From positions 1 to 54,539 of IMG/VR virus record IMGVR_UViG_3300027851_000034: a stretch of DNA of 54,539 nucleotides. One strand, given 5' to 3'. The notes below the pieces were generated by a model. It had not been told where the DNA came from. It did not search any database and saw only the letters and a list, made by a program, of their open reading frames with translations. Both the position numbers and the translations under genes were made by a program. Below are positions 1 to 54,539 of the stretch, one piece after another (positions within the stretch are counted from its first letter, which is position 1; each line of letters opens with the position of its first letter). The DNA comes from a virus. Taxonomy: Duplodnaviria > Caudoviricetes.

Positions 1-268
1 TGCAACAACTGATACCCCAGGGCACAGGTGCGCCTGCTTGAGTCCCAGAGGGGGCGAGAACCCGCAAAAGGCGGGGAAAACGGGGCAGATCAGCCCTGAA
101 ACTGCTAAAAAACAAGGCAAATTGACTCGGAAAGCTGGAAATCGCCATCTTCGCACTCAGTTATGCAACGGCCTTAAGCCAGCGATAGCTTTCGCGATCT
201 GTTGCTTTTCAGTCAACACGTTACGACAGTCTTTCGATAAATCACGACCGTCTCCGAAGGAGCCAATT

Positions 269-280
269 TCATTCCCACTC
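269..280 (-). other. Putative att core duplicating the 3' end of guaA (GAGTGGGAATGA = E-W-E-stop)
   Basis: Lies about 100 bp past the last lysis gene. GMP synthase typically ends in IEWE*, and GAGTGGGA is the known core of guaA-integrating islands. The partner copy is not in the window. Confidence 0.65.
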
Positions 281-383
281 AAATATCAATTGCAGCAAAA
301 AGCATTTGATTTACATAGACTTTTTCACGGCACAAAAAGCCGATGCCATGCAAAATACCATTTGCAGAATCAGGTCAAAAATA

Positions 384-869
384 TCACCTCAAGGCTCGCT
401 CGGCTGAGTCGTAGCCGCTGGCGCATCGCCGGAACTCTGCAGCAAGCCGGGCGACATCGGCAGCATACCCCGTAAGAAAAGCTGCATCTCCCCTTGCCAA
501 TCCCGAGCCGGTGCATCCCACACCTGTTGAGGCGGGGTCGGCGGCTTCACCGGGTCTGTCGTGGGCCCGCAGTTCGGGGCGGTTGCGCAGGCCGTCAAGC
601 TCAGCAGAATGCACAGCAGCAATCCGTTTTTCTTCAGCATCTCGTTTCCTTCGCTCCCGGGCAGCATCCGCAGCCATGGCCCGCTCTTTCTCCCTGTACT
701 CCATCACCTTCTCTGCCGTCCGCAGGGCGCGAGATGCCGTTTCTCGCCCCCACTCCTGTCTGACGGCATCAGCCCCAGCCCTGCTCCCTGCGCTGTAAAT
801 GCCCCAGCATGCCGCAGCCATGGCGGCAAGCACGATCAGGGAAAGAATTGCGCGGGCGGGCAGGCTCAT
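384..869 (-). CDS. Rz-like inner-membrane spanin
   Basis: Start MSLPARAIL at 869 (ATGA overlap with the upstream gene). N-terminal TM helix, then coiled coil; last gene of the lysis cassette. Confidence 0.85.
   Translation of the reverse strand: MSLPARAILSLIVLAAMAAACWGIYSAGSRAGADAVRQEWGRETASRALRTAEKVMEYREKERAMAADAARERRKRDAEEKRIAAVHSAELDGLRNRPELRAHDRPGEAADPASTGVGCTGSGLARGDAAFLTGYAADVARLAAEFRRCASGYDSAERALR
389..640 (-). CDS. Rz1-like outer-membrane spanin lipoprotein, embedded in Rz
   Basis: MLKKNGLLLCILLSLTA-C lipobox, Pro-rich, in an alternative frame inside Rz. Confidence 0.8.
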   Translation of the reverse strand: MLKKNGLLLCILLSLTACATAPNCGPTTDPVKPPTPPQQVWDAPARDWQGEMQLFLRGMLPMSPGLLQSSGDAPAATTQPSEP

Positions 870-1237
870 TGGCTGGCCAGCTTGCTGCGCAGCTCGTAGC
901 CCATGAGGGGCCACACCTTGGCAATGGCGTTTTCGCGGGCAATGCGGCGGCCAATGTCTGCGTTGAAGTTCTCGGGGCTCGCGCAAGCGCTCTCACCTGT
1001 GACGGTGAAGCCGTTCCGCAGAACCAGTACGCAAAAGGTCAGAAGGTCAAGTTCTTTTGCATTGCGGCAAGCCTGCGCTTCTGGACCTCCGCGATACCTT
1101 CCGTCAACTCCGTCAAGTGCGGTGAAGTAGTGCTCACTGTTGATGTTTGCCTCGATGTTGGTAGGCGTGATGCGCGGTGCCACGTTGGCACCAGCGGCCA
1201 CGATTGCGGCTTCAATATGTTGGTCTTCGGTTTCCAT
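866..1237 (-). CDS. N4 Gp49/Sf6 Gp66-family protein; candidate cyclic-nucleotide sponge
   Basis: Motif LTFCVLVLRNGFTVTGESACASPENFNADIGRRIARENAIAKVWPLMGY. Start METEDQ at 1237. Confidence 0.85.
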   Translation of the reverse strand: METEDQHIEAAIVAAGANVAPRITPTNIEANINSEHYFTALDGVDGRYRGGPEAQACRNAKELDLLTFCVLVLRNGFTVTGESACASPENFNADIGRRIARENAIAKVWPLMGYELRSKLASQ

Positions 1238-1271
1238 GGGGTTCTTTCTCGGGGCTTTGGGGTTTTGGGGG

Positions 1272-1775
1272 TTATTCGACGATCTGCCAGTCGTCGGCCA
1301 GCATGTCGGTTTGGCTTGCCAGCCAGGGCACAAACTTGTTGTCGGCGGTTTTCATGCCGATCCAGGGGAGTGCAGTTGCACCCACACCATCGTCATCCAG
1401 CGTCAACCGGTAAACGGGCATTGACGTTCCTTGGCGCGGAATGTCGTGGATGCTCAGCGTCAAGCGCAGCCACATCCCCTTGCCATTCCACCCAGCACGC
1501 GCCACGCGCTTGCCCAGCTTCAGCGCCTCGATGGCAAGGCCGAATGACATGCCGGTGGTGGGCCGGTAGGCGGCATCAAACTGGGCTTTCGGGCTCCAAC
1601 TGATGTACCCGGCGTGCTTCGGGTGGTTCGGCTTCCCGCCGTCCAGGTACTCCACCAGATAGCCCTCATCCGCACCGTTTTCGTCGGCTGGCAGCGTCCA
1701 GCCACGGTATTCGTTGTAAGCCAGCCGGGTCATGGCAATGGCTGCGATCAGTTTGGTTCCGATGTGCAAAGACAT
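1272..1775 (-). CDS. DUF2829 (Tad2-like) domain fused to an uncharacterised N-terminal domain
   Basis: C-terminal MSFGLAIEALKLGKRVARAGWNGKGMW...WLASQTDMLADDWQIV; N-terminal GTK...GYLVEY...YISWSPKAQFDAAY. RBS GAAGGA before ATG 1775. Confidence 0.85.
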   Translation of the reverse strand: MSLHIGTKLIAAIAMTRLAYNEYRGWTLPADENGADEGYLVEYLDGGKPNHPKHAGYISWSPKAQFDAAYRPTTGMSFGLAIEALKLGKRVARAGWNGKGMWLRLTLSIHDIPRQGTSMPVYRLTLDDDGVGATALPWIGMKTADNKFVPWLASQTDMLADDWQIVE

Positions 1776-1789
1776 ATCAATCCTTCGTT

Positions 1790-2023
1790 TCACCGAGTCA
1801 TCCCGCTCGGCTTCGGGGTTTTCTTGCCCAACAGCTTCGAAGACCAGCTTCGAGGCCACAAATCCACCACCTTGCGTGCGGCGGCTGCCGAGAGCAATTC
1901 GCGCTCCATCAGCGTTGCCCCGCCCGGGGCGACATAGACATTCACCAGCGAGTGGTGGGGCAACCAAGGCAAGCCGCGATGCACAAACACCACGGCAGGC
2001 ACCCTGTGGATCGGCGTCGTCAT
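1790..2023 (-). CDS. Hypothetical protein (77 aa) in the lysis cassette
   Basis: RBS GAAGGA; packed in the operon. Confidence 0.6.
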   Translation of the reverse strand: MTTPIHRVPAVVFVHRGLPWLPHHSLVNVYVAPGGATLMERELLSAAAARKVVDLWPRSWSSKLLGKKTPKPSGMTR

Positions 2024-2127
2024 GAATTCATCCTTCCCGCACTGGCATCGTCCGCGTCTGGCAGGTCTTCATCTGGACCGCAGCACACCCAAACCCACAC
2101 CAGCGGCATCCATGTCCAATAAATCAT
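2020..2127 (-). CDS. Unannotated 35-aa Trp-rich peptide (MIYWTWMPLVWVWVCCGPDEDLPDADDASAGRMNS)
   Basis: ATGA overlaps at both ends (endolysin stop; start of the 2023 ORF) and fills the gap exactly. Confidence 0.5.
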   Translation of the reverse strand: MIYWTWMPLVWVWVCCGPDEDLPDADDASAGRMNS

Positions 2128-2630
2128 TGGGCCTCCAGGCAGCGGCGGTTTCGCTCTTGAGCGCGCAGCCAGACACCACGGCATCGGTTCGCAGGATCGG
2201 CACAGTCCTTGCCCGCTGCGCGGCGGGCATCCAGCCCCAGGTAAGCCGCACAGGCGTCCGCATACCGGCCAGCGTTGATGTGCAGCACAACATCAGACCG
2301 GCACGCCCCGCCAGCGCCACGCCAGTAGGCGAAATCCACCAGCACGTCGTACTCCGCTTGGCTCAGCGGCCCGGTGACGCACTGCCGCAGCCGCGTTTCA
2401 TCCTTCTGGATGTGGTGCAGCGACCGGGCCAAGGCCTTGTGCGGCGTGATGGTCTCGCCCAGCTTGACCGGCGACCCATCCTCCTTGAAGGTGCTGCCAA
2501 ATCCGTTTGTGGGCCGGTCTCCGGGGATGGGTATCACCGCCGTGCTGGTAAAGCCCTCAAGTCCGACGATGCCGACCAGACCGAAAGCAGACAGGGCCAG
2601 GGCCCCAATTGCGACGCGAAGTCGGCTCAT
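2124..2630 (-). CDS. Endolysin, GH24 lysozyme with probable SAR domain
   Basis: Gly/Ala-rich N-terminal helix followed by EG...D..T.GFGST; downstream of the holin. Confidence 0.92.
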   Translation of the reverse strand: MSRLRVAIGALALSAFGLVGIVGLEGFTSTAVIPIPGDRPTNGFGSTFKEDGSPVKLGETITPHKALARSLHHIQKDETRLRQCVTGPLSQAEYDVLVDFAYWRGAGGACRSDVVLHINAGRYADACAAYLGLDARRAAGKDCADPANRCRGVWLRAQERNRRCLEAQ

Positions 2631-2950
2631 CGCCAGTCCCCACGCCGCTCCACCGGGTCAGTGCGCCCATCCGGCATGCCGACGCGCCGGTCAGACGCAA
2701 AGCGCCTCTCCCTCGCGGCAAACTCGCGCTCCGCACGCTTGTGCTCCTGGTGTCGGTAGTACCACTCAATGCCCCGCCCGGTCACCACACCGACCACGGC
2801 CACGATCAGGCCACCGATGGCCGCCACATCATTTGCAGCCAGCCCACCAATGATCGCCACTGGCGCAGCCGCATACCCGGTCTTGCTCAATCCGCCACCC
2901 AATGTGGCAAGCACAGTCAAATCCCTGGTCGTGTGTTGTTCACCCATCAT
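2627..2950 (-). CDS. Holin
   Basis: Small TM protein with basic C-terminus (WYYRHQEHKR); ATG ATG at 2950/2947; overlaps the endolysin start. Confidence 0.8.
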   Translation of the reverse strand: MMGEQHTTRDLTVLATLGGGLSKTGYAAAPVAIIGGLAANDVAAIGGLIVAVVGVVTGRGIEWYYRHQEHKRAEREFAARERRFASDRRVGMPDGRTDPVERRGDWR

Positions 2951-2980
2951 CAGCCCCGGCCATCCAAAAAAAGAATGACG

Positions 2981-3024
2981 GCACTTTGCCGGTGGGCGCA
3001 ACCAAACTCAAACCCCACAGGGGG
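2981..3024 (-). promoter_or_regulatory. Late-promoter motif copy 1 (lysis)
   Basis: CCCCCTGTGGGGTTT-N19-GGCAAAGTGC. Confidence 0.7.
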
Positions 3025-3027
3025 TAA

Positions 3028-3564
3028 TCAAATTTGATCGTCCTGGATTGTGTAAACGCCTACCCAAATGGCGGCCATCTCAGCCCCCGCAAGCCGAAGC
3101 GCTTCGCGCAGCTCAGACCGACCCACAACCGCAACGCTGTTGTCGGCCAGCACCCAAGGCAACGTGTCGGCGTCATCCATCGCGGCAAGCGCACGCGACA
3201 TCCGGTCCTGGCTGCGCTCATCGCCGTCGAACACGTTGCCCCCCGACGTTGTGACTGTGATCGCGGCGATCTGGTCGGCACGGGCTGCCTTGGCCGCCGC
3301 CAGCAGTTCGTCGATGTGGTTTGACAAGTCAGCACTGGCCAGCGCTGCATCAAAGCTGGCTTTGTCGGGAAATGCGTAGAACACCGTTGGGATGCCGCCA
3401 AACACCCGCCTGGGCGTTTTCGGTGCTACACGGTATTCGTCCCAACCTGCCACACGGTGCGTCGTGTTGACATGCCAACCCGGCAACGCGGCAGGCTGGG
3501 TGCCCTCGGGGGCGTCGGGCGGCAGCGCGGCGTACAGCGTGCCGATTGGGTCGATTTGGATCAT
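3028..3564 (-). CDS. Tail fibre assembly-associated protein (DUF4376-like)
   Basis: FDGDERSQDRM...WVLADN motif; RBS GAGGGAG before ATG 3564; follows the fibre gene. Confidence 0.75.
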   Translation of the reverse strand: MIQIDPIGTLYAALPPDAPEGTQPAALPGWHVNTTHRVAGWDEYRVAPKTPRRVFGGIPTVFYAFPDKASFDAALASADLSNHIDELLAAAKAARADQIAAITVTTSGGNVFDGDERSQDRMSRALAAMDDADTLPWVLADNSVAVVGRSELREALRLAGAEMAAIWVGVYTIQDDQI

Positions 3565-3575
3565 GTTCGGCTCCC

Positions 3576-5291
3576 TCAAGCGCTCAGCGCTTGCAAGTGG
3601 TTGGGCAGGGCGCGCGGGAAGTACAGCACCCGCGAAACAGTGCCTCCAAACATCCCCGTGTTGTACGCCCCCCCAATGTTCAGACGGTCAACCGTTGGCA
3701 CCGAGCCTGACAAATCCGACTGCACCACAGCCCCTCCAGACGAAGCTGCAAAATTGTCGGTACCGTAACTGCCAGCCGCTTTTTCAAGCACCCCACCGTT
3801 TGACGGCGACAGGACAAACTGAGCTTGGTTCACCCCCGCCAGCACCACATCAAACCGGCGTTGTGTTTGAGTGGCGTTGCCGCAAGGGAACGAAATCAAG
3901 TTGTTGTTTGAGGCATCGGTTGCCGACAGCAAGAAACGGCTCCCCGATCCAGACGCTGGGTTTGGGCTGCTGGTGGCCCACACCACAAAAGTGCCTTCTG
4001 ATGGGTTGAACCACTTGCCAAAATTACTGCCCGTGATCTGCGCCAAATCAGCCGTGGCCGTGACGGCCGTGCCAGCGGTCGGCACAAAAGGACTGTCAAC
4101 CGACCCCGTGGTCAGCATCGCAAACTGCACCGTGCCCGACACCGTGAAAGTCACACTCCCGGCGGATGGCGTGAATGTCAGACCCGAGCGAGACGGGTAA
4201 GAACCACTGCCAACCACCACGCCCTCAGCCGCACCCGACAGCGTGACAGTGCCCGTGCCGTAAAAACTGAGGCGATGCGCGACGGCGGTCAGCGTGACGG
4301 ACTGCGTGGCCAGCGGGGTGCCGTTGAGCAGCGAATTCAACAGCAGGTTGGTTCGTGCACCCCACACACTCAGGCCAAGCCCTGCCCCGGTCACGGGGTC
4401 GAACTCCAGGCGGGGCACGTTGCTGCTTTGAGCCTTGAGCGCGCCAAGCGCATCGGTGTACGCCCTGCCACTGCCCGTGTAAGTCAAGATGTCGGCCAGC
4501 GCAATCTCTTTCAAGCCCACCGCACCGTCAAACACGCGGTAGCGTTGCCGCGCAAAGTCCAGGTCAAGCGTGGGAGCGATTGGGGCGCGGTCTGCGATGT
4601 CCAGCAACGGGAGCTGAGATGCGGGCACCCTGGCGTCCGCCCCCAAGCCTGCGTAGCCGTTGGCGGCACCTTTGCTTCCGGCGTTTTCTGGCGTGAAGCC
4701 AAGTGCGGCCTGCTTTGCGCTCCAGGCGGCCTTTTCCGCATCCGTGACAAAGCGGTTATTCGCGTCTTGGGAGATGATGTCTGGTGAGTGAGTGCTCGGG
4801 TGGGTGTAGTTGGTGGCCCCAACAGCCACCCCGTCGAGCTTGGCTTTGTCGGTGGCCGACATGAAGCCAGAAGCGCTTGTCGTCGCTGCGCCGTGCGTGT
4901 GGCCGGAATCGGCTTTTGAAGACACTTGGGCCTGCAACTTCCCGATAGCCGATAGCACAGAATCGGCTGCCGAGACAGCAGTGGCGGTGGCTGTGCTCAG
5001 TCCTGTGAGTGTGGCGGCGCGAACCTGGGCAAACAAGTCTTGCCACGTTTTGTCCCCCCTGAAATACTGTGCAGTGGTCCCCGAAGCGATGGCACCCTCT
5101 TTTGCCCCCCAAGCCGTGCGCTCGGTATCCGTCACTCCACGGTATCCAAGCCCGCTCCAGGTCGAGACACCGTCGCCGATCTTGAAGCGCCCGGTGTCCT
5201 TCTCGTAGCCCCACTCCCCCTCGGCCAGCAAAGGGTTTACCGCCGCCCATTCCGCAGCCGTGCCCCGTCGCACCTGAATCTGCTCGCTCAC
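3576..5291 (-). CDS. Tail fibre / receptor-binding protein with Mtd-N-like N-terminus and lectin-like C-terminus
   Basis: IQVRRGTAAEW...NPLLAEGEWGYEKDTGRFKIGDG; fibre repeats; beta-rich C-terminal domain. Confidence 0.85.
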   Translation of the reverse strand: MSEQIQVRRGTAAEWAAVNPLLAEGEWGYEKDTGRFKIGDGVSTWSGLGYRGVTDTERTAWGAKEGAIASGTTAQYFRGDKTWQDLFAQVRAATLTGLSTATATAVSAADSVLSAIGKLQAQVSSKADSGHTHGAATTSASGFMSATDKAKLDGVAVGATNYTHPSTHSPDIISQDANNRFVTDAEKAAWSAKQAALGFTPENAGSKGAANGYAGLGADARVPASQLPLLDIADRAPIAPTLDLDFARQRYRVFDGAVGLKEIALADILTYTGSGRAYTDALGALKAQSSNVPRLEFDPVTGAGLGLSVWGARTNLLLNSLLNGTPLATQSVTLTAVAHRLSFYGTGTVTLSGAAEGVVVGSGSYPSRSGLTFTPSAGSVTFTVSGTVQFAMLTTGSVDSPFVPTAGTAVTATADLAQITGSNFGKWFNPSEGTFVVWATSSPNPASGSGSRFLLSATDASNNNLISFPCGNATQTQRRFDVVLAGVNQAQFVLSPSNGGVLEKAAGSYGTDNFAASSGGAVVQSDLSGSVPTVDRLNIGGAYNTGMFGGTVSRVLYFPRALPNHLQALSA

Positions 5292-5521
5292 GGCGTGCCC
5301 CCGTCAATCCCGGTGGTGCCGCCGAAGACGGCGCCGGGCGCCCCACCGTCGATGTTGCGAAAAACCGAAACCTCAAGGTCTCCGGCCCCCAGGACACTGC
5401 TGCCGTTGATCGTCTTGATGTTGGACCCCGACACCAGCGCGGCCTGCTTCCCAGCCATCAGCGACTTGATGTCGGCCGCAATGGCCTGGGCCAGCGCAGT
5501 GATGCGAGACTCCAGGCTCAT
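5288..5521 (-). CDS. Small tail-fibre-associated protein
   Basis: MSLESRITALAQAIAADIK; LVSGSNIKTINGSSVLGAGD fibre motif; ATGA coupling. Confidence 0.75.
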   Translation of the reverse strand: MSLESRITALAQAIAADIKSLMAGKQAALVSGSNIKTINGSSVLGAGDLEVSVFRNIDGGAPGAVFGGTTGIDGGTP

Positions 5522-6123
5522 GCTTTCGCCGCCGTGTAGTCGGCCACAAAGTTGTGGTCCGGGTCGCCGACGCCTATGTTCGCGCACGCCTGCTGCTGCT
5601 GTGACAGGCTCAGGGTCTGTGCTGCGTCAAACCGGACGCGAGCCGCCAAACTGTTGGCCACCGTCGTGGCGTAATTGGCATCGTTCCCAAGCGCGGTGGC
5701 AAGCTCCGCCAGCGTATCGAGGGCAGACGCAGCGCCATTCGTCACCTGATTGACCGCCAGGGCAACAGCAGCGCTCTGCGCCGCAGCCACGACGGCCAGA
5801 ATCTTGTCAACGCTGAAGGTCTTGTTCGTGACCCCAGCCACCGCCGTGTCGTTGATCACAGCTGAAAGGTCGCTGAACGACGCCGTCGCCCAGTTGGCAT
5901 TCAGCGTGCCACCCATCAGCTGGTAGAACGTGCCGTCCCCTTTGCAGAAAACCAGCATGCCCTCCAGCCTGCGGTCAGCCGTGATCGCATCCCTGGCCGT
6001 GGTGTCGGCCACAGACCGAAATCCGCCACGGTTGTACGCCTCGTCCGTCACCGCATAGGTGTCAGAGCTGTCGGTGGGGGCCATAAACCCCGCAACGCGA
6101 ACAGAACCCGGAATTGATGCCAT
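5518..6123 (-). CDS. Tail-fibre-associated protein
   Basis: ASALDTLAELATALGNDANYA fibre motif. Confidence 0.75.
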   Translation of the reverse strand: MASIPGSVRVAGFMAPTDSSDTYAVTDEAYNRGGFRSVADTTARDAITADRRLEGMLVFCKGDGTFYQLMGGTLNANWATASFSDLSAVINDTAVAGVTNKTFSVDKILAVVAAAQSAAVALAVNQVTNGAASALDTLAELATALGNDANYATTVANSLAARVRFDAAQTLSLSQQQQACANIGVGDPDHNFVADYTAAKA

Positions 6124-6132
6124 GCCTGCCCC

Positions 6133-7038
6133 TTACGCAATCACGATGTTGATGGCCGACCCCAACACGTTCGTGCTGCGGTAAACGTAGTAATTTGTCG
6201 TGACCCCATTCGCGTTGGTGACAGAAACCGTCTGCGGGGGCTGAAACGGCACATCAAGGTTGGTGCTCGAATCCTTGAAAGAGGTGGCCACCCCCATGGC
6301 GGTTGGATAGGCGAAATACTTGTACCCACCGGCACTGAACGACTTCGTGCCCGAGTAGCCAGACGCCAGAGAGCCCACGCGCAGCGCCTCAACACCGGCC
6401 TCATCCAGCGAGGCACTGGCTGACTCCCCGTAGAACACCCGCCACTGCCACGTCACCGTGTAGTCCCGCGTAAACGTCCCGCCCAGGCTGTTCGTGGCCT
6501 GAATCCGAAGCGTGTGGGAAGACGCCGTCGTCTTCGTGATGGGTGCCAGCGTCACCGCCTGGGTGCCATCGTTTGCACTGCCGCTCAGCAGCACCACATT
6601 GCCGCCCGTCACGTTCGTGATCTGGATCGTGTTGGCCGAAATGTTCCCACTGTTCGCGGTGGACCACGTCAGCGTCGGGTTCGCCGGCGTGGTGGCCCCC
6701 ACCTCAACCGTGGTGGACTGCCCGGACATGCTGAACGCATTGAAAGACGGCGATTGGTAGGGGTACAGCAGCGCGTCGAACATCTGCTGCCACGTCCGCG
6801 CCGCGAATGTCGAGCCAGCCGAAATGCCGCCTATCGCGCTGGGTGTCGCGCTCGCGTTCGTGTACACCCCAGCACCAGCCCCAGCCAAGTCACTTTTGAT
6901 CTCGTTGATGGCCTCGACGAGGGAGGCTTTCTGGGTGGTGGTCAGGTTCTCAAGCACGCCCTGATTCGTCAGCAACGTCTTGACGTCCGTACCAATGGCC
7001 TGCGCCAATGCAATGAGCCTGCTCTCTAAAGTGGCCAT
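6133..7038 (-). CDS. Tail-fibre-associated protein with Ig-like region
   Basis: Start MATLESRLIALAQAIG at 7038; LTTTQKASLVEAINE motif; Thr/Ser-rich beta region. Confidence 0.75.
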   Translation of the reverse strand: MATLESRLIALAQAIGTDVKTLLTNQGVLENLTTTQKASLVEAINEIKSDLAGAGAGVYTNASATPSAIGGISAGSTFAARTWQQMFDALLYPYQSPSFNAFSMSGQSTTVEVGATTPANPTLTWSTANSGNISANTIQITNVTGGNVVLLSGSANDGTQAVTLAPITKTTASSHTLRIQATNSLGGTFTRDYTVTWQWRVFYGESASASLDEAGVEALRVGSLASGYSGTKSFSAGGYKYFAYPTAMGVATSFKDSSTNLDVPFQPPQTVSVTNANGVTTNYYVYRSTNVLGSAINIVIA

Positions 7039-7039
7039 G

Positions 7040-7309
7040 TCACGCCTTCGCCAAAACGTAGTAAGCCAACGGGTCTGACACCAATTCGCTGGCATCTCCC
7101 GGCGGGCCAGGAGGCCCCTGGGTGGCCACGTCCAGAACCACCAGCACCTCTGTGGCGTCGATCAACTCAGTGGTCAGCGCTGTTTCGACCATGGTCTCCG
7201 GCGTCGCCACCTCAATGACCTCCAGCCGCTCGACCTCATCAACCGCGGTCTCCACGACCACCGCCTCCAGGACTTCCGTTGCCGCGCTGTCGTCAACCAC
7301 AACACTCAT
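7040..7309 (-). CDS. Acidic virion protein with short collagen-like GPPGPPG
   Basis: Val/Glu-rich; coupled to the upstream gene. Confidence 0.7.
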   Translation of the reverse strand: MSVVVDDSAATEVLEAVVVETAVDEVERLEVIEVATPETMVETALTTELIDATEVLVVLDVATQGPPGPPGDASELVSDPLAYYVLAKA

Positions 7310-7665
7310 CGCGTCACCCCCGGCGACACGGAAACGGTGCCCTGCAGCAACCGGCGAACCGTGCCATTGGCAAACGTGATCTCCAGGTCGTAAACAGCGC
7401 TGGCCCAGTCAATCGCCGACGTCTGCTCATCGGTCAGAACCATCTCAACCGTGCCCAGCGCACCGCCGAGCACAACCCCGCCGTTCTCGGTGGTCAGTTC
7501 CAGCAGCGGAGCGCCGGGAGAGTTGACCTTCAGGCGGACATGCATCCGCGCCGTGCACCCCGTCAGATCGACGGGCGTTCCTGGCGCAGGGCCAAGCTTC
7601 CACGTCACCGGCTTTCGGAACGTGGCTCCCTGGTCTATCTTGAGATTGAGCTTGAAGGCGGCCAT
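7306..7665 (-). CDS. Tail-fibre adaptor (BppU/LtfC-like Ig fold)
   Basis: IDQGATF...VDLTGCTARMHVR...AVYDLEI...LLQGTVSVSPGVTR pattern. Confidence 0.75.
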   Translation of the reverse strand: MAAFKLNLKIDQGATFRKPVTWKLGPAPGTPVDLTGCTARMHVRLKVNSPGAPLLELTTENGGVVLGGALGTVEMVLTDEQTSAIDWASAVYDLEITFANGTVRRLLQGTVSVSPGVTR

Positions 7666-7671
7666 GACTGG

Positions 7672-7715
7672 GCACTTTGCCCACCATCACCGTTTACATC
7701 AAACCCCACAGGGGG
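7672..7715 (-). promoter_or_regulatory. Late-promoter motif copy 2 (tail fibre operon)
   Basis: CCCCCTGTGGGGTTT-N19-GGCAAAGTGC, just upstream of ATG 7665. Confidence 0.7.
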
Positions 7716-7723
7716 TAACCGCC

Positions 7724-7769
7724 TCCCCCATTTGGTGGATGGCGCAGCCAGACGCTTTGTGGCCGAATC
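7724..7769 (+). repeat. 46-bp element, copy A, upstream of the membrane-protein moron
   Basis: TCCCCCATTTGGTGGATGGC-N12-TTTGTGGCCGAATC; the same two blocks and spacing recur at 21742-21787. Confidence 0.8.
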
Positions 7770-7883
7770 TTGAGAGCCATAATCCGTGACTGGGGTGGAA
7801 TGCAATTTCCAGATGGCCACCAGTCGCCGACTTTTGCAAATGGATTAAAAATCCGAATAAATAATTTCCAAGAGGGATATTTG

Positions 7884-8615
7884 ATGAATTCCGCAACACA
7901 GGAAATAAACTCAGGCCCAGCACTTCTTTATTTCACATATATTGCAGTAGCGATTATTGCATCAACAAAATTTACCAAGTACATTTTAAAACCAAAACTA
8001 ACAGCATACAGATTATTTATAGGCTGGCTTTCTTCTACATTCCTCATTTCGGCAATTGTTGTACCTTTGTATTTTATTGTGTACAACTCAAAAAATGCAG
8101 GGGTCTGGATGATCGGAGGAGATATGGCAATAACAGGAGAATCACTTAAGGGGGTGGCATTATCCTGCGCGTTGACTTTTTGGATTACAGCATATTTAAT
8201 TTCGCGCAAGGAAAACCCAACAATTGAACGCGTCTTGAGGTGGATATTTTTGATTTATGTCACAATAATTGTGATTACATTCACCGTGTTCGGTGCTGAT
8301 TTTTTCGAAAGCATGCAAAGTAAAAAGCCGGTTTCAACACCGATCCCTGCTGCAGCCCAAGTGCCAAAGTCAATAGCTTCACCGGTAGTCCCAGCACCAG
8401 CACCACCGCAGGATACGGCTGAGGTCGTTGACGATAGGGCCGCAAGAGAACACTTCGCAAGAATTTACGCCGCACACCCCGATGCTGACAACATCATGAA
8501 TAGCTCCGTTTTTAATGCATGGGCGAGTCAATCAGCCGAACGCCGACGAATATTGGAAAAGGGAACGACCATCGAAGTGATTGACCTATTCAACACATAC
8601 AAGGCGCAACGGTAG
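7884..8615 (+). CDS. Low-GC moron: 4-TM membrane protein, Pro-rich linker, and domain similar to the phage scaffold protein
   Basis: Four hydrophobic helices. C-terminal HFARIYAAHPDAD...AW...GTTIEVIDLFNTYKA aligns with scaffold HWRAIYQAHPDAE...AW...GTSAQVIELLDAFKA. RBS AGAGGG before ATG 7884; alternative start at 7800. Confidence 0.8.
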   Translation: MNSATQEINSGPALLYFTYIAVAIIASTKFTKYILKPKLTAYRLFIGWLSSTFLISAIVVPLYFIVYNSKNAGVWMIGGDMAITGESLKGVALSCALTFWITAYLISRKENPTIERVLRWIFLIYVTIIVITFTVFGADFFESMQSKKPVSTPIPAAAQVPKSIASPVVPAPAPPQDTAEVVDDRAAREHFARIYAAHPDADNIMNSSVFNAWASQSAERRRILEKGTTIEVIDLFNTYKAQR

Positions 8616-8666
8616 TATCAAGCATCAGTCCACCAGCGGAATCATGTTGTATTTTGAGGGTCATCC

Positions 8667-8810
8667 ATGTTCTGGGTCACACTGTTTTTTCTGGCATTTC
8701 TCTTGATAGTTGTGTGCAGTGGAGCATCAATTAAATCCATATTCACAGTGGTTACCATCATTGGCGCTGTCTCGACTGTTATTGGATTTGCGCTGAATTT
8801 TTTGCTGTAG
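8667..8810 (+). CDS. Unannotated 47-aa two-TM protein
   Basis: MFWVTLFFLAFLLIVVCSGASIKSIFTVVTIIGAVSTVIGFALNFLL; RBS GAGGG; below the ORF-track size cutoff. Confidence 0.6.
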   Translation: MFWVTLFFLAFLLIVVCSGASIKSIFTVVTIIGAVSTVIGFALNFLL

Positions 8811-11800
8811 CAAACATCGTGTTCATGTTGCTCATGATTTCGGTGATGCGTTGCTCAACGGCATTTACCTGGGCGGCATCGGCATCTGACTTGAGCATTT
8901 CGCTTTTCTCTCGTCGCAATTGCTGCACGCGCCGCTCTGCCATGTTGAATCCAATGATCAGCCTGGCCTCTGGGTTCTCCATGCGCAATTCCCTGGCCTC
9001 GGCGAACTTCCCATCCTTCTCAAGCCCCCTGATCTCCGTCTCAAGGCGGTTCAGCTTGCTGGCATTTGAATAGAAGGCATTGCCTTGGCCAGACTGGCCA
9101 TCGGCGCTGCCCACAAACCGGCCAACCAGCGGCACCTTGTGCAGCGGCAAATCTTCGCCAGTGATGGTATTGGTGATGGTTTGCTCCACCTTTGTGAGTT
9201 CGCGCCACACGCCACCACCAAGCTGACCGGCGAGATAGTCAATCTGGTCAGGCGTTGGGCTCAACACACCGGCCACATACTTGTTGCCACCAGATAACGT
9301 GTTGATGGCTTCAGCCAAGAACTTCGACACAATGGAGGCGGAATCTTTGTGCTGGGTGAAGCCGGGTAAGTCTTTATTGGACGACACCCGCGCAATAGGC
9401 CTACCGGTCCAGTCCTTGTTTTCTGTCAATGCCACAAGCGGATCAAGAACTGTCGGAGCAATGGTTTGCATGGACAGTCCAGCGTTGCCAATTGGGTTGA
9501 ACGCATCGGCAAACAACCCGGCCAACTCTGCGGCTCTCTGCACCGGGTTTTTGAATCCACCAAGCGCAAACTCAGTCGCCACGCGCCCAACGCTGGGTAT
9601 TACGTGCAGGCCAAGCGGCATGGGGATGGTGATGTACGACTTGCCTCCTGTGGGGATGATCAGGTTGCGCTCACGCACAAACTCTGGCGGCTCATCGTCA
9701 TCAAATCCGGCAGCAGCCAAAGCCAATGCCTGAACAGACCCCAGCAGCACCCCGCCGTACACCACCTTTTTGCCATACGGCGTCAGTCGCAGCGTCTTGG
9801 GCTGGCCAGGCTCCATGGTCATCAGGGTTTCAGCCAAACGAGCTGTGCCCTGCATGGCTGCATTGAAGAAGGCGTACACGGCACCGGCCTGTGCGCCTGA
9901 AATACCTTTTCGGTTGAAGTTGACGGTCAGATTCTTCGCCAAACTGGCCGCCTTCTGGCGCGTCATGCCTTTGTCCAGCGCTGCCTTGTATGCCGCCAGG
10001 CGCACGCCGTTTTCCATGGCCTCGTTGTAGTCGCTCAACCAATCAAACAGGCCGCTTGAGCCCTTACGGATGAGGCTGATTGGACGGGTCAATCGCCCTT
10101 CGGCAGTGAAGAACTTCCCCAATTTCGACTTTGCCCACGCGTCAGGGTTCATCAGTTCATTGAAGGCGTCCGTGCGATCGGCCGGCGTTGCGAACAAATC
10201 CCGAAAGCCGGTCTGCCCACCATCTTGCTGAAACTGCTCGTACAGCTTGGACCACTCAGAAGAAGACGCCCCGCCCTTGCGCACGGAGCGAATGTCCTTG
10301 TAAATCCCTGACAGCGCACGGATGGCGTCTTTGGCGATCCGGTTTTTCTGGTCGGCCAACTCGGTGGCACCCAAGTTGATCATGGCACCCTGCACATCTC
10401 GCACCAGGTTCACCACGCCAAAAACGGGGTTGTATTGGGTGTTGATGGATGCAAAGTATCGAGTCATCTGCGACACCGTGCCCAGCCATCCCTCAATCTG
10501 AGGCGTGTCCAGGTTTTTCAGGGCGCCAGCCATGCGAACGGCTCGCTCGTTGTCCTGGTTGAACGTCACGGCAACCTCGCGCACCACGCCATCCTTTGCC
10601 ACCTTGGCCATCACCACATTGGGCAAGCTCTTGAACAGCGGGTTCACGCGCTCCTCAACGACGCCAGTCTTGGGGTTGAACACCCGCTCGGAATCTGGTG
10701 GGCCGACCTTCCAGAAGTCTTGATTTGGGTTGGCTGTCACCAGCCCCACCAAGGCCTTGGCCACACGGTTTTTCTCTCCGCGCACCACAGCCTTTTCCCG
10801 GGCAGATGCAATGTGACTGATGATGTCCACCACCTTGCGGGTGGAGCCTGTTCGGCCCTTGGTCTCTCGGCCTTTGATGGAGAAGCCCTGTCCCGTGCCA
10901 CGCCCACCGGCCTTGTCCTCTCGATGCAGTGGCACGTAGTGCTTGAACATCTTGCCCCAGGAGTCGATGGCGCTCTGAGGCTCCAGCTCATACTCCACCA
11001 TCAGGCGATTGGTCTCAGCCATGATCGCGTCGAACTTCGCCGCCACCGCCGCCAGCCTAACCGCATCGGCCCTGGGCAGATTGGAAAAGTAGGCATCTGC
11101 CTCGGCATCCTTCATGCCAGAGCCGCCATCCTGCAAACCCTCAACATCAGGATTGCGCTCGGCAATCACCCGATTTGCCTCCTTCGCATGCCGGGCGTGC
11201 ATGTACTCCTCAAGGTCTGCAAGCTGAAACCCATGGAGCGCCAATTGCCTCAAGGCCGGCTCAAGTTCTTTCCTTGTGAAATCCTGAACGCGCTTGGCTG
11301 TGCGACCGTGATACAGCTCCTCTTGCAGGTAAACGTTGATGTCATCAGCCAACTTTCCAGACCACTTGGTGATGCTTTGGGTGACTCGCTTCAAGTCCAC
11401 CAGTTTGTCTTGCAGATTGAAAACGTAGTCATCCCACTTCGATGGCAGCGGCGCATCCCACCGGTCAGCCGCAGCCCCCTTCACACCGAAGTCGTCGGGG
11501 TCTGGTGTGCGGCGGAAACGAATGTCCGGGTTCGCCGGATCGAAATCACCATTGTTGCCAATGGCGCTTTTCACCTGCGTGGGCTCGAAGGCTACGATTT
11601 CAATCGACCCATCGGGGTGTGTCAGCATCACGCCATCGTGTCCTTGCGCCTTGACCTTTTCCGTGAACTGGTCAATGTGGGACTGCGGTGCCCTGGACAG
11701 CTTGCGCTTCATGTCCAGCGTGGCCGGGTATGGGTTGACCACCGCAAAGTACAGCGGCATCGCGTTCTGGCTGCCATCTCCGCGCTTGGCAGAAGCGTAG

Positions 11801-14800
11801 AGACTGGCTATGTCCGGGTCGCTGGTGCCGTAGATGCCCCAACCGAGCCAGCCGGTATCTTTTCGGTTGGGATGTCCAACATCAAATTGGCTGATGTCGT
11901 CTCGTGTGCCATGGAAAAAGACAACCGGGCGGCCTTGCGCATCAACGGGTCCGGATCGTTCACGTCCCACGGCGGCAGAGGCAGGCTGTCCAGCATCTCC
12001 TCCAGAGTCATTTCTTGCGGCGGCTTTTGCATCACGGCCACTGTACCAGCGCTTGAACGCCTCGCCCTGTGTTTGGTCTTTGCTCCGGCTCAGCCTCACA
12101 CCACCAGGCCCACCATTCGGGCCACCGCTCACCACGAAATTGCGTGCTGGCAGCAGGTACTGGCTGATGATCTCGTCATCCGTCAGGGCCATTTTCCCGA
12201 AGCCAGGAATATGGGTTCTCAACCACGCCCTGATGGCCGCAATCGCCCGCCTCACAAACCCAATTTGCGGGTTGGTCTCTGCCATCTCCGCCAGCACTTC
12301 CTCGGCCGCCTGCAGGCGCTGGCCAGGATCCTCAAAATCCAACCCATACTGCTCCGCCTTCGCACGAACATCCGCTTTGCGAAACACGGCAATCTGGTTC
12401 AGGATGTCAGACAACCCCTTGCCAAAGGTGCCCCTCAAGCCGTAATGCCCCAGGGCCTCATGGAAAAGCACGCGCACCACATCACGGGGTTCGCTCAGCG
12501 CACCAGCCACGATGTAGGCTTTGCCCTTGTACCAAAAGCCCTCGGGCTCACCCTCGGCACCCTGGCTGCGCTGCTGTGCGTCATATTCGCGCACAACCGC
12601 CGGGGCTTTTTCATCCTGCATGTCCGCAAGCACCACCACCTCGGGAGCGTTGGCCCAGCGGGCGGTGATGCCGTCAACGACCTTTTGAGCGAGGTCAGCA
12701 GTCAGGCCGCTTGAGGCCCCCTGGCTGCGGCTATTGCGTGGCGATACGCTCGCATCTCCAGCATTGCCTGTTTGGTTTCCTGCCGCAAGGACTCTATCTC
12801 TGACAAGCTGAGCATCGTCATGTTTGGCAAGGTAGCGCGCCTCTGACTCGGTGAGCGCATCAAACCCGTAGCCGGTAACGGCTCGGAATTGCGGCTCGAT
12901 GTCATCAAATCGTTCACGGACTTTGCTCAGAAGTTCTGGTGATGGGGATAGAACTGAACTGTACTGCTTCCCGGTCAGGGCAACAAGCCCAGACACCATG
13001 CCGCCGTTGTCGCGGATATGGCTTGCCAGCGATGCAAATGTGCCACCTTGCGTTACGGTGTCATCCACAAGCACATACGCTGCGCCCTTGCGCACAAGCC
13101 CATCAAACACAGGTGGGTTCAGCAGCCTATCAAGCCCATCCATGGAGGTGCGCTTGGGAGAGTTGACCTGCACAATTTCTGCCTCGGCCTCAGTGCCCAG
13201 CCTTTCTGCCAACAGGTCGGCAACGGCAGCTGGGATTTTGTTTCGGCCGGTTGCCTCCACCGACACCACCGGGACGATCACATCAGCACCACTGGCTGCG
13301 TCACGCACTCGCTGCACAAAAGCGTCATCCACCAAGTCAAATGCAATGCGCGCAGCTGCAAAGCTGTCGCCTGCCTTTGCTGCTTCGTAATCCGGGTGCC
13401 GGTTCAGGTCACCAAGCTTGTGCCCAATTACCACGTCAGGCAGGCGGTTTCCGCTGTTGCTGCGTCGGCTGAACATCGGCACGCTGGCCGCCACACCATC
13501 GGGCTTTTTGTCACTGCGCAGCATCAGGTGCGACCCGCCGCGCGGCTTATCGCCCGAGCGGGCAATCATCTCATTCACAAAATCGTCCAAGGCCGTGTTG
13601 TTCAGGCCATGAATCCAGTTGGCCAGCCGAGCCATGCCAAGGAACCTTGCAATCTGTTCAAGCAAGTTGCCGACTGAACGGGTCCAGGCGCGCAGCTGGA
13701 AAGGAGAGCCAGCGCGCAAGGTTTCGCTCATCGTGGCCAGCGACTCCTCAACAGCCACAGCCTCATAATTGGCCAAGCGTTCACCCGTCATCGGCCCTAT
13801 TGCCGAATAACTGGCCAGCTTCTCCTGCCCATCGGCAGATTTTTTCCAAGCCTCCGCCCCCCTTCGAACCACGGCGTGATCGGTTGCCAGACCCAACATG
13901 AACTTGACGTAATCCGCATTCGTGGCGAAATACGACTTCAACCCCCGGTGAAACAACTCATGGAAAACCGTCCTCATCACGTCCAAAGTGCCAGTGTTGG
14001 CACCGGAAAAGACAACGATCCTCCCGTCTTTGAGTACCCCACCCTTTGGCATCGGCCCAGGGATACTCAGCCCAGCATCGGATGGCGTGCGGTGCACCTC
14101 AATGTGAGGCGCGTTTGGAATGTCCTTCAAGACAGACTGCACGGCTTTAAAAGCCGCATCGTGCGTCAATGGACGGCCAAATAAGCCCGGCAATGTCGCC
14201 CTGCGGTACAGCATCTCGCCAGCCTTATCGCCGAGCCCGTACACCCTCTGCCGCCTCGACATGGCACCGGAGCTTTTGAGCGCCTGCGCCACATCACCCC
14301 GGGTGCTTCCTTTTGGCACGGTCACCGGGTCGCCGGTCTCAAAGTTCAGGGCCTCATATTTCCCGACGTACACCACACCGTCTTTGACTGTGACGGCTTG
14401 CGCGTTGCCCGGCGTGGAGCCCACCATCATCTGATCTGGCTTTGTGACTGAATTCGGGGCGCCGACCGGCTTGGCAGCGTCGGATTGCGCCCCCCCAGGG
14501 GGTTGTGAGTCAGACCCAACCACGGCCCCCGTCTGCCCGGCTTGTTCCTGACTTACGCCATTTGCAGGGCCGCCAGCAGCGCCAGAAGATGCATCCACCG
14601 TTGCGCTCGGGAACTCCTTCACCAGCGGCAGCAGCTCGGCAGCCGGGGCATCCAATCGAATGGCTTTGACAGGCTCCCCAGTCTCAAGCTTGGCCACGGC
14701 TTGATGATGGCCGTCAATGATGTGACCATCGCTTGAGATCAGAATCGACCTGTCGCCTCCAGCCTCCTTCGCACGCTCCACCTTCTCGGGAGAAAACTCC

Positions 14801-17181
14801 GCCTGCGTCGGCTTGAGCGTGGCAGGGTCAACCTCAACCGCCTCATGTCCAACACCCCGTGCATTGAGGAAATTGGTCATTGCCCCCCGATGCGCCGTTT
14901 TGATCTGAGGCATCTCAGAGCGTGGGACATCCAGTGTTCCGGTATCGGCCCCAAACGCCTCCCAAGAGGTGGCCCCCACATCGGCGCGCTCCGACTCCAG
15001 CGCTGCAGCCACCTTCTGGCGCACGGCATCCGGCACCTTGGCCCACTGCTTCTCAGCCATGCGAAGGGCAAAAATCCCCTTCAGGCCAGCGTCTGTCATC
15101 AGTTTTTCGCGCTCGCTCAGGGTCTTGGTCTGCCACACCTGTTCGGCAGCCTTGCTTGGCGACTGGGGGGAGGTCGCCACACCCTGACCGGCATCACCGG
15201 CTGCGCTGCTTTGCCCAGCCATCGCTCTCGCCTTGAACCTTGCAAGGTTCGTCTGCCGCTGGTCGGGAATGGTCATCGCATCCCCGGCATTGGCCTGGGA
15301 GCCCTCGGCTACGCCTGCTGAGGGTTGCGCTTGCGGTCGTTGCGTTTGCGCTTGCTGGGCTTGATCGCCATTGAGTGCTCCTTGGGTGGGTTGTGGAACT
15401 TGTTGCGCCAGGCGTGCGGCTTGCTCTCGCTGCGAGCGGATCCGTGCCAGCCCCTCGCGCAGATTTGTGGGGGCAGGAAGGGAGAGCGGCTGTCCCGTGG
15501 CCATCACCTCCCTGGCCTCCACGTCGATGACGGGCGACTCACCCAGGCGTCGAGGCGTGCCAATTTGCCCGGCCGCCGCCCCAATGGGCTGAACATCCAC
15601 CGGTTCTGCGGTGCGGCGCTGCAAACCCAAACCAGAAACCGCAGCAGGGGATGCGCCAGAATCCACCGCCACCACGGCGGAAGCCGACAGCGGGCCCGCC
15701 GACGGGTTCAAGCCCATGGCAACAGATGGCCGCTGAGCGGGAGGCTCTACAAACCCCGCATCGCCAGGCATCACAAAGTTCTGGCCAAACGGCTTGGCCG
15801 GTTTCTCTGGTGATGCCTTCATATCCGGCGCAATGTCCATGCCGGGTGGGATGTACCCGACAGGCTTTTGCTCTGGTGTCGGCTCTTGGTACGGCACATC
15901 GCCTGAAGGCTCTTGCCTCAACTCAAGCGGCACAGTCGGTTCAACGCCTGCGCGGGGGTCGTAAGTGCGCTGCAGTCCACCGGTTTGCTGTTGAGCAATC
16001 AGGTCTGCATCTGTTGCAATGGACGGGGTATCGGTTGGCGTGGCGGTGTCGCCTTGCGGAACAAGCGAAAGACCGCTTTCTGTTGGCGTGATGGGTGGCG
16101 CTGCATCAGCCTGCGGGCCAGTCATCCGCTGATACAGCTTTTGACCTGCGAACGTCAACCCACTTTGCCCAAGCGAAGAGGTGGCCTCTAAGAACGCATC
16201 CTTGGCATCAGCCTCGCCAGTGGCGGCGTACGATCCTGCGTATTCACCCGCGAACTCACCTACTGGCTCAGCCAACCCGGCAGCGGCATTCCTCGCCACT
16301 TTCTGCGCGCCGGTTTGCGATGCTTGGTAGGCTGCGTCATTGGCGATGATGCTCTTGAATGCAGGCGACTTCGACGCAGCAGATACCGCCGCTTTGTCAG
16401 CAACGTCCACGCCAAGTTCAGTCAGGGCCTTGTTCGCAGCAGCCTTACCAGGGCCAGACAGCAGCGCATGCGAAAGGCCCATGGTGGCGGTATCCACCGC
16501 ACCAATCACCGCCCCCTTGACGGCAGTTTCACCCAGGATTGAATCCCCATTCTTGTCAAGGTATGCCTTCACAGCCGCCGTGTCAGTCGGGTTGATGCCC
16601 GCTTTCTCCAGCTGCCTGAATGCCGCCTCAGACGTGCCAACCATGGAGTTACCGGCAGCCGCACCAGCAAACCCACCCACGGCAGTACCAACGGGGCCAG
16701 CAGCCGAACCAGCAGCGCCACCGACCAACATGCCAGCCATCGGCAAAATCATGTTGGGCACTTGCTCAACGATGCCCGACCCCAATGCTTGCAGGTTGCG
16801 GCCCACAGACATCGCACCAGCGCCAAATCCTTTGGCATTGTTGTAGTCGTTGGCAACCTCACCGGCTACACCCTTGATGCCACCTATGATGCCGTCACCT
16901 TCGCGCCAAGCCTTCATCAAGCCTTGGCCTTCTTCGCTACCAGGGTTTGCCTTCTGATACTCGGCCTGCGCACGGATTCGCTCGGATGCCGCCACCGTAT
17001 CTCGGCCAGCCAGATCAGCGGTCAGCCCAACGCTTGACTTGACGCTTTTCCAGCCACGGGCCAGCGGGCCATCTGTATCGGCTGGCTTTATGGGCTGACC
17101 ATCAGCCTGATGAAATTTTGAGAACGGGTTCTCACCGCCTGCATCAGTGTGAAACTTAGCAAATTGATTTCTCTGGTCCAT
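8779..17181 (-). CDS. Giant (2800 aa) polyvalent protein, probably virion-ejected: ParB-like, two zincin-like peptidase, PRTase, ADP-ribosyltransferase and LPD38 domains
   Basis: LKPTQ...IIDGHHQ; HELFH and HEALGH; YVLVDDTVTQGGT; FFHGT...GIY...EIVAFEPTQVKSA; C-terminal ENKDWTGRPI...SPTPDQIDYL. Start MDQRNQF at 17181. Confidence 0.85.
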   Translation of the reverse strand: MDQRNQFAKFHTDAGGENPFSKFHQADGQPIKPADTDGPLARGWKSVKSSVGLTADLAGRDTVAASERIRAQAEYQKANPGSEEGQGLMKAWREGDGIIGGIKGVAGEVANDYNNAKGFGAGAMSVGRNLQALGSGIVEQVPNMILPMAGMLVGGAAGSAAGPVGTAVGGFAGAAAGNSMVGTSEAAFRQLEKAGINPTDTAAVKAYLDKNGDSILGETAVKGAVIGAVDTATMGLSHALLSGPGKAAANKALTELGVDVADKAAVSAASKSPAFKSIIANDAAYQASQTGAQKVARNAAAGLAEPVGEFAGEYAGSYAATGEADAKDAFLEATSSLGQSGLTFAGQKLYQRMTGPQADAAPPITPTESGLSLVPQGDTATPTDTPSIATDADLIAQQQTGGLQRTYDPRAGVEPTVPLELRQEPSGDVPYQEPTPEQKPVGYIPPGMDIAPDMKASPEKPAKPFGQNFVMPGDAGFVEPPAQRPSVAMGLNPSAGPLSASAVVAVDSGASPAAVSGLGLQRRTAEPVDVQPIGAAAGQIGTPRRLGESPVIDVEAREVMATGQPLSLPAPTNLREGLARIRSQREQAARLAQQVPQPTQGALNGDQAQQAQTQRPQAQPSAGVAEGSQANAGDAMTIPDQRQTNLARFKARAMAGQSSAAGDAGQGVATSPQSPSKAAEQVWQTKTLSEREKLMTDAGLKGIFALRMAEKQWAKVPDAVRQKVAAALESERADVGATSWEAFGADTGTLDVPRSEMPQIKTAHRGAMTNFLNARGVGHEAVEVDPATLKPTQAEFSPEKVERAKEAGGDRSILISSDGHIIDGHHQAVAKLETGEPVKAIRLDAPAAELLPLVKEFPSATVDASSGAAGGPANGVSQEQAGQTGAVVGSDSQPPGGAQSDAAKPVGAPNSVTKPDQMMVGSTPGNAQAVTVKDGVVYVGKYEALNFETGDPVTVPKGSTRGDVAQALKSSGAMSRRQRVYGLGDKAGEMLYRRATLPGLFGRPLTHDAAFKAVQSVLKDIPNAPHIEVHRTPSDAGLSIPGPMPKGGVLKDGRIVVFSGANTGTLDVMRTVFHELFHRGLKSYFATNADYVKFMLGLATDHAVVRRGAEAWKKSADGQEKLASYSAIGPMTGERLANYEAVAVEESLATMSETLRAGSPFQLRAWTRSVGNLLEQIARFLGMARLANWIHGLNNTALDDFVNEMIARSGDKPRGGSHLMLRSDKKPDGVAASVPMFSRRSNSGNRLPDVVIGHKLGDLNRHPDYEAAKAGDSFAAARIAFDLVDDAFVQRVRDAASGADVIVPVVSVEATGRNKIPAAVADLLAERLGTEAEAEIVQVNSPKRTSMDGLDRLLNPPVFDGLVRKGAAYVLVDDTVTQGGTFASLASHIRDNGGMVSGLVALTGKQYSSVLSPSPELLSKVRERFDDIEPQFRAVTGYGFDALTESEARYLAKHDDAQLVRDRVLAAGNQTGNAGDASVSPRNSRSQGASSGLTADLAQKVVDGITARWANAPEVVVLADMQDEKAPAVVREYDAQQRSQGAEGEPEGFWYKGKAYIVAGALSEPRDVVRVLFHEALGHYGLRGTFGKGLSDILNQIAVFRKADVRAKAEQYGLDFEDPGQRLQAAEEVLAEMAETNPQIGFVRRAIAAIRAWLRTHIPGFGKMALTDDEIISQYLLPARNFVVSGGPNGGPGGVRLSRSKDQTQGEAFKRWYSGRDAKAAARNDSGGDAGQPASAAVGRERSGPVDAQGRPVVFFHGTRDDISQFDVGHPNRKDTGWLGWGIYGTSDPDIASLYASAKRGDGSQNAMPLYFAVVNPYPATLDMKRKLSRAPQSHIDQFTEKVKAQGHDGVMLTHPDGSIEIVAFEPTQVKSAIGNNGDFDPANPDIRFRRTPDPDDFGVKGAAADRWDAPLPSKWDDYVFNLQDKLVDLKRVTQSITKWSGKLADDINVYLQEELYHGRTAKRVQDFTRKELEPALRQLALHGFQLADLEEYMHARHAKEANRVIAERNPDVEGLQDGGSGMKDAEADAYFSNLPRADAVRLAAVAAKFDAIMAETNRLMVEYELEPQSAIDSWGKMFKHYVPLHREDKAGGRGTGQGFSIKGRETKGRTGSTRKVVDIISHIASAREKAVVRGEKNRVAKALVGLVTANPNQDFWKVGPPDSERVFNPKTGVVEERVNPLFKSLPNVVMAKVAKDGVVREVAVTFNQDNERAVRMAGALKNLDTPQIEGWLGTVSQMTRYFASINTQYNPVFGVVNLVRDVQGAMINLGATELADQKNRIAKDAIRALSGIYKDIRSVRKGGASSSEWSKLYEQFQQDGGQTGFRDLFATPADRTDAFNELMNPDAWAKSKLGKFFTAEGRLTRPISLIRKGSSGLFDWLSDYNEAMENGVRLAAYKAALDKGMTRQKAASLAKNLTVNFNRKGISGAQAGAVYAFFNAAMQGTARLAETLMTMEPGQPKTLRLTPYGKKVVYGGVLLGSVQALALAAAGFDDDEPPEFVRERNLIIPTGGKSYITIPMPLGLHVIPSVGRVATEFALGGFKNPVQRAAELAGLFADAFNPIGNAGLSMQTIAPTVLDPLVALTENKDWTGRPIARVSSNKDLPGFTQHKDSASIVSKFLAEAINTLSGGNKYVAGVLSPTPDQIDYLAGQLGGGVWRELTKVEQTITNTITGEDLPLHKVPLVGRFVGSADGQSGQGNAFYSNASKLNRLETEIRGLEKDGKFAEARELRMENPEARLIIGFNMAERRVQQLRREKSEMLKSDADAAQVNAVEQRITEIMSNMNTMFATAKNSAQIQ

Positions 17182-17185
17182 CCCC

Positions 17186-17229
17186 CAACTTTGCCGATGG
17201 GGGTGGCTGGCGTCGAACCCCACAGGGGG
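17186..17229 (-). promoter_or_regulatory. Late-promoter motif copy 3 (polyvalent protein)
   Basis: CCCCCTGTGGGGTTC-N19-GGCAAAGTTG, just upstream of ATG 17181. Confidence 0.7.
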
Positions 17230-17234
17230 AGCGC

Positions 17235-17270
17235 AAAAAGGCAAAACCCGCCAGGAATTCCGAGCGGGCT
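17235..17270 (-). terminator. Probable intrinsic terminator of the antirepressor operon
   Basis: CCCGC/GCGGG stem with T-rich tail on the minus strand. Confidence 0.5.
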
Positions 17271-17286
17271 CGCCGACAACACCCCA

Positions 17287-17802
17287 TCACTTGGTGGCTG
17301 CGCCCACTGCGGCCTCTTGAACCTCTGACAGCATCCGGGCAGCATCGGTGACCTTTGCCACCCTGCGGCCAGATGTCTCCCGAGCCTCTTTCACCAATTC
17401 GTCCGCACAATGGCGCTCGCCATTCACAAGATCGCCTACAAACTCCTCCAGACTTTTTCCCACGGAGAATGCAGCCAATGCCTCCCCCATGGTGCTGATG
17501 AACCCAACAGCGGCCCCTCTTTTTCCTTGATGGAGTTGGTCTCCTGCGTCGTTTACATGAGTGAATGCCGCCTCGGCAATGCACTCAAACCACGCATCCC
17601 CATCATCCCGGCTGGCCTTGATGGCCTCAAGAAATATTGCTATCCCGGTACTGCACCCATCAGCGAAACTTTCATTTGGGACATCAAATTTTTCTATCTC
17701 TTTCGCATCAAATCGGCTTGCGCCCTCCCTGAGGGTCACACACGAGATGGATGGGTTCATGCGAACACGCTTGCTTTTCCCTGAGTTGTGTGGAAAACTC
17801 AT
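17287..17802 (-). CDS. Hypothetical protein downstream of the antirepressor
   Basis: 171-aa ORF filling the gap; no family recognised. Confidence 0.6.
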   Translation of the reverse strand: MSFPHNSGKSKRVRMNPSISCVTLREGASRFDAKEIEKFDVPNESFADGCSTGIAIFLEAIKASRDDGDAWFECIAEAAFTHVNDAGDQLHQGKRGAAVGFISTMGEALAAFSVGKSLEEFVGDLVNGERHCADELVKEARETSGRRVAKVTDAARMLSEVQEAAVGAATK

Positions 17803-17881
17803 TTTGTTTTGATTTCGTAGTTTGTTATTGAAACCGAAGCCCTGAGGATTGCAGTCGTCAGGGCTTCACCCTTTTTGGCGG

Positions 17882-18622
17882 TCATTGAAGCAACCCGCCA
17901 CCCATCGCTTGAGCCAATTTGGTCAAGCCTTTGGGGGTGATGCGCGGCTGTGTGGCCGTCCACTCTGTGCCATCACCCTTCTCTCCAACCGTCACCTTGT
18001 GCTCCATGAGCCCCTGCTGAATGCGTTCTTGGTACGCAAGCCATCCAGCACCCATGGGGCGGCGGTAAATCCACCCCTTCTCCTGCAAAAGCTGAGTGAA
18101 CTTTCGAGGCTGAATTTGCAGCGTCTTCGCCGCATCGGTCAGGCACAGCGAGCCGTCCGACGTTGCAATGCGCTCCAGCGCCTCAACTTTTGGCGCTTGT
18201 GTGGCCACAACGGTTTCAAGTTTTTGCACCTGGGCCACCGCTTGCAAGCGCCCCTCCTCCGAGTCAATGGCCATTTTCAGAATGTCGATGCGCGACAGGC
18301 TGGATGGGTCAAAGCTGGTGGCCTTGGCTTCAAGCTCCTGCCACCGGTCAACTATGCGGGCAGTGAACTCAGGGGAGAGTTGGGCGACAACTATCAGGCT
18401 ACTGCGTTTGTCGAGTTTGTAGACGCCGACAGTTTCCTCACGGCGTTCTCGCTGAATTTTGACTTCCTCAATTTGAGGAAGTGAGATTGCACCACGCTCG
18501 GCGCAGCTTTCAATGGTGCGCTTCACGTTGTCATGGCGCTTTTCGGTCAGCTCGGCGATTTCCCGGCTTGTCATGGTCACACTATCGGATAAACCGGAAA
18601 TGTTGGCGATGTTGGTATTCAT
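17882..18622 (-). CDS. Antirepressor: Rha-like N-terminus plus KilAC/ANT C-terminus
   Basis: TMTSREIAELTEKRHDNVKRTIE; LCLTDAAKTL...QPRITPKGLTKLA. Confidence 0.9.
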   Translation of the reverse strand: MNTNIANISGLSDSVTMTSREIAELTEKRHDNVKRTIESCAERGAISLPQIEEVKIQRERREETVGVYKLDKRSSLIVVAQLSPEFTARIVDRWQELEAKATSFDPSSLSRIDILKMAIDSEEGRLQAVAQVQKLETVVATQAPKVEALERIATSDGSLCLTDAAKTLQIQPRKFTQLLQEKGWIYRRPMGAGWLAYQERIQQGLMEHKVTVGEKGDGTEWTATQPRITPKGLTKLAQAMGGGLLQ

Positions 18623-18780
18623 TTCTGCGTTCCTTTCTGCTCTTGACGGTTGCGGCTCTCTTCAAGCCGGAAAACAACTTCGGCGGTCAGGCTGCGTCGA
18701 GCCTTTTCCGCCTGCTCTTGCAGCCACACCTTCAACCCCACAGGGAGCCGAAGGTTGGTCTGCGCTTCGCTGGGTGCCAT
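18619..18780 (-). CDS. Arc-family ribbon-helix-helix repressor
   Basis: QTNLRLPVGLK...RRSLTAEVVFRLE; RBS AAGGAG. Confidence 0.85.
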   Translation of the reverse strand: MAPSEAQTNLRLPVGLKVWLQEQAEKARRSLTAEVVFRLEESRNRQEQKGTQK

Positions 18781-18792
18781 AACTTCTCCTTC

Positions 18793-18856
18793 ATGTAGCA
18801 CTTTGCTTGGTTTGAATGTAGCACTTTGCTTGGACAAGCGCAAGCAGTTTGCTTGG
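18793..18856. promoter_or_regulatory. Operator repeats between divergent Arc genes (cassette 2)
   Basis: ATGTAGCACTTTGCTTGG at 18793 and 18816; AGCAGTTTGCTTGG at 18843. Confidence 0.7.
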
Positions 18857-18867
18857 ATAATTCGCGC

Positions 18868-19245
18868 ATGGCCTCCGAGGACGTTCAAACAAACCTGCGT
18901 CTGCCTGCTGATCTCAAAGATCGGCTGGTAGCTTCTGCATCAAATTCCAAGCGCTCATTGAGCGCGGAGGTGTCTGCACGACTTGAGGGGAGCTTTCACG
19001 AAAGCGGGCTGAAGTTGAGCAATCCTGCGCGCCAGGCCGTGCAAAAACTGGTAGACCGCGCCGGGATAACCGACCAGGAAGCTCTGGAGCGGCTTGTTTT
19101 GCAGGGGCACGCCACCCTGGAGAACAGAAACGTCCTTGTAATTCGCGCCGACGCCAGCCTCTCAATGGATGACTTGATCCGAGTCTTGAGCGCAGCAAAG
19201 AACTTCCTGCCTGACATCTCCGATGTCCATCTCGAAAGAGACTGA
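18868..19245 (+). CDS. Arc/Mnt-family repressor with C-terminal extension
   Basis: QTNLRLPADLKDRL...KRSLSAEVSARLE; GATAAT 6 nt before the ATG (leaderless-like). Confidence 0.85.
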   Translation: MASEDVQTNLRLPADLKDRLVASASNSKRSLSAEVSARLEGSFHESGLKLSNPARQAVQKLVDRAGITDQEALERLVLQGHATLENRNVLVIRADASLSMDDLIRVLSAAKNFLPDISDVHLERD

Positions 19246-19520
19246 TCTTCAAACCGTTCTGCGGCTGGCAGGTTGCTGTTGACGATGAGCCGGAACATGT
19301 CGGCTTCGGTCAGGACGCGGGCCTCCTGCGTGCGGCCAAGGCTGTCAACGATGGGGTAGCGTTTCGCTACCCCACGGCAATGCTGCTTGATGGCGTCGTT
19401 GTGGTTGGCGTAGCCCAGCGCCTCACACAGGTCTTTGCCCACGAACAGGGGTTCTCCGTTGTCGCCGGTCACGACGCGAAGGGTGGTGCTCTCGAAATTG
19501 AATGGGACGATTTGTGTCAT
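19246..19520 (-). pseudogene. Truncated BRO-N antirepressor
   Basis: GEPLFVGKDLCEALGY...SNLPAAERFE; family-like sequence stops where the second Arc cassette begins. Confidence 0.7.
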
Positions 19521-19708
19521 GCCTGGGCCCCTTGGGGTTGGTTGCTGAACTTCTCACCCTGCTCGATCAAAAACAGGATGTGTTTGTTGAGGCTGCGTTT
19601 GGCGCAAGCGGCCTGTGATTTAAGTTCGGCGCGGTGGTTGCTGCGCTCGAAGCGGAGGATGTATTTGTCAGCTTGCTTTTGGGTGGGTGGTTCAGATTCA
19701 ATGTTCAT
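19517..19708 (-). CDS. Arc-like repressor
   Basis: DKYILRF...AKRSLNKHILFLIE; ATGA coupling to BRO-N. Confidence 0.75.
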   Translation of the reverse strand: MNIESEPPTQKQADKYILRFERSNHRAELKSQAACAKRSLNKHILFLIEQGEKFSNQPQGAQA

Positions 19709-19723
19709 GGTTGCTTCCAAAAA

Positions 19724-19822
19724 ATGGCGACTAGCCATGTGATGAATTGCGGCGAATCGCCGCATTTATGCAATAGCAAAGATGGCGAATCGCCATTAAT
19801 TTTAACTATGGCGATTCGCTAG
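19724..19822. promoter_or_regulatory. Four palindromic operators GGCGA(A/C/T)T(C/A)GC(C/T) between divergent Arc genes (cassette 1)
   Basis: Copies at 19724, 19748, 19782 and 19808. Confidence 0.75.
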
Positions 19823-19833
19823 TAAGATAGGCT

Positions 19834-20349
19834 ATGACTACCGCCCGCCAATTCCCCTCTGATGAGGCTGACAAGTTCGTCGTGCGACTTCCAGACGGCA
19901 TGCGTGACCGCCTCAAGGCTTCAGCAAAGAGCAACAACCGCACGTTGAATGCCGAAATCGTCTCCAGGCTTCAAGCCAGCTTCGATGGCCCATCAGTGGT
20001 GAGCAAACACACGCGCACGGCGGCCACGCCGGATGACATGGAGTTGCTCTATGCAATCACGAAGGCTCACATGGAGCTTCAGCAATCCACGATGGCACTC
20101 GGGGATGCAAGGGAGGAGGCGTTTCGGCTGTCTTCTGTTCTGGAGCGCCGCGAGAGGGATCTGAGAGACTCCAAAGAGTTGGGGCGAGGCGAGGCCTTTG
20201 TTTCAGTTCACCAAGACGCCTACAACAAGGCACTGAAAGAGTTCAACAAGGCGCAGCAGGCTGTCAAGAATGCAACAGCGGATGTGAGGGCCAAGCAGTC
20301 CGACCTATCAAACCTCTACCAGCTGCGCGAAGCCAAGAACCGGGGATAG
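19834..20349 (+). CDS. Arc/Mnt-family repressor with coiled-coil C-terminus
   Basis: DKFVVRLPDGMRDRLK...NNRTLNAEIVSRL. Confidence 0.88.
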   Translation: MTTARQFPSDEADKFVVRLPDGMRDRLKASAKSNNRTLNAEIVSRLQASFDGPSVVSKHTRTAATPDDMELLYAITKAHMELQQSTMALGDAREEAFRLSSVLERRERDLRDSKELGRGEAFVSVHQDAYNKALKEFNKAQQAVKNATADVRAKQSDLSNLYQLREAKNRG

Positions 20350-20437
20350 GCCCCACGGCAGGGCATTCGCCCGCGCCTTGCACGCCCAAACCCTGACCGC
20401 CCGCTGAGGGGCATCTTCAGCCCTGCCCCACAGGGCG

Positions 20438-20469
20438 CAAAAAAGCAAAAACCCGCGCTTGGCGGGTTC
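20438..20469 (-). terminator. Intrinsic terminator after the TA operon
   Basis: AACCCGC...GCGGGTT stem with T-tract on the minus strand. Confidence 0.6.
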
Positions 20470-20863
20470 AATCGAGAAACGTCCTGACGTAGCGTGGAAG
20501 TCGCTTTGACTCCCGCAATCCCTTGATGATTTTCTTGAACAACTCTGGACTGCATTCTTCCCTTGGTTGCCAGCCGAGCGTTTCAACCATCTTTTTTACA
20601 TGAGCCACAGTTTCAATTCTGGGCTCCCTGTAATAGACGTAGCTTTCCCTGTCAATAAACGGATGCTCTCCAGCTTGAATGACGCACGCCGGATCGAATG
20701 GAAAATCCGGTTTTACGGTGGTCACGCTGACCATAACGACCTGGTCGCTCCCTCCGTAGCCGTCAAGCTGCTTTGGGCCTAGGACAATGGTGAACAGATG
20801 ACTCTTTTCCCCGGGGCCCGATGGGATCAGAAGACACGCACCGCGACCACAGCACCACCCCAC
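20468..20863 (-). CDS. Putative PemK/MazF-fold toxin
   Basis: HLFTIV...VMVSVTT...CVIQAGEHPFIDRESYVYY; directly after a Panacea antitoxin. Confidence 0.65.
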   Translation of the reverse strand: MGWCCGRGACLLIPSGPGEKSHLFTIVLGPKQLDGYGGSDQVVMVSVTTVKPDFPFDPACVIQAGEHPFIDRESYVYYREPRIETVAHVKKMVETLGWQPREECSPELFKKIIKGLRESKRLPRYVRTFLD

Positions 20864-20866
20864 GAC

Positions 20867-21448
20867 TCACCTTGCAAAAGTTGCATTCAACTGCGCTTGG
20901 GATCTGAGATGCTCAACCGCCGACCGAATCCCTGTTTCGGTGTATCCAAGAGCCCCAAACAGCCTGTCGAGCGTTATCGGATTGCTTGAGCCATTTGGAT
21001 CTTCCCATTCGGGGCATGCCGAACTGTGGGTGTACTTCACCAAATCAAAACGACTCATATGCCCAAACTTTTCCCAGATACCACCCAAAACCTCTAAGTC
21101 ACCATCGCTCAGCTCAAGCAAGTCTTTCTCTGGAGACCGAATCATGCTCGGGTCTTTGAGTGCCAAGTCATGGCCCGCCCGATCATCAACCCAAGTATCC
21201 CATCCACCATCCTGGCTTTGAAGTGCGCCGTTCATGTGGTCGTAAGTCATCGAAAGCACAGGTCCATGAGGCATCGATACGAGCTTGTCACCTGTAATCG
21301 GCTCTCCGTACTGCTTGAGCGACTCACGCTCTGCCAAGTACATGAGCTTCATGAGCTTGAGCAACGGCAAACGACCACCAGCGCGATGCAGCAAAAATGC
21401 CGCAGCTTGCGCAGTCCGTTTCTCGTTGAACAGCGTTGGGTATCGCAT
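20867..21448 (-). CDS. Panacea-domain (DUF4065/SocA-like) antitoxin
   Basis: LKLMKLMYLAE...PITGD...MPHGPV...LVKYTH...PEW. Confidence 0.88.
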   Translation of the reverse strand: MRYPTLFNEKRTAQAAAFLLHRAGGRLPLLKLMKLMYLAERESLKQYGEPITGDKLVSMPHGPVLSMTYDHMNGALQSQDGGWDTWVDDRAGHDLALKDPSMIRSPEKDLLELSDGDLEVLGGIWEKFGHMSRFDLVKYTHSSACPEWEDPNGSSNPITLDRLFGALGYTETGIRSAVEHLRSQAQLNATFAR

Positions 21449-21538
21449 TTTGTTTGGGTGTTGTTATGTATGAGTTTGGCTGTTATTTGGTATTGGATCA
21501 GTCATTGAAAAATTGTTCAACCTCTGAGCCAAACAAAG

Positions 21539-21606
21539 ATATCCACAGAATGCCTAAGAATTTTGTGTGCAACTTGTTGATAAGTATGTTCATAAGCTGG
21601 GAATAA
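21539..21606. promoter_or_regulatory. Array of DnaA-box-like 9-mers
   Basis: ATATCCACA (21539), then opposite-strand TGTGTGCAA, TGTTGATAA, TGTTCATAA, TGGGAATAA at 11-12-bp pitch. Confidence 0.45.
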
Positions 21607-21741
21607 CAAGACGCATCACCCATTTCTTCCATTTGTGAAGAACTGAATAACTCACAAAAACCGTTTGTCGGCGCGATTGGGGTGGAAACAACATCCAGCA
21701 GAAAACCGCCTCAGTGGGCGGCTCACAGCCTGGAGCGCCCA

Positions 21742-21787
21742 TCCCCCATTTGGTGGATGGCATGGAGGACTGTTTTGTGGCCGAATC
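21742..21787 (+). repeat. 46-bp element, copy B
   Basis: Same two blocks and 12-nt spacer as 7724-7769. Confidence 0.8.
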
Positions 21788-21812
21788 CCTCAAATCACAC
21801 ATGGGGGATGGC

Positions 21813-22082
21813 ATGGAAAACGAGGATGCTCGGAAACAGGCAGAGCTGGAGATTGCCAGGCTCCAGCCCATAATCACAAACTCACTTGTGATTCAAGCGG
21901 TTGTCAAGGCGATGGTTGAGACCCATCCAGATCCAGCCGCCCTCCGGGCAAGGGCGGAGTTTCTGTTGACTGAAGCGCAAGGAAGACTTGCCTTATCTGA
22001 TGCGCCACGCGCTCGGATACCAAGCGAAGAAACTCTTCAGGCTCTTGACTGGCTTTTCCGGCCGCCATCTGTTGTTGATTGA
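21813..22082 (+). CDS. Hypothetical helical moron protein
   Basis: RBS GGGGGA; LVIQAVVKAMVETHPDPAALR. Confidence 0.65.
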   Translation: MENEDARKQAELEIARLQPIITNSLVIQAVVKAMVETHPDPAALRARAEFLLTEAQGRLALSDAPRARIPSEETLQALDWLFRPPSVVD

Positions 22083-22118
22083 TGTCCGACATAAAAATTC
22101 CCCTTTGAAAAACTTGAA

Positions 22119-22475
22119 ATGAGCCGAACCCTTGCCGTCCGCCTGGTATTCGCCCTCTCGTGCTCCCCGGCCATGGCAGGCAACTTCGCAACTTGCTTGC
22201 TTGACAACCTGCCGGGCACACAAAACGCTGCGGTGCACGCAGCAGCGGTGTCAATGTGCGTCCAGCAAAACCCAAATAGGTTCTACGACATTCAGAAGGG
22301 CTCCGGAAGAGGCTTTTTTGGCTATTCAAGCGGCACCGAGTGCACCATCGACAAAGGCAAGAACACCACGTGGGCGGACTCGGCCATCTTGATTGGCGTT
22401 GCCTGTGAGTGCCTTTACACCAAAGGTGCCAAAGGTAACTTCTGCGAAAACCCATTCAAACGATTTCACGAATAA
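22119..22475 (+). CDS. Secreted Cys-rich protein (resembles VF_A0006-type four-cysteine proteins)
   Basis: Signal peptide ending AMA; ATCLLD...C...C...ACECLY. Confidence 0.65.
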   Translation: MSRTLAVRLVFALSCSPAMAGNFATCLLDNLPGTQNAAVHAAAVSMCVQQNPNRFYDIQKGSGRGFFGYSSGTECTIDKGKNTTWADSAILIGVACECLYTKGAKGNFCENPFKRFHE

Positions 22476-22484
22476 ACGCAGCCG

Positions 22485-24230
22485 TCAGCCTTTCGTGAGG
22501 TATTTGGCTGATGCTCCAACCCCGTAATACTGGTCAAAATCCGCAGCCAAACTCGGATCAGATTTCAACACGCTGATACTGCCGCTTGTTGGAACCCTCG
22601 GTGCCCCACCATCCACCTGCTGCACATCACCTGTGGCCTTGTTGTACTTGTAGATGCTCCCCATGGAGGTAGAGCCATCCAAATTCTTGGTGGTGGGCGT
22701 GACTTGAACCGCCCAATCAGCCGGTGCGGGCTTGCCGGACAGCTCCCGCAGCGTCTGTGAAAGGCGCGCCTTCTCATTGGGGTCGTTGGATGCCAGGTAA
22801 CGAGACTGAATATCCAGCAACTGCTTGGCAGACAAGATGCCAAAGCTTTTCTCTTCGCGGCCCACCGCCCCGTTGGCCAGCTCATTGGCCGCCCGTTGGC
22901 GCGCCATCTCCAAGTGCTGACGATCCATGCCAAACTTGGCTTGGGAGTCCTGCCGTGCCGCTGCAAACATCTCCCGGTTGAGGCCTAGGCCTGCCCTGGT
23001 GTTGCTTTGGGTTGCTGCCAAGCGCTGCGCATCTGTCATGGCCCGGGTGCGTGCCTCGTAATCCTGGGTCGATTCGCCCATCTTCTGCCGCATGTCCATC
23101 AGGTTGGTGCGGGCCTGGCTATCCGCCTGCAGGCGTGCGTCAATGCCTTGGGCCACTTGCAGTCCTGCGGCGGTGCTGGCCTGGGCCTGTGCGGCCTCGG
23201 CTGCAAACTGCTGCTGCGCACGCTGGGCGGCACGCTCACTGGCTCCGCGCTCCAGCATTGCATTCATGGCTGCCAGGTTCTGCGCCGTGGGCGCACCGCG
23301 CCCCATCAATGCTTGGTTGTCTTCCATGCCAGCGGCATCGGTCTTGTTGGTAAACAAGGGGCTCTGTCCGGGCGCATCGAAGCGCCGAATGCCAAAGCCC
23401 ACATCGCGGCCTTGGCCCAGATCTACCGGTGCGGCATTGGTGGGCGTCGCACCGGCTGCCCGGATGGGGCTTACCGCCGTGCTGGCCCGCGTGGGGTAGT
23501 TGTGCCCCTCGTTGGAGTAAGAGGCTTGCGCGGGTGTTGGCTTGGTGGTTGGTGTGCTTTCGACCGTCACCCCCCTCAGTCCATCGACAAAGCCACCGAC
23601 CCCATGGGCAACAGAGTTTGCGGGTTTGGCAACCGTGTCCGCGATGGCGGCAGGAAACAGGGCAAGCCCACCACGGATGCCCAGGCCGGCAGCGCGCCCA
23701 TATTCGCCCTTGGCTGCGGCGGCGCTCACATCCTCTCCGGTTCCTCTCCACACCGCGCCCACGCTGGGCGATGTCCTGTCCAGCACGTCTGCCGTGGTAA
23801 GTGGCTTGCTGGCTGCAGGCGCTGCGGGCGACCCGAGCGCCTGGGCGATGGCTGGCTTGGATTCTGGGGCCTGCGTGGGGTAGTTGTTGCCCCCGTTGGA
23901 GTAAGAGGCTTGCGCGGGTGGCGTGGCGGCGGGTGCCCCCATCCCGCTGGCGGGCCTGGATGCCGTGGGACCGAAACCAAACCCTCGGGATGGTGGAGCC
24001 TCAGCCGTGGTGGGCCTGGATGCGGGCGGGTTGAGGCCAAACCCTCGGGATGGCGGCGCATCAGTCGTGGCGGGCCTGGATGCCGTGGGACCGAAACCAA
24101 ACCCTCGGGAGGGCGGCGTTGGTGTGGCCGCTGACTGGGCACCCGGTGCACCTCGCCCGTAAATGGACTGGGTTGGGGGGTTGTGGGGGAAAGCCGTTGG
24201 TGGCTTTTTCTTTTCGCCGATGAATTCCAT
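22485..24230 (-). CDS. Probable ejection/pilot protein with low-complexity repeats
   Basis: Pro/Ala-rich N-terminus, Ala/Gln-rich helical middle; position between tail genes and the polyvalent protein. Confidence 0.65.
   Translation of the reverse strand: MEFIGEKKKPPTAFPHNPPTQSIYGRGAPGAQSAATPTPPSRGFGFGPTASRPATTDAPPSRGFGLNPPASRPTTAEAPPSRGFGFGPTASRPASGMGAPAATPPAQASYSNGGNNYPTQAPESKPAIAQALGSPAAPAASKPLTTADVLDRTSPSVGAVWRGTGEDVSAAAAKGEYGRAAGLGIRGGLALFPAAIADTVAKPANSVAHGVGGFVDGLRGVTVESTPTTKPTPAQASYSNEGHNYPTRASTAVSPIRAAGATPTNAAPVDLGQGRDVGFGIRRFDAPGQSPLFTNKTDAAGMEDNQALMGRGAPTAQNLAAMNAMLERGASERAAQRAQQQFAAEAAQAQASTAAGLQVAQGIDARLQADSQARTNLMDMRQKMGESTQDYEARTRAMTDAQRLAATQSNTRAGLGLNREMFAAARQDSQAKFGMDRQHLEMARQRAANELANGAVGREEKSFGILSAKQLLDIQSRYLASNDPNEKARLSQTLRELSGKPAPADWAVQVTPTTKNLDGSTSMGSIYKYNKATGDVQQVDGGAPRVPTSGSISVLKSDPSLAADFDQYYGVGASAKYLTKG
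23950..24110 (-). repeat. 60-bp coding tandem repeat, about 3 copies (PPSRGFGxxPxASRP)
   Basis: Visible in DNA and protein; PAQASYSNxGxNYPT also occurs twice. Confidence 0.85.
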
Positions 24231-24254
24231 GGTGTGCGCCTTTCAAACTGCTGC

Positions 24255-24296
24255 GCAGTCTGCCCACCACCCCACAGAACAACAAACCCCACAGGG
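24255..24296 (-). promoter_or_regulatory. Late-promoter motif copy 4
   Basis: CCCTGTGGGGTTT-N19-GGCAGACTGC. Confidence 0.65.
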
Positions 24297-24299
24297 TTG

Positions 24300-26210
24300 T
24301 CAGGTCACATCCTGCTTCAGAGTCACCAGGGTTGTCAGCCCGGACATCGCCGACTCGGCCAAGCCGCGATACACCTGTGCCGCACTCACCCCGGTGTCAG
24401 ATGCCGCCTTGATCGCGCTCACCTTCAGCTTTGCCACCTCAAGCTCATGGTTTCCATGCATTTTTGCGTTCTCCATCGCGATTTGCGCAATGGCGCGAAA
24501 GCGTTCGGCATCGGCACTGGCTTGCGCCACGGCGGCCTGCGATCCCACCTGATAGGCCTTCACCAGAGAGTCCTGGGCCTGAATCTCGGCGGAAACCTTC
24601 GCGGCATTGGCCCTGGCAACCTCACCCCAGGCCCGAACATCGGCCTCGTATGCGCTCAGGTTTGCCGTGTTCACGCGAGCCTGGGCCTCGCTCTTCGTGG
24701 CATCGGCTGCGACCGCAGCGCGAAAGCCCTCCACCTGGGCGGTGTAAACCTGGGCCTGGGCCAGCAACGCCCTGACCTTGGATTCCTCGCCACTCCATGC
24801 GGCGGTGTAGGCATCCCACTCCGACTTTGACGCCTGCACCTCCGCAGAAAACGCCCTCACCTCTGCCTCGAACCCTTCGAGCTTCATCTTTTCCAGGCTG
24901 GCCAGCGCCACCAGGGCCCTAACATTCGCCTCGTAGGCTTGCACTGCGTTCTGGTGGGCCTCAAGCTGGGTGCGGTAGATCTGCACACGCGCCTCATCCA
25001 CCTTGACCTTGGCCATCTCGCCTTCGATCTGGGCCTTGAACACATCAATCTCGGCCATACCGGCTCTGACAAGTGTTTCAAACACTGCGGCATCGGCTCG
25101 GTAGGCATCGAGGCGCGCATTGAAAGCCCGAACGGACAGGTCGTAGGTCTTCACCAGGGATTCGGCCACTGCAGCCGCGTGCTGGGTGGCCTGCGCGTTG
25201 AGCTGAATCACGTTGCCGTGATAGGAAATCCTGGCCTGAACCATTGTTTGGCGCAGCTGTGCCGACATGGAGAGCGCGAACTGCAGGTTCTTTTGCTGCA
25301 TCTCAGCCTGCATCACCACGATCTCGCGGCTGGCCTGGGCGTTGTTGTCGGCGGCGGCTTGGCGCCCCCTGTTGATTGCCCCCATCAGGGCACCACTTGG
25401 CAGGGTAAAGCCCATGCGGGCCGCCCTCGTCATGGCCTCATCGGCCACCCGCTTGGCCTCGGCATCCTGGCGCGCCTGACTTCGCCCGTAAATGGCCCGC
25501 TCCACGGCAGGCGAAAAGCCAGTCTCCGTGTCACCTCGAACGAACTCGGCCAGCTTGGCCTCCAGCGCATCCAGTTGGGCCCTGTACTGGGGGTTCACAT
25601 CCGACATGAAACCGTCAACCTCGCTCGCCACCATCGAGCGAAACGATGCGCTGGCCGAAGTCCATGCCAGATTGAACTCCATGCCAACGTCAGGCGCGGC
25701 ACCAACGTCATCGGGACGCACACCAGAAAACACCGGGCTGCTTCGGGTGGGGGTTGATGGCAGCGAAATGCTGCTCATCCGTGGCGCACCAATGGAAAAA
25801 GCATCTGGCGCAACGGGGGCCGGGAAATTGGTCCTGATCGCCGGGGCGATTTTGTCAAAGCGCGGCGTTTGGCTGGGCCTGACGGGCGCATTTATTGATA
25901 TGCCAGCCGCAGTCGGCGCCCTGGGCATCTCCTGATTGAACACGCTGTCAGGCGGCTGGATGTCCGGCCTCGCAGGCAAGCCCGGCATCGCATCCAGGTA
26001 AACCGGATTGATCAGGGGAATGACCGGCAACGCCAGCGCATTGGGTGCGGCGGGCAGCTGGTAGCTTGGCAAGTCGTCCGGCAAGTCTTTGCCAGCATCC
26101 GCTATTGCCTTGGTCGCGTCCTTCAGTGCGTTCGACGCATCGCGTTGAAGCGTATCAGCCCGGTTTTTTGCCCCGCTGATCAGTGCCGTGATCTCGCCAG
26201 ACGTTTCCAT
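24300..26210 (-). CDS. Coiled-coil internal virion/ejection protein
   Basis: Long Ala-rich helical protein with ARMGFTLPSG motif; TGATG coupling. Confidence 0.7.
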   Translation of the reverse strand: METSGEITALISGAKNRADTLQRDASNALKDATKAIADAGKDLPDDLPSYQLPAAPNALALPVIPLINPVYLDAMPGLPARPDIQPPDSVFNQEMPRAPTAAGISINAPVRPSQTPRFDKIAPAIRTNFPAPVAPDAFSIGAPRMSSISLPSTPTRSSPVFSGVRPDDVGAAPDVGMEFNLAWTSASASFRSMVASEVDGFMSDVNPQYRAQLDALEAKLAEFVRGDTETGFSPAVERAIYGRSQARQDAEAKRVADEAMTRAARMGFTLPSGALMGAINRGRQAAADNNAQASREIVVMQAEMQQKNLQFALSMSAQLRQTMVQARISYHGNVIQLNAQATQHAAAVAESLVKTYDLSVRAFNARLDAYRADAAVFETLVRAGMAEIDVFKAQIEGEMAKVKVDEARVQIYRTQLEAHQNAVQAYEANVRALVALASLEKMKLEGFEAEVRAFSAEVQASKSEWDAYTAAWSGEESKVRALLAQAQVYTAQVEGFRAAVAADATKSEAQARVNTANLSAYEADVRAWGEVARANAAKVSAEIQAQDSLVKAYQVGSQAAVAQASADAERFRAIAQIAMENAKMHGNHELEVAKLKVSAIKAASDTGVSAAQVYRGLAESAMSGLTTLVTLKQDVT

Positions 26211-29200
26211 CAAATCCTCCTGCTCATGACTGCCACTTCAAACTCAATGCCCTCAATGGCAACCCGCCCGGCGGCAGCGGACAGGCCAAACGCAAAGAAT
26301 CTGGACTTGCGCCCGATGCCAAACTTTTGGCGGTGGTTGCGCAGCACCGTGGTCGCGCTTGTCGAGTGCCCACTGGCGGCAGCGGGCACGTCTCCCGACC
26401 GGATTGTGTAAGTCATGGCCTGCGGCACATAACCCCCCAGGTAGGCAGACACCACCGTCTTGCGTTGCGCCATTCCAAAATCCGTCATGCACGTCTCCCA
26501 TGCCCACGGAATCGGGGAATCGTTGTCTGTGGTGCCGCCAATTTCATGCAACCCATCCTCGGCAACGCCAAAGAACGAATTGCCCATGCGTATCACCTGA
26601 ATGAATGGGTACGCCGGATACCGCGTCATGGCCCTGTTTGCCACCGTGAAGCTGTATGCAACCCGCGTTGTGGCCACCACGGGCGAAATGACGCCCATCA
26701 ACCTGGCCGCCGGAACCGCACGCTCCAATGCCACCCAATTTCCACGAACCGCAGCCGGAATCACCCCACTCAAGCGCAGCACATTCATGCTGCTGACAAC
26801 CATGCTTGCCATGGCGGCTGGCACCACCGAGCGCAGGCGAAATGCACCGCCCACCACAGCCGAGGTGCGGCAGGTGGCCACCGGAACCGTGCCAGCCATC
26901 TGAATGCCAGTCCACGCCGACACCGTGGCGGCAGGCACCTGGGCACCAACCCTCAGCACCGAGCCACTCAAAATCACAGCCTGCCCAGTCACACGCGCAA
27001 GCCTCGCATCCAGGCGAAGCGTGTTCGAGACCGTCGCAGAAGAACTCAACACGGCAGCTGGCACCGATTTGCGCAACACCAATCCAGTTCGCGCCGACAC
27101 CGAGGCGGCAGGCACCATTGCATTCAGCGACAACCCACGGTAAGCAGAAACGCGGGCGCGCAGCGTTGCCGCTGGGACCGTGGCATTCACCAGGAATTGA
27201 GTGGCGTTGGCCATCAGGGTTGCCGCCGGCACAGCGGCATTCAGTCGCCACACCACCGGGTCAATCAAACTGAACAGGGCGCTGGAGCTGGCCGCCCCAT
27301 CCAGCGTGGCATCACCGGAAAACTCCGCGCTGGCCAGGTGCATGAACACGGCAATCTGCGTCATGCCCTCAACATCAGACGCACCCGTCAGCTCAACCGG
27401 TGGCCCAGAGTAGAAACTTGCAGCCGCCCCTCCGTCGTCCAGCGTGGCCGCACCGTCAAACGTCACCGGCACACCCGCCAGAAAAGCCCCATCACCGCCA
27501 CACCCATCCAACTCCGCGCTGCCAGAGATGGCAACGCCATTGCCGTCGAGCGTGTAGGCGTCACCAGACGCCACCGCCGCCCCCAGGGTCACAGCCCCCG
27601 AAAAATACGCCGCCGGGTGGTTGGCCTGCTGGTGGAACGAGCCAGAGCCAACGAAGTCGTCCAGGGTGTGGTAGCCGGCAAGGTCCGCGTTTCCTGATGG
27701 CACAGGCCCGCCAGACCCGATGAATGCTGGGGTGTAGTCGGTCACGTACACCGGCTCCCCCACCACCACCTGAATGTCTTTCATGAGGCCAGCAAACTGG
27801 GAGCCACTTGCGCTGTTGGACGCAATGCCGAACAGCGCGACGGAAGACGGGGCCGCGCCGGGGGCACTCACCGAAGCGGAAAGCACCCCGTCGATGAACC
27901 CGCGCAGCGTGCCAGCCGAATCCCGGGTGACGGCAATGTGGACCAGGGTGTTGAGCGGCACCGTCGCCGTCGTTGTCGCGTAGACGCCCGCAGCACCAAA
28001 CGCCAGCGTGCCACCGTTCTCGATGACGACCCAGGGCGCGCTCGTTGTCCTGTACGCCGCATTCGCCTCCGCAACCGTGGCCCCGCTGTAGATGAACGCG
28101 CCATTGAAGCTGCGTGCGGTCTGGTACACGAATGCGCGGATGCAGAACGGCTCGGTGCCCACGGTCGCCAGTTCGGCGATGGCGTCAGAGTAAAAGCGAG
28201 ATGGGTAGTTGCTGAACGCAATCCCCAGACCGTCTACCTCCGGGCTCGTCGATGGCGTAATCGACGAGAGCGTGGCACCGTAGTGGCGCGTCGAACTGTC
28301 ATATGGGAACACACCGCCGCTTGCATCCCCGAGAAGCTGCAGCACCACATTTTCTGGGTCTGGCTCAGAGTTTGACGTACCCACAGAACTCGGGACACTG
28401 GTCGTCGGCCACGGGAGCGCGGGAAACGCATCGTCATACCGACCTGCGGCAGTCACCCTCACACCATAGAGCTTGGAGACTGCCGACACCGTTTCAACGG
28501 TCTCGCGCAGAAACAGCGCCGCCACCCGTGGGCCTGGCGTGTCGGCAACGTGCGTCGCCACATAGAGCCCAGGCTGAACCTGGTTCCACACCCCTATGCC
28601 CAGACGCAGCGAAAGCGCGGCCAGACCGCCAGCCACGTCACCCTTCAGGCTGACAGACGCGATTTGCGTTGGCAGCCAACCGGTGTGGTTTGTGTCGAGG
28701 TGCGCCGTGAGGGTGTAGTCCCGGCTCGGGTCGGCCACAAAAACCGAAAAGTGCGTGACCTGGTTCACCGCAACGCTGCTGCCGAACCGCGCCGGAGACC
28801 CGACATCCACGCGACCAACCACGGCAAACGTGTCGGTACGGCTGAAGAAATTGCCCCCCAGGTCATACCCTTGGGCCAGAATTTCAGATGTGCCACTGAT
28901 CTCGGGCGGCGTGGCCAGCAGCACCTCGTCAGACGGTGATCGCGCAAACACACTGAGCTTGTAGGCACCGCCACCCAGCGCGGTCGAGCTGCAGGCAAAG
29001 CCAGCGGACTGAAGCGCCGCCATGAAGCCCGCAACGAGTTCTGCCCCGGCGGATGAATCATCCTTGCTTGCCAGCTGCACGGTGTGCTCGGCACCAAACC
29101 CGGAAATCGTCGCAGAGCCTCCAGAGGCCACGCGCCCAATCGGCAGAAACCCGCCGCCCAGAAGCTGCACCGTTGGGTCGATGATGGCCCGCAGGGTGAA

Positions 29201-29857
29201 CTCGGCCGCAATGGCCGTGATCGAAAGCCCCGCCGGGCCAAGGCTCACCGATGCGCTCGCCTGCGCTGCGGACGGCACCACATCCACGGCCTTTGCCCCG
29301 CCAACCACAAACGGGTAAGCCTCGGTGACCGGCGTGAAGTACGGAAAACCATAGGCGATTGGGCTGCCGCCATCAGGCGTAACAACCACATCGACAGTCA
29401 TGGCCGCCGTGTTCAGCTGAACGCGGATGTACGACTTGCCTGCAGACAGCTGAATGGCCCCCGTCTTGAAGGCTGCGCCGTTTTTCGTCACAAAGACCGA
29501 ATACCGGTCGGCCACATCATCATCGCCCGTGATGGCCACACCTGGGGCAGACAGCAAGTTGCCACCCGGGCTCCACGCCGCCTCCACAACCGCCTCGATG
29601 GCAGTCGCCACCGCCCCCGGGTGCTGCATCACAGACAGCACATACCCGCCAACTTCGGATGTCTCGCTCGACGCCGTCAGCTGGCCAGCCGCACCAAACA
29701 CAAGGCAGCCGCTGCCTGGCGTGGTGTTGGCCGTGGAGACCTCCATGTCATAGACGGCAAGCGACATCCCCTCCACCCGGCGGGTAGGCACCGCGTTCGC
29801 CGCGGATGCCCCCTGAACCAGGAGCTGGGTCTGCTCGAAAAGGGGATCAACGGCCAT
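26210..29857 (-). CDS. Large tail protein with LamG/ConA-like domain
   Basis: FCIRAFVY...HIAVTRD...GFIDG...FAGLMKDIQV; VPAA repeats; structural C-terminal domain. Confidence 0.75.
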   Translation of the reverse strand: MAVDPLFEQTQLLVQGASAANAVPTRRVEGMSLAVYDMEVSTANTTPGSGCLVFGAAGQLTASSETSEVGGYVLSVMQHPGAVATAIEAVVEAAWSPGGNLLSAPGVAITGDDDVADRYSVFVTKNGAAFKTGAIQLSAGKSYIRVQLNTAAMTVDVVVTPDGGSPIAYGFPYFTPVTEAYPFVVGGAKAVDVVPSAAQASASVSLGPAGLSITAIAAEFTLRAIIDPTVQLLGGGFLPIGRVASGGSATISGFGAEHTVQLASKDDSSAGAELVAGFMAALQSAGFACSSTALGGGAYKLSVFARSPSDEVLLATPPEISGTSEILAQGYDLGGNFFSRTDTFAVVGRVDVGSPARFGSSVAVNQVTHFSVFVADPSRDYTLTAHLDTNHTGWLPTQIASVSLKGDVAGGLAALSLRLGIGVWNQVQPGLYVATHVADTPGPRVAALFLRETVETVSAVSKLYGVRVTAAGRYDDAFPALPWPTTSVPSSVGTSNSEPDPENVVLQLLGDASGGVFPYDSSTRHYGATLSSITPSTSPEVDGLGIAFSNYPSRFYSDAIAELATVGTEPFCIRAFVYQTARSFNGAFIYSGATVAEANAAYRTTSAPWVVIENGGTLAFGAAGVYATTTATVPLNTLVHIAVTRDSAGTLRGFIDGVLSASVSAPGAAPSSVALFGIASNSASGSQFAGLMKDIQVVVGEPVYVTDYTPAFIGSGGPVPSGNADLAGYHTLDDFVGSGSFHQQANHPAAYFSGAVTLGAAVASGDAYTLDGNGVAISGSAELDGCGGDGAFLAGVPVTFDGAATLDDGGAAASFYSGPPVELTGASDVEGMTQIAVFMHLASAEFSGDATLDGAASSSALFSLIDPVVWRLNAAVPAATLMANATQFLVNATVPAATLRARVSAYRGLSLNAMVPAASVSARTGLVLRKSVPAAVLSSSATVSNTLRLDARLARVTGQAVILSGSVLRVGAQVPAATVSAWTGIQMAGTVPVATCRTSAVVGGAFRLRSVVPAAMASMVVSSMNVLRLSGVIPAAVRGNWVALERAVPAARLMGVISPVVATTRVAYSFTVANRAMTRYPAYPFIQVIRMGNSFFGVAEDGLHEIGGTTDNDSPIPWAWETCMTDFGMAQRKTVVSAYLGGYVPQAMTYTIRSGDVPAAASGHSTSATTVLRNHRQKFGIGRKSRFFAFGLSAAAGRVAIEGIEFEVAVMSRRI

Positions 29858-29881
29858 GAACGGCCTCCACTGTTGGGTTTA

Positions 29882-30277
29882 TCAGGCGTTTCCGGCGGTC
29901 AGGGTCTTTGCCGTGATCACCAGCACCTGACCCGTCGTCAGCGATGTCGCGCCGTTCAGGTCGGCGCCTGAAGCACCCATGGTGCCTTGCTCATGACACG
30001 TGGTTCCGGCGTTGTCCAGAATCCGGTAGTACCCCGCCACACCGTCTGCCACCACGGTGCCAGACCAGGAGCCGAGCAGGCCCTTGGAGCCAGATGCCGC
30101 GTTTGATGCCCAGTCAGCAGGCAGTGTCAGCTCGGCCAGCAAGGTGCCTGTCTGGGCAGCGGCGCAGCTTGCCGGTGCCGCACCGGTCAAAACGCGCAGC
30201 TTGGGAGATGCACCTACGGTTGCCTCGTGGGCATCCAGCTGAGCGTTGCGGGAGGCAACAGAGAATTTGATGGCCAT
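29882..30277 (-). CDS. Virion structural protein (paralogue of 32050-32508)
   Basis: MAIKFS..RNA...TGAAPA...GTLLA. Confidence 0.75.
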   Translation of the reverse strand: MAIKFSVASRNAQLDAHEATVGASPKLRVLTGAAPASCAAAQTGTLLAELTLPADWASNAASGSKGLLGSWSGTVVADGVAGYYRILDNAGTTCHEQGTMGASGADLNGATSLTTGQVLVITAKTLTAGNA

Positions 30278-30286
30278 GGTTGCTCC

Positions 30287-32053
30287 TTACTGGAATGAAA
30301 TTTGGAAACGGTTAAGGCACTGCGCATAAAGCCAGTGCATGAAGTCGTTGGGAGACATGACGGCAGAAACCGTCTCGGGAATCGATGCCGAGGCCATGTG
30401 CCCGGCGTCCACGGCAGACCCGGGGTCGGGGTGCTGCGGCAACATCCAATCCATCAGACCGCCAAGCACGCAAATGCCATCCGGCAAATCCGGTGACACG
30501 CCCCGGGCAATCAGCGCCGCCAGGTCAACCTCAATGGCGGCTGCCGCAATCGCCTGTGGGCTGGACCATGATCCCGCGGGCGTCCTCGACTGCTTGAAAA
30601 ATGCATGGCTTCGCATCGCCCTCACAGAGCGATCCAGCGCCGGCCGATTTGTGTAAGCGGCCTCGCGCTCGTGGTCTGGGTAGGCGTTGCAAATGGAGTA
30701 GCAGGATGTCAGAGGCTGCGTGTTCCTGAGCTCAAGCGCCGGAATCCAAAGCCACTCGTCGGTCTCGTAGTCGTAGGCCTCGTACTCGAACATGGCAAAG
30801 AAAACCTCGCCCGTTTGCCCCCCATAAAAGAAGTCAAACGAAACGGGATCGGTGGCCGTTGAGCGCGGCGACTGCAGCCATTCGCCATAGAAGTCCAGCG
30901 GGGTTGCCTGCGCCATGGGGGGTGCCGAAGCCTCTGTCGTTCGCACCACGCCATTCACCAGGTAGCCAAACGCCTGTCTGTTGCTGATGAACCGGGGCAC
31001 ATAGGTGTTCGTGTAGCTCACACCAAAGTCCACAGATCCACACGTTTGCACGGCTGGTGCGTAGTTCCCACCGGATGTTGACGCCGGGATCGCCTCGTAA
31101 CTGCCATCCGGCCTCCAGGCCAATTGCGACGCCTTGCTACCAAGCACAAACGGCTCGGACGGGGCCTCCCTGGGCGTGTAATCCGGGTGCATCACCGGAT
31201 TGAACATGGGCAGCACGGCCAGACCCTGGCCGATCTCATGGCGAAGCGCCGCAATCTGAGAGGCCCGCCCTGCCCTCTGTCTGGCGATCAGGTCAACAAA
31301 GTAAGGCGGGCAGACGATGGATGGCAGGTTTTTGGCCTCCCACTCGGCCAGCACGGTGCTGGTCCAAACAGAAAGCTGCTCCAGGTACGCCTGCTGAAGC
31401 GATCCGGCTGCCGCGTTCCACTGCGCGTACTGCTGCTGGTAGTCGATTTCAGATTGCCAAACCGCCAAACGCCAGTCGTCCGCAGGGCTGTACAGCGCAA
31501 CAGGCATGCCCGCCTCGTTGTCTCCAGCGCTTGAGATGCCGTAATACTCCCTCATCCCAAGCAGCCGCAGTCTTGCCTCTGCCTCTGAAACACCTTGATT
31601 CAACTGGACAAACACAGGCAGGCGGGCGGCAAGCTGAGCTTCAAATGCAGCCAGCAGCGATGGCCCCTCGTACTCCAACACCTCCGCCTTGAAGTCGTCT
31701 TGCCCCGGGCGCTCATAAACGGGTGGGTCGTCACCACGGGGTGGCGCTGGTGGTATTGGCCTCTCGCCCTCACCCTGGGGCCCGCCGTATGCATCCACGG
31801 CGTTGACCGCACTGAACTCAAGCTGCACAAACAGCGGGAACGCCACCCAGCCACGCGGCATCTGCTGGGCATCGCGCAGCATCACAAGCGACTGGTTGCC
31901 CACAATCCTGATTTCGACCTCCGCATCCCCAAGGTCATATTTGGTCGCGCGGTTTCCTCCCTGGCTTCGCAGCACACGCTCACGTGCCAGCGCCCAGCCC
32001 AGGTACTGCTCGCCGCCCTCAATGACCTTGTGAATGACCGGCATTGGAATCAC
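30287..32053 (-). CDS. Hypothetical virion protein (588 aa)
   Basis: In the tail operon; GTGA coupling. Confidence 0.7.
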   Translation of the reverse strand: MIPMPVIHKVIEGGEQYLGWALARERVLRSQGGNRATKYDLGDAEVEIRIVGNQSLVMLRDAQQMPRGWVAFPLFVQLEFSAVNAVDAYGGPQGEGERPIPPAPPRGDDPPVYERPGQDDFKAEVLEYEGPSLLAAFEAQLAARLPVFVQLNQGVSEAEARLRLLGMREYYGISSAGDNEAGMPVALYSPADDWRLAVWQSEIDYQQQYAQWNAAAGSLQQAYLEQLSVWTSTVLAEWEAKNLPSIVCPPYFVDLIARQRAGRASQIAALRHEIGQGLAVLPMFNPVMHPDYTPREAPSEPFVLGSKASQLAWRPDGSYEAIPASTSGGNYAPAVQTCGSVDFGVSYTNTYVPRFISNRQAFGYLVNGVVRTTEASAPPMAQATPLDFYGEWLQSPRSTATDPVSFDFFYGGQTGEVFFAMFEYEAYDYETDEWLWIPALELRNTQPLTSCYSICNAYPDHEREAAYTNRPALDRSVRAMRSHAFFKQSRTPAGSWSSPQAIAAAAIEVDLAALIARGVSPDLPDGICVLGGLMDWMLPQHPDPGSAVDAGHMASASIPETVSAVMSPNDFMHWLYAQCLNRFQISFQ

Positions 32054-32508
32054 TGGGCCGGGTAGGTCAGCACAAATTGGTCAACGGTGTTGGGCGCGCC
32101 AGTCGTCACATTGATATTGCCGATGGTCATGTCGCCGCCACTGGTGGCAATCGAGCCATCCAAGCGCACGGCCGTGGTGCTCGATGCCCCGGCATCCACC
32201 GCGTTGCCCTTGAATCGAAACCACCCTGCCGTGCCATTGGCCAGACCCGTGAACTGCCAGTTGCTGGAAGACTTCGACACGGAGCCACTGGCCGCAGACG
32301 CGAACGTCAGGCCGTTGGTGGGGCTCCCGGGCGTGAATGCGGCACCGTTTGTGGTCACAACCCCCAGCAGCGTCCCGGCAACGGGGTCATCAGCCGTGGC
32401 GGGCTGAGCACCCGTGTAAATCTCAATGACACCACCGGCCAGCGCACCGGCCATGCCGATGGTGCCAATGGTTGCATTGCGCAATCCCGTTGAAAAGCGA
32501 AGTGCCAT
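32050..32508 (-). CDS. Virion structural protein
   Basis: MALRFSTGLRN...IYTGAQPATAD...GTAGWFR...RLDG. Confidence 0.8.
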   Translation of the reverse strand: MALRFSTGLRNATIGTIGMAGALAGGVIEIYTGAQPATADDPVAGTLLGVVTTNGAAFTPGSPTNGLTFASAASGSVSKSSSNWQFTGLANGTAGWFRFKGNAVDAGASSTTAVRLDGSIATSGGDMTIGNINVTTGAPNTVDQFVLTYPAQ

Positions 32509-32521
32509 AGTGTTTTGCTCC

Positions 32522-33706
32522 TTAAAGTCGCTGGTTGAATGCCACGCCACCGTCAATCAGGTTGGCCATGAGCTTTTTCTGCCCGTCGCGCTCGACAACG
32601 CACAGACTCGCCTGCGCTCCCGGCGGAACGCTGACGGTGTTGCTTGTGAGGTTTGAGAACGGCAGCGCATCGCAAATTCCGCGCTGCGTCCAGATCAGCA
32701 CCTTTTTTGTGCCAGGGTCAGTTGCCCACGGCCAGCCAGGCACCACACCGTAGGTGGCCAGCTCAGCCAGCGATTCCTCGTTGTAGGCATGAATGCCAAT
32801 GGACGTGCCAATCAGCAGGGCCTCGCCCGCATCGGCCAGCATGTGCACCTGCCCGGGGACCATCAAAAAGTCCTCGTGCAGGTCAAACAAATGGTGTTGC
32901 AGCGGCTTGCTGAACCAAATCACCGATGCGTTTTCGGCTGGCAGGTACATCGCCGCGTACATGCGTGCGCGGTATGAGGCGATCACCGTCGCACCGGTGG
33001 GCACATCACCCAAATGCATGGTTTGCAGCGCCTCGCCCAGCATGTCTGGGCTGTCATTCCAACGCAGTGACGTTGCAGCCGTCGTGGCAGCCAGGCCAAA
33101 CACCGGAGAGTCGGCGGGCGTCACATAGACGCGAGTCAACGCGCCAGGGCGCTGTGGAATGTTCGTGATCGAAAGCGACTCGCCCTGCGCAATTCGTATG
33201 GCTTGAGCCGTTCCAGCCCCAGTTTCACGGCCATCAGCCATGACGAACGTGCACACCACCTGATACACCCCGGCGTCCAGGCGTCCGAAAGGATCAGCCC
33301 CCAGAGAGACGGGTGCAGGAACCCCGCATTGCCAGGCGTCGCAAGAATCATCGTCACCGATGCGGCCATAGTCCACGCCATTGCTGAAGTACACATGGTT
33401 GTTCACCTCTGCCCAGTACATGCGCGCCGACACCGTCAGCGTCGCCAGCGAGACAAGCGCCATGCCCGGCGTGACGCGGCACACCTGATTGCCAGAAATG
33501 ACGTAGGCGCGTTGGTGGTCTTTTGTGGAAAACCCACCGGACATTGGGGTGGCAATGCGCCGAGTAAAGCCCTCTCGGGATTCGATGCGCCCGGCGTCGG
33601 TCACATCCACGTTGTCGGCCACCGACAGCCACCCAATGCCCGTGCGCGTGTACTCGCCGACGTTGTTCAGGCCGCCCCACTTGCTGACAGCAATTTTTTC
33701 AGCCAT
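32522..33706 (-). CDS. Tail nozzle/stabilisation-like beta-propeller protein
   Basis: WGGLNN...ADNVDVTDAG N-terminus; follows the adaptor. Confidence 0.7.
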   Translation of the reverse strand: MAEKIAVSKWGGLNNVGEYTRTGIGWLSVADNVDVTDAGRIESREGFTRRIATPMSGGFSTKDHQRAYVISGNQVCRVTPGMALVSLATLTVSARMYWAEVNNHVYFSNGVDYGRIGDDDSCDAWQCGVPAPVSLGADPFGRLDAGVYQVVCTFVMADGRETGAGTAQAIRIAQGESLSITNIPQRPGALTRVYVTPADSPVFGLAATTAATSLRWNDSPDMLGEALQTMHLGDVPTGATVIASYRARMYAAMYLPAENASVIWFSKPLQHHLFDLHEDFLMVPGQVHMLADAGEALLIGTSIGIHAYNEESLAELATYGVVPGWPWATDPGTKKVLIWTQRGICDALPFSNLTSNTVSVPPGAQASLCVVERDGQKKLMANLIDGGVAFNQRL

Positions 33707-33709
33707 GGG

Positions 33710-34381
33710 TCAGCCCATCCAGCACGGCTGGGTGTGATGCGGAACATTCGCATGTCCGGTGCGTCGCGTGTCCGCATCCACTCCCATACCAAAAATCCGA
33801 GCGAACGCACTTTCTGCACGTGCGGTACGTTCGGCGTCGTGCACCTCGGCATCCGGGATGCTGAATGCCCGGTACAGCGCCCAGTGCACCAGGTGCCTGT
33901 GGTGAATGGCTGCAATCTCTGGCTCGTCCGCATCGCCAAGCATCGGATTCAGCGGCAACCTCTGCACCTCCAGCCGAATAACGCCGTCCGCGTCAGGCCT
34001 GCACCCGAGCCGAATGTGGGTGTCGTTGTGAATCAGGCTTGTGGGCGTGCCAACCAGTTGCCTCCAGCCAGGGCGGGTCCGGTCCAGCTCATATGCATCC
34101 GTCTGGTGCATCTCCACCTCACCAGTGGACCCAACCGGCGTGAATGCCGCACGCGTGATGCAAATAATTGACGCATGCACCGGGTACGTCATGACACCGG
34201 CTTGGACATCAATCTCGCACACCGACTCGTCATCGGATTCGTGCAGCAGATTTGCGCGAATGCAGGCCTCTTCCTGTGCTTCATTGAGCCACTGGATGAT
34301 CGAGTCATCAGAAAACAGGTATGGCTCCAACTTATCCTCGGAATCCACCCTGAATTGAGCAATCAGCTGCTCCAGTCTCAT
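33710..34381 (-). CDS. Head-tail adaptor protein
   Basis: LFSDDSIIQWLNEAQEEACIR...PEIAAIHHRHLVHWALYRAF...DAE. Confidence 0.8.
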   Translation of the reverse strand: MRLEQLIAQFRVDSEDKLEPYLFSDDSIIQWLNEAQEEACIRANLLHESDDESVCEIDVQAGVMTYPVHASIICITRAAFTPVGSTGEVEMHQTDAYELDRTRPGWRQLVGTPTSLIHNDTHIRLGCRPDADGVIRLEVQRLPLNPMLGDADEPEIAAIHHRHLVHWALYRAFSIPDAEVHDAERTARAESAFARIFGMGVDADTRRTGHANVPHHTQPCWMG

Positions 34382-34383
34382 GG

Positions 34384-34779
34384 TCAGGCCACGCCAAACT
34401 GGTCAAAGTGCTGGCAAACCTGGGTGCGCAGGTTCTCCACCTTCATGCGCTTGTCCAAATCGATTCGCCAGTGAGTCTTGGCAAATGTGGCCAGCGCGTC
34501 TTTGTCCATTTGGGCAAAGGTGTCGCGCATGTCCTGCTGCTGGTTGAACTCCTTGGCGCGCTTGTCATCCTCTGTGGTGTCGGTGACCTCAACAACCACG
34601 GCAGACTCAGACGCCACATCATCAGCTCGCACGTACACAGATTGGTGTTTGAGCATCTTCAGCGCGAACTGCGCCGGGATGTGAAGGGTTTGCCCCTTCT
34701 CAAACGTCACGCCAGAACCGCATGCGCCGTCCTTGTAGACGGGGCGGTGCCCAATGTAGGTAATCGCGATGGTGCTCAT
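34384..34779 (-). CDS. Hypothetical head-associated protein
   Basis: Position in the operon. Confidence 0.7.
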   Translation of the reverse strand: MSTIAITYIGHRPVYKDGACGSGVTFEKGQTLHIPAQFALKMLKHQSVYVRADDVASESAVVVEVTDTTEDDKRAKEFNQQQDMRDTFAQMDKDALATFAKTHWRIDLDKRMKVENLRTQVCQHFDQFGVA

Positions 34780-34847
34780 AGTGAATCTGCCTGGGTTGTT
34801 GGCCCCGAGCGCATGTCCCGGGGCGGCCGATTGGCGTCTGGTGACGC

Positions 34848-35327
34848 CTACACGCCGACGTGTTCGCCGGTCACCAAGATCACGGCGTTGGCGGCGGTGG
34901 TGTGATTTGCGCCACCGGTGGTCAGGGTCAGAAACGCATCCTTGGGCAGCGTCACCGGCACCACGGAGTTGTTGCTTGCCCGGTAGCGGCCCGCCGTGTT
35001 GATGGCCACGGCTGCACCGAAGTAGTCGGCATCCTGTGGCACAGTCGCGTCATCCACGCCGTCAGCGTAGGCAAAGCCCAGCGTTCCGGTCACTGAAGCG
35101 GTGAACGCGTCGTTGACGATGGTCAGGCTGTCGTGCAGACGAAAGCCCGCAGGCAGGATGCCAATGCGAATCACGTCTCCCGACGCGACAGCAGCGGTGG
35201 AATCGCTGTTGACCACAGCGCCAGACGCATTGGTGGTCACAACGTATTCCAAGGTGGTCAAGTTGCCGTAGGGCACGGCACCAAAGTTCTGGGTGTCTTG
35301 GTAGCGTTTTTTGGTAACGGTGGCCAT
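34848..35327 (-). CDS. Capsid decoration/cement protein
   Basis: Beta-rich protein right after the capsid gene; GDVIRIGILPAG; RBS AAGGAG. Confidence 0.7.
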   Translation of the reverse strand: MATVTKKRYQDTQNFGAVPYGNLTTLEYVVTTNASGAVVNSDSTAAVASGDVIRIGILPAGFRLHDSLTIVNDAFTASVTGTLGFAYADGVDDATVPQDADYFGAAVAINTAGRYRASNNSVVPVTLPKDAFLTLTTGGANHTTAANAVILVTGEHVGV

Positions 35328-35395
35328 GGTCAGGCTCCTTCAAAATCGGGTTGGATGCTTGCGATGAGTGGGCCGAAGCCCACCCAGAATCACAA

Positions 35396-36679
35396 TCAGG
35401 CCTCGGCAGGGACTGCCACAGCCGTGTCGATGACGGTCACGCCGTAATCGGTCAGTCGCTTTTCGTCGCCGTGGTCGATCTCGAAGCGAATCTTGGAGCA
35501 GCCGCGAATCGTGCCCACCAACAGTTCCAGCTTGTCGTCGTGGTCCAGTTCCTTCTCGCTCCAGAAGAAGGGGCCACCAGATTTGTTGTGCTTCGCAAAC
35601 GCCTCGGCCAGCGCCTGGCCACCCAACAGGATGGCGCGGTCCACCGCGAAGTTGGTGCCAAAAGACGCTGGCACGGTGGCCACCGATTCAGCCTCGCTGG
35701 TGTACGAGGCGCAGTAACGCACCTGGTCGCCAGCGCGAAAGCGGATGGGCTTGGGCATCTTCACAATCAAGATGCCGTTCCACAGGCCAGCTTCGCCAAG
35801 GAACAAGGGGTGCATGTTGGCCTGCTGTGCGCGTGCCATCGAGCTTGCTTGCAACTGCCGGAAGGTGCTGTCCTGGGAAAAGCCGCTGTACTGGGCAGGA
35901 GACACCAGCAACACGCGCAGTGGGCTGTCCGTCGCTGCCTTGTCACCCTCGAAAATCACGGGAGGTGGAGGCAAGGCGATGGTGTCCATCACGGTGCGAA
36001 TGCCGTCAACCACGCTCATGTTGAACAGGTCAGTGGTGGCAATCGACATTTCGCCCGCGTTTTGGGCAAAAGCCTCGATGCCAGAGCCGGTGCTCATGTA
36101 GTGGCGGTTCTTGGTGGGAGCCTTCACCGGGTTCACCATGATCTTGGCGAAATCCGGGTCCGAAGCCAGGGGAACAGCCCACTCGATGTTGTTGTGGAAG
36201 CCACGGGCACCGGCCATGTGCACCAACATGGACTGGTCGCCGTAGCGATCCATGAAAGCCTGGGCGGAAGCGCGGGCCAGTGTGCGCAGCTCATGAGGGC
36301 TGCGAATCTGGCTCATGGTGTCGCCAGCAGAGATGGGGAATCGCGCCTGGTTGACGCGCAGCCGGTCTTGGCTGAACGACATACCAACACCACGGCCTTC
36401 AGCGTTCTCGCCGCCCATGATGGGCTTGCCGCCAACTGGGTTCAACAGGTCGAACTCAATCTCGTCACCCATCTTTTTGCCCAAGTCCATGGCGCGGACG
36501 ATGGGATAGTGAGAGCTGGTCTGCTTGCGCGTGTTGCTCTCAGCGTCGGCCTGCGTGGGCATCTTGCCCGTCAGGCGGTTGAGGGTCGTGTTGCGCGCCA
36601 TGTGGGCGGTGAACAGACCTGCGGCCTGCACCACCTTGGCCATGGGGTGGCCATAGGGAATACTCGTTTTGCTACCCAT
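35396..36679 (-). CDS. Major capsid protein (N4-gp56/DUF4043 family)
   Basis: DLGKKMGDEIEFDL...MG..AEG...GLWNGILI...RAILLGGQALAEA; RBS AAGGAG. Confidence 0.9.
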   Translation of the reverse strand: MGSKTSIPYGHPMAKVVQAAGLFTAHMARNTTLNRLTGKMPTQADAESNTRKQTSSHYPIVRAMDLGKKMGDEIEFDLLNPVGGKPIMGGENAEGRGVGMSFSQDRLRVNQARFPISAGDTMSQIRSPHELRTLARASAQAFMDRYGDQSMLVHMAGARGFHNNIEWAVPLASDPDFAKIMVNPVKAPTKNRHYMSTGSGIEAFAQNAGEMSIATTDLFNMSVVDGIRTVMDTIALPPPPVIFEGDKAATDSPLRVLLVSPAQYSGFSQDSTFRQLQASSMARAQQANMHPLFLGEAGLWNGILIVKMPKPIRFRAGDQVRYCASYTSEAESVATVPASFGTNFAVDRAILLGGQALAEAFAKHNKSGGPFFWSEKELDHDDKLELLVGTIRGCSKIRFEIDHGDEKRLTDYGVTVIDTAVAVPAEA

Positions 36680-36744
36680 GATGGGCTCCTTCAGTGGGAG
36701 GGGGCCACGCCATCCCGGCGTTGCCTTGCTCTGTCAAAAACCGG

Positions 36745-37749
36745 CTACAAGAGCCGAGCCATCAGCGCCTCGATCTGCTCAGGGGTTTTGCCTTCCAGCT
36801 TCCCCATCAGGTCTGTCGCCGACATTTGCCGGATCGCTTCCAGCTCATCTGCCGGGCCCGCTGCACTGCCGGGGATCTCCGACAAGCTGGCCGGGCCTTG
36901 CGTCTGGGCCTTTTCGATCACCGCTTTCGCGGTTTCCGCTGCGTTGTGTGCGGCGGGCGGCGTTTGTTGAGTTCTTCCGTTTGCAGCCTTGAACGCATCA
37001 AGCAGCTCGATAACCTGCGCGGACGTGCCCTGCTTGAGCACCACCTCAAAGCCCTGGCGCAAAAAACTCGGGTGTGTGTCAATCCACGCCTTCAGTTCTG
37101 CGCTTTCCGCGAGCGATTCCGCGTCAGGGTGTGCCTGATAGATCGCTCGCCAGTGCTTCTCGGCCTCGGTGATTTCGGCTGTCGCCTGCAGCGGTTTGAC
37201 GGCCTGCTCCAGCTTTGCCTCAAGCGCAGCCATGCGGGCCTCAACCAGCTTTTCAGCCAGTGCCTGCACACCCTTTGCAATGGCGGCTTCACTGAAGTCA
37301 CCAAAAAGCCCAGGGTCTGCACCGGCATCAATCGCGGCCGTGGCCTGGGCCACTGCTGTGTCTGACGCCGTTGGCTTTTGTCCTGCCGCTGCGCGCTGGT
37401 CTGCCTGGGCCTGAAGCGCTGCCAGCTGCTGCTGGGCTGCTTCTGCCTGGGCCTTCCAGTGCTTCTCACCGTCACGTGCCTCTACCAGCTTCTCGTATGG
37501 GATGGTGTGAACACCGTCCTTTGCGAGCACCACCTGGGTGGTGGCTGGCTTGGATTGGTCATCGGTCGTTGTCTTTGCGTCCGCGCTCGGTGCTTTGTCG
37601 GCTTCAGCAGGTGCGGGGTCGGGCTTCCCGCTGTCCACCAGCAAGGTGGTATCGCCCTCGGGCAGAGAAAGAAGCTCTGCCATCTGCGCATCCGTCAAAT
37701 CGCCTGAAGCGGCATGCTCTCGAAAAAACTCAGCTTGAGTCGTTGCCAT
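36745..37749 (-). CDS. Capsid scaffolding protein
   Basis: Between portal and capsid; IPYEKLVEAR; acidic and coiled-coil. Start MATTQ at 37749. Confidence 0.8.
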   Translation of the reverse strand: MATTQAEFFREHAASGDLTDAQMAELLSLPEGDTTLLVDSGKPDPAPAEADKAPSADAKTTTDDQSKPATTQVVLAKDGVHTIPYEKLVEARDGEKHWKAQAEAAQQQLAALQAQADQRAAAGQKPTASDTAVAQATAAIDAGADPGLFGDFSEAAIAKGVQALAEKLVEARMAALEAKLEQAVKPLQATAEITEAEKHWRAIYQAHPDAESLAESAELKAWIDTHPSFLRQGFEVVLKQGTSAQVIELLDAFKAANGRTQQTPPAAHNAAETAKAVIEKAQTQGPASLSEIPGSAAGPADELEAIRQMSATDLMGKLEGKTPEQIEALMARLL

Positions 37750-37906
37750 GCGTCCCTGCCACTTGTCGGAGTGGCCCCAAAGGTCGCGCATTCGACTGGC
37801 CGCGCAGGGGCCTAAGCCCCCACGCTGGTCAATCTCCAGCTACGGGAAGGTGCTACGTCATCACGACGTTGCGGTTCGCCGCCAAGTTGCCCTGGCGACT
37901 TGCTAC

Positions 37907-37948
37907 GCAGTTTGCAAGCACCAGTGAAAAAAGAAAAACCCCACAGGG
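37907..37948 (-). promoter_or_regulatory. Late-promoter motif copy 5 (scaffold-capsid)
   Basis: CCCTGTGGGGTTT-N19-TGCAAACTGC. Confidence 0.65.
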
Positions 37949-37967
37949 TGTGATCCTCTGTGGGGTC
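37927..37967 (-). terminator. Terminator after portal, overlapping the promoter motif
   Basis: ACCCCACAG...CTGTGGGGT stem with long T-tract on the minus strand. Confidence 0.65.
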
Positions 37968-38007
37968 TGCTCTCTGGCGTTTTCAGGCGGAATTCCGGGG
38001 AAAGTCG

Positions 38008-40278
38008 CTACACAACCGAGTCGGCTCGAATTGTTTCTATGCCCTGGTTCTGGCCCACCATGGGGCTGGCTGGCTCCACTGGGTTGGCTGGTGTCAGCGG
38101 GCTGGTGTCACCCGATGCAGAATTGGTAGCAACCGGCGCTTGTCCAGATTGCATGGCGGCCATGTTTTGCCATTCTCCCTGCGGCATGGGGATGTTCGGA
38201 TCAACACCTGCAGGTGTCGGTGGTCTCCAGCCTGCGTTTTGCATCAGCACATCGGCCACCGGCGCAACCTGCGGCATCTGCGCCACCACCTGGGCACCCT
38301 GCATTGCTGCGAAGGCTGCGCGAAGGCCTGACTCCACTGACTCGGACACCAGCTTGGCAATCTCACTGTCAGCCTTGCGCTCCTTGATGGCCACTTCGCG
38401 GGCCTTCAGCTCGTTGCCGGATTTGGCCAGGGCATCGGCCACGGCTTCTTTGATGCGCTGCTCGATGGCCTCGGGGCTTTCCTGCTGTGCAGCAGCTTTG
38501 ATGGCCTCCACCACTTCCTTTTTGTACGGGAGGTCCATCAGCCCAACCATGAATGGCATCACGGCTGCCTGCATGGCTGGAGGCATGCTCTTCACCGCCT
38601 CGCCCAGCGTCGTGAGCTGCTGCGCCCTGAAGCTGCTGGATGTGGGCACATCCTCCAATGCCACCTTCAGGCGCAGGCGCTGCACATCGTTGCTCAGGTA
38701 CTCCACGCCGGTAGCCGGGTCCACCTCGGGCATGTTGAGCATCACGGTGCGCTCTTTCTCAAACGTGTTGCCCTCAATCACCACTGTCTCCTGCTCGCGG
38801 CCAATGTCCTCAATGATCATGGACAGCATGCACTCACCCACCAATGCACGGCTGCGCCCGAACGAATCCATCAACCCGGCCAGCGACTGGGTGGACTGCT
38901 CCACCTGGGTTTGCTCCTGAAGCCCGGACGTCGCAGATCCAGTTCGCCCCATCAAACCAGACGTGATGCCGGATGCTCGCTCAATGCTCATACGGGCGTC
39001 ATCCATCAGCCTGGCCTGCTGTTCGTTGAGCTGATAGTCGCGCTTCACTTCGAACTTCGCACCCGGCTGGCTCATGTGCTCAGGGTTGAGCACGATGTCG
39101 GCGTCAACGCGTGCAACTTGTTGTCGGAAAATCGCATCCGGCATGGCAACCGCGCCCTTTGTGCGCTCGACTCGCACAGCACTCATGCCCCAACGCAGCT
39201 TGCTGATTGCGCTGTTTAGGGAGTCCTGAGGGAAGATCATCGCCTTGATGCGGCCATACGGCACGCCGGTAGCATCCTCGCGGGTATCAAAAAACGGGAT
39301 GTACCCGAAATAGCGGTGCTTGTGCGGGCTTGGTCCGTCCTCCAGGCGGTGCGGGCCAAGGAAGAACGCACGGCGCACACGAGACACCAAGGCCTTGACC
39401 ACCTTGACAACGCCAGTGGCCACGGCCACGTTGTGCGCTTGGTTGGCTGGGTCGTACTCAACCGCCCTGCCGTCGCGGTGCCTCAGCACCGTGACTTCCA
39501 CCCACCTCCGGTACCACACCTCGAAGATGCACACATGGCGTGTCGAAGTGTCGTGCCACATCTGCTCCTCGTGCGTCCACGACCGCTGTGTTTCCCACGA
39601 ATCAGACAGGCCTGTTCCGGTGGAGCCGTCCATGCTCAAGTCCCATTCACCGGACCACCGGCCATCGATGCGCTCGATCAGGTCTTTGTGCCTCCTGAAC
39701 GTCTGCGCAGCGGAGCGGATGTGCATCCACTTCTTGCGCACCAGCCAGCGCCAGTCTGTGGTGTCTGGCTCCTTGCCCTTCATGTCCCAAAAAATCTCAT
39801 TTCTGTGGATGGGGGCGCACTTGTAAGGGTATTTGAATGGGTCGCTCTCGCGCCTGACTTCCACCCAGCCAACGCCTACGCCAGCCTGGGGCTTGAAAGC
39901 CTCGCCACACGCCACATCGGCCCCGCTGTGCCGCTCGGCTTGGTTCAGCTTGTAGTTCAGTGCATCGGCAACGTCCTGCCCCTGCGGGTCGCCATCAGGG
40001 CTGACGCGCCAGTCCTTTCTGGTCTTGACTTCCATGCCTATCAGCGCATTGATGGCAGGCTGGATGACGTTTTCAACAGCTGGCGGGATGCCGAGAGCCT
40101 TCTGCTTTTGCAGCAACTCGCTGTTGAGCTGATTGCCGTCGTAGTAGTCCATCTCCTTGTCGGCACGAGCGCGCCACGCGGGCTGGTTTTCGATCTCTTC
40201 AAGGATGTCCGAGAACTCGTCCGGCGTCATGGCCTCGCCCATCTTGGCGCTGTCTTTGGGGGTGTTTTCGTCGTTCAT
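38008..40278 (-). CDS. Portal protein (P22-like)
   Basis: WRARADKEMDYYDGNQ...ENVIQPAINALIG; after terL. Start MNDENT at 40278. Confidence 0.9.
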   Translation of the reverse strand: MNDENTPKDSAKMGEAMTPDEFSDILEEIENQPAWRARADKEMDYYDGNQLNSELLQKQKALGIPPAVENVIQPAINALIGMEVKTRKDWRVSPDGDPQGQDVADALNYKLNQAERHSGADVACGEAFKPQAGVGVGWVEVRRESDPFKYPYKCAPIHRNEIFWDMKGKEPDTTDWRWLVRKKWMHIRSAAQTFRRHKDLIERIDGRWSGEWDLSMDGSTGTGLSDSWETQRSWTHEEQMWHDTSTRHVCIFEVWYRRWVEVTVLRHRDGRAVEYDPANQAHNVAVATGVVKVVKALVSRVRRAFFLGPHRLEDGPSPHKHRYFGYIPFFDTREDATGVPYGRIKAMIFPQDSLNSAISKLRWGMSAVRVERTKGAVAMPDAIFRQQVARVDADIVLNPEHMSQPGAKFEVKRDYQLNEQQARLMDDARMSIERASGITSGLMGRTGSATSGLQEQTQVEQSTQSLAGLMDSFGRSRALVGECMLSMIIEDIGREQETVVIEGNTFEKERTVMLNMPEVDPATGVEYLSNDVQRLRLKVALEDVPTSSSFRAQQLTTLGEAVKSMPPAMQAAVMPFMVGLMDLPYKKEVVEAIKAAAQQESPEAIEQRIKEAVADALAKSGNELKAREVAIKERKADSEIAKLVSESVESGLRAAFAAMQGAQVVAQMPQVAPVADVLMQNAGWRPPTPAGVDPNIPMPQGEWQNMAAMQSGQAPVATNSASGDTSPLTPANPVEPASPMVGQNQGIETIRADSVV

Positions 40279-40289
40279 GTGGGGTGGCC

Positions 40290-41888
40290 TCACAGTTGCC
40301 AATCGGGTGGTGGCGGGGGGTCGTAATCGTTTCGGGCGGCGGCCGATGGCTCATGACTGAGATTGGCCAGCCATCCAAGCTCCTTGGCCTGTGCCCATTG
40401 CCTCAGTGCGTCCGCGCCCTCGCTGCATCCATTGGCCTTGTCTGGCTCGTCAATGAACCGGGCCTGCACCGTGCTGTACTTTTTGCGGTAGCCGTCAATG
40501 CGCTTGATGCCCTGGTCGCAGCGCGCACGGTCAAACCACGCGGCCTTGAGGTGCTTGCGTGTGGCAAAGATGCCTGTTTGCAGCTCTGAAATGCGCGGAA
40601 CGACCATGAAGCGAACACCTGGCATCAGCGCTTGCAGCATCTGCTTGGTGCTTCGGTTGAAGTCGCTCAGCCGCTGGTGGTCCGCGTCGTGGGGCAGGAA
40701 CATGGTCCCCCACACATAACCGCGCTTGTTCAGCTCTTTCACGTAGTGGCGCAAGTCCTCACCGTGGCCCTCTTCGTAGTCGATGAAGCGGTCCTCGCCG
40801 CGCAGCTCTTGGTGGAACCACACGGCGCACCCATCGGTGTTGCCGATGTCCCAGAACGTGTTCACGGGCATGTCAAGCACGGGCACATCACAGATTCCGC
40901 CTCGCTTGCGCAGTGCAGCCATGTCTTTGGCGTAATAGTTGCCCTCGGTGCTGACCTGGAACGCCTCGGTCGGCGTGCTTGGGTACTCCTGCCACATCCG
41001 CTCTTCGCGGCCTGCAAAGTCGGCCGTGATGGTTGCCACGTACCAGGCCCGCTGGTCTGGGTCGATGCGGCAACCCATCTCCACCTCTACCCGATCGAAG
41101 TATTCATGCCATGCGCGATTGACGGGCACCGTCGTGGCATCCATCCGGTAATGCGGGTCTTGCCACCAGGCGTAGAAGTGGAATCGATAGTCCCGTGGCG
41201 TGAGTGGCAGCTTGGCCAGGTGGTGTTTTTCGGCCTGATCACACAGCTTGGCAAAATCGCCCTCTTTGCCCTCGGCCGTCGATTCGATGACAAGGATGCC
41301 GTTGGTAGGCACTGCCGGTATCGAGCCGGTCATCACCTCCTGCGCCTTGTCCGGGTACTTCGCGCAAATCTTCCCGAACTCGCTGATGTGCAGGCGGTGG
41401 ATCGTGCCCGAGCGCATGCTGGTTGCCACTCGCACGCTGCTGTTGTTGTGGCCGAACACCAGCTCGTCGGCGTTGTTCGCAGCAAGCGGAAAGCGGTCTC
41501 TCAGCTCTTCAGGCAAGTTGTCGTAGGCAAACTTCACCTTGTCGCGGAACAACACCTTCGCGGCGTCGCGGTCTTGAGCGATGATGCCGCAGCGCTGGTC
41601 AGGGTTGAACAGTGCATGGTCGAGCCAAAGAATGCAGATCAGCGTGGTGAAGCCCAGCTGCCGCGCCTTGAGAATCAGGTTGCGGTGCCACAGTCGCTTG
41701 ATAAACCGCCTCTGCGCCCGGTTGGGCTTGAAAGGCATATGCGTTTCGTCGCTGTTCGGGTCATCACCTTTGACCATGATGCGGTACAGCGCTCCACTGA
41801 ATAACCGTTGCTCAGGGTCAGCAAGGAACCTTTCCAGCTCTTCTGGATTGCTTGGCAGATTTGGCGATGGGATTACATGCGTGGTCAT
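40290..41888 (-). CDS. terL: Terminase large subunit
   Basis: ILKARQLGFTT Walker A, LHISE Walker B, IESTAEG, WDIG nuclease motif. Confidence 0.95.
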   Translation of the reverse strand: MTTHVIPSPNLPSNPEELERFLADPEQRLFSGALYRIMVKGDDPNSDETHMPFKPNRAQRRFIKRLWHRNLILKARQLGFTTLICILWLDHALFNPDQRCGIIAQDRDAAKVLFRDKVKFAYDNLPEELRDRFPLAANNADELVFGHNNSSVRVATSMRSGTIHRLHISEFGKICAKYPDKAQEVMTGSIPAVPTNGILVIESTAEGKEGDFAKLCDQAEKHHLAKLPLTPRDYRFHFYAWWQDPHYRMDATTVPVNRAWHEYFDRVEVEMGCRIDPDQRAWYVATITADFAGREERMWQEYPSTPTEAFQVSTEGNYYAKDMAALRKRGGICDVPVLDMPVNTFWDIGNTDGCAVWFHQELRGEDRFIDYEEGHGEDLRHYVKELNKRGYVWGTMFLPHDADHQRLSDFNRSTKQMLQALMPGVRFMVVPRISELQTGIFATRKHLKAAWFDRARCDQGIKRIDGYRKKYSTVQARFIDEPDKANGCSEGADALRQWAQAKELGWLANLSHEPSAAARNDYDPPPPPDWQL

Positions 41889-42574
41889 GCCAAAGCCTTT
41901 CCGCATTCCCTTGACAAAACCTTGCGGCAACGGCCTGTCACCCTCTCCATTTCTCGATAGCTCATGCCCTTGGCCCGCATGTCAAGCCAGCATTGAATCT
42001 CGCGGCCAATGAACGCTGTGCGCTCGTCGGTCAGCTTCTTCTTGGCGCTGGTGCCAAGCAAGGCGTGGCGTGCCCTCAGCGCCTCGCTGATGTTGTCCAT
42101 CGTTGATTGCTTGACTGGTGGCATCTTGCGGCCCTTGAGCCTGATTGCATGCGCAGCCTTGCGCTCGTCGCTCCACGGTGTGTGCTTCTGCCTACCCTCT
42201 TCAATGGCCAGCAATGCCGCTGCTCTGCGCCTTTCCTTCTCTTCGTCTGTCATCTTGCGTCCACGGTTCGCATGGTGGGCTGCATAGATTGAATCGGACA
42301 CTGGGGCCGTGTTCAGTGCGATGGTGATGTTCTTGTCGATGTGGGCCTGTTCTGCCGCCAGCAAGTCCTCGCATTCATCACACACTTGGGCAACGCTGAA
42401 TGCCAAGTCGGCCTCGCCATACTTGTTGAAGATGCGCTGCAAGTGCTTGCTATGGTGCGTGTTTTTGCGAAGGTAGTGCAAATGCTCCGCAAACCGCTGC
42501 TTGGTCGTGCGGGTTGTAGAACCGACGTACACACGGCCAGTTGACAAGCTGGTGATGTAGTAAACGGCTTTCAT
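41885..42574 (-). CDS. Free-standing GIY-YIG homing endonuclease with NUMOD3-like repeats
   Basis: VYYI...VYVGST...RFAEH; GRKMTDEEK; ATGA-coupled on both sides. Confidence 0.85.
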   Translation of the reverse strand: MKAVYYITSLSTGRVYVGSTTRTTKQRFAEHLHYLRKNTHHSKHLQRIFNKYGEADLAFSVAQVCDECEDLLAAEQAHIDKNITIALNTAPVSDSIYAAHHANRGRKMTDEEKERRRAAALLAIEEGRQKHTPWSDERKAAHAIRLKGRKMPPVKQSTMDNISEALRARHALLGTSAKKKLTDERTAFIGREIQCWLDMRAKGMSYREMERVTGRCRKVLSRECGKALA

Positions 42575-43257
42575 TCGTCGTCGTCCTGGCTGTGAGCTGG
42601 ATCGATGGCCACGGGCTTGAATGCAGAGCCTGCGTTGGAGTTGATGCGCTTGATCAGCGCGGTCAGCGGATCGTCGGCCACATCAGCCTTGTCCATCCCG
42701 AACTCGCGTCGCTCAAGGTCGATGGCAATGCGCAGAGTCTCGGCCAGCTGCTTCGCCGCCTTGGAGCGCTCGGGCAAGCTGATGACGGCCCGGTACACAT
42801 CGTTCAAGCGGTCGCGCCCGTTGTCGTCTTCTTCGCGCATCCGGTCGCCCAGCTCTCGCAGCAACGCCGCCTGCTCTGGCCCGCTGCTGGCCTCCAGCTC
42901 GTCAAGCTGGGCGGCAATGATGGTCTGCAACCGGCCAATGCTCTTGCGGTGCCCAAGCCTGATGGCTGCAGCCTGCGCGCCGTTCTCCAAAACTATTTGA
43001 GCCTCGGTTACCGGGTTGTTGGTAACCATCGTGGTAACCGCTGCCTTGGTAACCAGTTCATCGGCCTTTGCCTGAATCTTTGCGCTGAGGTCGCGGGTCC
43101 ACCCAAACTTCTTCGCCCGCTTGTTGATGGCCACATGGGAAACACCACGGTCGTGCCCAATCTGGCGCAGCGCAATCACACCGGCACGGTAGTCGCGCTC
43201 AATGGCCTCCCAGTCAACTGGCGGCTTTTGCGCTTTTGTGGCGGTCTTTTCACTCAT
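42571..43257 (-). CDS. terS: Terminase small subunit
   Basis: DWEAIERDYRAG...AINKRAKKFGWTRDL HTH. Confidence 0.85.
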   Translation of the reverse strand: MSEKTATKAQKPPVDWEAIERDYRAGVIALRQIGHDRGVSHVAINKRAKKFGWTRDLSAKIQAKADELVTKAAVTTMVTNNPVTEAQIVLENGAQAAAIRLGHRKSIGRLQTIIAAQLDELEASSGPEQAALLRELGDRMREEDDNGRDRLNDVYRAVISLPERSKAAKQLAETLRIAIDLERREFGMDKADVADDPLTALIKRINSNAGSAFKPVAIDPAHSQDDDE

Positions 43258-43263
43258 GGGCCG

Positions 43264-43304
43264 GCACTGTGCCGGTGATGGAGCGAGGTTTCAAACCCCA
43301 CAGG
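43264..43304 (-). promoter_or_regulatory. Late-promoter motif copy 6 (terminase)
   Basis: CCTGTGGGGTTT-N19-GGCACAGTGC, just upstream of ATG 43257. Confidence 0.7.
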
Positions 43305-43370
43305 TGGCTGTGGTGCGGATTGCGACGCGTGGCTCGCCCTTGCAAATTAAGGTTGGCCAAATTGGCAGCG

Positions 43371-43601
43371 CTACTCGCCCAAATCGTCATCGGCCCCCAC
43401 AGCCCGACGCCAGTGCACGCAGCCGACTTCGGGCTGTGAGCGGATCATGACACTGGACCCCTCGCGACAAATCGCAGCAATGCCATCCGCCTGCTTCCCC
43501 GCCACGATCACTGGGGACCAGCCAGCGAAAAAGGTGCAGTGCTTGCAGGGGCGGTGGTTGGGTTTTTGGGCGGGCAGCAGGCCGGGTGGGCGGTCGGGCA
43601 C
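43371..43601 (-). CDS. Small putative Zn-binding protein
   Basis: PCKHC...C...GCVHWRR..GADD; palindrome AATTAGG-N4-CCTAATT at 43612-43629 upstream. Confidence 0.55.
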   Translation of the reverse strand: MPDRPPGLLPAQKPNHRPCKHCTFFAGWSPVIVAGKQADGIAAICREGSSVMIRSQPEVGCVHWRRAVGADDDLGE

Positions 43602-43758
43602 GGCGGGCAGAAATTAGGGCAGCCTAATTGGGAATATGCAATTTTCCAAGGGCCACCCGTAAAATTCAATGGCCCGCAGCGCATCGGCTCCCACTGGTCT
43701 CGGTGGTTTCGTTCCGGACGTACAGGTCAGGCATGCGGGCCCCAAACACCACGCAAGG

Positions 43759-44142
43759 TCACAGCGCCCTTTTCATCTGCCCAATCGCACTGACGAGCGC
43801 ATCAACAACCAGCGCACCCCCGTACATCCCGCCCATGGCTCGATCCTCCTGCGGCGTGAGATGGAGCACTGTGTCACCAACCTCAATGACGGTTGTTCCA
43901 TCCGCCAGCGCTGTGCGTGAAATCGGGCGTGCAGCAGGAAACGTGGAGACGTACTGATAGACGCCACGCTCGCGACGCTTGATCTGCCCAGACTCGATCA
44001 ATTCATCAAGCCGCTCCTTGATCGTGTTGGGCGATAGGGCTGTCAATCTGATGATGTCGTTGCGCGGCGCCATGCCGGTCGTTGCTGTCAGCTCTTTGAT
44101 GCAGTTGAGGACAACTTCAAGCGTTGATGTGGCGGCATTCAT
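43759..44142 (-). CDS. Winged-HTH protein; candidate late-gene activator
   Basis: IKERLDELIESGQIKRRERGVY; RBS CAGGAG; last gene of the early operon (Q-equivalent position). Confidence 0.7.
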   Translation of the reverse strand: MNAATSTLEVVLNCIKELTATTGMAPRNDIIRLTALSPNTIKERLDELIESGQIKRRERGVYQYVSTFPAARPISRTALADGTTVIEVGDTVLHLTPQEDRAMGGMYGGALVVDALVSAIGQMKRAL

Positions 44143-44204
44143 GCGTTTTGGCTCCTGTGTTTGCATCCTGAGCAACGACGGTCGGTTGTGGCATGCGTAG
44201 AGAT

Positions 44205-44492
44205 TCACGAGGTCATCAGCCTTTCAATCGTGTCTGCAAGCCCGTCCATCTCCCCAACTCCGGCCAGCTTCCAGGCGCGTCGCTGGCCGTGAATGCCGTC
44301 CGGACTGCTGTTGGCGTGGTGTACATCGCAGAGGGGGATGGTCAAAAAGTGGCTGGCGCGCTGGGCCATGCCCTGGCCTTCGCGCAGGTGGTGCACCTGG
44401 GCTGGGCTGGGGCCATACCCGAGGTGTCGGCACAGGTAGCAGCCAAGCTCCGCCACCCGGCCCATGTGTTCACGTTCGGCTTTGGTGGTCAC
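44205..44492 (-). CDS. Ref-like (RecA-dependent) HNH-type nuclease
   Basis: ELGCYLC...VHH...GQGMAQRASH..TIPLC..HH. Confidence 0.8.
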   Translation of the reverse strand: MTTKAEREHMGRVAELGCYLCRHLGYGPSPAQVHHLREGQGMAQRASHFLTIPLCDVHHANSSPDGIHGQRRAWKLAGVGEMDGLADTIERLMTS

Positions 44493-44740
44493 GCCACGTC
44501 CTCTTCGTCGTAGGAGAAGCCGATATGCTGGTCATCCCCCAAAGTCAGGGTTATGCGCATGCCTTCAAACCGACATAACTGGCTTGGCTGATGCAATGGG
44601 CTCACGAAATAGCCCAATGTTTTTAACTCCTGGGCCAGGTCGTACCATGAGCCGCTAGCAAGGTAAACCCGCGTGGGCTCTTTGCCGGTGGCCTCATAGA
44701 ACTTGGCAGCTTTGCGGCGAATGTTTGTGATTGCGCTCAT
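44489..44740 (-). CDS. Hypothetical protein
   Basis: Coupled overlaps at both ends. Confidence 0.6.
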   Translation of the reverse strand: MSAITNIRRKAAKFYEATGKEPTRVYLASGSWYDLAQELKTLGYFVSPLHQPSQLCRFEGMRITLTLGDDQHIGFSYDEEDVA

Positions 44741-45201
44741 CCACGGCTCCATGCATCGACCATCGCGTAACGCTGCTCAGGGTCGAGGTGCGGCCAGAGC
44801 GCGGCCTGGGCCTGCTGGGTCCACAGGAAGTTCTGCATGGCCATTCGGACCTCGGTGAACTCGCGTTCGTCAAGGGCGTGCCAAGAAATGGACTTGGGCA
44901 CAGCGACAAGCTGGCCATCGGCGCTGGGCATGAACTCCACAAAACCCGCGCCCACCTTCAGGAACACCAACAGGTGCTCGATGTCGGCAAAGGTCTCCTG
45001 CATGCCCAGCAACTCATTGACGCCGGCGAAGAACCAGCGGTGGTGCCGGGGGCTTCGGGGCACCCGGTAGGAGAACAAGAAGGTATCGCCCGGGGTGGCT
45101 TCTTGCAGCATGCGCTTGAACTTCACCAGGCTGGCGTGGTACTTCTCACCCAAGCCGCACAGCTTGCCGTCATTGCCACGCATCACGACGATCTCAGGCA
45201 T
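44737..45201 (-). CDS. DUF1367-like protein
   Basis: PRSPRHHRWFFA...LKVGAGF...VPKSISW. Confidence 0.75.
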   Translation of the reverse strand: MPEIVVMRGNDGKLCGLGEKYHASLVKFKRMLQEATPGDTFLFSYRVPRSPRHHRWFFAGVNELLGMQETFADIEHLLVFLKVGAGFVEFMPSADGQLVAVPKSISWHALDEREFTEVRMAMQNFLWTQQAQAALWPHLDPEQRYAMVDAWSRG

Positions 45202-45523
45202 TGCACACCCCTTTGAATCCGATGCGCTGCAAATACGTGGCGGGCAACGACTTCCAGTCGAATGAATCCACAAAACTGCCGCAACGGTGTTCGCGATTGG
45301 TCATCACATGCCCTGCGCCTGGGCACACACTGCTGAACTTGAGGCCCAGCATTGCGGTGCGCTCATGGCAAGAAACAGGTGCCGATTGCCTGCATTCACC
45401 GCAAACGCTGTTCAGGTGTGCCCACCAGTCGCACCCGGCGCAGCACGGGCCATGCTTCCAATAAAAGGAATCCACGGCCTCTTGGACCTTGAATTGCGCA
45501 AGGCTCACGACGTTCTCAGGCAT
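45194..45523 (-). CDS. Cys-rich hypothetical protein
   Basis: CCAGCDWW...GEC...HRCGSF. Confidence 0.65.
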   Translation of the reverse strand: MPENVVSLAQFKVQEAVDSFYWKHGPCCAGCDWWAHLNSVCGECRQSAPVSCHERTAMLGLKFSSVCPGAGHVMTNREHRCGSFVDSFDWKSLPATYLQRIGFKGVCNA

Positions 45524-45749
45524 GCCGCCTCCCAGCCTCGTACCAATAAGCATTGGTTGATGTCACGACACCTCCGCATGCTGAACACCGCCACTTGGCA
45601 TTAAGTTTCCCGGGGGATTCACTGATGAATTCGTGACGCTGGCACGCATTCAGCTTGGCTTGATTGGCCTGTACATCACTCCAGATTTCGAGCATGGTCG
45701 TGCGGCTCAACCCGGTGGCAGCACTCAGGGTGTCCACAGAATCAGCCAT
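45516..45749 (-). CDS. Small Zn-ribbon-like protein
   Basis: CQRHEF...WRCSACGG. Confidence 0.65.
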   Translation of the reverse strand: MADSVDTLSAATGLSRTTMLEIWSDVQANQAKLNACQRHEFISESPGKLNAKWRCSACGGVVTSTNAYWYEAGRRHA

Positions 45750-46146
45750 GTGTGGTGACCCCATGCAACTCTGCAATCAGCGCAGCGATGCGCTCATCCC
45801 ACGGGCGGATGCTCAGACGCACCATGCCACCCACCACCGGGGCCATTTCCATGCTGATGTGCCACTTGCCATCGTCCAGGCCAAGCACGTCGGCCACACC
45901 GTCGAGGCCGGACTTGATGCTGGACAGACAGTTGTCCATGTCGCGACGCCCCTTTCGCGGCGGGAAAAACACCACATGCACCAGCGCCTTCTCAACGCCC
46001 TCCAATGGGCGCAGGCCTTGAGCAATGCACCGCCAGCCGCACGCCTCCCGGTATGACTTCTTCAGAGTGGCCAGAGCGTGATGGTGCAGCCGGTCATTCG
46101 GACTCAGCCCCTTGGGCGGCCACGGAAGCGTGACGACTTGGATCAC
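45742..46146 (-). CDS. RusA-like Holliday junction resolvase
   Basis: LPWPP..LSPN...RRDMDNCLSSIKSGLDGVAD; GTG start at 46146. Confidence 0.85.
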   Translation of the reverse strand: MIQVVTLPWPPKGLSPNDRLHHHALATLKKSYREACGWRCIAQGLRPLEGVEKALVHVVFFPPRKGRRDMDNCLSSIKSGLDGVADVLGLDDGKWHISMEMAPVVGGMVRLSIRPWDERIAALIAELHGVTTHG

Positions 46147-46319
46147 TCTCCCCCCTCCGCCAGCTTCTTGCGAACCAACTCCGTCAGCCCCCTCCAGCAT
46201 CCCAGCGGGTCTGACTCCATCTCCAACACCCGGGCCCTGGCGTAGGCCTTCCACGCTGGATCGCGGGCCAGTTCCGCGTAGTGCTGCGCCGTTTTGTCGA
46301 GCTGCTCCTGCCATGTCAC
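46143..46319 (-). CDS. Unannotated 58-aa protein (MTWQEQLDKTAQHYAELARDPAWKAY...)
   Basis: RBS GGAGG; GTGA overlap with the RusA-like gene. Confidence 0.6.
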   Translation of the reverse strand: MTWQEQLDKTAQHYAELARDPAWKAYARARVLEMESDPLGCWRGLTELVRKKLAEGGE

Positions 46320-46355
46320 GCGGCCTCCGAGGTCGATACCTGGTGTTCGGGAAAA

Positions 46356-46808
46356 TTACGCATTGGCAAGAGCCTCCCTGGCGAAGCGCTCTGTCGTAGG
46401 GTTGACCCGCAAACCAGAGTCGACCTTGGCCATGATTCGCTTTGCCCAGGCCTTGTGGTCCACACCTGCAGCGCCCACCTTGGTTGCGACCGAAGCCTGA
46501 CCCAGCTTGGCCAGCTCGGCGGCCATTCGGACCGGGTCGGGCTTGGGCTCGGGAAGCCTTGGCACATCTGGCGCCGGGGCACGGCGGGCCAAGTTGCGGA
46601 ACATGATCGCGTTGGGCACAGGCTCGGGCAGGTTTTCCAACGCCCAGGCCAACAGCTCCATCTTGTCGGCAAAACCGGAAAGCTCGTGAGCCCAGGAGGC
46701 CTTCACATCCGCCAGTGGCGCACTGCCAAGCGATCGATCCCACGCTGCACCGTAGATCAAACCCAGGTGCTCAAACAGCCGGTCAACGGCCTTCAATGGC
46801 AGGGACAT
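46356..46808 (-). CDS. Replication protein P-like (helicase-loader position)
   Basis: VDRLF..L..IYGAAW...P....FRNL; follows the initiator. Confidence 0.65.
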   Translation of the reverse strand: MSLPLKAVDRLFEHLGLIYGAAWDRSLGSAPLADVKASWAHELSGFADKMELLAWALENLPEPVPNAIMFRNLARRAPAPDVPRLPEPKPDPVRMAAELAKLGQASVATKVGAAGVDHKAWAKRIMAKVDSGLRVNPTTERFAREALANA

Positions 46809-47835
46809 AGCGAGCCTCCGTTTCGATGATCAAAGCGCCCTCGGCGGCAACACGGTCGGGGTGGACCCGTCCGGTCATCTCCTCCCACCGAGCCCACCCA
46901 GCCTCTCGGTCCTGCTGGGCAAACGACTTGGCCTCCCGCCTCGGGTTCGGCGGAGGGACCTGCATGCCGGCCAGCACCCGGTCGGCGTATGCCGGAAGCC
47001 AGGCAATGGGCTCGGTTGCCGAGGAAAATGCCTTGGCACAGGCAGCCCGCATTTGCCCAACGGTGACACCGGCATTCGTCCACGCAGCAGCCAGGGGCCA
47101 GAATTTCTTTCGGTCGTGAAAGTTGCGGTGATCGACATCAACGCCGTGCTGCTCGGCGAAAACCTCGACCCACTCGGCTGGCGTTTGCGGTTTTTCGTCG
47201 TCGCCGCGCGGCGCGCGGGGAGTGCATTGGTGTGACGATGTAGGAGGTATTTCTCTATATCCCTCTCCCTCTCTCTCTCCCTCTCTCTTGCGATCAGGTG
47301 GCGATGAGTTTTGAGTCGGGGGGCGATCGGGGGGCGATGACTTGTTGCGGGACATGACCACCTTCTTTTTCAAGCATGGCGATGCCGGGGCGATACGTTT
47401 GAGGCGACAAATTGCGTCACAAAGCGCAGCCTCCTGAGCGCTTGTGTCCACTTCTGTTTGCCACCTTTTTGCATTGCCTACCGCGCCAGAAATGGCGCTG
47501 TTCAGCTTCTCTATCCATGCCGCAAGAGCTTTCTCGGCGACGACTGGGTGGTAAAGGCGACCATCTCCACCATCAACCCAGCCGCGCAAGGCATGCTCTT
47601 TGACCTTGGGCCACTTTGACCCCGCTTGCGACAGATGGGCCAGCATGCGGTCGTTGTTTGGGACGCTGGCAGCTGGAACCTGATGCCAACACGCCAGCCA
47701 CAGCGTGATAGCTGCAGCCTTTTCGTCAGCCGTACCAAGCACCCATGTCTCAGAGGTAAGCAAGCGCTGAACATCAATGGGAAGAAAAGGGAAATCCCGG
47801 AGGTCGCACCCAGGTGGTGTCAGTGGGTTCGTCAT
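46783..47835 (-). CDS. Replication initiator (DUF1376/YdaU-like)
   Basis: CDLRDFPFLPIDVQRL...WHQVPAASVPNNDRMLA...DGRLYHPVVAEKAL. Confidence 0.85.
   Translation of the reverse strand: MTNPLTPPGCDLRDFPFLPIDVQRLLTSETWVLGTADEKAAAITLWLACWHQVPAASVPNNDRMLAHLSQAGSKWPKVKEHALRGWVDGGDGRLYHPVVAEKALAAWIEKLNSAISGAVGNAKRWQTEVDTSAQEAALCDAICRLKRIAPASPCLKKKVVMSRNKSSPPDRPPTQNSSPPDRKREGEREGEGYREIPPTSSHQCTPRAPRGDDEKPQTPAEWVEVFAEQHGVDVDHRNFHDRKKFWPLAAAWTNAGVTVGQMRAACAKAFSSATEPIAWLPAYADRVLAGMQVPPPNPRREAKSFAQQDREAGWARWEEMTGRVHPDRVAAEGALIIETEARYVPAIEGR
47260..47343. other. Candidate replication origin inside the initiator gene
   Basis: Two copies of GCGATC(A/G)GG(T/G)GGCGATGA(G/C)TT (47290, 47323) next to a CT-rich tract; lambdoid ori position. 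Confidence 0.45.
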
Positions 47836-48137
47836 CGTTCACCCGTCGCCAAGAATTCGGGGGCATGAACGTGACCTATGAGCCGCTTGATTGCGTCAAT
47901 ACGATGGGCGTCATGACTCATCTTTTCGGCAACCATCTGTCCATACGTCTTTTGGTAGACGTAGGCATAAACGAAATCTCTCAGCACGCCAGAGACATCA
48001 ACGCCTTCGATCCGGCACTGGCGGCAAAAGAGGTCATAGGTGCCTTCGTCCACTTTCGTTTTGAGATCCATGTCCAGCTTTCCCAGTGGACCTGCAACCC
48101 CCCGGGCGAATACCGGAATTTCATCGTTGTCATTCAT
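47832..48137 (-). CDS. Small DNA-binding regulator (CII position, RHH-like)
   Basis: PLGKLDMDLKTKVD...SGVLRDFVY; ATGA coupling to the initiator. Confidence 0.6.
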   Translation of the reverse strand: MNDNDEIPVFARGVAGPLGKLDMDLKTKVDEGTYDLFCRQCRIEGVDVSGVLRDFVYAYVYQKTYGQMVAEKMSHDAHRIDAIKRLIGHVHAPEFLATGER

Positions 48138-48207
48138 TTGCGTGCATCCGTGGTAATGCTCTTCGGGCCCAGGCCCGGTAAAGTGATCGCCGTTGAAGGA
48201 ATTGCCC

Positions 48208-48438
48208 ATGACCACCCCATCCACCCACCCGCTGGCCAGCGCGACGCAGGCGAGCATCGAAATGGCGATAGCGCAAGCGCTCAGCGAATTGACCGGGCGA
48301 ACAGCTCAGGTGACGGTCAAAAATGGAACTCACAGTCCGATGTATCTGGACACCTGTTACAGCTCGCTCGAAATCTCGGTGTCGTTTCCGCAACCGAGCC
48401 CAGAGGAAGGCGAGGACGGCGACGCGCCGATGGGTTGA
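48208..48438 (+). CDS. Hypothetical protein antisense to the early operon
   Basis: RBS GAAGGA; IEMAIAQALSELTG. Confidence 0.55.
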   Translation: MTTPSTHPLASATQASIEMAIAQALSELTGRTAQVTVKNGTHSPMYLDTCYSSLEISVSFPQPSPEEGEDGDAPMG

Positions 48439-48747
48439 AATCATCCGGAGCCCCATCCTTTGTGAGTGGGCCCAAAGCGGCCTAATCCCGGGGCATGGCT
48501 TCCCGGCTTGTCCTCCGCCTTCTTGAAAGGCTGGCGCGATCCGTAAATCCGGCAAAGCTGCTCTGCATTGCCGGGGTGTGGCGTTGTTGTCGGCAGGGTG
48601 TTGACGTATGCCAGATCGAAGTACGCCCCGCTGAATGGTGGGCGGGCGCACACTCAGGCCACCTCTTTTTGGTGGTTGGCGGGCTGGTCCAGGCCCGTGA
48701 AAGAATGGAAGTCCCTCAACCCCATTCCCAACAGGAAGGACCAGCCC

Positions 48748-48975
48748 ATGAACGAGAAAACGCTGTCGAACGACGAGCTGACCGCTCTTGCGGTGCCCGT
48801 ATCGACGCAACACTTGTTGAGCCACTTCATACGCGTGCTTTGCGAGGACGGCTTGGTTTCGCAAAGCCAAATTCGCCGCGCAGCAGAAAGAGCAATGGCC
48901 GATTTGCAGGCGATGCCAGGGCCAGTGCATATGCGCGCTGCTTTGCTGCTCGAATCGCTTTCCGTCGAAACCTAG
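48748..48975 (+). CDS. Hypothetical protein antisense to the early operon
   Basis: RBS GGAAGGA; helical, 75 aa. Confidence 0.55.
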   Translation: MNEKTLSNDELTALAVPVSTQHLLSHFIRVLCEDGLVSQSQIRRAAERAMADLQAMPGPVHMRAALLLESLSVET

Positions 48976-49151
48976 AACGTGCTGCCTGCTGTGGCGTTTG
49001 TTTGAGCGCCATCGCAAGCGACCGATATGCATCCGCCGCCGAAAATCCAGCAGCCCGGACCAATTGGTCTGCGACCGAAGTAACTTGCGCCTCGCGCATT
49101 GCCAAAAAACAGGCCTCAACACCAGACGGTGGCTGGTCTGCGGACAGCGGC

Positions 49152-49388
49152 TCACCCATGGGCCACCTCTTTGATGGATTCCGTTCCGCGAAGGACACTC
49201 CACTGCACGTCTGGGCGCAGCTCTTCGCAGCGCACGCCTGTGGCGGCTTCAATGGCCGGGCAGTATTCGGCGGGTACCCGGCGTGCCCCAGACCGCCAGA
49301 AATACACGGACTGAGCAGGCACACCAATGGACGCTGCAAGTTGCTGCGCCCCACCTGCTGAATTGATTGCGGCTTGAATGCTTGACAT
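49152..49388 (-). CDS. cro: Cro-like regulator (YdaS family)
   Basis: AGGAQQLAASIGV...IEAATGVRCEELRPDVQW; divergent from CI. Confidence 0.9.
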   Translation of the reverse strand: MSSIQAAINSAGGAQQLAASIGVPAQSVYFWRSGARRVPAEYCPAIEAATGVRCEELRPDVQWSVLRGTESIKEVAHG

Positions 49389-49394
49389 GCCTTG

Positions 49395-49446
49395 ATTCTA
49401 CAACCGTAGATTTCAAAATCAACATGTGCAGTTCAACATTTGTTTA
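49395..49446. promoter_or_regulatory. OR/PR: three TCWAC-N4-GTWGA-type operators and the cro promoter
   Basis: TCTACAACCGTAGA at 49397; degenerate copies at 49419 and 49433; minus-strand TTGATT-16-TAGAAT. Confidence 0.75.
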
Positions 49447-49456
49447 AGGTGTTGCC

Positions 49457-50158
49457 ATGGCACTCGGAAAAAACATCAAAACCCACAGAGAGGCCCGGGG
49501 CTGGGACCAAAAAAAGCTGTCCCAGATGTCGGGCGTTGACGTTGGGACAATCAGCGCACTTGAGGTGCGCGACAGCAAGCGCTCAGACAAGGCATCGGCC
49601 CTGGCGCGAGCGTTCGGCATTTCGACAGATGAGTTGATCACCGGGTCACCGCTGCACACCATCGATGGTGATGCCGTGGGTGTGACGCATAGGCGGGCCA
49701 TCGGACAAGAACAATCAAACGTCAGCGACTACAAGCCCCGAAACAGGGTGCCGCTGATTTCATGGGTTCGAGCAGGGGAGTTGTCAGACGTGTTGGATTT
49801 GTTTCATCCGGGTGAGGCCGTGCGTTGGGAGGACACCGACGCAAACTGCTCCAGAGGCGCCTATGCGCTGCTTGTCGAGGGCGACAGCATGGTTTCATCA
49901 ACGCCTGGAAGCCACAGCTTCCCAGCCGGTACTGTGCTGATCGTTGACCCCGAGCGCGGCGGCAACGCAGGCGATTACGTCATTGCCAAAGACGTGCACA
50001 GCCAGCGCGCCACGTTCAAGCTGTTGAAGACAGACGGTGCCAGGTGGTACTTGCACGCACTGAACAAAGAGTACCCACCCATAGAGATTGACGACCCGGC
50101 TGTGCGCGTCATTGGTCGGGTGATCGAGGCCAAGCCCCCCACCATCAAGCTGATATGA
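49457..50158 (+). CDS. cI: CI-like repressor (HTH plus S24 peptidase)
   Basis: N-terminal HTH; VRAG cleavage site; VEGDSM Ser and ATFK Lys. Confidence 0.93.
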   Translation: MALGKNIKTHREARGWDQKKLSQMSGVDVGTISALEVRDSKRSDKASALARAFGISTDELITGSPLHTIDGDAVGVTHRRAIGQEQSNVSDYKPRNRVPLISWVRAGELSDVLDLFHPGEAVRWEDTDANCSRGAYALLVEGDSMVSSTPGSHSFPAGTVLIVDPERGGNAGDYVIAKDVHSQRATFKLLKTDGARWYLHALNKEYPPIEIDDPAVRVIGRVIEAKPPTIKLI

Positions 50159-50379
50159 GCGCCCAGATCATTGGTGCGGTAAAGATCGGAAGTACGAGAT
50201 CAGGGAGGTGACTATGTTCGGAGGTCTACTTCAGAGTGCCAGATCTGGTGGCAGCGAATATTGAACCGATGCAGACCCACGTATAGAGCTGATGCGTGCA
50301 CAGAAGACCCCCCTCATACTGGTGAATGTGGTGCGGTCGGCGAAAGAAGCCATCAATACACAACAGGGAGCAACCAGCA

Positions 50380-51225
50380 GTGAGCCAATGGACCTTCCCG
50401 ATCCTGGGTGACGACAGTTACACAGGCTTCATCGCCCCCCTTTCACAACTTGGCGTCAACCCCACCACCCATGTGGCCGAGGTGCGCTACCCGGTGCAGC
50501 ACGCACCAGTGGCTAGCGTGGTCAAGCTTTTACCGCCACACGGCCCTCACATTGGCAACGAAGGGCTTGCATGGTTGTTTTTACGAGGCGCAGGTGTGCC
50601 CCAGCCGCCAAAAGTTGCCGTTTTGGTGCTGAGCGAACGCAAGGCAGCCGAGGTGCTGTCGTCCACCAAACTGGTCAAACCTTACGCAAATGGCAAACGG
50701 GTGCTGGCCTGGGCTTCTGAACGGCTGAACCACCGCTCCATCTCGGCCATTTTTACAGGCACCAAGGGGGACAGAAAGTGGGCACGGCTGATGTCAACAC
50801 TTGAAGGAACGGCCATTGCAGCATTTGACGAAGCCTTCTACAACCTCGACCGCAACAACGGAAACGTGCTTTATGTCAACGATGAATCGTGCATACCCAT
50901 CGATCATGAAATGCTGTTTGGCATGCACGACTGGACGGCCTCCCCCATTCCATCGACGGCGCTGGAAAGCCACACACTGCGCGAAATAAGGGCGTGCCAT
51001 AAACGCCGCCACCTGTCCACATCACAGCTGGCCAGCGTTTACAACCACATCGCCCATCATGCCGAAAAGCACAGCCACGTGCTCGCTACTGTGCGAAACG
51101 ACATGGGGCAGCTGCTTTCACAGCTATATGGCTCAAGGTCAGCTTCGATGGTGGAGCATGTTCTATCATTCTTGGCTGCGCGAACCGCGCAAGACTGGAT
51201 GAACCAGCGTTTGGGGGTGCTGTAA
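50380..51225 (+). CDS. HipA-like (PI3K-fold) kinase
   Basis: VVK...NE...AAFD...NLDRNNGNVL...IDHE; RBS AGGGAG before GTG 50380. Confidence 0.85.
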   Translation: MSQWTFPILGDDSYTGFIAPLSQLGVNPTTHVAEVRYPVQHAPVASVVKLLPPHGPHIGNEGLAWLFLRGAGVPQPPKVAVLVLSERKAAEVLSSTKLVKPYANGKRVLAWASERLNHRSISAIFTGTKGDRKWARLMSTLEGTAIAAFDEAFYNLDRNNGNVLYVNDESCIPIDHEMLFGMHDWTASPIPSTALESHTLREIRACHKRRHLSTSQLASVYNHIAHHAEKHSHVLATVRNDMGQLLSQLYGSRSASMVEHVLSFLAARTAQDWMNQRLGVL

Positions 51226-52100
51226 TGATTGACATGGATTGGGTTGCGGCACAAGCCAGACAGTCACTACGGCCAGGGTTTGAAGGGCGCTGGCACGCCA
51301 TTGAATTTCAGCCCGAGTTGGCAGTTCCCCAGCGGTTCGTAATTGGCGTTGCCCTGTCAACCAAGGGCAAGCTGGTCCGCTTCAGGGTTGCCAACGAAGC
51401 GCCAAGGCTCAAATGCTTTTACGAACAGCGGTACAGCAACAGCGTCTGGAAGTACTTGCGCCAGGAGCTGGAGTCAGAGTTGACTGAGCGCACCGGTTTG
51501 CCTGTGACCAAGTATGTCAGCGGCAGTCCCCAAGTGCACCTGGGTGCGGGGCATTACGTCAGTGGCACTTCGGAAGATGCCGCGCTGAACCGTACGTTTG
51601 AGCGGATTGTGACCGTGGTGCGCAAAGACAAACCTGTCCGATTGACCGGCATGGCCCAAGCTGAATTGCGCAGCAGCGTGTCAAACCTTTTGAAAAGACA
51701 ACTCCAGCTTCGGTTCGATGCGATTGCACAGCCCGAGCAAGGCATGATCATCAAGGAGGGGGAGGTGCTGCACTACTTTGACGTGCAGTACGACAACACC
51801 AAGGTAGCCTGCAGCGTGGTGTCAGCCTTCAACTCGGGACTTGAAACCACAAAGCTGAACATGTATCAGGCTTGGAACGATCTGAACGCACTGAACCGCA
51901 TACGCCCAAAAGAGCAAATTGGACTGGCCGTGCTCAAGCCTGCGCCAAAGTTCTTGCCCCAACCAGCGTTGACCGCATGGCAAGACTGGTGGAGCGACTT
52001 CACTTACAAGCTGCGCAGTGATAACCGCATTTTGCTGGCGGAAGAAACCGAGGTGAGTGTTTTGGCCGATCAGATTGGCGACTGGTTCTCAGTGGACTGA
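51225..52100 (+). CDS. DUF3037-like partner of the HipA-like kinase
   Basis: IEFQPELAVPQRFVIGVAL; TAATG coupling. Confidence 0.65.
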   Translation: MIDMDWVAAQARQSLRPGFEGRWHAIEFQPELAVPQRFVIGVALSTKGKLVRFRVANEAPRLKCFYEQRYSNSVWKYLRQELESELTERTGLPVTKYVSGSPQVHLGAGHYVSGTSEDAALNRTFERIVTVVRKDKPVRLTGMAQAELRSSVSNLLKRQLQLRFDAIAQPEQGMIIKEGEVLHYFDVQYDNTKVACSVVSAFNSGLETTKLNMYQAWNDLNALNRIRPKEQIGLAVLKPAPKFLPQPALTAWQDWWSDFTYKLRSDNRILLAEETEVSVLADQIGDWFSVD

Positions 52101-52238
52101 CGGAAATATCCCTACGCTTTTACAACAGCAACGTAATCTGCAACAAGCAGGCTAACTTAGCAGTGGTACTATTTATCTATGCGATTCTTGCAGTCGCATT
52201 TCTTACTACACACCACCCAATCTAAATAGGCGGACAGC

Positions 52239-52451
52239 ATGAAGCCTGAATCCCTTGCCCAAAAGCGGCAAGTTTCTCGCGTTCGAGTGTCACACGTGGC
52301 TACTGCATTGGAGCTACAAGAAATAAAGCGCAACGCGCTTCGCAACTCTTCCTCCGCAGCTCCCAACAACCAAGTGGGCGACGTTCGAGCATCTTTTGGC
52401 TTCATGCCTGTGAACATAAAGAACGCCGCTATTCTTTGGCCCGCCTTGTAA
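52239..52451 (+). CDS. Small basic protein; candidate antitoxin of the nucleotidyltransferase
   Basis: RBS-like GGCGGA; directly upstream of the NTase. Confidence 0.55.
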   Translation: MKPESLAQKRQVSRVRVSHVATALELQEIKRNALRNSSSAAPNNQVGDVRASFGFMPVNIKNAAILWPAL

Positions 52452-52474
52452 AAAGAAACGGCTTAATTGCCCGG

Positions 52475-53308
52475 ATGGCCAAAGCTAACGGGGTGGCGGC
52501 ATTCACACCGGAAGATTTTTTCAGCGTATCCAAACAGGTATCAGTCGACCCATCTCGATTGATACTGGTGGGCGGGCAGGCACTTGAAGTGTGGTCTGTT
52601 TTGCTGGACGCTCCCCCGCCGAATGGCAACGGAACCCCACTGACGGAAGACACCGACTGGCTCGGCAGCGCCAGGGACGCGGAATGGCTTGCCAACCAGC
52701 TGGGCGGCACCATGAGCATTGAACTGAGTGTGGCCAAACTTGGCGATAGCACACCCAACACGGCCGTGATGCTGCTGCACCGCAACGGGACTGAGCGCGT
52801 GTTGATGATGGATTTTTTGCACAGCGTTACCGGGTTGACGGACAAGGAAATACACGCGCTGGCCGTTCCAATTGAACTGCCCCACCAAGAAACAGGCGAA
52901 AAGGTCACCCTGCGTGTGCTCCATCCGCTGCACTGCATGGCCAGCCGCATGGCCAACCTGAAAACACACGAAAAAAAACGTAATGGCAATGGCCCGCAGC
53001 AAGCGTTGTGGGCCATAGACATACTGGCCGCTTGGTTGAGAACCGTGGAGCGAGACCAAGATGAAAAGCAGATGCGCAAAGCCTGCCAAAACGTGGCGGA
53101 ACTGGCGCAGAAAGACTACGCCAAGTACTGCTACCAAAACTACCAGCTAGACCCCCTGCAGGCCGTTTCGTCAGACATGGTGACCGCTGGGGGTGAGGGG
53201 TTCAGCACAAAAGGTTGGCCGACAATCAAAAACCGAATTGAGCAACAACGAGAGAACGAAGCAAAATGGCTGCAAGACTCAAAAGCTCGTATCAAAAAAC
53301 ACCCGTGA
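52475..53308 (+). CDS. Pol-beta-superfamily nucleotidyltransferase (AbiEii/MenT-like)
   Basis: LILVGGQAL..W...TEDTD; DFL..V.GL; VLHPLHCMASR..N. Confidence 0.75.
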   Translation: MAKANGVAAFTPEDFFSVSKQVSVDPSRLILVGGQALEVWSVLLDAPPPNGNGTPLTEDTDWLGSARDAEWLANQLGGTMSIELSVAKLGDSTPNTAVMLLHRNGTERVLMMDFLHSVTGLTDKEIHALAVPIELPHQETGEKVTLRVLHPLHCMASRMANLKTHEKKRNGNGPQQALWAIDILAAWLRTVERDQDEKQMRKACQNVAELAQKDYAKYCYQNYQLDPLQAVSSDMVTAGGEGFSTKGWPTIKNRIEQQRENEAKWLQDSKARIKKHP

Positions 53309-53330
53309 CCGGTCACGTCCACCCCGCACC

Positions 53331-53356
53331 AAAACCGCCCTGTGAGGCGGTTTTTT
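53331..53356 (+). terminator. Intrinsic terminator (possibly bidirectional)
   Basis: AAAACCGCC-CTGTGA-GGCGGTTTTTT. Confidence 0.85.
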
Positions 53357-53418
53357 AACGCCGGTCGCTTTCCGTTTGTCGGGGCGTGGGAGATTTTTGC
53401 CTTGTTTTAGATTTATTT

Positions 53419-53457
53419 TCTACCTTTGTTGATTGCTGCAATCTACATGTGTAGAAT
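53419..53457 (+). promoter_or_regulatory. OL/PL: two CI operators overlapping a sigma70 promoter
   Basis: TCTACCTTTGTTGA at 53419 and TCTACATGTGTAGA at 53442; TTGATT-17-TAGAAT. Confidence 0.8.
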
Positions 53458-53462
53458 TCACC

Positions 53463-53975
53463 CCGTGCCGCAAACAAAGCGGCATCGGGCCAAGGTGATC
53501 GAGCTTTGCCACCCGTTGCCAGTGTGTGCCGGGTCACCAACAAAGACCGGTGAGGCAAAGCGGAAGCCAAAAAAAGCAAACCGCGACGGCAGCGATGCCA
53601 CGTTGGACCGGGGTTGTCAGTGCAAGGCCGCAACCAGGTTGGTGGGTGCCTCCAGCGTCATCCCTTCGGGGTCATCGAATAACGGCGGCAGATATTGATC
53701 TGCCACGGCGCAGCCAGTGCGCGGCCTGAGCCCGAGAAATCGGGGAGATGCAGGCCACCCCTTCAACGAGGGGCATCACACCAGAGCAAAAGCCACTGGG
53801 GCAGGCACACCGTGCCACCCGGGCCCTGATGTGATGGTGTGGCGTGTCGGTTTGATTCCGACGCTTTAAGCATGGGGAAAGCGCCTGGCTAGCATAGGCA
53901 AACCATCAACCCACCTCCCTGAGTTGCTTCGGCAACTTTTCGCCCGCCCCTGAGCAATTGGGGGCGGGCTTTTTT
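53463..53975 (+). ncRNA. Putative structured PL leader RNA
   Basis: Many hairpins, including UUCG and GAAA tetraloops; no RBS-led ORF; ends in a terminator. Confidence 0.45.
53942..53975 (+). terminator. Intrinsic terminator before the first PL gene
   Basis: GCCCGCCCC...GGGGCGGGC-TTTTTT. Confidence 0.85.
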
Positions 53976-53995
53976 ATTCCAACACTGGAGCCATC

Positions 53996-54539
53996 ATGGA
54001 TGCAGCAGTCAATCACAGCCCGACAACAATTACCAAAGACCGATTGAAAACGTGGTCAGCCTGCGCCGACGGCTACCGCTGGTTTTTGGAGAAATTTCCT
54101 GATGGCGGCGAATTTGTGACAGTGCACAAGGCACTCATCAAAGACAAGCGTGGCGATGACGCTGATTGGCTGATCGGTAAAGCGCTTGATGGCCTTGATA
54201 CGGCGGAGCGTGTGAAGCAGATAACGATCATCAGCGGATCGGATGCTGTCGCCATTGCTGAAGCTGTTGCCGAAGGGGCCAACGCTGCCACCACGGGCAA
54301 CTGGTCCAACGCTGCCACCACGGGCGAAGGGGCCAACGCTGCCACCACGGGCTACCGGGCCAACGCTGCCACCACGGGCAACTGGTCCAACGCTGCCACC
54401 ACGGGCAACTGGTCCAACGCTGCCACCACGGGCGAAGGGGCCAACGCTGCCACCACGGGCGAAGGGGCCAACGCTGCCACCACGGGCGAAGGGGCCAACG
54501 CTGCCACCACGGGCTACCGGGCCAACGCTGCCACCACGG
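53996..54539 (+). CDS. Early protein with 9-aa repeats (probable beta-solenoid); truncated by the window edge
   Basis: RBS GGAG; open frame MDAAVNHS...WSACADGYRWF... to the window end; absent from the ORF track because there is no stop. Confidence 0.8.
   Translation, partial: MDAAVNHSPTTITKDRLKTWSACADGYRWFLEKFPDGGEFVTVHKALIKDKRGDDADWLIGKALDGLDTAERVKQITIISGSDAVAIAEAVAEGANAATTGNWSNAATTGEGANAATTGYRANAATTGNWSNAATTGNWSNAATTGEGANAATTGEGANAATTGEGANAATTGYRANAATT
54272..54539 (+). repeat. 27-bp coding tandem repeat, at least 10 units, (EGA/NWS/YRA)NAATTG
   Basis: Invariant CCAACGCTGCCACCACGGGC core with three alternative heads. Confidence 0.95.

Follow-up and report, generated by a model that had tools for sequence, protein, structure and literature searches.

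Organisation of the lysis operon

At the left end of the window, by which we mean the whole 54,539-nucleotide stretch of viral DNA analysed here (Duplodnaviria; Caudoviricetes; IMG/VR record IMGVR_UViG_3300027851_000034), four minus-strand genes, designated orf35, orf77, the 167-aa gene and the 123-aa gene, occupy positions 866-2127. They are located between an endolysin gene, the product of which is by appearance of the signal-anchor-release (SAR) type, and the spanin genes Rz and Rz1. The features of the region are as follows.

2627-3001, minus strand: holin; the longest ORF has 124 aa, and translation more likely begins at the ATG pair near 2950
2124-2630, minus strand: endolysin of 168 aa, a phage lysozyme whose N-terminus is hydrophobic and rich in Gly/Ala
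2020-2127, minus strand: orf35, 35 aa, hydrophobic in its N-terminal half and acidic in its tail
1790-2023, minus strand: orf77, 77 aa, of a small phage family with the motif PHY ... VAPGG ... LWPR
1272-1775, minus strand: 167-aa gene, encoding an N-terminal domain (N-dom) and a Tad2 domain
1557-1775, minus strand: N-dom of the 167-aa protein, residues 1-73
1272-1550, minus strand: Tad2 domain of the 167-aa protein, residues 76-167, PF11195
866-1237, minus strand: 123-aa gene of the Acb4 family, PF13876
384-869, minus strand: Rz-type inner-membrane spanin, 161 aa from the ATG at 869
389-667, minus strand: Rz1-type outer-membrane lipoprotein spanin, embedded in the Rz gene in a different frame

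The four tightly packed genes reported in the preliminary description were found at these positions when the sequence was re-read; the lengths of 35, 167 and 123 aa correspond to internal ATG starts chosen within the longer ORFs 2020-2184, 1272-1967 and 866-1333, respectively. Shine-Dalgarno-like sequences precede orf35 (GGAGG, 4 nt upstream), orf77 (AAGGA, 7 nt) and the 167-aa gene (GAAGGA, 5 nt). Stop and start codons overlap as ATGA at the holin/endolysin, endolysin/orf35, orf35/orf77 and 123-aa gene/Rz junctions, and the remaining gaps in the four-gene region are 14 and 34 nt long, an arrangement that couples the four genes to those of the holin, the endolysin and the spanins.

The claim that these genes split a lysis cassette is upheld by PHROG lysis matches on both sides, all on one strand. 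The endolysin matches PF00959 (E 1.6e-15) and the endolysin family phrog_7 (E 1.3e-25), and the holin matches phrog_4237 (E 1.2e-10) and phrog_20 (E 7.2e-8); the Pfam holin models all stay just below threshold for the latter protein, with PF16080 at 27.9 bits against a cut-off of 28.8. Rz matches the Rz-like spanin family phrog_6197 (E 5.8e-5) and gives 25 bits for DUF2514 against a cut-off of 26, and Rz1 matches two Rz-like spanin families, phrog_456 (E 8.8e-5) and phrog_3198 (E 9.4e-4), and has a hydrophobic stretch followed by a lipobox-like L-T-A-C. The set of holin, endolysin, Rz and Rz1 is thus complete on one strand, with Rz1 lying within Rz and with spanin matches that are weak (E about 1e-4). 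Scans of the left end for tRNAs and Rfam families gave no matches.

Contigs from a groundwater sample of another study contain near-identical pieces of the region (301-685, 736-906, 1595-1759, 1853-2073, 2444-2596 and 2674-2939) that differ from the window at 0-2 positions each. These pieces reveal the presence of the same phage elsewhere and say nothing about selection.

Tad2 and Acb4 family proteins encoded between endolysin and spanins

The four genes were compared with Pfam, PHROGs and the PDB. The 167-aa protein matches PF11195 over the entire profile (positions 1-73 of 73; E 6.5e-26, 91.1 bits against a cut-off of 25), and the 123-aa protein matches PF13876 (Phage_gp49_66) in the same complete manner (positions 1-82 of 82; E 4.8e-33, 114 bits against a cut-off of 27). 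Both scores are far above chance, and the 123-aa gene is the single match to PF13876 in a six-frame search of the whole record. The profile search for Tad2 and Acb4 proposed in the preliminary description therefore returned both families above cut-off. Its assignment of DUF2829 as the Tad2 sponge domain is also in agreement with seven solved Tad2/AcrIIA7 chains that match the Tad2 domain in the PDB (E 3e-14 to 6e-13), and the additional binding of cyclic dinucleotides by Tad2 holds for some homologues (Li et al.). The proposed identity of the Gp49/Gp66 family with the Acb4 anti-CBASS sponge was verified in the literature, as Chang et al. equate Acb4 with PF13876.

Using the list of gcADPR contacts from the published SPO1 complex (Yirmiya et al.), with positions mapped through the alignment to the PDB chain, we found eight of the ten site residues of SPO1 Tad2 to be kept in the 167-aa protein (W25, N26, T65, D67, W73, S76, T78 and D79), the other two being substituted (I63 by M and H71 by V). 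SPO1 Tad2 (Gp34.65; PDB 8SME/8SMF/8WJE) shares this domain (E about 4e-14) together with the W-N pair and the W...S.TD stretch, but is a single-domain protein of 89 aa, whereas the 167-aa protein has 73 additional N-terminal residues. The beta2-beta3 loop of the latter comprises about 31 residues, compared with 24 in SPO1 Tad2 and 35-41 in dinucleotide-binding homologues. The ligands of assayed Tad2 homologues span gcADPR, His-ADPR, N7-cADPR, cCMP/cUMP and cyclic dinucleotides, and thus conservation of the gcADPR site is not enough to define the ligand.

Relatives of this DUF2829 protein are labelled 'anti-CRISPR protein' in several phage records, and PDB chains named AcrIIA7 are among its matches (E 6e-14 and 6e-13), which would make it an AcrIIA7-like anti-CRISPR. 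However, Li et al. failed to reproduce Cas9 inhibition by AcrIIA7/HgmTad2 or by other Tad2 homologues, both in vitro and in vivo, and demonstrated sponge activity instead, and Yirmiya et al. argue likewise. We regard an anti-CRISPR function as highly improbable, and the 'anti-CRISPR' labels on such DUF2829 genes are probably wrong.

Chang et al., who defined PF13876 by Acb4, observed binding of 3'3'-cGAMP by all eight purified Acb4 homologues (8/8), with a specificity that varies among homologues; those from phages of Gram-negative hosts also bind c-di-AMP. SPO1 Acb4 (gene 1.3; PDB 9E4W) belongs to the same Pfam family and matches the 123-aa protein at E 0.0038, the core strand-loop-helix segment being aligned. 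Four of ten SPO1 contact residues are identical, namely the stacking F48 and the adenine-pocket residues F62, N63 and I66. In contrast, V56 is replaced by C, and neither the guanine-reading K36 and E49 nor the phosphate contacts Y57, T70 and K81 are kept; since most contact residues are not conserved, the specificity of the 123-aa protein may be different from that of SPO1 Acb4. The 123-aa protein is also 27 residues longer, and, unlike SPO1, the closest phage relatives of the window phage infect Gram-negative hosts.

Both families also occur together in phage N4, where EPNV4_gp48 is the Acb4 homologue and EPNV4_gp49 combines the N-terminal domain with Tad2. The PF13876-type protein of N4 is 41% identical to the 123-aa protein over 99 residues (E 4e-25), and EPNV4_gp49 is 45% identical to the 167-aa protein and has the same two-domain architecture. 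As in the window, the two N4 genes are coupled same-strand neighbours, but their order is reversed, with Acb4 first. N4 is a lytic phage and has its pair in an anti-signalling hot spot beside the virion RNA polymerase gene, whereas the window phage is temperate and has the pair in its lysis operon. According to the relevant passages of a preprint, N4 Acb4 binds c-di-AMP at 111 nM and is a proven c-di-AMP sponge; these passages give no locus tag, and we equate the protein with EPNV4_gp48 because the latter is the PF13876-like gene.

Among 80 viral loci with a two-domain Tad2 gene (not dereplicated), 32 carry a same-strand Acb4-type gene, which in 29 cases is within 300 nt. Neighbours were counted in the 64 loci that remained after dereplication. 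Lysis genes adjoin the Tad2 gene in only eight of these, which means that the lysis location is one of many and is not specific; head or packaging genes do so in 20, and others are found with recombination genes or an integrase. The endolysin-Tad2-Rz arrangement recurs in three of the 64 loci (L016, L043 and L081), and in L016 and L081 a homologue of the window endolysin (42-46% identical) is directly upstream of the Tad2-type gene. Fusion of Tad2 to Acb4 is frequent according to Tal et al. (bioRxiv 10.1101/2025.07.12.664507), who report a fusion protein of this type that inhibits Thoeris as well as CBASS. The Tad2-Acb4, Sequestin-Tad2 and Sequestin-Acb4 fusions of that work deliver two sponges jointly, by the same logic as in the window, but as single proteins, whereas the window sponges are separate genes. 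Sequestin (PF21825) has no match at E <= 10 in the six frames of the whole record.

The N-terminal domain and the two small genes

The two-domain composition of the 167-aa protein was overlooked in the preliminary description. Its separate N-dom has no Pfam match at E <= 0.1, PF21825 included, and is modelled by AF2 with a pLDDT of 96.4. In structural comparisons the fold resembles only common small beta-barrels, with a best Z of 5.1 (DUF1653), followed by the Tudor-like domains of CarD, Mfd and UvrD (Z 4-4.8). Foldseek against the PDB returned nothing below E 1.7, a profile search of the PDB with the N-dom alignment (A1) had no match, and only unnamed viral clusters were found in the ESM Atlas (scores 0.85-0.88). 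Relationship of N-dom to Acb4 or to orf77 was considered and rejected (hhalign probability 0.04% and 0.09%, respectively).

N-dom is homologous to the N-terminus of the RyR-Tad protein gp68 of Pectobacterium phage vB_PatP_CB1 (hhalign probability 97.4%, E 9e-12, 71 columns). In both proteins the homologous domain is followed by a sponge domain, which in gp68 is helical and similar to Repeat12 of the ryanodine receptor, as opposed to Tad2 in the window protein. The published crystal structure of gp68 has the N-terminal domain as a domain-swapped dimer in which the strand swap mediates dimerisation, the N-terminal fragment of gp68 was without activity against type I Thoeris, and a 2026 preprint refers to the domain as a fold of unknown function. 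Since all of the best 120 of 8000 scored matches in one search have the N-dom plus Tad2 architecture, N-dom may be the most common Tad2 partner, one that is not visible to Pfam-based fusion surveys.

It is possible, if doubtful, that N-dom acts against host defences in its own right, with a separate ligand or protein target, in which case the cassette would have three active parts. N-dom makes up entire proteins of 73-78 aa on long phage contigs and is also found fused to Tad2, to the Acb4 core (phrog_9467), to Sequestin/PF21825 (P0195) and to RyR-Tad, the same fusion logic that led Tal et al. to Sequestin; it is also strongly conserved, with a mean column identity of 49% and R, W, Y, N and E positions that are invariant or nearly so. 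These observations are to be set against the inactivity of the gp68 fragment in the one published test, the dimerisation role seen in the crystal and the likeness to ordinary beta-barrels. The stronger proposal that N-dom, being present on at least four unrelated sponge families and alone, is a counter-defence part of a new family that binds a not-yet-assayed immune signal or host protein seems unlikely; if true, the lysis-operon cassette would be a three-activity unit.

The family of orf77 comprises 40 relatives at E <= 1e-3 (phmmer, best 1e-9), with P22, P33 and W56 invariant in its alignment (A2); a word-based homologue search found only orf77 itself, and tblastn against 50,697 phage records gave no match. 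The gene has no Pfam or PHROG family. Its AF2 model has a pLDDT of 86.8 (the ESM Atlas's own model is poor, pLDDT 0.37, and gave no usable feature match). The fold matched nothing in the PDB above Z 3.2 and, in BFVD, three uncharacterised proteins, all from phages, while the PDB profile search with the family alignment returned one chance-level match (E 0.28). A homodimer prediction with two copies and the same alignment scored 0.01, which speaks neither for nor against. Loci of the family were gathered with a degenerate DNA pattern, giving 24 confirmed loci; neighbours were counted in 18 viral loci other than that of the window. In 10 of the 18, orf77 stands in front of recombination genes (exonuclease, ATPase or Erf), and in none beside lysis genes. 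We conclude that orf77 is a real gene of a conserved small phage family and that nothing marks a sponge role. For orf35, no match was obtained in Pfam or PHROGs or by tblastn in the 80 related loci or the 50,697 phage records (E up to 10); it appears to be an orphan among the databases searched, and its sequence looks like that of a membrane peptide, which would be equally compatible with an accessory function in lysis.

The preliminary description had nominated both small genes as new inhibitors by guilt of association, and such a role in blocking signalling defences would extend the cassette to four counter-defence genes. Both genes are translationally coupled to the sponge genes, and orf77 belongs to a folded, conserved and phage-specific family that usually resides ahead of recombination genes. 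The recombination region of lambdoid phages is a site of host-takeover genes. However, Tad2- and Acb4-type genes are absent from all 24 confirmed loci of the orf77 family, and relatives of orf77 and orf35 from all 80 Tad2 loci; orf77 matches no sponge family by sequence or fold, and the membrane-peptide look of the orphan orf35 suits lysis equally. The association argument was not sustained, as orf77 accompanied neither sponge nor lysis genes in the 18 loci and orf35 is without relatives in the databases searched, and we consider the inhibitor role of these two genes quite unlikely. N-dom is the better candidate for a further counter-defence activity, and the orf77 family is the second lead.

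Expression timing and proposed role of the cassette

A consensus scan of positions 1-6000 found no minus-strand promoter, and terminator-like sites were as frequent as expected (7 versus 6.4). From the gene overlaps and this lack of promoter or terminator signal above chance, we infer that the sponges are expressed late and in bulk. The predicted timing runs against the reasoning of Yirmiya et al. that a sponge should be present before the signal is made. That argument would favour sponge genes that are not late but have their own transcription, early or from the prophage, as late-operon cargo genes often do, and the occurrence of related Tad2 genes in many different operons, which implies that the Tad2 gene moves as a self-contained unit, points in the same direction. 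On the other hand, a promoter would have no intergenic space among the ATGA overlaps and the gaps of 14 and 34 nt, and the scan revealed none; we give early or prophage expression little credence.

Taken together, the results make it probable that two genes in the lysis operon of this temperate phage form a counter-defence cassette of published kinds. Direct support for the cassette comes from family membership, the conserved Tad2 contacts, the operon anatomy and the recurrence of the pair, and from here we infer oligomeric states, ligands, timing and the benefit to the phage. By homology, the 167-aa protein would be a Tad2-family sponge that forms a tetramer and sequesters TIR-made signals of the gcADPR type, blinding Thoeris; it additionally bears N-dom, which in one published relative is a domain-swapped dimer. 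The 123-aa protein would likewise be a tetrameric sponge, of the Acb4 family, that sequesters cyclic dinucleotides such as 3'3'-cGAMP and probably also c-di-AMP, similar to homologues from phages of Gram-negative hosts, and blinds CBASS. Both sponge genes would share a message with the holin, endolysin and spanins, and therefore both proteins would accumulate late, alongside the structural proteins that trigger such defence systems. A further, rather unlikely possibility is that placement in the last-transcribed operon delays the sponges, so that guards sensing them (Panoptes, PanDA) fire too late to stop progeny.

Both sponge families and their pairing are known, and what is new is a further example in a freshwater phage, between endolysin and spanins. 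For annotation, confident names can be assigned to two 'hypothetical' genes within a lysis cassette. For the biology, the locus is another instance in which phages combine sponges against Thoeris and CBASS, carried in this case as cargo of the very last late operon, which bears on the questions of when sponges must be made and how phages cope with sponge-sensing defences.

Lysis operon and surrounding phage record

The late genes of this phage are encoded on the minus strand, with the lysis genes last, at the record's left end. As the preliminary description had it, the lysis cassette is split by four genes of 35, 77, 167 and 123 aa (window 866-2127), sizes and coordinates being exact. The order reads as holin, endolysin, orf35, orf77, the 167-aa gene, the 123-aa gene and Rz/Rz1.

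Genes of the lysis operon (window coordinates)
3001/2950-2627 (-), holin
2630-2124 (-), endolysin
2127-2020 (-), orf35
2023-1790 (-), orf77
1775-1272 (-), 167-aa gene (N-terminal domain and Tad2 domain)
1237-866 (-), 123-aa gene (Acb4 type)
869-384 (-), Rz, with Rz1 embedded in another frame

ATGA stop/start overlaps occur at four junctions, the other gaps are 14 and 34 nt, and Shine-Dalgarno-like sequences precede orf35, orf77 and the 167-aa gene. Co-transcriptional anatomy is thus evident from the overlaps and short gaps. Promoter and terminator scans (minus-strand promoters, window 1-6000) gave no signal exceeding chance. Two short hairpins with T-rich runs after them (window 2979-3025, minus strand) are found between the tail-fibre assembly gene and the probable start of the holin; they may form a terminator read through by late antitermination, the regional count of such sites being not above chance.

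The lysis message would yield both the Tad2 and the Acb4-type protein late in infection. Such timing agrees with published cases of Thoeris being triggered by structural proteins, for example a tail fibre in a 2026 preprint and a capsid vertex protein in an abstract. It conflicts with the argument of Yirmiya et al. that sponges ought to exist beforehand.

The record is a linear metagenomic contig of 54,539 bases with an estimated completeness of 87%, and its source is a temperate phage. It encodes a CI-like repressor, replication and Nin-type genes, terminase, portal, major head protein, a 2,821-aa virion-type protein, Ant/Arc regulators and tail fibres. The 2,821-aa protein is a single ORF (window 8779-17244, minus strand) whose C-terminal 880 residues match PHROGs of unknown function (phrog_14770, E 9.8e-240) and whose residues ~1584-1696 form a weak endolysin-like segment; its likely role is that of a giant virion or ejection protein. 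Between this ORF and the structural genes, two Ant-type anti-repressor and two Arc-like regulator genes constitute a second immunity-type region (window 17882-20349). A homing-endonuclease-like gene (window 41885-42574, minus strand; phrog_314, E 6.5e-20) is flanked by the small and the large terminase genes. In three metagenomes of different studies, contig depth over the initial 170 bases far exceeds that of the remainder, which suggests that this end of the contig carries a widely shared element; tRNA and Rfam scans of window 1-167 gave no family match.

Tad2 and Acb4-type proteins

Membership of the 167-aa protein in the Tad2 family, proposed earlier from its DUF2829 domain, is established by a full-length PF11195 match at residues 76-166 (Pfam, E 6.5e-26) and by matches to seven solved Tad2/AcrIIA7 chains (E 3e-14 to 6e-13). 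Residues of the gcADPR site of SPO1 Tad2, as listed by Yirmiya et al., were mapped via the HMMER alignment. Of the ten, eight are identical (W25, N26, T65, D67, W73, S76, T78, D79), the exceptions being I63 to M and H71 to V, and the domain would sequester a TIR-made signal. According to Li et al., some Tad2 homologues bind cyclic dinucleotides through a variable loop. This loop has ~31 residues here; SPO1 Tad2 has 24 and the dinucleotide-binding homologues have 35-41, so the sequence does not reveal a second specificity.

For the 123-aa protein, the match to PF13876 (E 4.8e-33) spans the entire profile. The proposed link between Gp49/Gp66 and Acb4 is correct, because Chang et al. place SPO1 Acb4 in PF13876 and equate the 1,331 members of that family with Acb4. 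The same paper reports 3'3'-cGAMP binding by 8/8 purified homologues, and c-di-AMP binding only by those from phages of Gram-negative hosts. The direct match to solved SPO1 Acb4 is weak (E 0.0038) and only 4/10 contact residues are identical, so base specificity may, judging from these residues, differ from that of SPO1 Acb4. The protein would sequester a cyclic dinucleotide.

The Acb4 core is unusually conserved among unrelated phages. The 3' half of the gene (window 876-1046) is ~75-78% identical in DNA to genes in many phages of Ralstonia, Pseudomonas, Curvibacter and Acidovorax, and in the source metagenome recruits contigs that are very deep and divergent. A 2.8-kb query is matched by 181 records, 88 of them Ralstonia phages.

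Companions and landing sites of the Tad2 gene

The pair recurs elsewhere. In phage N4, the PF13876-type gp48 (41% identical to the 123-aa protein) directly precedes gp49, which has the same two-domain Tad2 architecture (45% identical); the two genes are neighbours in Acidovorax phage AP1 and E. coli phage Huey as well. N4 Acb4 is reported to bind c-di-AMP at 111 nM and to trigger the PanDA guard system, and according to a 2026 preprint, anti-signalling genes have a hot spot in this region of N4-like phages. Tad2-Acb4 fusions are frequent, one blocking both Thoeris and CBASS, according to Tal et al. (bioRxiv 10.1101/2025.07.12.664507). A same-strand Acb4-type gene was found in 32/80 viral loci encoding the two-domain Tad2 protein, a rough lower bound from tblastn with one query on loci not dereplicated; in 29 of the 32 it lies within 300 nt of the Tad2 gene, in either order.

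For the gene neighbourhood, the 80 loci were dereplicated to 64, and the two nearest same-strand ORFs per side (235 ORFs) were scanned against PHROGs (E <= 1e-5 for the first 150 ORFs, E <= 1e-8 for the last 85). Lysis-category neighbours occur in 8/64 (L009, L016, L017, L025, L033, L040, L043, L081). In three of the 64 (L016, L043 and L081), the Tad2 gene stands between endolysin and Rz, with no more than one small ORF separating it from the endolysin; the L081 endolysin was identified by tblastn. Head or packaging neighbours are found in 20/64, and neighbours at the remaining loci include recombination genes, primase or integrase. Given these varied neighbours, the Tad2 gene is mobile cargo that mostly lands in late operons, and the endolysin-spanin slot is a minor but recurrent landing site.

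Two further neighbours were observed. A phrog_159 RuvC-like gene lies directly downstream of a Tad2-type gene in three unrelated loci (L059 4566-5036, L063 4712-5338, L076 3296-3778), recalling the RuvC-domain protein Bes1 that adjoins Acb4-Sequestin in the N4-like hot spot, as described in the 2026 preprint. In five dereplicated loci (L017 368-661, L040 3759-4001, L058 3751-3978, L069 3709-3984, L024 4507-4776), the immediate neighbour of the two-domain Tad2 gene is a small phrog_717 ORF of unknown function, another candidate companion.

N-terminal domain and small neighbour genes

The preliminary reading of the 167-aa gene held for its Tad2 part and missed a separate domain at residues 1-73, which has no Pfam match. 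The best 120 of 8,000 scored relatives all share the two-domain length (query coverage 97-100%). Searched alone, the domain found 134 short proteins, including complete stand-alone 73-78-aa genes on long phage contigs (P0141, P0168, P0208 and P0224, the last from Erwinia phage phiEaP8). It is also fused to Sequestin (P0195, domain 1-58, PF21825 61-118) and joined to an Acb4 core in PHROG 9467. The N-terminus of RyR Tad (gp68, Pectobacterium phage CB1) is homologous to it (hhalign probability 97.4%, E 9e-12). In a 2026 preprint, the RyR Tad domain is a strand-swapped dimer in the crystal and alone is inactive against type I Thoeris; the literature searches yielded no further paper on the domain. 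Its predicted structure is confident (pLDDT 96.4) and resembles only common small beta-barrels (DUF1653, Z 5.1; then CarD, Mfd and UvrD Tudor-like domains, Z 4-4.8), with no match in a Foldseek search. A relation to the neighbouring Acb4 gene was ruled out by direct comparison.

No relative of orf35 appeared in any search of related loci and phage records. Its product looks, from its sequence, like a small membrane peptide, and it could act as a lysis accessory or have no role.

A word-based search found no orf77 relative, and phmmer against 1.84 billion representatives found 40, mostly of 60-80 aa (best E 1e-9). Common to them are invariant P22, P33 and W56 and the motif PHY...VAPGG...LWPR; orf77 is therefore a real gene. 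It has no family in Pfam or PHROGs. Its structure is modelled with confidence as a small beta fold (pLDDT 86.8), with nothing in the PDB exceeding Z 3.2 and three uncharacterised phage proteins matching in BFVD. A degenerate DNA pattern located 26 viral loci, 24 confirmed with the family profile and 18 left after dereplication, a biased sample because the pattern does not reach the whole family. An exonuclease, Erf protein or phrog_1297 ATPase lies just downstream in 10/18 and a phrog_93 endonuclease upstream in 3/18; the four flanking ORFs include no lysis gene at any locus. In this biased sample, the usual home of the family is the early recombination region. A Tad2- or Acb4-type gene is present in 0/18 family loci. 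No result suggests that orf77 is a sponge, the earlier suggestion of an inhibitor by association finds no support, and in the lysis operon orf77 looks like independent cargo.

The Tad2/Acb4-type pair is a counter-defence cassette of a known kind, here at a less usual site; what interest remains attaches to the modular N-terminal domain and the orf77 family.

Follow-up and report, generated by a model that had tools for sequence, protein, structure and literature searches.

A four-segment membrane moron of an F116-type podophage carries a domain homologous to the phage's scaffold-position protein

A gene encoding 243 aa plus a stop codon (7884..8615, plus strand) was identified in the window, the whole 54,539-nucleotide stretch of viral DNA analyzed here (Caudoviricetes; IMG/VR record IMGVR_UViG_3300027851_000034). 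Its product comprises a membrane anchor, a linker, and a C-terminal domain, and this domain is homologous to part of the protein encoded at the scaffold position of the same phage. On the sequence evidence, a temperate F116-type podophage has acquired this gene horizontally as a moron. The domain belongs to an unannotated family with no Pfam, NCBIfam, or PDB relative, whose PHROG is of unknown function, and the family occurs in a putative cytoplasmic assembly protein and in predicted exported proteins alike. We tentatively propose that the moron product may be an inner-membrane protein expressed by the prophage, which would tether the domain in the periplasm and interfere with DNA entry of related phages.

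The moron gene and its surroundings

The gene was preceded by a GAGGG ribosome-binding motif (7872..7876, plus strand; read from the sequence), located 7 nt before the ATG. It was found in a low-GC island (7800..8900, no strand assigned; 32-49% GC in most 100-nt bins) between a giant gene and the tail-fibre genes. The GC content of the moron gene was 43.3%, compared with 59.6% for the window, and differed between its TM part (39.0%) and the linker plus domain (52.3%). Both flanking genes were encoded on the minus strand, opposite to the moron. The giant gene (8779..17244), convergent with the moron, encodes a polyvalent virion/ejection-type protein of 2821 aa with LPD38 and ART-PolyVal; the giant protein of the F116 group is described as an IVP-D homologue in the available part of the literature source (PMC4819975). 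The other neighbour, divergent from the moron, is a 119-aa gene (7306..7665) matching phrog_1084 and, more weakly, a tail-fibre-assembly family. A candidate second gene of the island (8667..8810, plus strand; 47 aa, hydrophobic, 41% GC) had a GAGGG motif 6 nt upstream and shared 32 nt with the 3' end of the giant gene; family searches with this ORF gave no family match.

Evidence that the phage is temperate was provided by a CI-type repressor gene (49457..50158, plus strand). The window also contained an immI-like region (17882..20349) with genes for an Ant anti-repressor (17882..18622, minus strand) and an Arc-like regulator (19834..20349, plus strand).

Among five relatives examined for the end of the giant gene, two with the same gene end (L058 and L062) lacked the island and continued at high GC, one (L059) carried a different stretch of lower GC, and two (L060 and L061) carried an integrase-like gene. 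Relatives of the 119-aa gene, examined in an empty-site search, had other upstream genes, and F116 itself had no such moron after its giant genes. These observations bear on the possibility that the product serves the phage's own lytic cycle, for instance as a membrane anchor for assembly or release, with no function in the lysogen. The position within the late gene region and the domain held in common with the assembly protein are in line with such a role, but late transcription would read the moron antisense because of its opposite strand, and the foreign composition and the absence from close relatives and F116 further render this explanation exceedingly unlikely.

Pieces of the moron, identical or near-identical, were detected in two further metagenome runs. 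Three runs, each from a different study, contain the gene, and one of them is possibly the record's own source. A variant from another sample had two listed differences (positions 8067 and 8102), both synonymous by frame reading in what is a very small sample, and the gene is probably under selection. At full length, the protein was unique in a word-indexed search, as would be expected of a chance ORF or a decaying remnant without function. The likelihood of such an origin is almost negligible, however, given the occurrence in three metagenome runs, the good start context, an intact domain with all of the family-conserved residues, and an architecture matching that of dozens of relatives.

Protein architecture and domain homology

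Four hydrophobic segments (residues 13-137; 7920..8294, plus strand) were located at about residues 13-31, 43-65, 88-107, and 118-137 by our own Kyte-Doolittle scan, which is crude and involved no trained predictor. They were followed by a low-complexity linker rich in Pro and Ala (residues 138-184; 8295..8435, plus strand) and by a five-helix domain of 57 aa (residues 185-241; 8436..8606, plus strand; model pLDDT 90.4). The only Cys of the protein lies inside hydrophobic segment 3, and no N-terminal signal peptide was found. Lys and Arg numbered three in the loop after segment 1, three in the loop after segment 3, one in loop 2, and none at the N-terminus. Loops 1 and 3, rich in K/R, are predicted to lie in the cytoplasm; two lysines after segment 4 fall on the predicted outer side. 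This positive-inside count favours a periplasmic C-terminus, and a periplasmic location of the domain is likely. Since both ends of the protein are predicted to be periplasmic, the domain would be held there on a flexible tether. The first-pass annotation had described a low-GC moron on the opposite strand beside the giant ejection-protein gene, with four TM helices, a Pro-rich linker, and a C-terminal domain placed in the periplasm from its K/R-rich loops. The present data agree with each of these points, and the location, convergent with the giant gene, also matches that of P22 sieA.

The TM part alone had no relative at E ≤ 1e-3, nor was one found with its best stretch excluding the domain. 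A Pfam match of this part to DUF6790 (E 0.014) was below threshold, and an alignment of P0004 to the moron protein (E 6e-19) was rejected as a sign of TM kinship, its score being driven by the domain.

The scaffold-position protein (P0002; 348 aa, phrog_479) is encoded directly upstream of the major capsid gene (36745..37791, minus strand), and its copy of the domain comprises 62 aa (residues 208-269; 36985..37170, minus strand). BLASTP aligned it to the moron protein with 26/73 identities, 58% positives, and 8 gap positions (E 2e-10), and a search within the record itself placed the match to the moron domain at 36985-37221 (E 1.3e-8). Both proteins matched the same part of phrog_479, although to very different extents: residues 183-220 only in the moron protein (E 1.1e-4) and residues 55-347 in P0002 (E 1.2e-56). 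The moron protein thus gave no full-length match to phrog_479, its coiled coil and C-terminal tail being absent, and its gene is not adjacent to the capsid gene, lying 27 kb away on the other strand. In a comparison of 99 exported-class with 45 scaffold-class domain sequences, hhalign gave a probability of 99.9% (E 1e-33), compared with 0.5% for a control with a reversed alignment; the E value is not fully independent because one HMM gathered both sets. Further, in an Atlas structure comparison, residues 176-243 aligned with viral proteins of 309-355 aa with query TM-scores of 0.88-0.89. The domain of the moron is homologous to that of the scaffold-position protein.

The positions conserved in both classes were H, I, Y, A, H, P, D, W, G, and K, arranged in a shared pattern, H..IY.AHPD..W..G..K. 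The five-helix domain with this pattern is what the moron has in common with the F116-type scaffold-position family; the scaffold-position protein's acidic N-terminus, coiled coil, C-terminal tail, and 5-residue insert have no counterpart in it. Kinship with J domains, considered for the HPD tripeptide, was rejected (hhalign probability 5.7%; no Pfam DnaJ match on the domain).

The annotation had also aligned the domain to the scaffold (36983-37165, about 20 identities in 55 positions), close to the stretch found here. Its proposal of a scaffold mimic can be retained as to homology but not as to a close mimic: the moron domain was only 34% identical to the scaffold copy of its own phage, compared with up to 52-53% to exported-class copies, and has the 57-aa form without the insert. 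Widespread homologues in housekeeping proteins, which would have spoken against the proposal, were not what we found. Cellular fusions do exist, with DnaJ (19 of 122 proteins) and RDD (8 of 122), but the domain was rare in sampled genomes (4/301 and 4/400), where it occurred mostly in scaffold-class prophage genes.

The name scaffold is itself our inference, drawn from the position of the gene, from composition, and from weak matches in fold, and the protein was named hypothetical in the public records found. In BFVD, the full scaffold model (pLDDT 71, pTM 0.29) had two matches at E ≤ 0.001, both unnamed, and a match to the "Scaffold protein" of phage Bjorn (E 7.7e-3; low TM-scores), which lends weak support to the label. 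The best E value of the domain model in BFVD was 0.15, with TMq of 0.64-0.78; the viral proteins matched had 246-370 aa and included one named "Capsid assembly protein". Searches against PDB gave no match at E ≤ 0.001 by Foldseek (best E 6.0) and no match of P0002 by phmmer; for profile A3, the lowest E value was 0.028, and no match lay on the domain.

The exported class and its occurrence in F116-type elements

An exhaustive search yielded 121 relatives. Hydrophobic segments preceded the domain in 80 of them (crude scan), and one more belonged to a class with a signal peptide and six Cys. We define here an exported class, which is undescribed, as proteins in which a TM anchor or signal peptide is joined through a linker to a domain of 57 aa without the scaffold-type 5-residue insert. 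The 57-aa form was found in 53 of the 70 proteins with at least two TM segments, and the 62-aa form in 38 of the 45 scaffold-class proteins. The moron protein has the form of the exported class, in which the domain comprises 56-57 aa without the insert: its own domain (residues 185-241 of 243) follows a low-complexity linker near the C-terminus, and the anchor ahead of it consists of four hydrophobic segments.

The domain was found on at least four kinds of anchor: a signal peptide with a six-Cys module, the types of L012 and L013, and that of the window. The first of these, in which six conserved Cys and what looks like a cleavable signal peptide precede the domain, was present at 12 viral loci and, in a set of 52 loci, at 23. 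Since this six-Cys family exists both with (23) and without (29) the domain, the latter is an optional add-on. Besides DnaJ and RDD, the partner modules among the 122 proteins included RMF (3) and GYF_2 (2). In P0055 and P0032, the order was a J domain, one hydrophobic segment, and then the domain. In a tblastn search of phages and plasmids with the DnaJ-RDD-domain protein of Pseudomonas aeruginosa (P0028), all matches were partial and covered either the J domain or the scaffold domain. In two bacterial genomes, the domain was found within large exported proteins adjoining an AAA ATPase; these large proteins contain a candidate peptidoglycan-binding motif, by its resemblance. At least one chromosomal copy (G001) was present in a genome without a scaffold copy. 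Two further candidates from the genome scan (L009 and L010) showed the short pattern only and look like unrelated oxidoreductases; they were left out of all counts.

Tails of at least 20 residues after the domain contained exactly two Cys in 24 of 44 proteins with at least two TM segments, and no Cys in any of the 45 scaffold-class tails. These features help to weigh a cytoplasmic arrangement, in which the domain would pair with scaffold or with capsid/portal and either tether or sequester the assembly intermediates of an incoming relative, or sense them and trigger a leak through the TM part, in the manner of abortive infection. Scaffold proteins work in the cytoplasm, the two lysines after segment 4 would suit this orientation, and two hydrophobic segments were called in 5 of 14 J-domain fusions (crude scan), where the domain would therefore be cytoplasmic. 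Nevertheless, the arrangement appears very unlikely: the positive-inside count favours an outward C-terminus, the signal-peptide and Cys-rich relatives and the single-TM J-domain fusions place the 57-aa form outside, and Cys-pair tails occurred in non-scaffold classes only.

Exported copies were linked to the F116-type lineage. Of the 14 non-scaffold viral loci, 12 had an F116-type capsid gene within 8 kb (two by partial match); in the 13th, scaffold and capsid genes lay 12 kb off in the same provirus, and the 14th was a 5-kb fragment. Thus, 13 of 14 exported copies in viral contigs were in F116-type elements that also encode a scaffold copy, and in every case checked the exported copy was opposite in strand to the structural genes. 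A Delftia prophage and the window each carry both copies of the domain; in the Delftia prophage (L008), the exported copy belongs to the class with a signal peptide and six Cys. This enrichment could reflect simple descent by duplication within the lineage. In a domain phylogeny of 166 rows and 67 columns, a quick tree placed P0001 near TM-class rows. By the AU test, neither a clade uniting P0001 with the scaffold class (p 0.255) nor a pairing of P0001 with P0002 (p 0.735) was rejected. Two of the three constrained searches reached a better likelihood than the free tree, which had thus not converged. The argument on the origin of the moron copy was therefore limited to the identity ranking and the indel.

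Possible function and comparison with known exclusion systems

In the proposed exclusion mechanism, the moron gene would be transcribed on its own in the lysogen, and its product would reside in the inner membrane, both of its termini being periplasmic. The tethered domain would bind the assembly partner of the scaffold copy, most plausibly a protein that is packed in the capsid and then ejected through the periplasm at infection, and the binding would disturb the DNA-entry conduit of superinfecting relatives. The mechanism assumes that the scaffold copy's partner reaches the periplasm. If the tethered domain does block entry through an ejected protein, it would represent an exclusion protein made from the phage's own capsid-assembly domain; no such protein was found in a full-text literature search, as far as the accessible portions of the papers go. 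It would also provide a handle on the binding partner of a conserved globular domain in F116-type scaffold-position proteins, and on which ejected proteins cross the periplasm in a poorly studied group of podophages.

The function would then resemble that of P22 SieA or of the Ltp lipoprotein, without sequence kinship to SieA. In the annotated P22 record, sieA comes directly after 16, the last of the ejection genes; it is encoded on the other strand, has a promoter of its own, and precedes the tailspike gene. The moron is likewise convergent with the last ejection-type (giant) gene and lies before the tail-fibre genes, its carrier is likewise a temperate podophage with a P22-type portal, and its product is likewise a small multi-pass membrane protein. 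According to the accessible portion of the source, SieA acts on ejection proteins at DNA entry (PMC10883804). SieA proteins are described, in the material available, as having 162-164 aa, three predicted TM helices, and a conserved motif predicted to be cytoplasmic. In contrast to the moron protein, SieA lacks a soluble domain on a tether and is unrelated to scaffold proteins, and no sequence similarity between the two was detected by BLASTP (E 0.73). A PHROG search of the moron matched no exclusion family. Moreover, PADLOC 2.0 gave no family at E ≤ 0.01 for the moron protein (P0001), the 47-aa ORF, a class-B protein, P0028, and the L004 and L012 proteins.

By layout alone, the moron protein is similar to Ltp of Streptococcus phage TP-J34, in which a membrane anchor and a flexible linker carry a small helical domain outside the cytoplasmic membrane. 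The target of Ltp is reportedly the incoming tape-measure protein. Ltp differs in having a lipid anchor instead of four TM segments, a Gram-positive host, and domains not derived from an assembly protein; the moron protein, unlike Ltp, has neither a lipoprotein signal peptide nor a lipobox cysteine. Ltp belongs to a family of exclusion lipoproteins, as described in the accessible part of the source (PMC3952083).

By description only, the moron can be set beside gp15 of HK97, a membrane-protein moron within late genes. This protein is said to be encoded by a moron inside the late genes and to block DNA entry; its carrier differs in being a siphophage, and to our knowledge gp15 has no assembly-protein domain.

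Exclusion by the tethered domain has to be weighed against a general-purpose periplasmic module for self-association or envelope binding, for example to the cell wall, which would have been shuffled among exported proteins and used in scaffolds as well. The moron would then be a lysogenic-conversion membrane protein with its activity in the TM part or elsewhere, and it would not be functionally linked to the partner of the scaffold. The varied N-terminal partners, the AAA-adjacent exported copies, and the G001 copy fit a general periplasmic interaction or oligomerization module as well; in addition, the candidate peptidoglycan-binding motif of the large exported proteins, the optional presence of the domain in the six-Cys family, and the same fold in cytoplasmic and exported contexts are in its favour. 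However, this explanation is somewhat doubtful in view of the rarity of the domain in genomes, the strong concentration of exported copies in elements whose scaffold has the domain, and the polar residues H..HPD.D conserved in both classes, which resemble a binding site more than they do the core of a packed fold.

The exclusion reading can also be extended, in a form that we regard as unlikely, to the whole family. The 57-aa domain might be a phage-derived periplasmic recognition module for an F116-type ejected protein, which prophages tether or secrete as a block to rivals and which bacteria have coupled, by way of TM segments, to modules in the cytoplasm (J domain, RMF/CrpP-like, HNH, and GYF). 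If so, the family would constitute a large unrecognized group of transmembrane sensors or blockers of phage DNA entry, derived from phage assembly machinery.

Two further genes of the window have counterparts at loci with exported copies. A 118-aa ORF (22119..22475, plus strand) with a signal peptide and six Cys lacks the domain and is homologous to the N-terminal module fused to the domain in relatives (49% identity, E 1e-36). Its score against NF041602 (NCBIfam, VF_A0006-like four-cysteine) was 23.2 bits with a cut-off of 65, covering profile positions 60-89 only, and its nearest Atlas clusters carry PF28034 (score 0.93). The C-terminus of the product of a 581-aa gene (22485..24230, minus strand) matched a 528-aa gene flanking the exported-domain gene in relatives.

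Gene neighbourhood and composition of the moron

The phage is a temperate F116-type podophage. Its 54.5-kb record (completeness estimate, 87%) encodes a portal of the P22 type, a Phage_capsid_3 major capsid protein and, as regulators, a CI-type repressor, an Ant anti-repressor and an Arc-like regulator. The moron, a 243-aa ORF (7884–8615, plus strand) with GAGGG preceding its ATG, is flanked by two minus-strand genes, a divergent one of 119 aa (7306–7665) and the convergent giant gene (8779–17244; 2821 aa). LPD38 and ART-PolyVal (ADP-ribosyltransferase of polyvalent proteins) domains were identified in the giant protein, and the F116-group giant protein is described in PMC4819975 as a homologue of T7 internal virion protein D. 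Two HExxH-like stretches and one phosphoribosyltransferase-like stretch were putatively recognized in it by eye. The Ant and Arc-like genes (17882–20349), which lie beyond the giant gene as seen from the moron, recall the P22 immI region, which adjoins sieA.

The GC content of the moron was 43.3% (39.0% in the membrane part, 52.3% in the linker and domain), compared with 59.6% for the genome. The low-GC island extends from about 7800 to 8900 and also holds a very hydrophobic 47-aa ORF (8667–8810, plus strand), which has GAGGG 6 nt upstream, shares its last 32 nt with the 3' end of the giant gene, and had no match among the families searched; it is a candidate second moron gene. In two relatives (L058 and L062) with the same giant-gene end, the sequence continues at high GC without a comparable insert. 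The moron was also found in contigs from two further metagenome runs of other studies, as 100% identical pieces in one and as a slightly diverged variant in the other.

Relationship of the C-terminal domain to the scaffold-position protein

The first-pass annotation had described a moron with a membrane part and a domain similar to the phage scaffold, and this observation was confirmed. By BLASTP, the moron ORF matched the scaffold-position protein (36745–37791, minus strand) with 26/73 identities (E 2e-10), and a search of the record with the moron recovered the same site (E 1.3e-8). Profile–profile comparison, for which both alignment sets were gathered with one HMM, aligned the exported- and scaffold-class domains at 99.9% probability (E 1e-33; reversed control, 0.5%). 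The Atlas model of moron residues 176–243 superposed on viral proteins of 309–355 aa with TM 0.88–0.89. An AlphaFold model of the domain (123 aligned rows) was confident (pLDDT 90.4) and contained five helices. The scaffold-position protein was 44–48% identical to F116-group "hypothetical" proteins that directly precede the major head gene; its family, PHROG 479, carries the function label "unknown". No similar solved structure was found in structure and sequence/profile searches of the PDB, and no Pfam or NCBIfam model covered the domain. Two His and two Asp (H-x7-HPD-x-D) are among the most conserved positions of the domain (8436–8606); they lie where helix 1 ends and in the loop after it, and could form a metal- or ligand-binding site.

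When 1.84 billion representatives were searched exhaustively with phmmer (E<=1e-3), 122 proteins including the query were recovered, and the C-terminal domain was the matching part in every one. When the 121 relatives were sorted by a crude hydropathy scan, 65 carried at least two hydrophobic segments ahead of the domain, 15 carried one, 19 were scaffold-like, one was a signal-peptide plus six-Cys protein, and 21, often short, had no hydrophobic segment. Pfam domains among the 122 proteins were DnaJ (19), RDD (8), RMF (3), and GYF_2 (2). One relative cluster, annotated as "DnaJ domain-containing protein" of Pseudomonas aeruginosa, occurred on well over 100 contigs, whole chromosomes included.

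The domain measured 56–57 aa in exported classes (53/70 proteins with two or more TM segments) and, because of a five-residue insert, 62 aa in 38 of the 45 scaffold-like proteins. The moron domain is of the 57-aa form and was 52–53% identical to exported-class copies versus 34% to the scaffold copy of its own phage, which speaks against the earlier view that it mimics this resident scaffold. It belongs to an undescribed exported branch of the scaffold-domain family. AU tests rejected neither alternative placement of the moron, and optimisation of the free quick tree was poor; we therefore limit any statement on origin to its sequence likeness, by which the domain resembles the exported class and is not one recently copied from the phage's own scaffold gene.

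Predicted membrane topology and the six-Cys module

In a crude hydropathy scan, the two short loops after moron segments 1 and 3 carried six K/R, versus one in the N-terminus and loop 2; because K/R are concentrated in loops 1 and 3, this predicted layout favours both ends lying outside. Independent support for an outside domain came from relatives in which an apparently cleavable signal peptide precedes six conserved Cys. J domains must be cytoplasmic, and in two relatives, P0055 and P0032, only one hydrophobic segment separates the J domain from the scaffold-type domain, which places the latter outside. The periplasmic location previously proposed was thus supported by the charge count and by signal-peptide and J-domain relatives, but five of the 14 J-domain fusions showed two segments in the crude scan, contrary to it. 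Further support for an outside domain came from the tails of at least 20 residues after it: among proteins with two or more TM segments they contained exactly two Cys in 24/44, whereas the 45 scaffold-class tails contained none. A recurrent two-Cys tail motif, C..[FIV][KR].[TV]M[TS]D.DY.ACG[IL].PP, was seen in many membrane-class proteins (P0003, P0007, P0024, P0026, P0028, P0048, and P0055) and never in scaffold-class tails.

The six-Cys module was found at 52 loci of viral contigs, with the domain at 23 and without it at 29, seven of them truncated. These seven signal-peptide six-Cys genes (L120–L126) encode 49–84 aa, and several share one short out-of-frame-looking end, as if decaying. At the syntenic site, the window phage encodes a 118-aa ORF (22119–22475, plus strand) with an apparent signal peptide and the six-Cys module alone. 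It is convergent with a 581-aa gene, the C-terminus of which matches the 528-aa gene flanking the relatives' genes, and it was 49% identical (E 1e-36) to the N-terminal module of those relatives in which module and domain are fused, ending just past the sixth Cys. Its nearest Atlas clusters were VF_A0006-like four-cysteine proteins. The module and the domain are therefore on separate genes in this phage, the domain being attached to an anchor of four segments that is encoded at a different moron site; their being fused in some genomes and separate in others weakly hints at the same compartment of action. A second GC dip (46%; 21500–21800), with several short ORFs without family, lies between a 193-aa gene (phrog_1281) and the six-Cys ORF.

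Recurrence of the exported branch and possible function

A pattern scan over viral contigs gave 38 loci: 22 scaffold-position genes that immediately precede a related capsid gene, two scaffold-like genes of other phages, 12 signal-peptide plus six-Cys-domain genes, and two TM-anchored genes. An F116-type capsid gene lay within 8 kb in 12 of the 14 non-scaffold loci (two as partial matches); in L013 the scaffold and capsid genes were 12 kb from the exported gene in the same provirus, and the remaining locus was a 5-kb fragment. Both exported and scaffold copies were present in a Delftia acidovorans prophage (L008), as in the window. In 13/13 loci examined, the exported gene ran opposite to the structural operon and converged with a homologue of one 528-aa gene. 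The exported branch is thus recurrent in F116-type prophages. In one related phage (L033), a Fic/DOC-family gene (6434–7138, minus strand) adjoins the exported-domain gene, which suggests a moron cluster at this site.

In the annotated P22 record, gene 16, the last one for an ejection protein, is directly followed by sieA, which lies on the opposite strand ahead of the tailspike gene and has a promoter of its own. The moron is placed likewise relative to the giant gene and thus occupies a sieA-like position. It showed no sequence similarity to SieA by BLASTP, and PADLOC had no model matching the moron or the tested relatives. P22 scaffolds recruit ejection proteins, which is established for P22 and assumed for the F116 group. 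The membrane anchor and flexible linker would hold the small helical domain outside the membrane, where it could bind a packaged, ejected protein normally recruited by the scaffold copy, so that related phages would be excluded at DNA entry. Such exclusion is, tentatively, the likeliest function of the moron. The main rival, somewhat less probable, holds that the domain serves general interactions in the periplasm, its scaffold link reflecting ancestry only. We lean towards exclusion because of the sieA-like position, the layout of anchor, linker and outside domain, and the link to phages with the same domain in an assembly protein. Of the original interpretation, then, the homology stands and the own-scaffold mimicry does not; it is refined to an exported branch that recurs in F116-type prophages and, here, occupies a sieA-like site.

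The domain was rare in the genomes sampled and, where present, mostly in scaffold-like prophage genes, which speaks against the possibility raised earlier that its homologues are widespread in housekeeping proteins. In samples centred on a Pseudomonas genome with a membrane-class copy (this seed counted in both; one genome unscored), it was present in 4/301 genomes of the seed's family and 4/400 of its class. The six non-seed matches were four scaffold-like prophage genes and two large exported proteins with a divergent copy. The latter (L071, 1–2007, and L072, 1–1992, both minus strand), from two gammaproteobacterial genomes, exceed 660 aa and have an adjoining AAA+ ATPase gene; YPDW or YPGW replaces HPDAD in their domain, which is preceded by a stretch that looks like a peptidoglycan-binding repeat. 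The chromosomal membrane-class copy of Pseudomonas sp. 30_B (L004, 5101–8219) neighbours genes for a HEPN/Toprim plus RiboL-PSP-HEPN protein and a DUF4124 protein, and also adjoins an AcrB/HlyD efflux pair.
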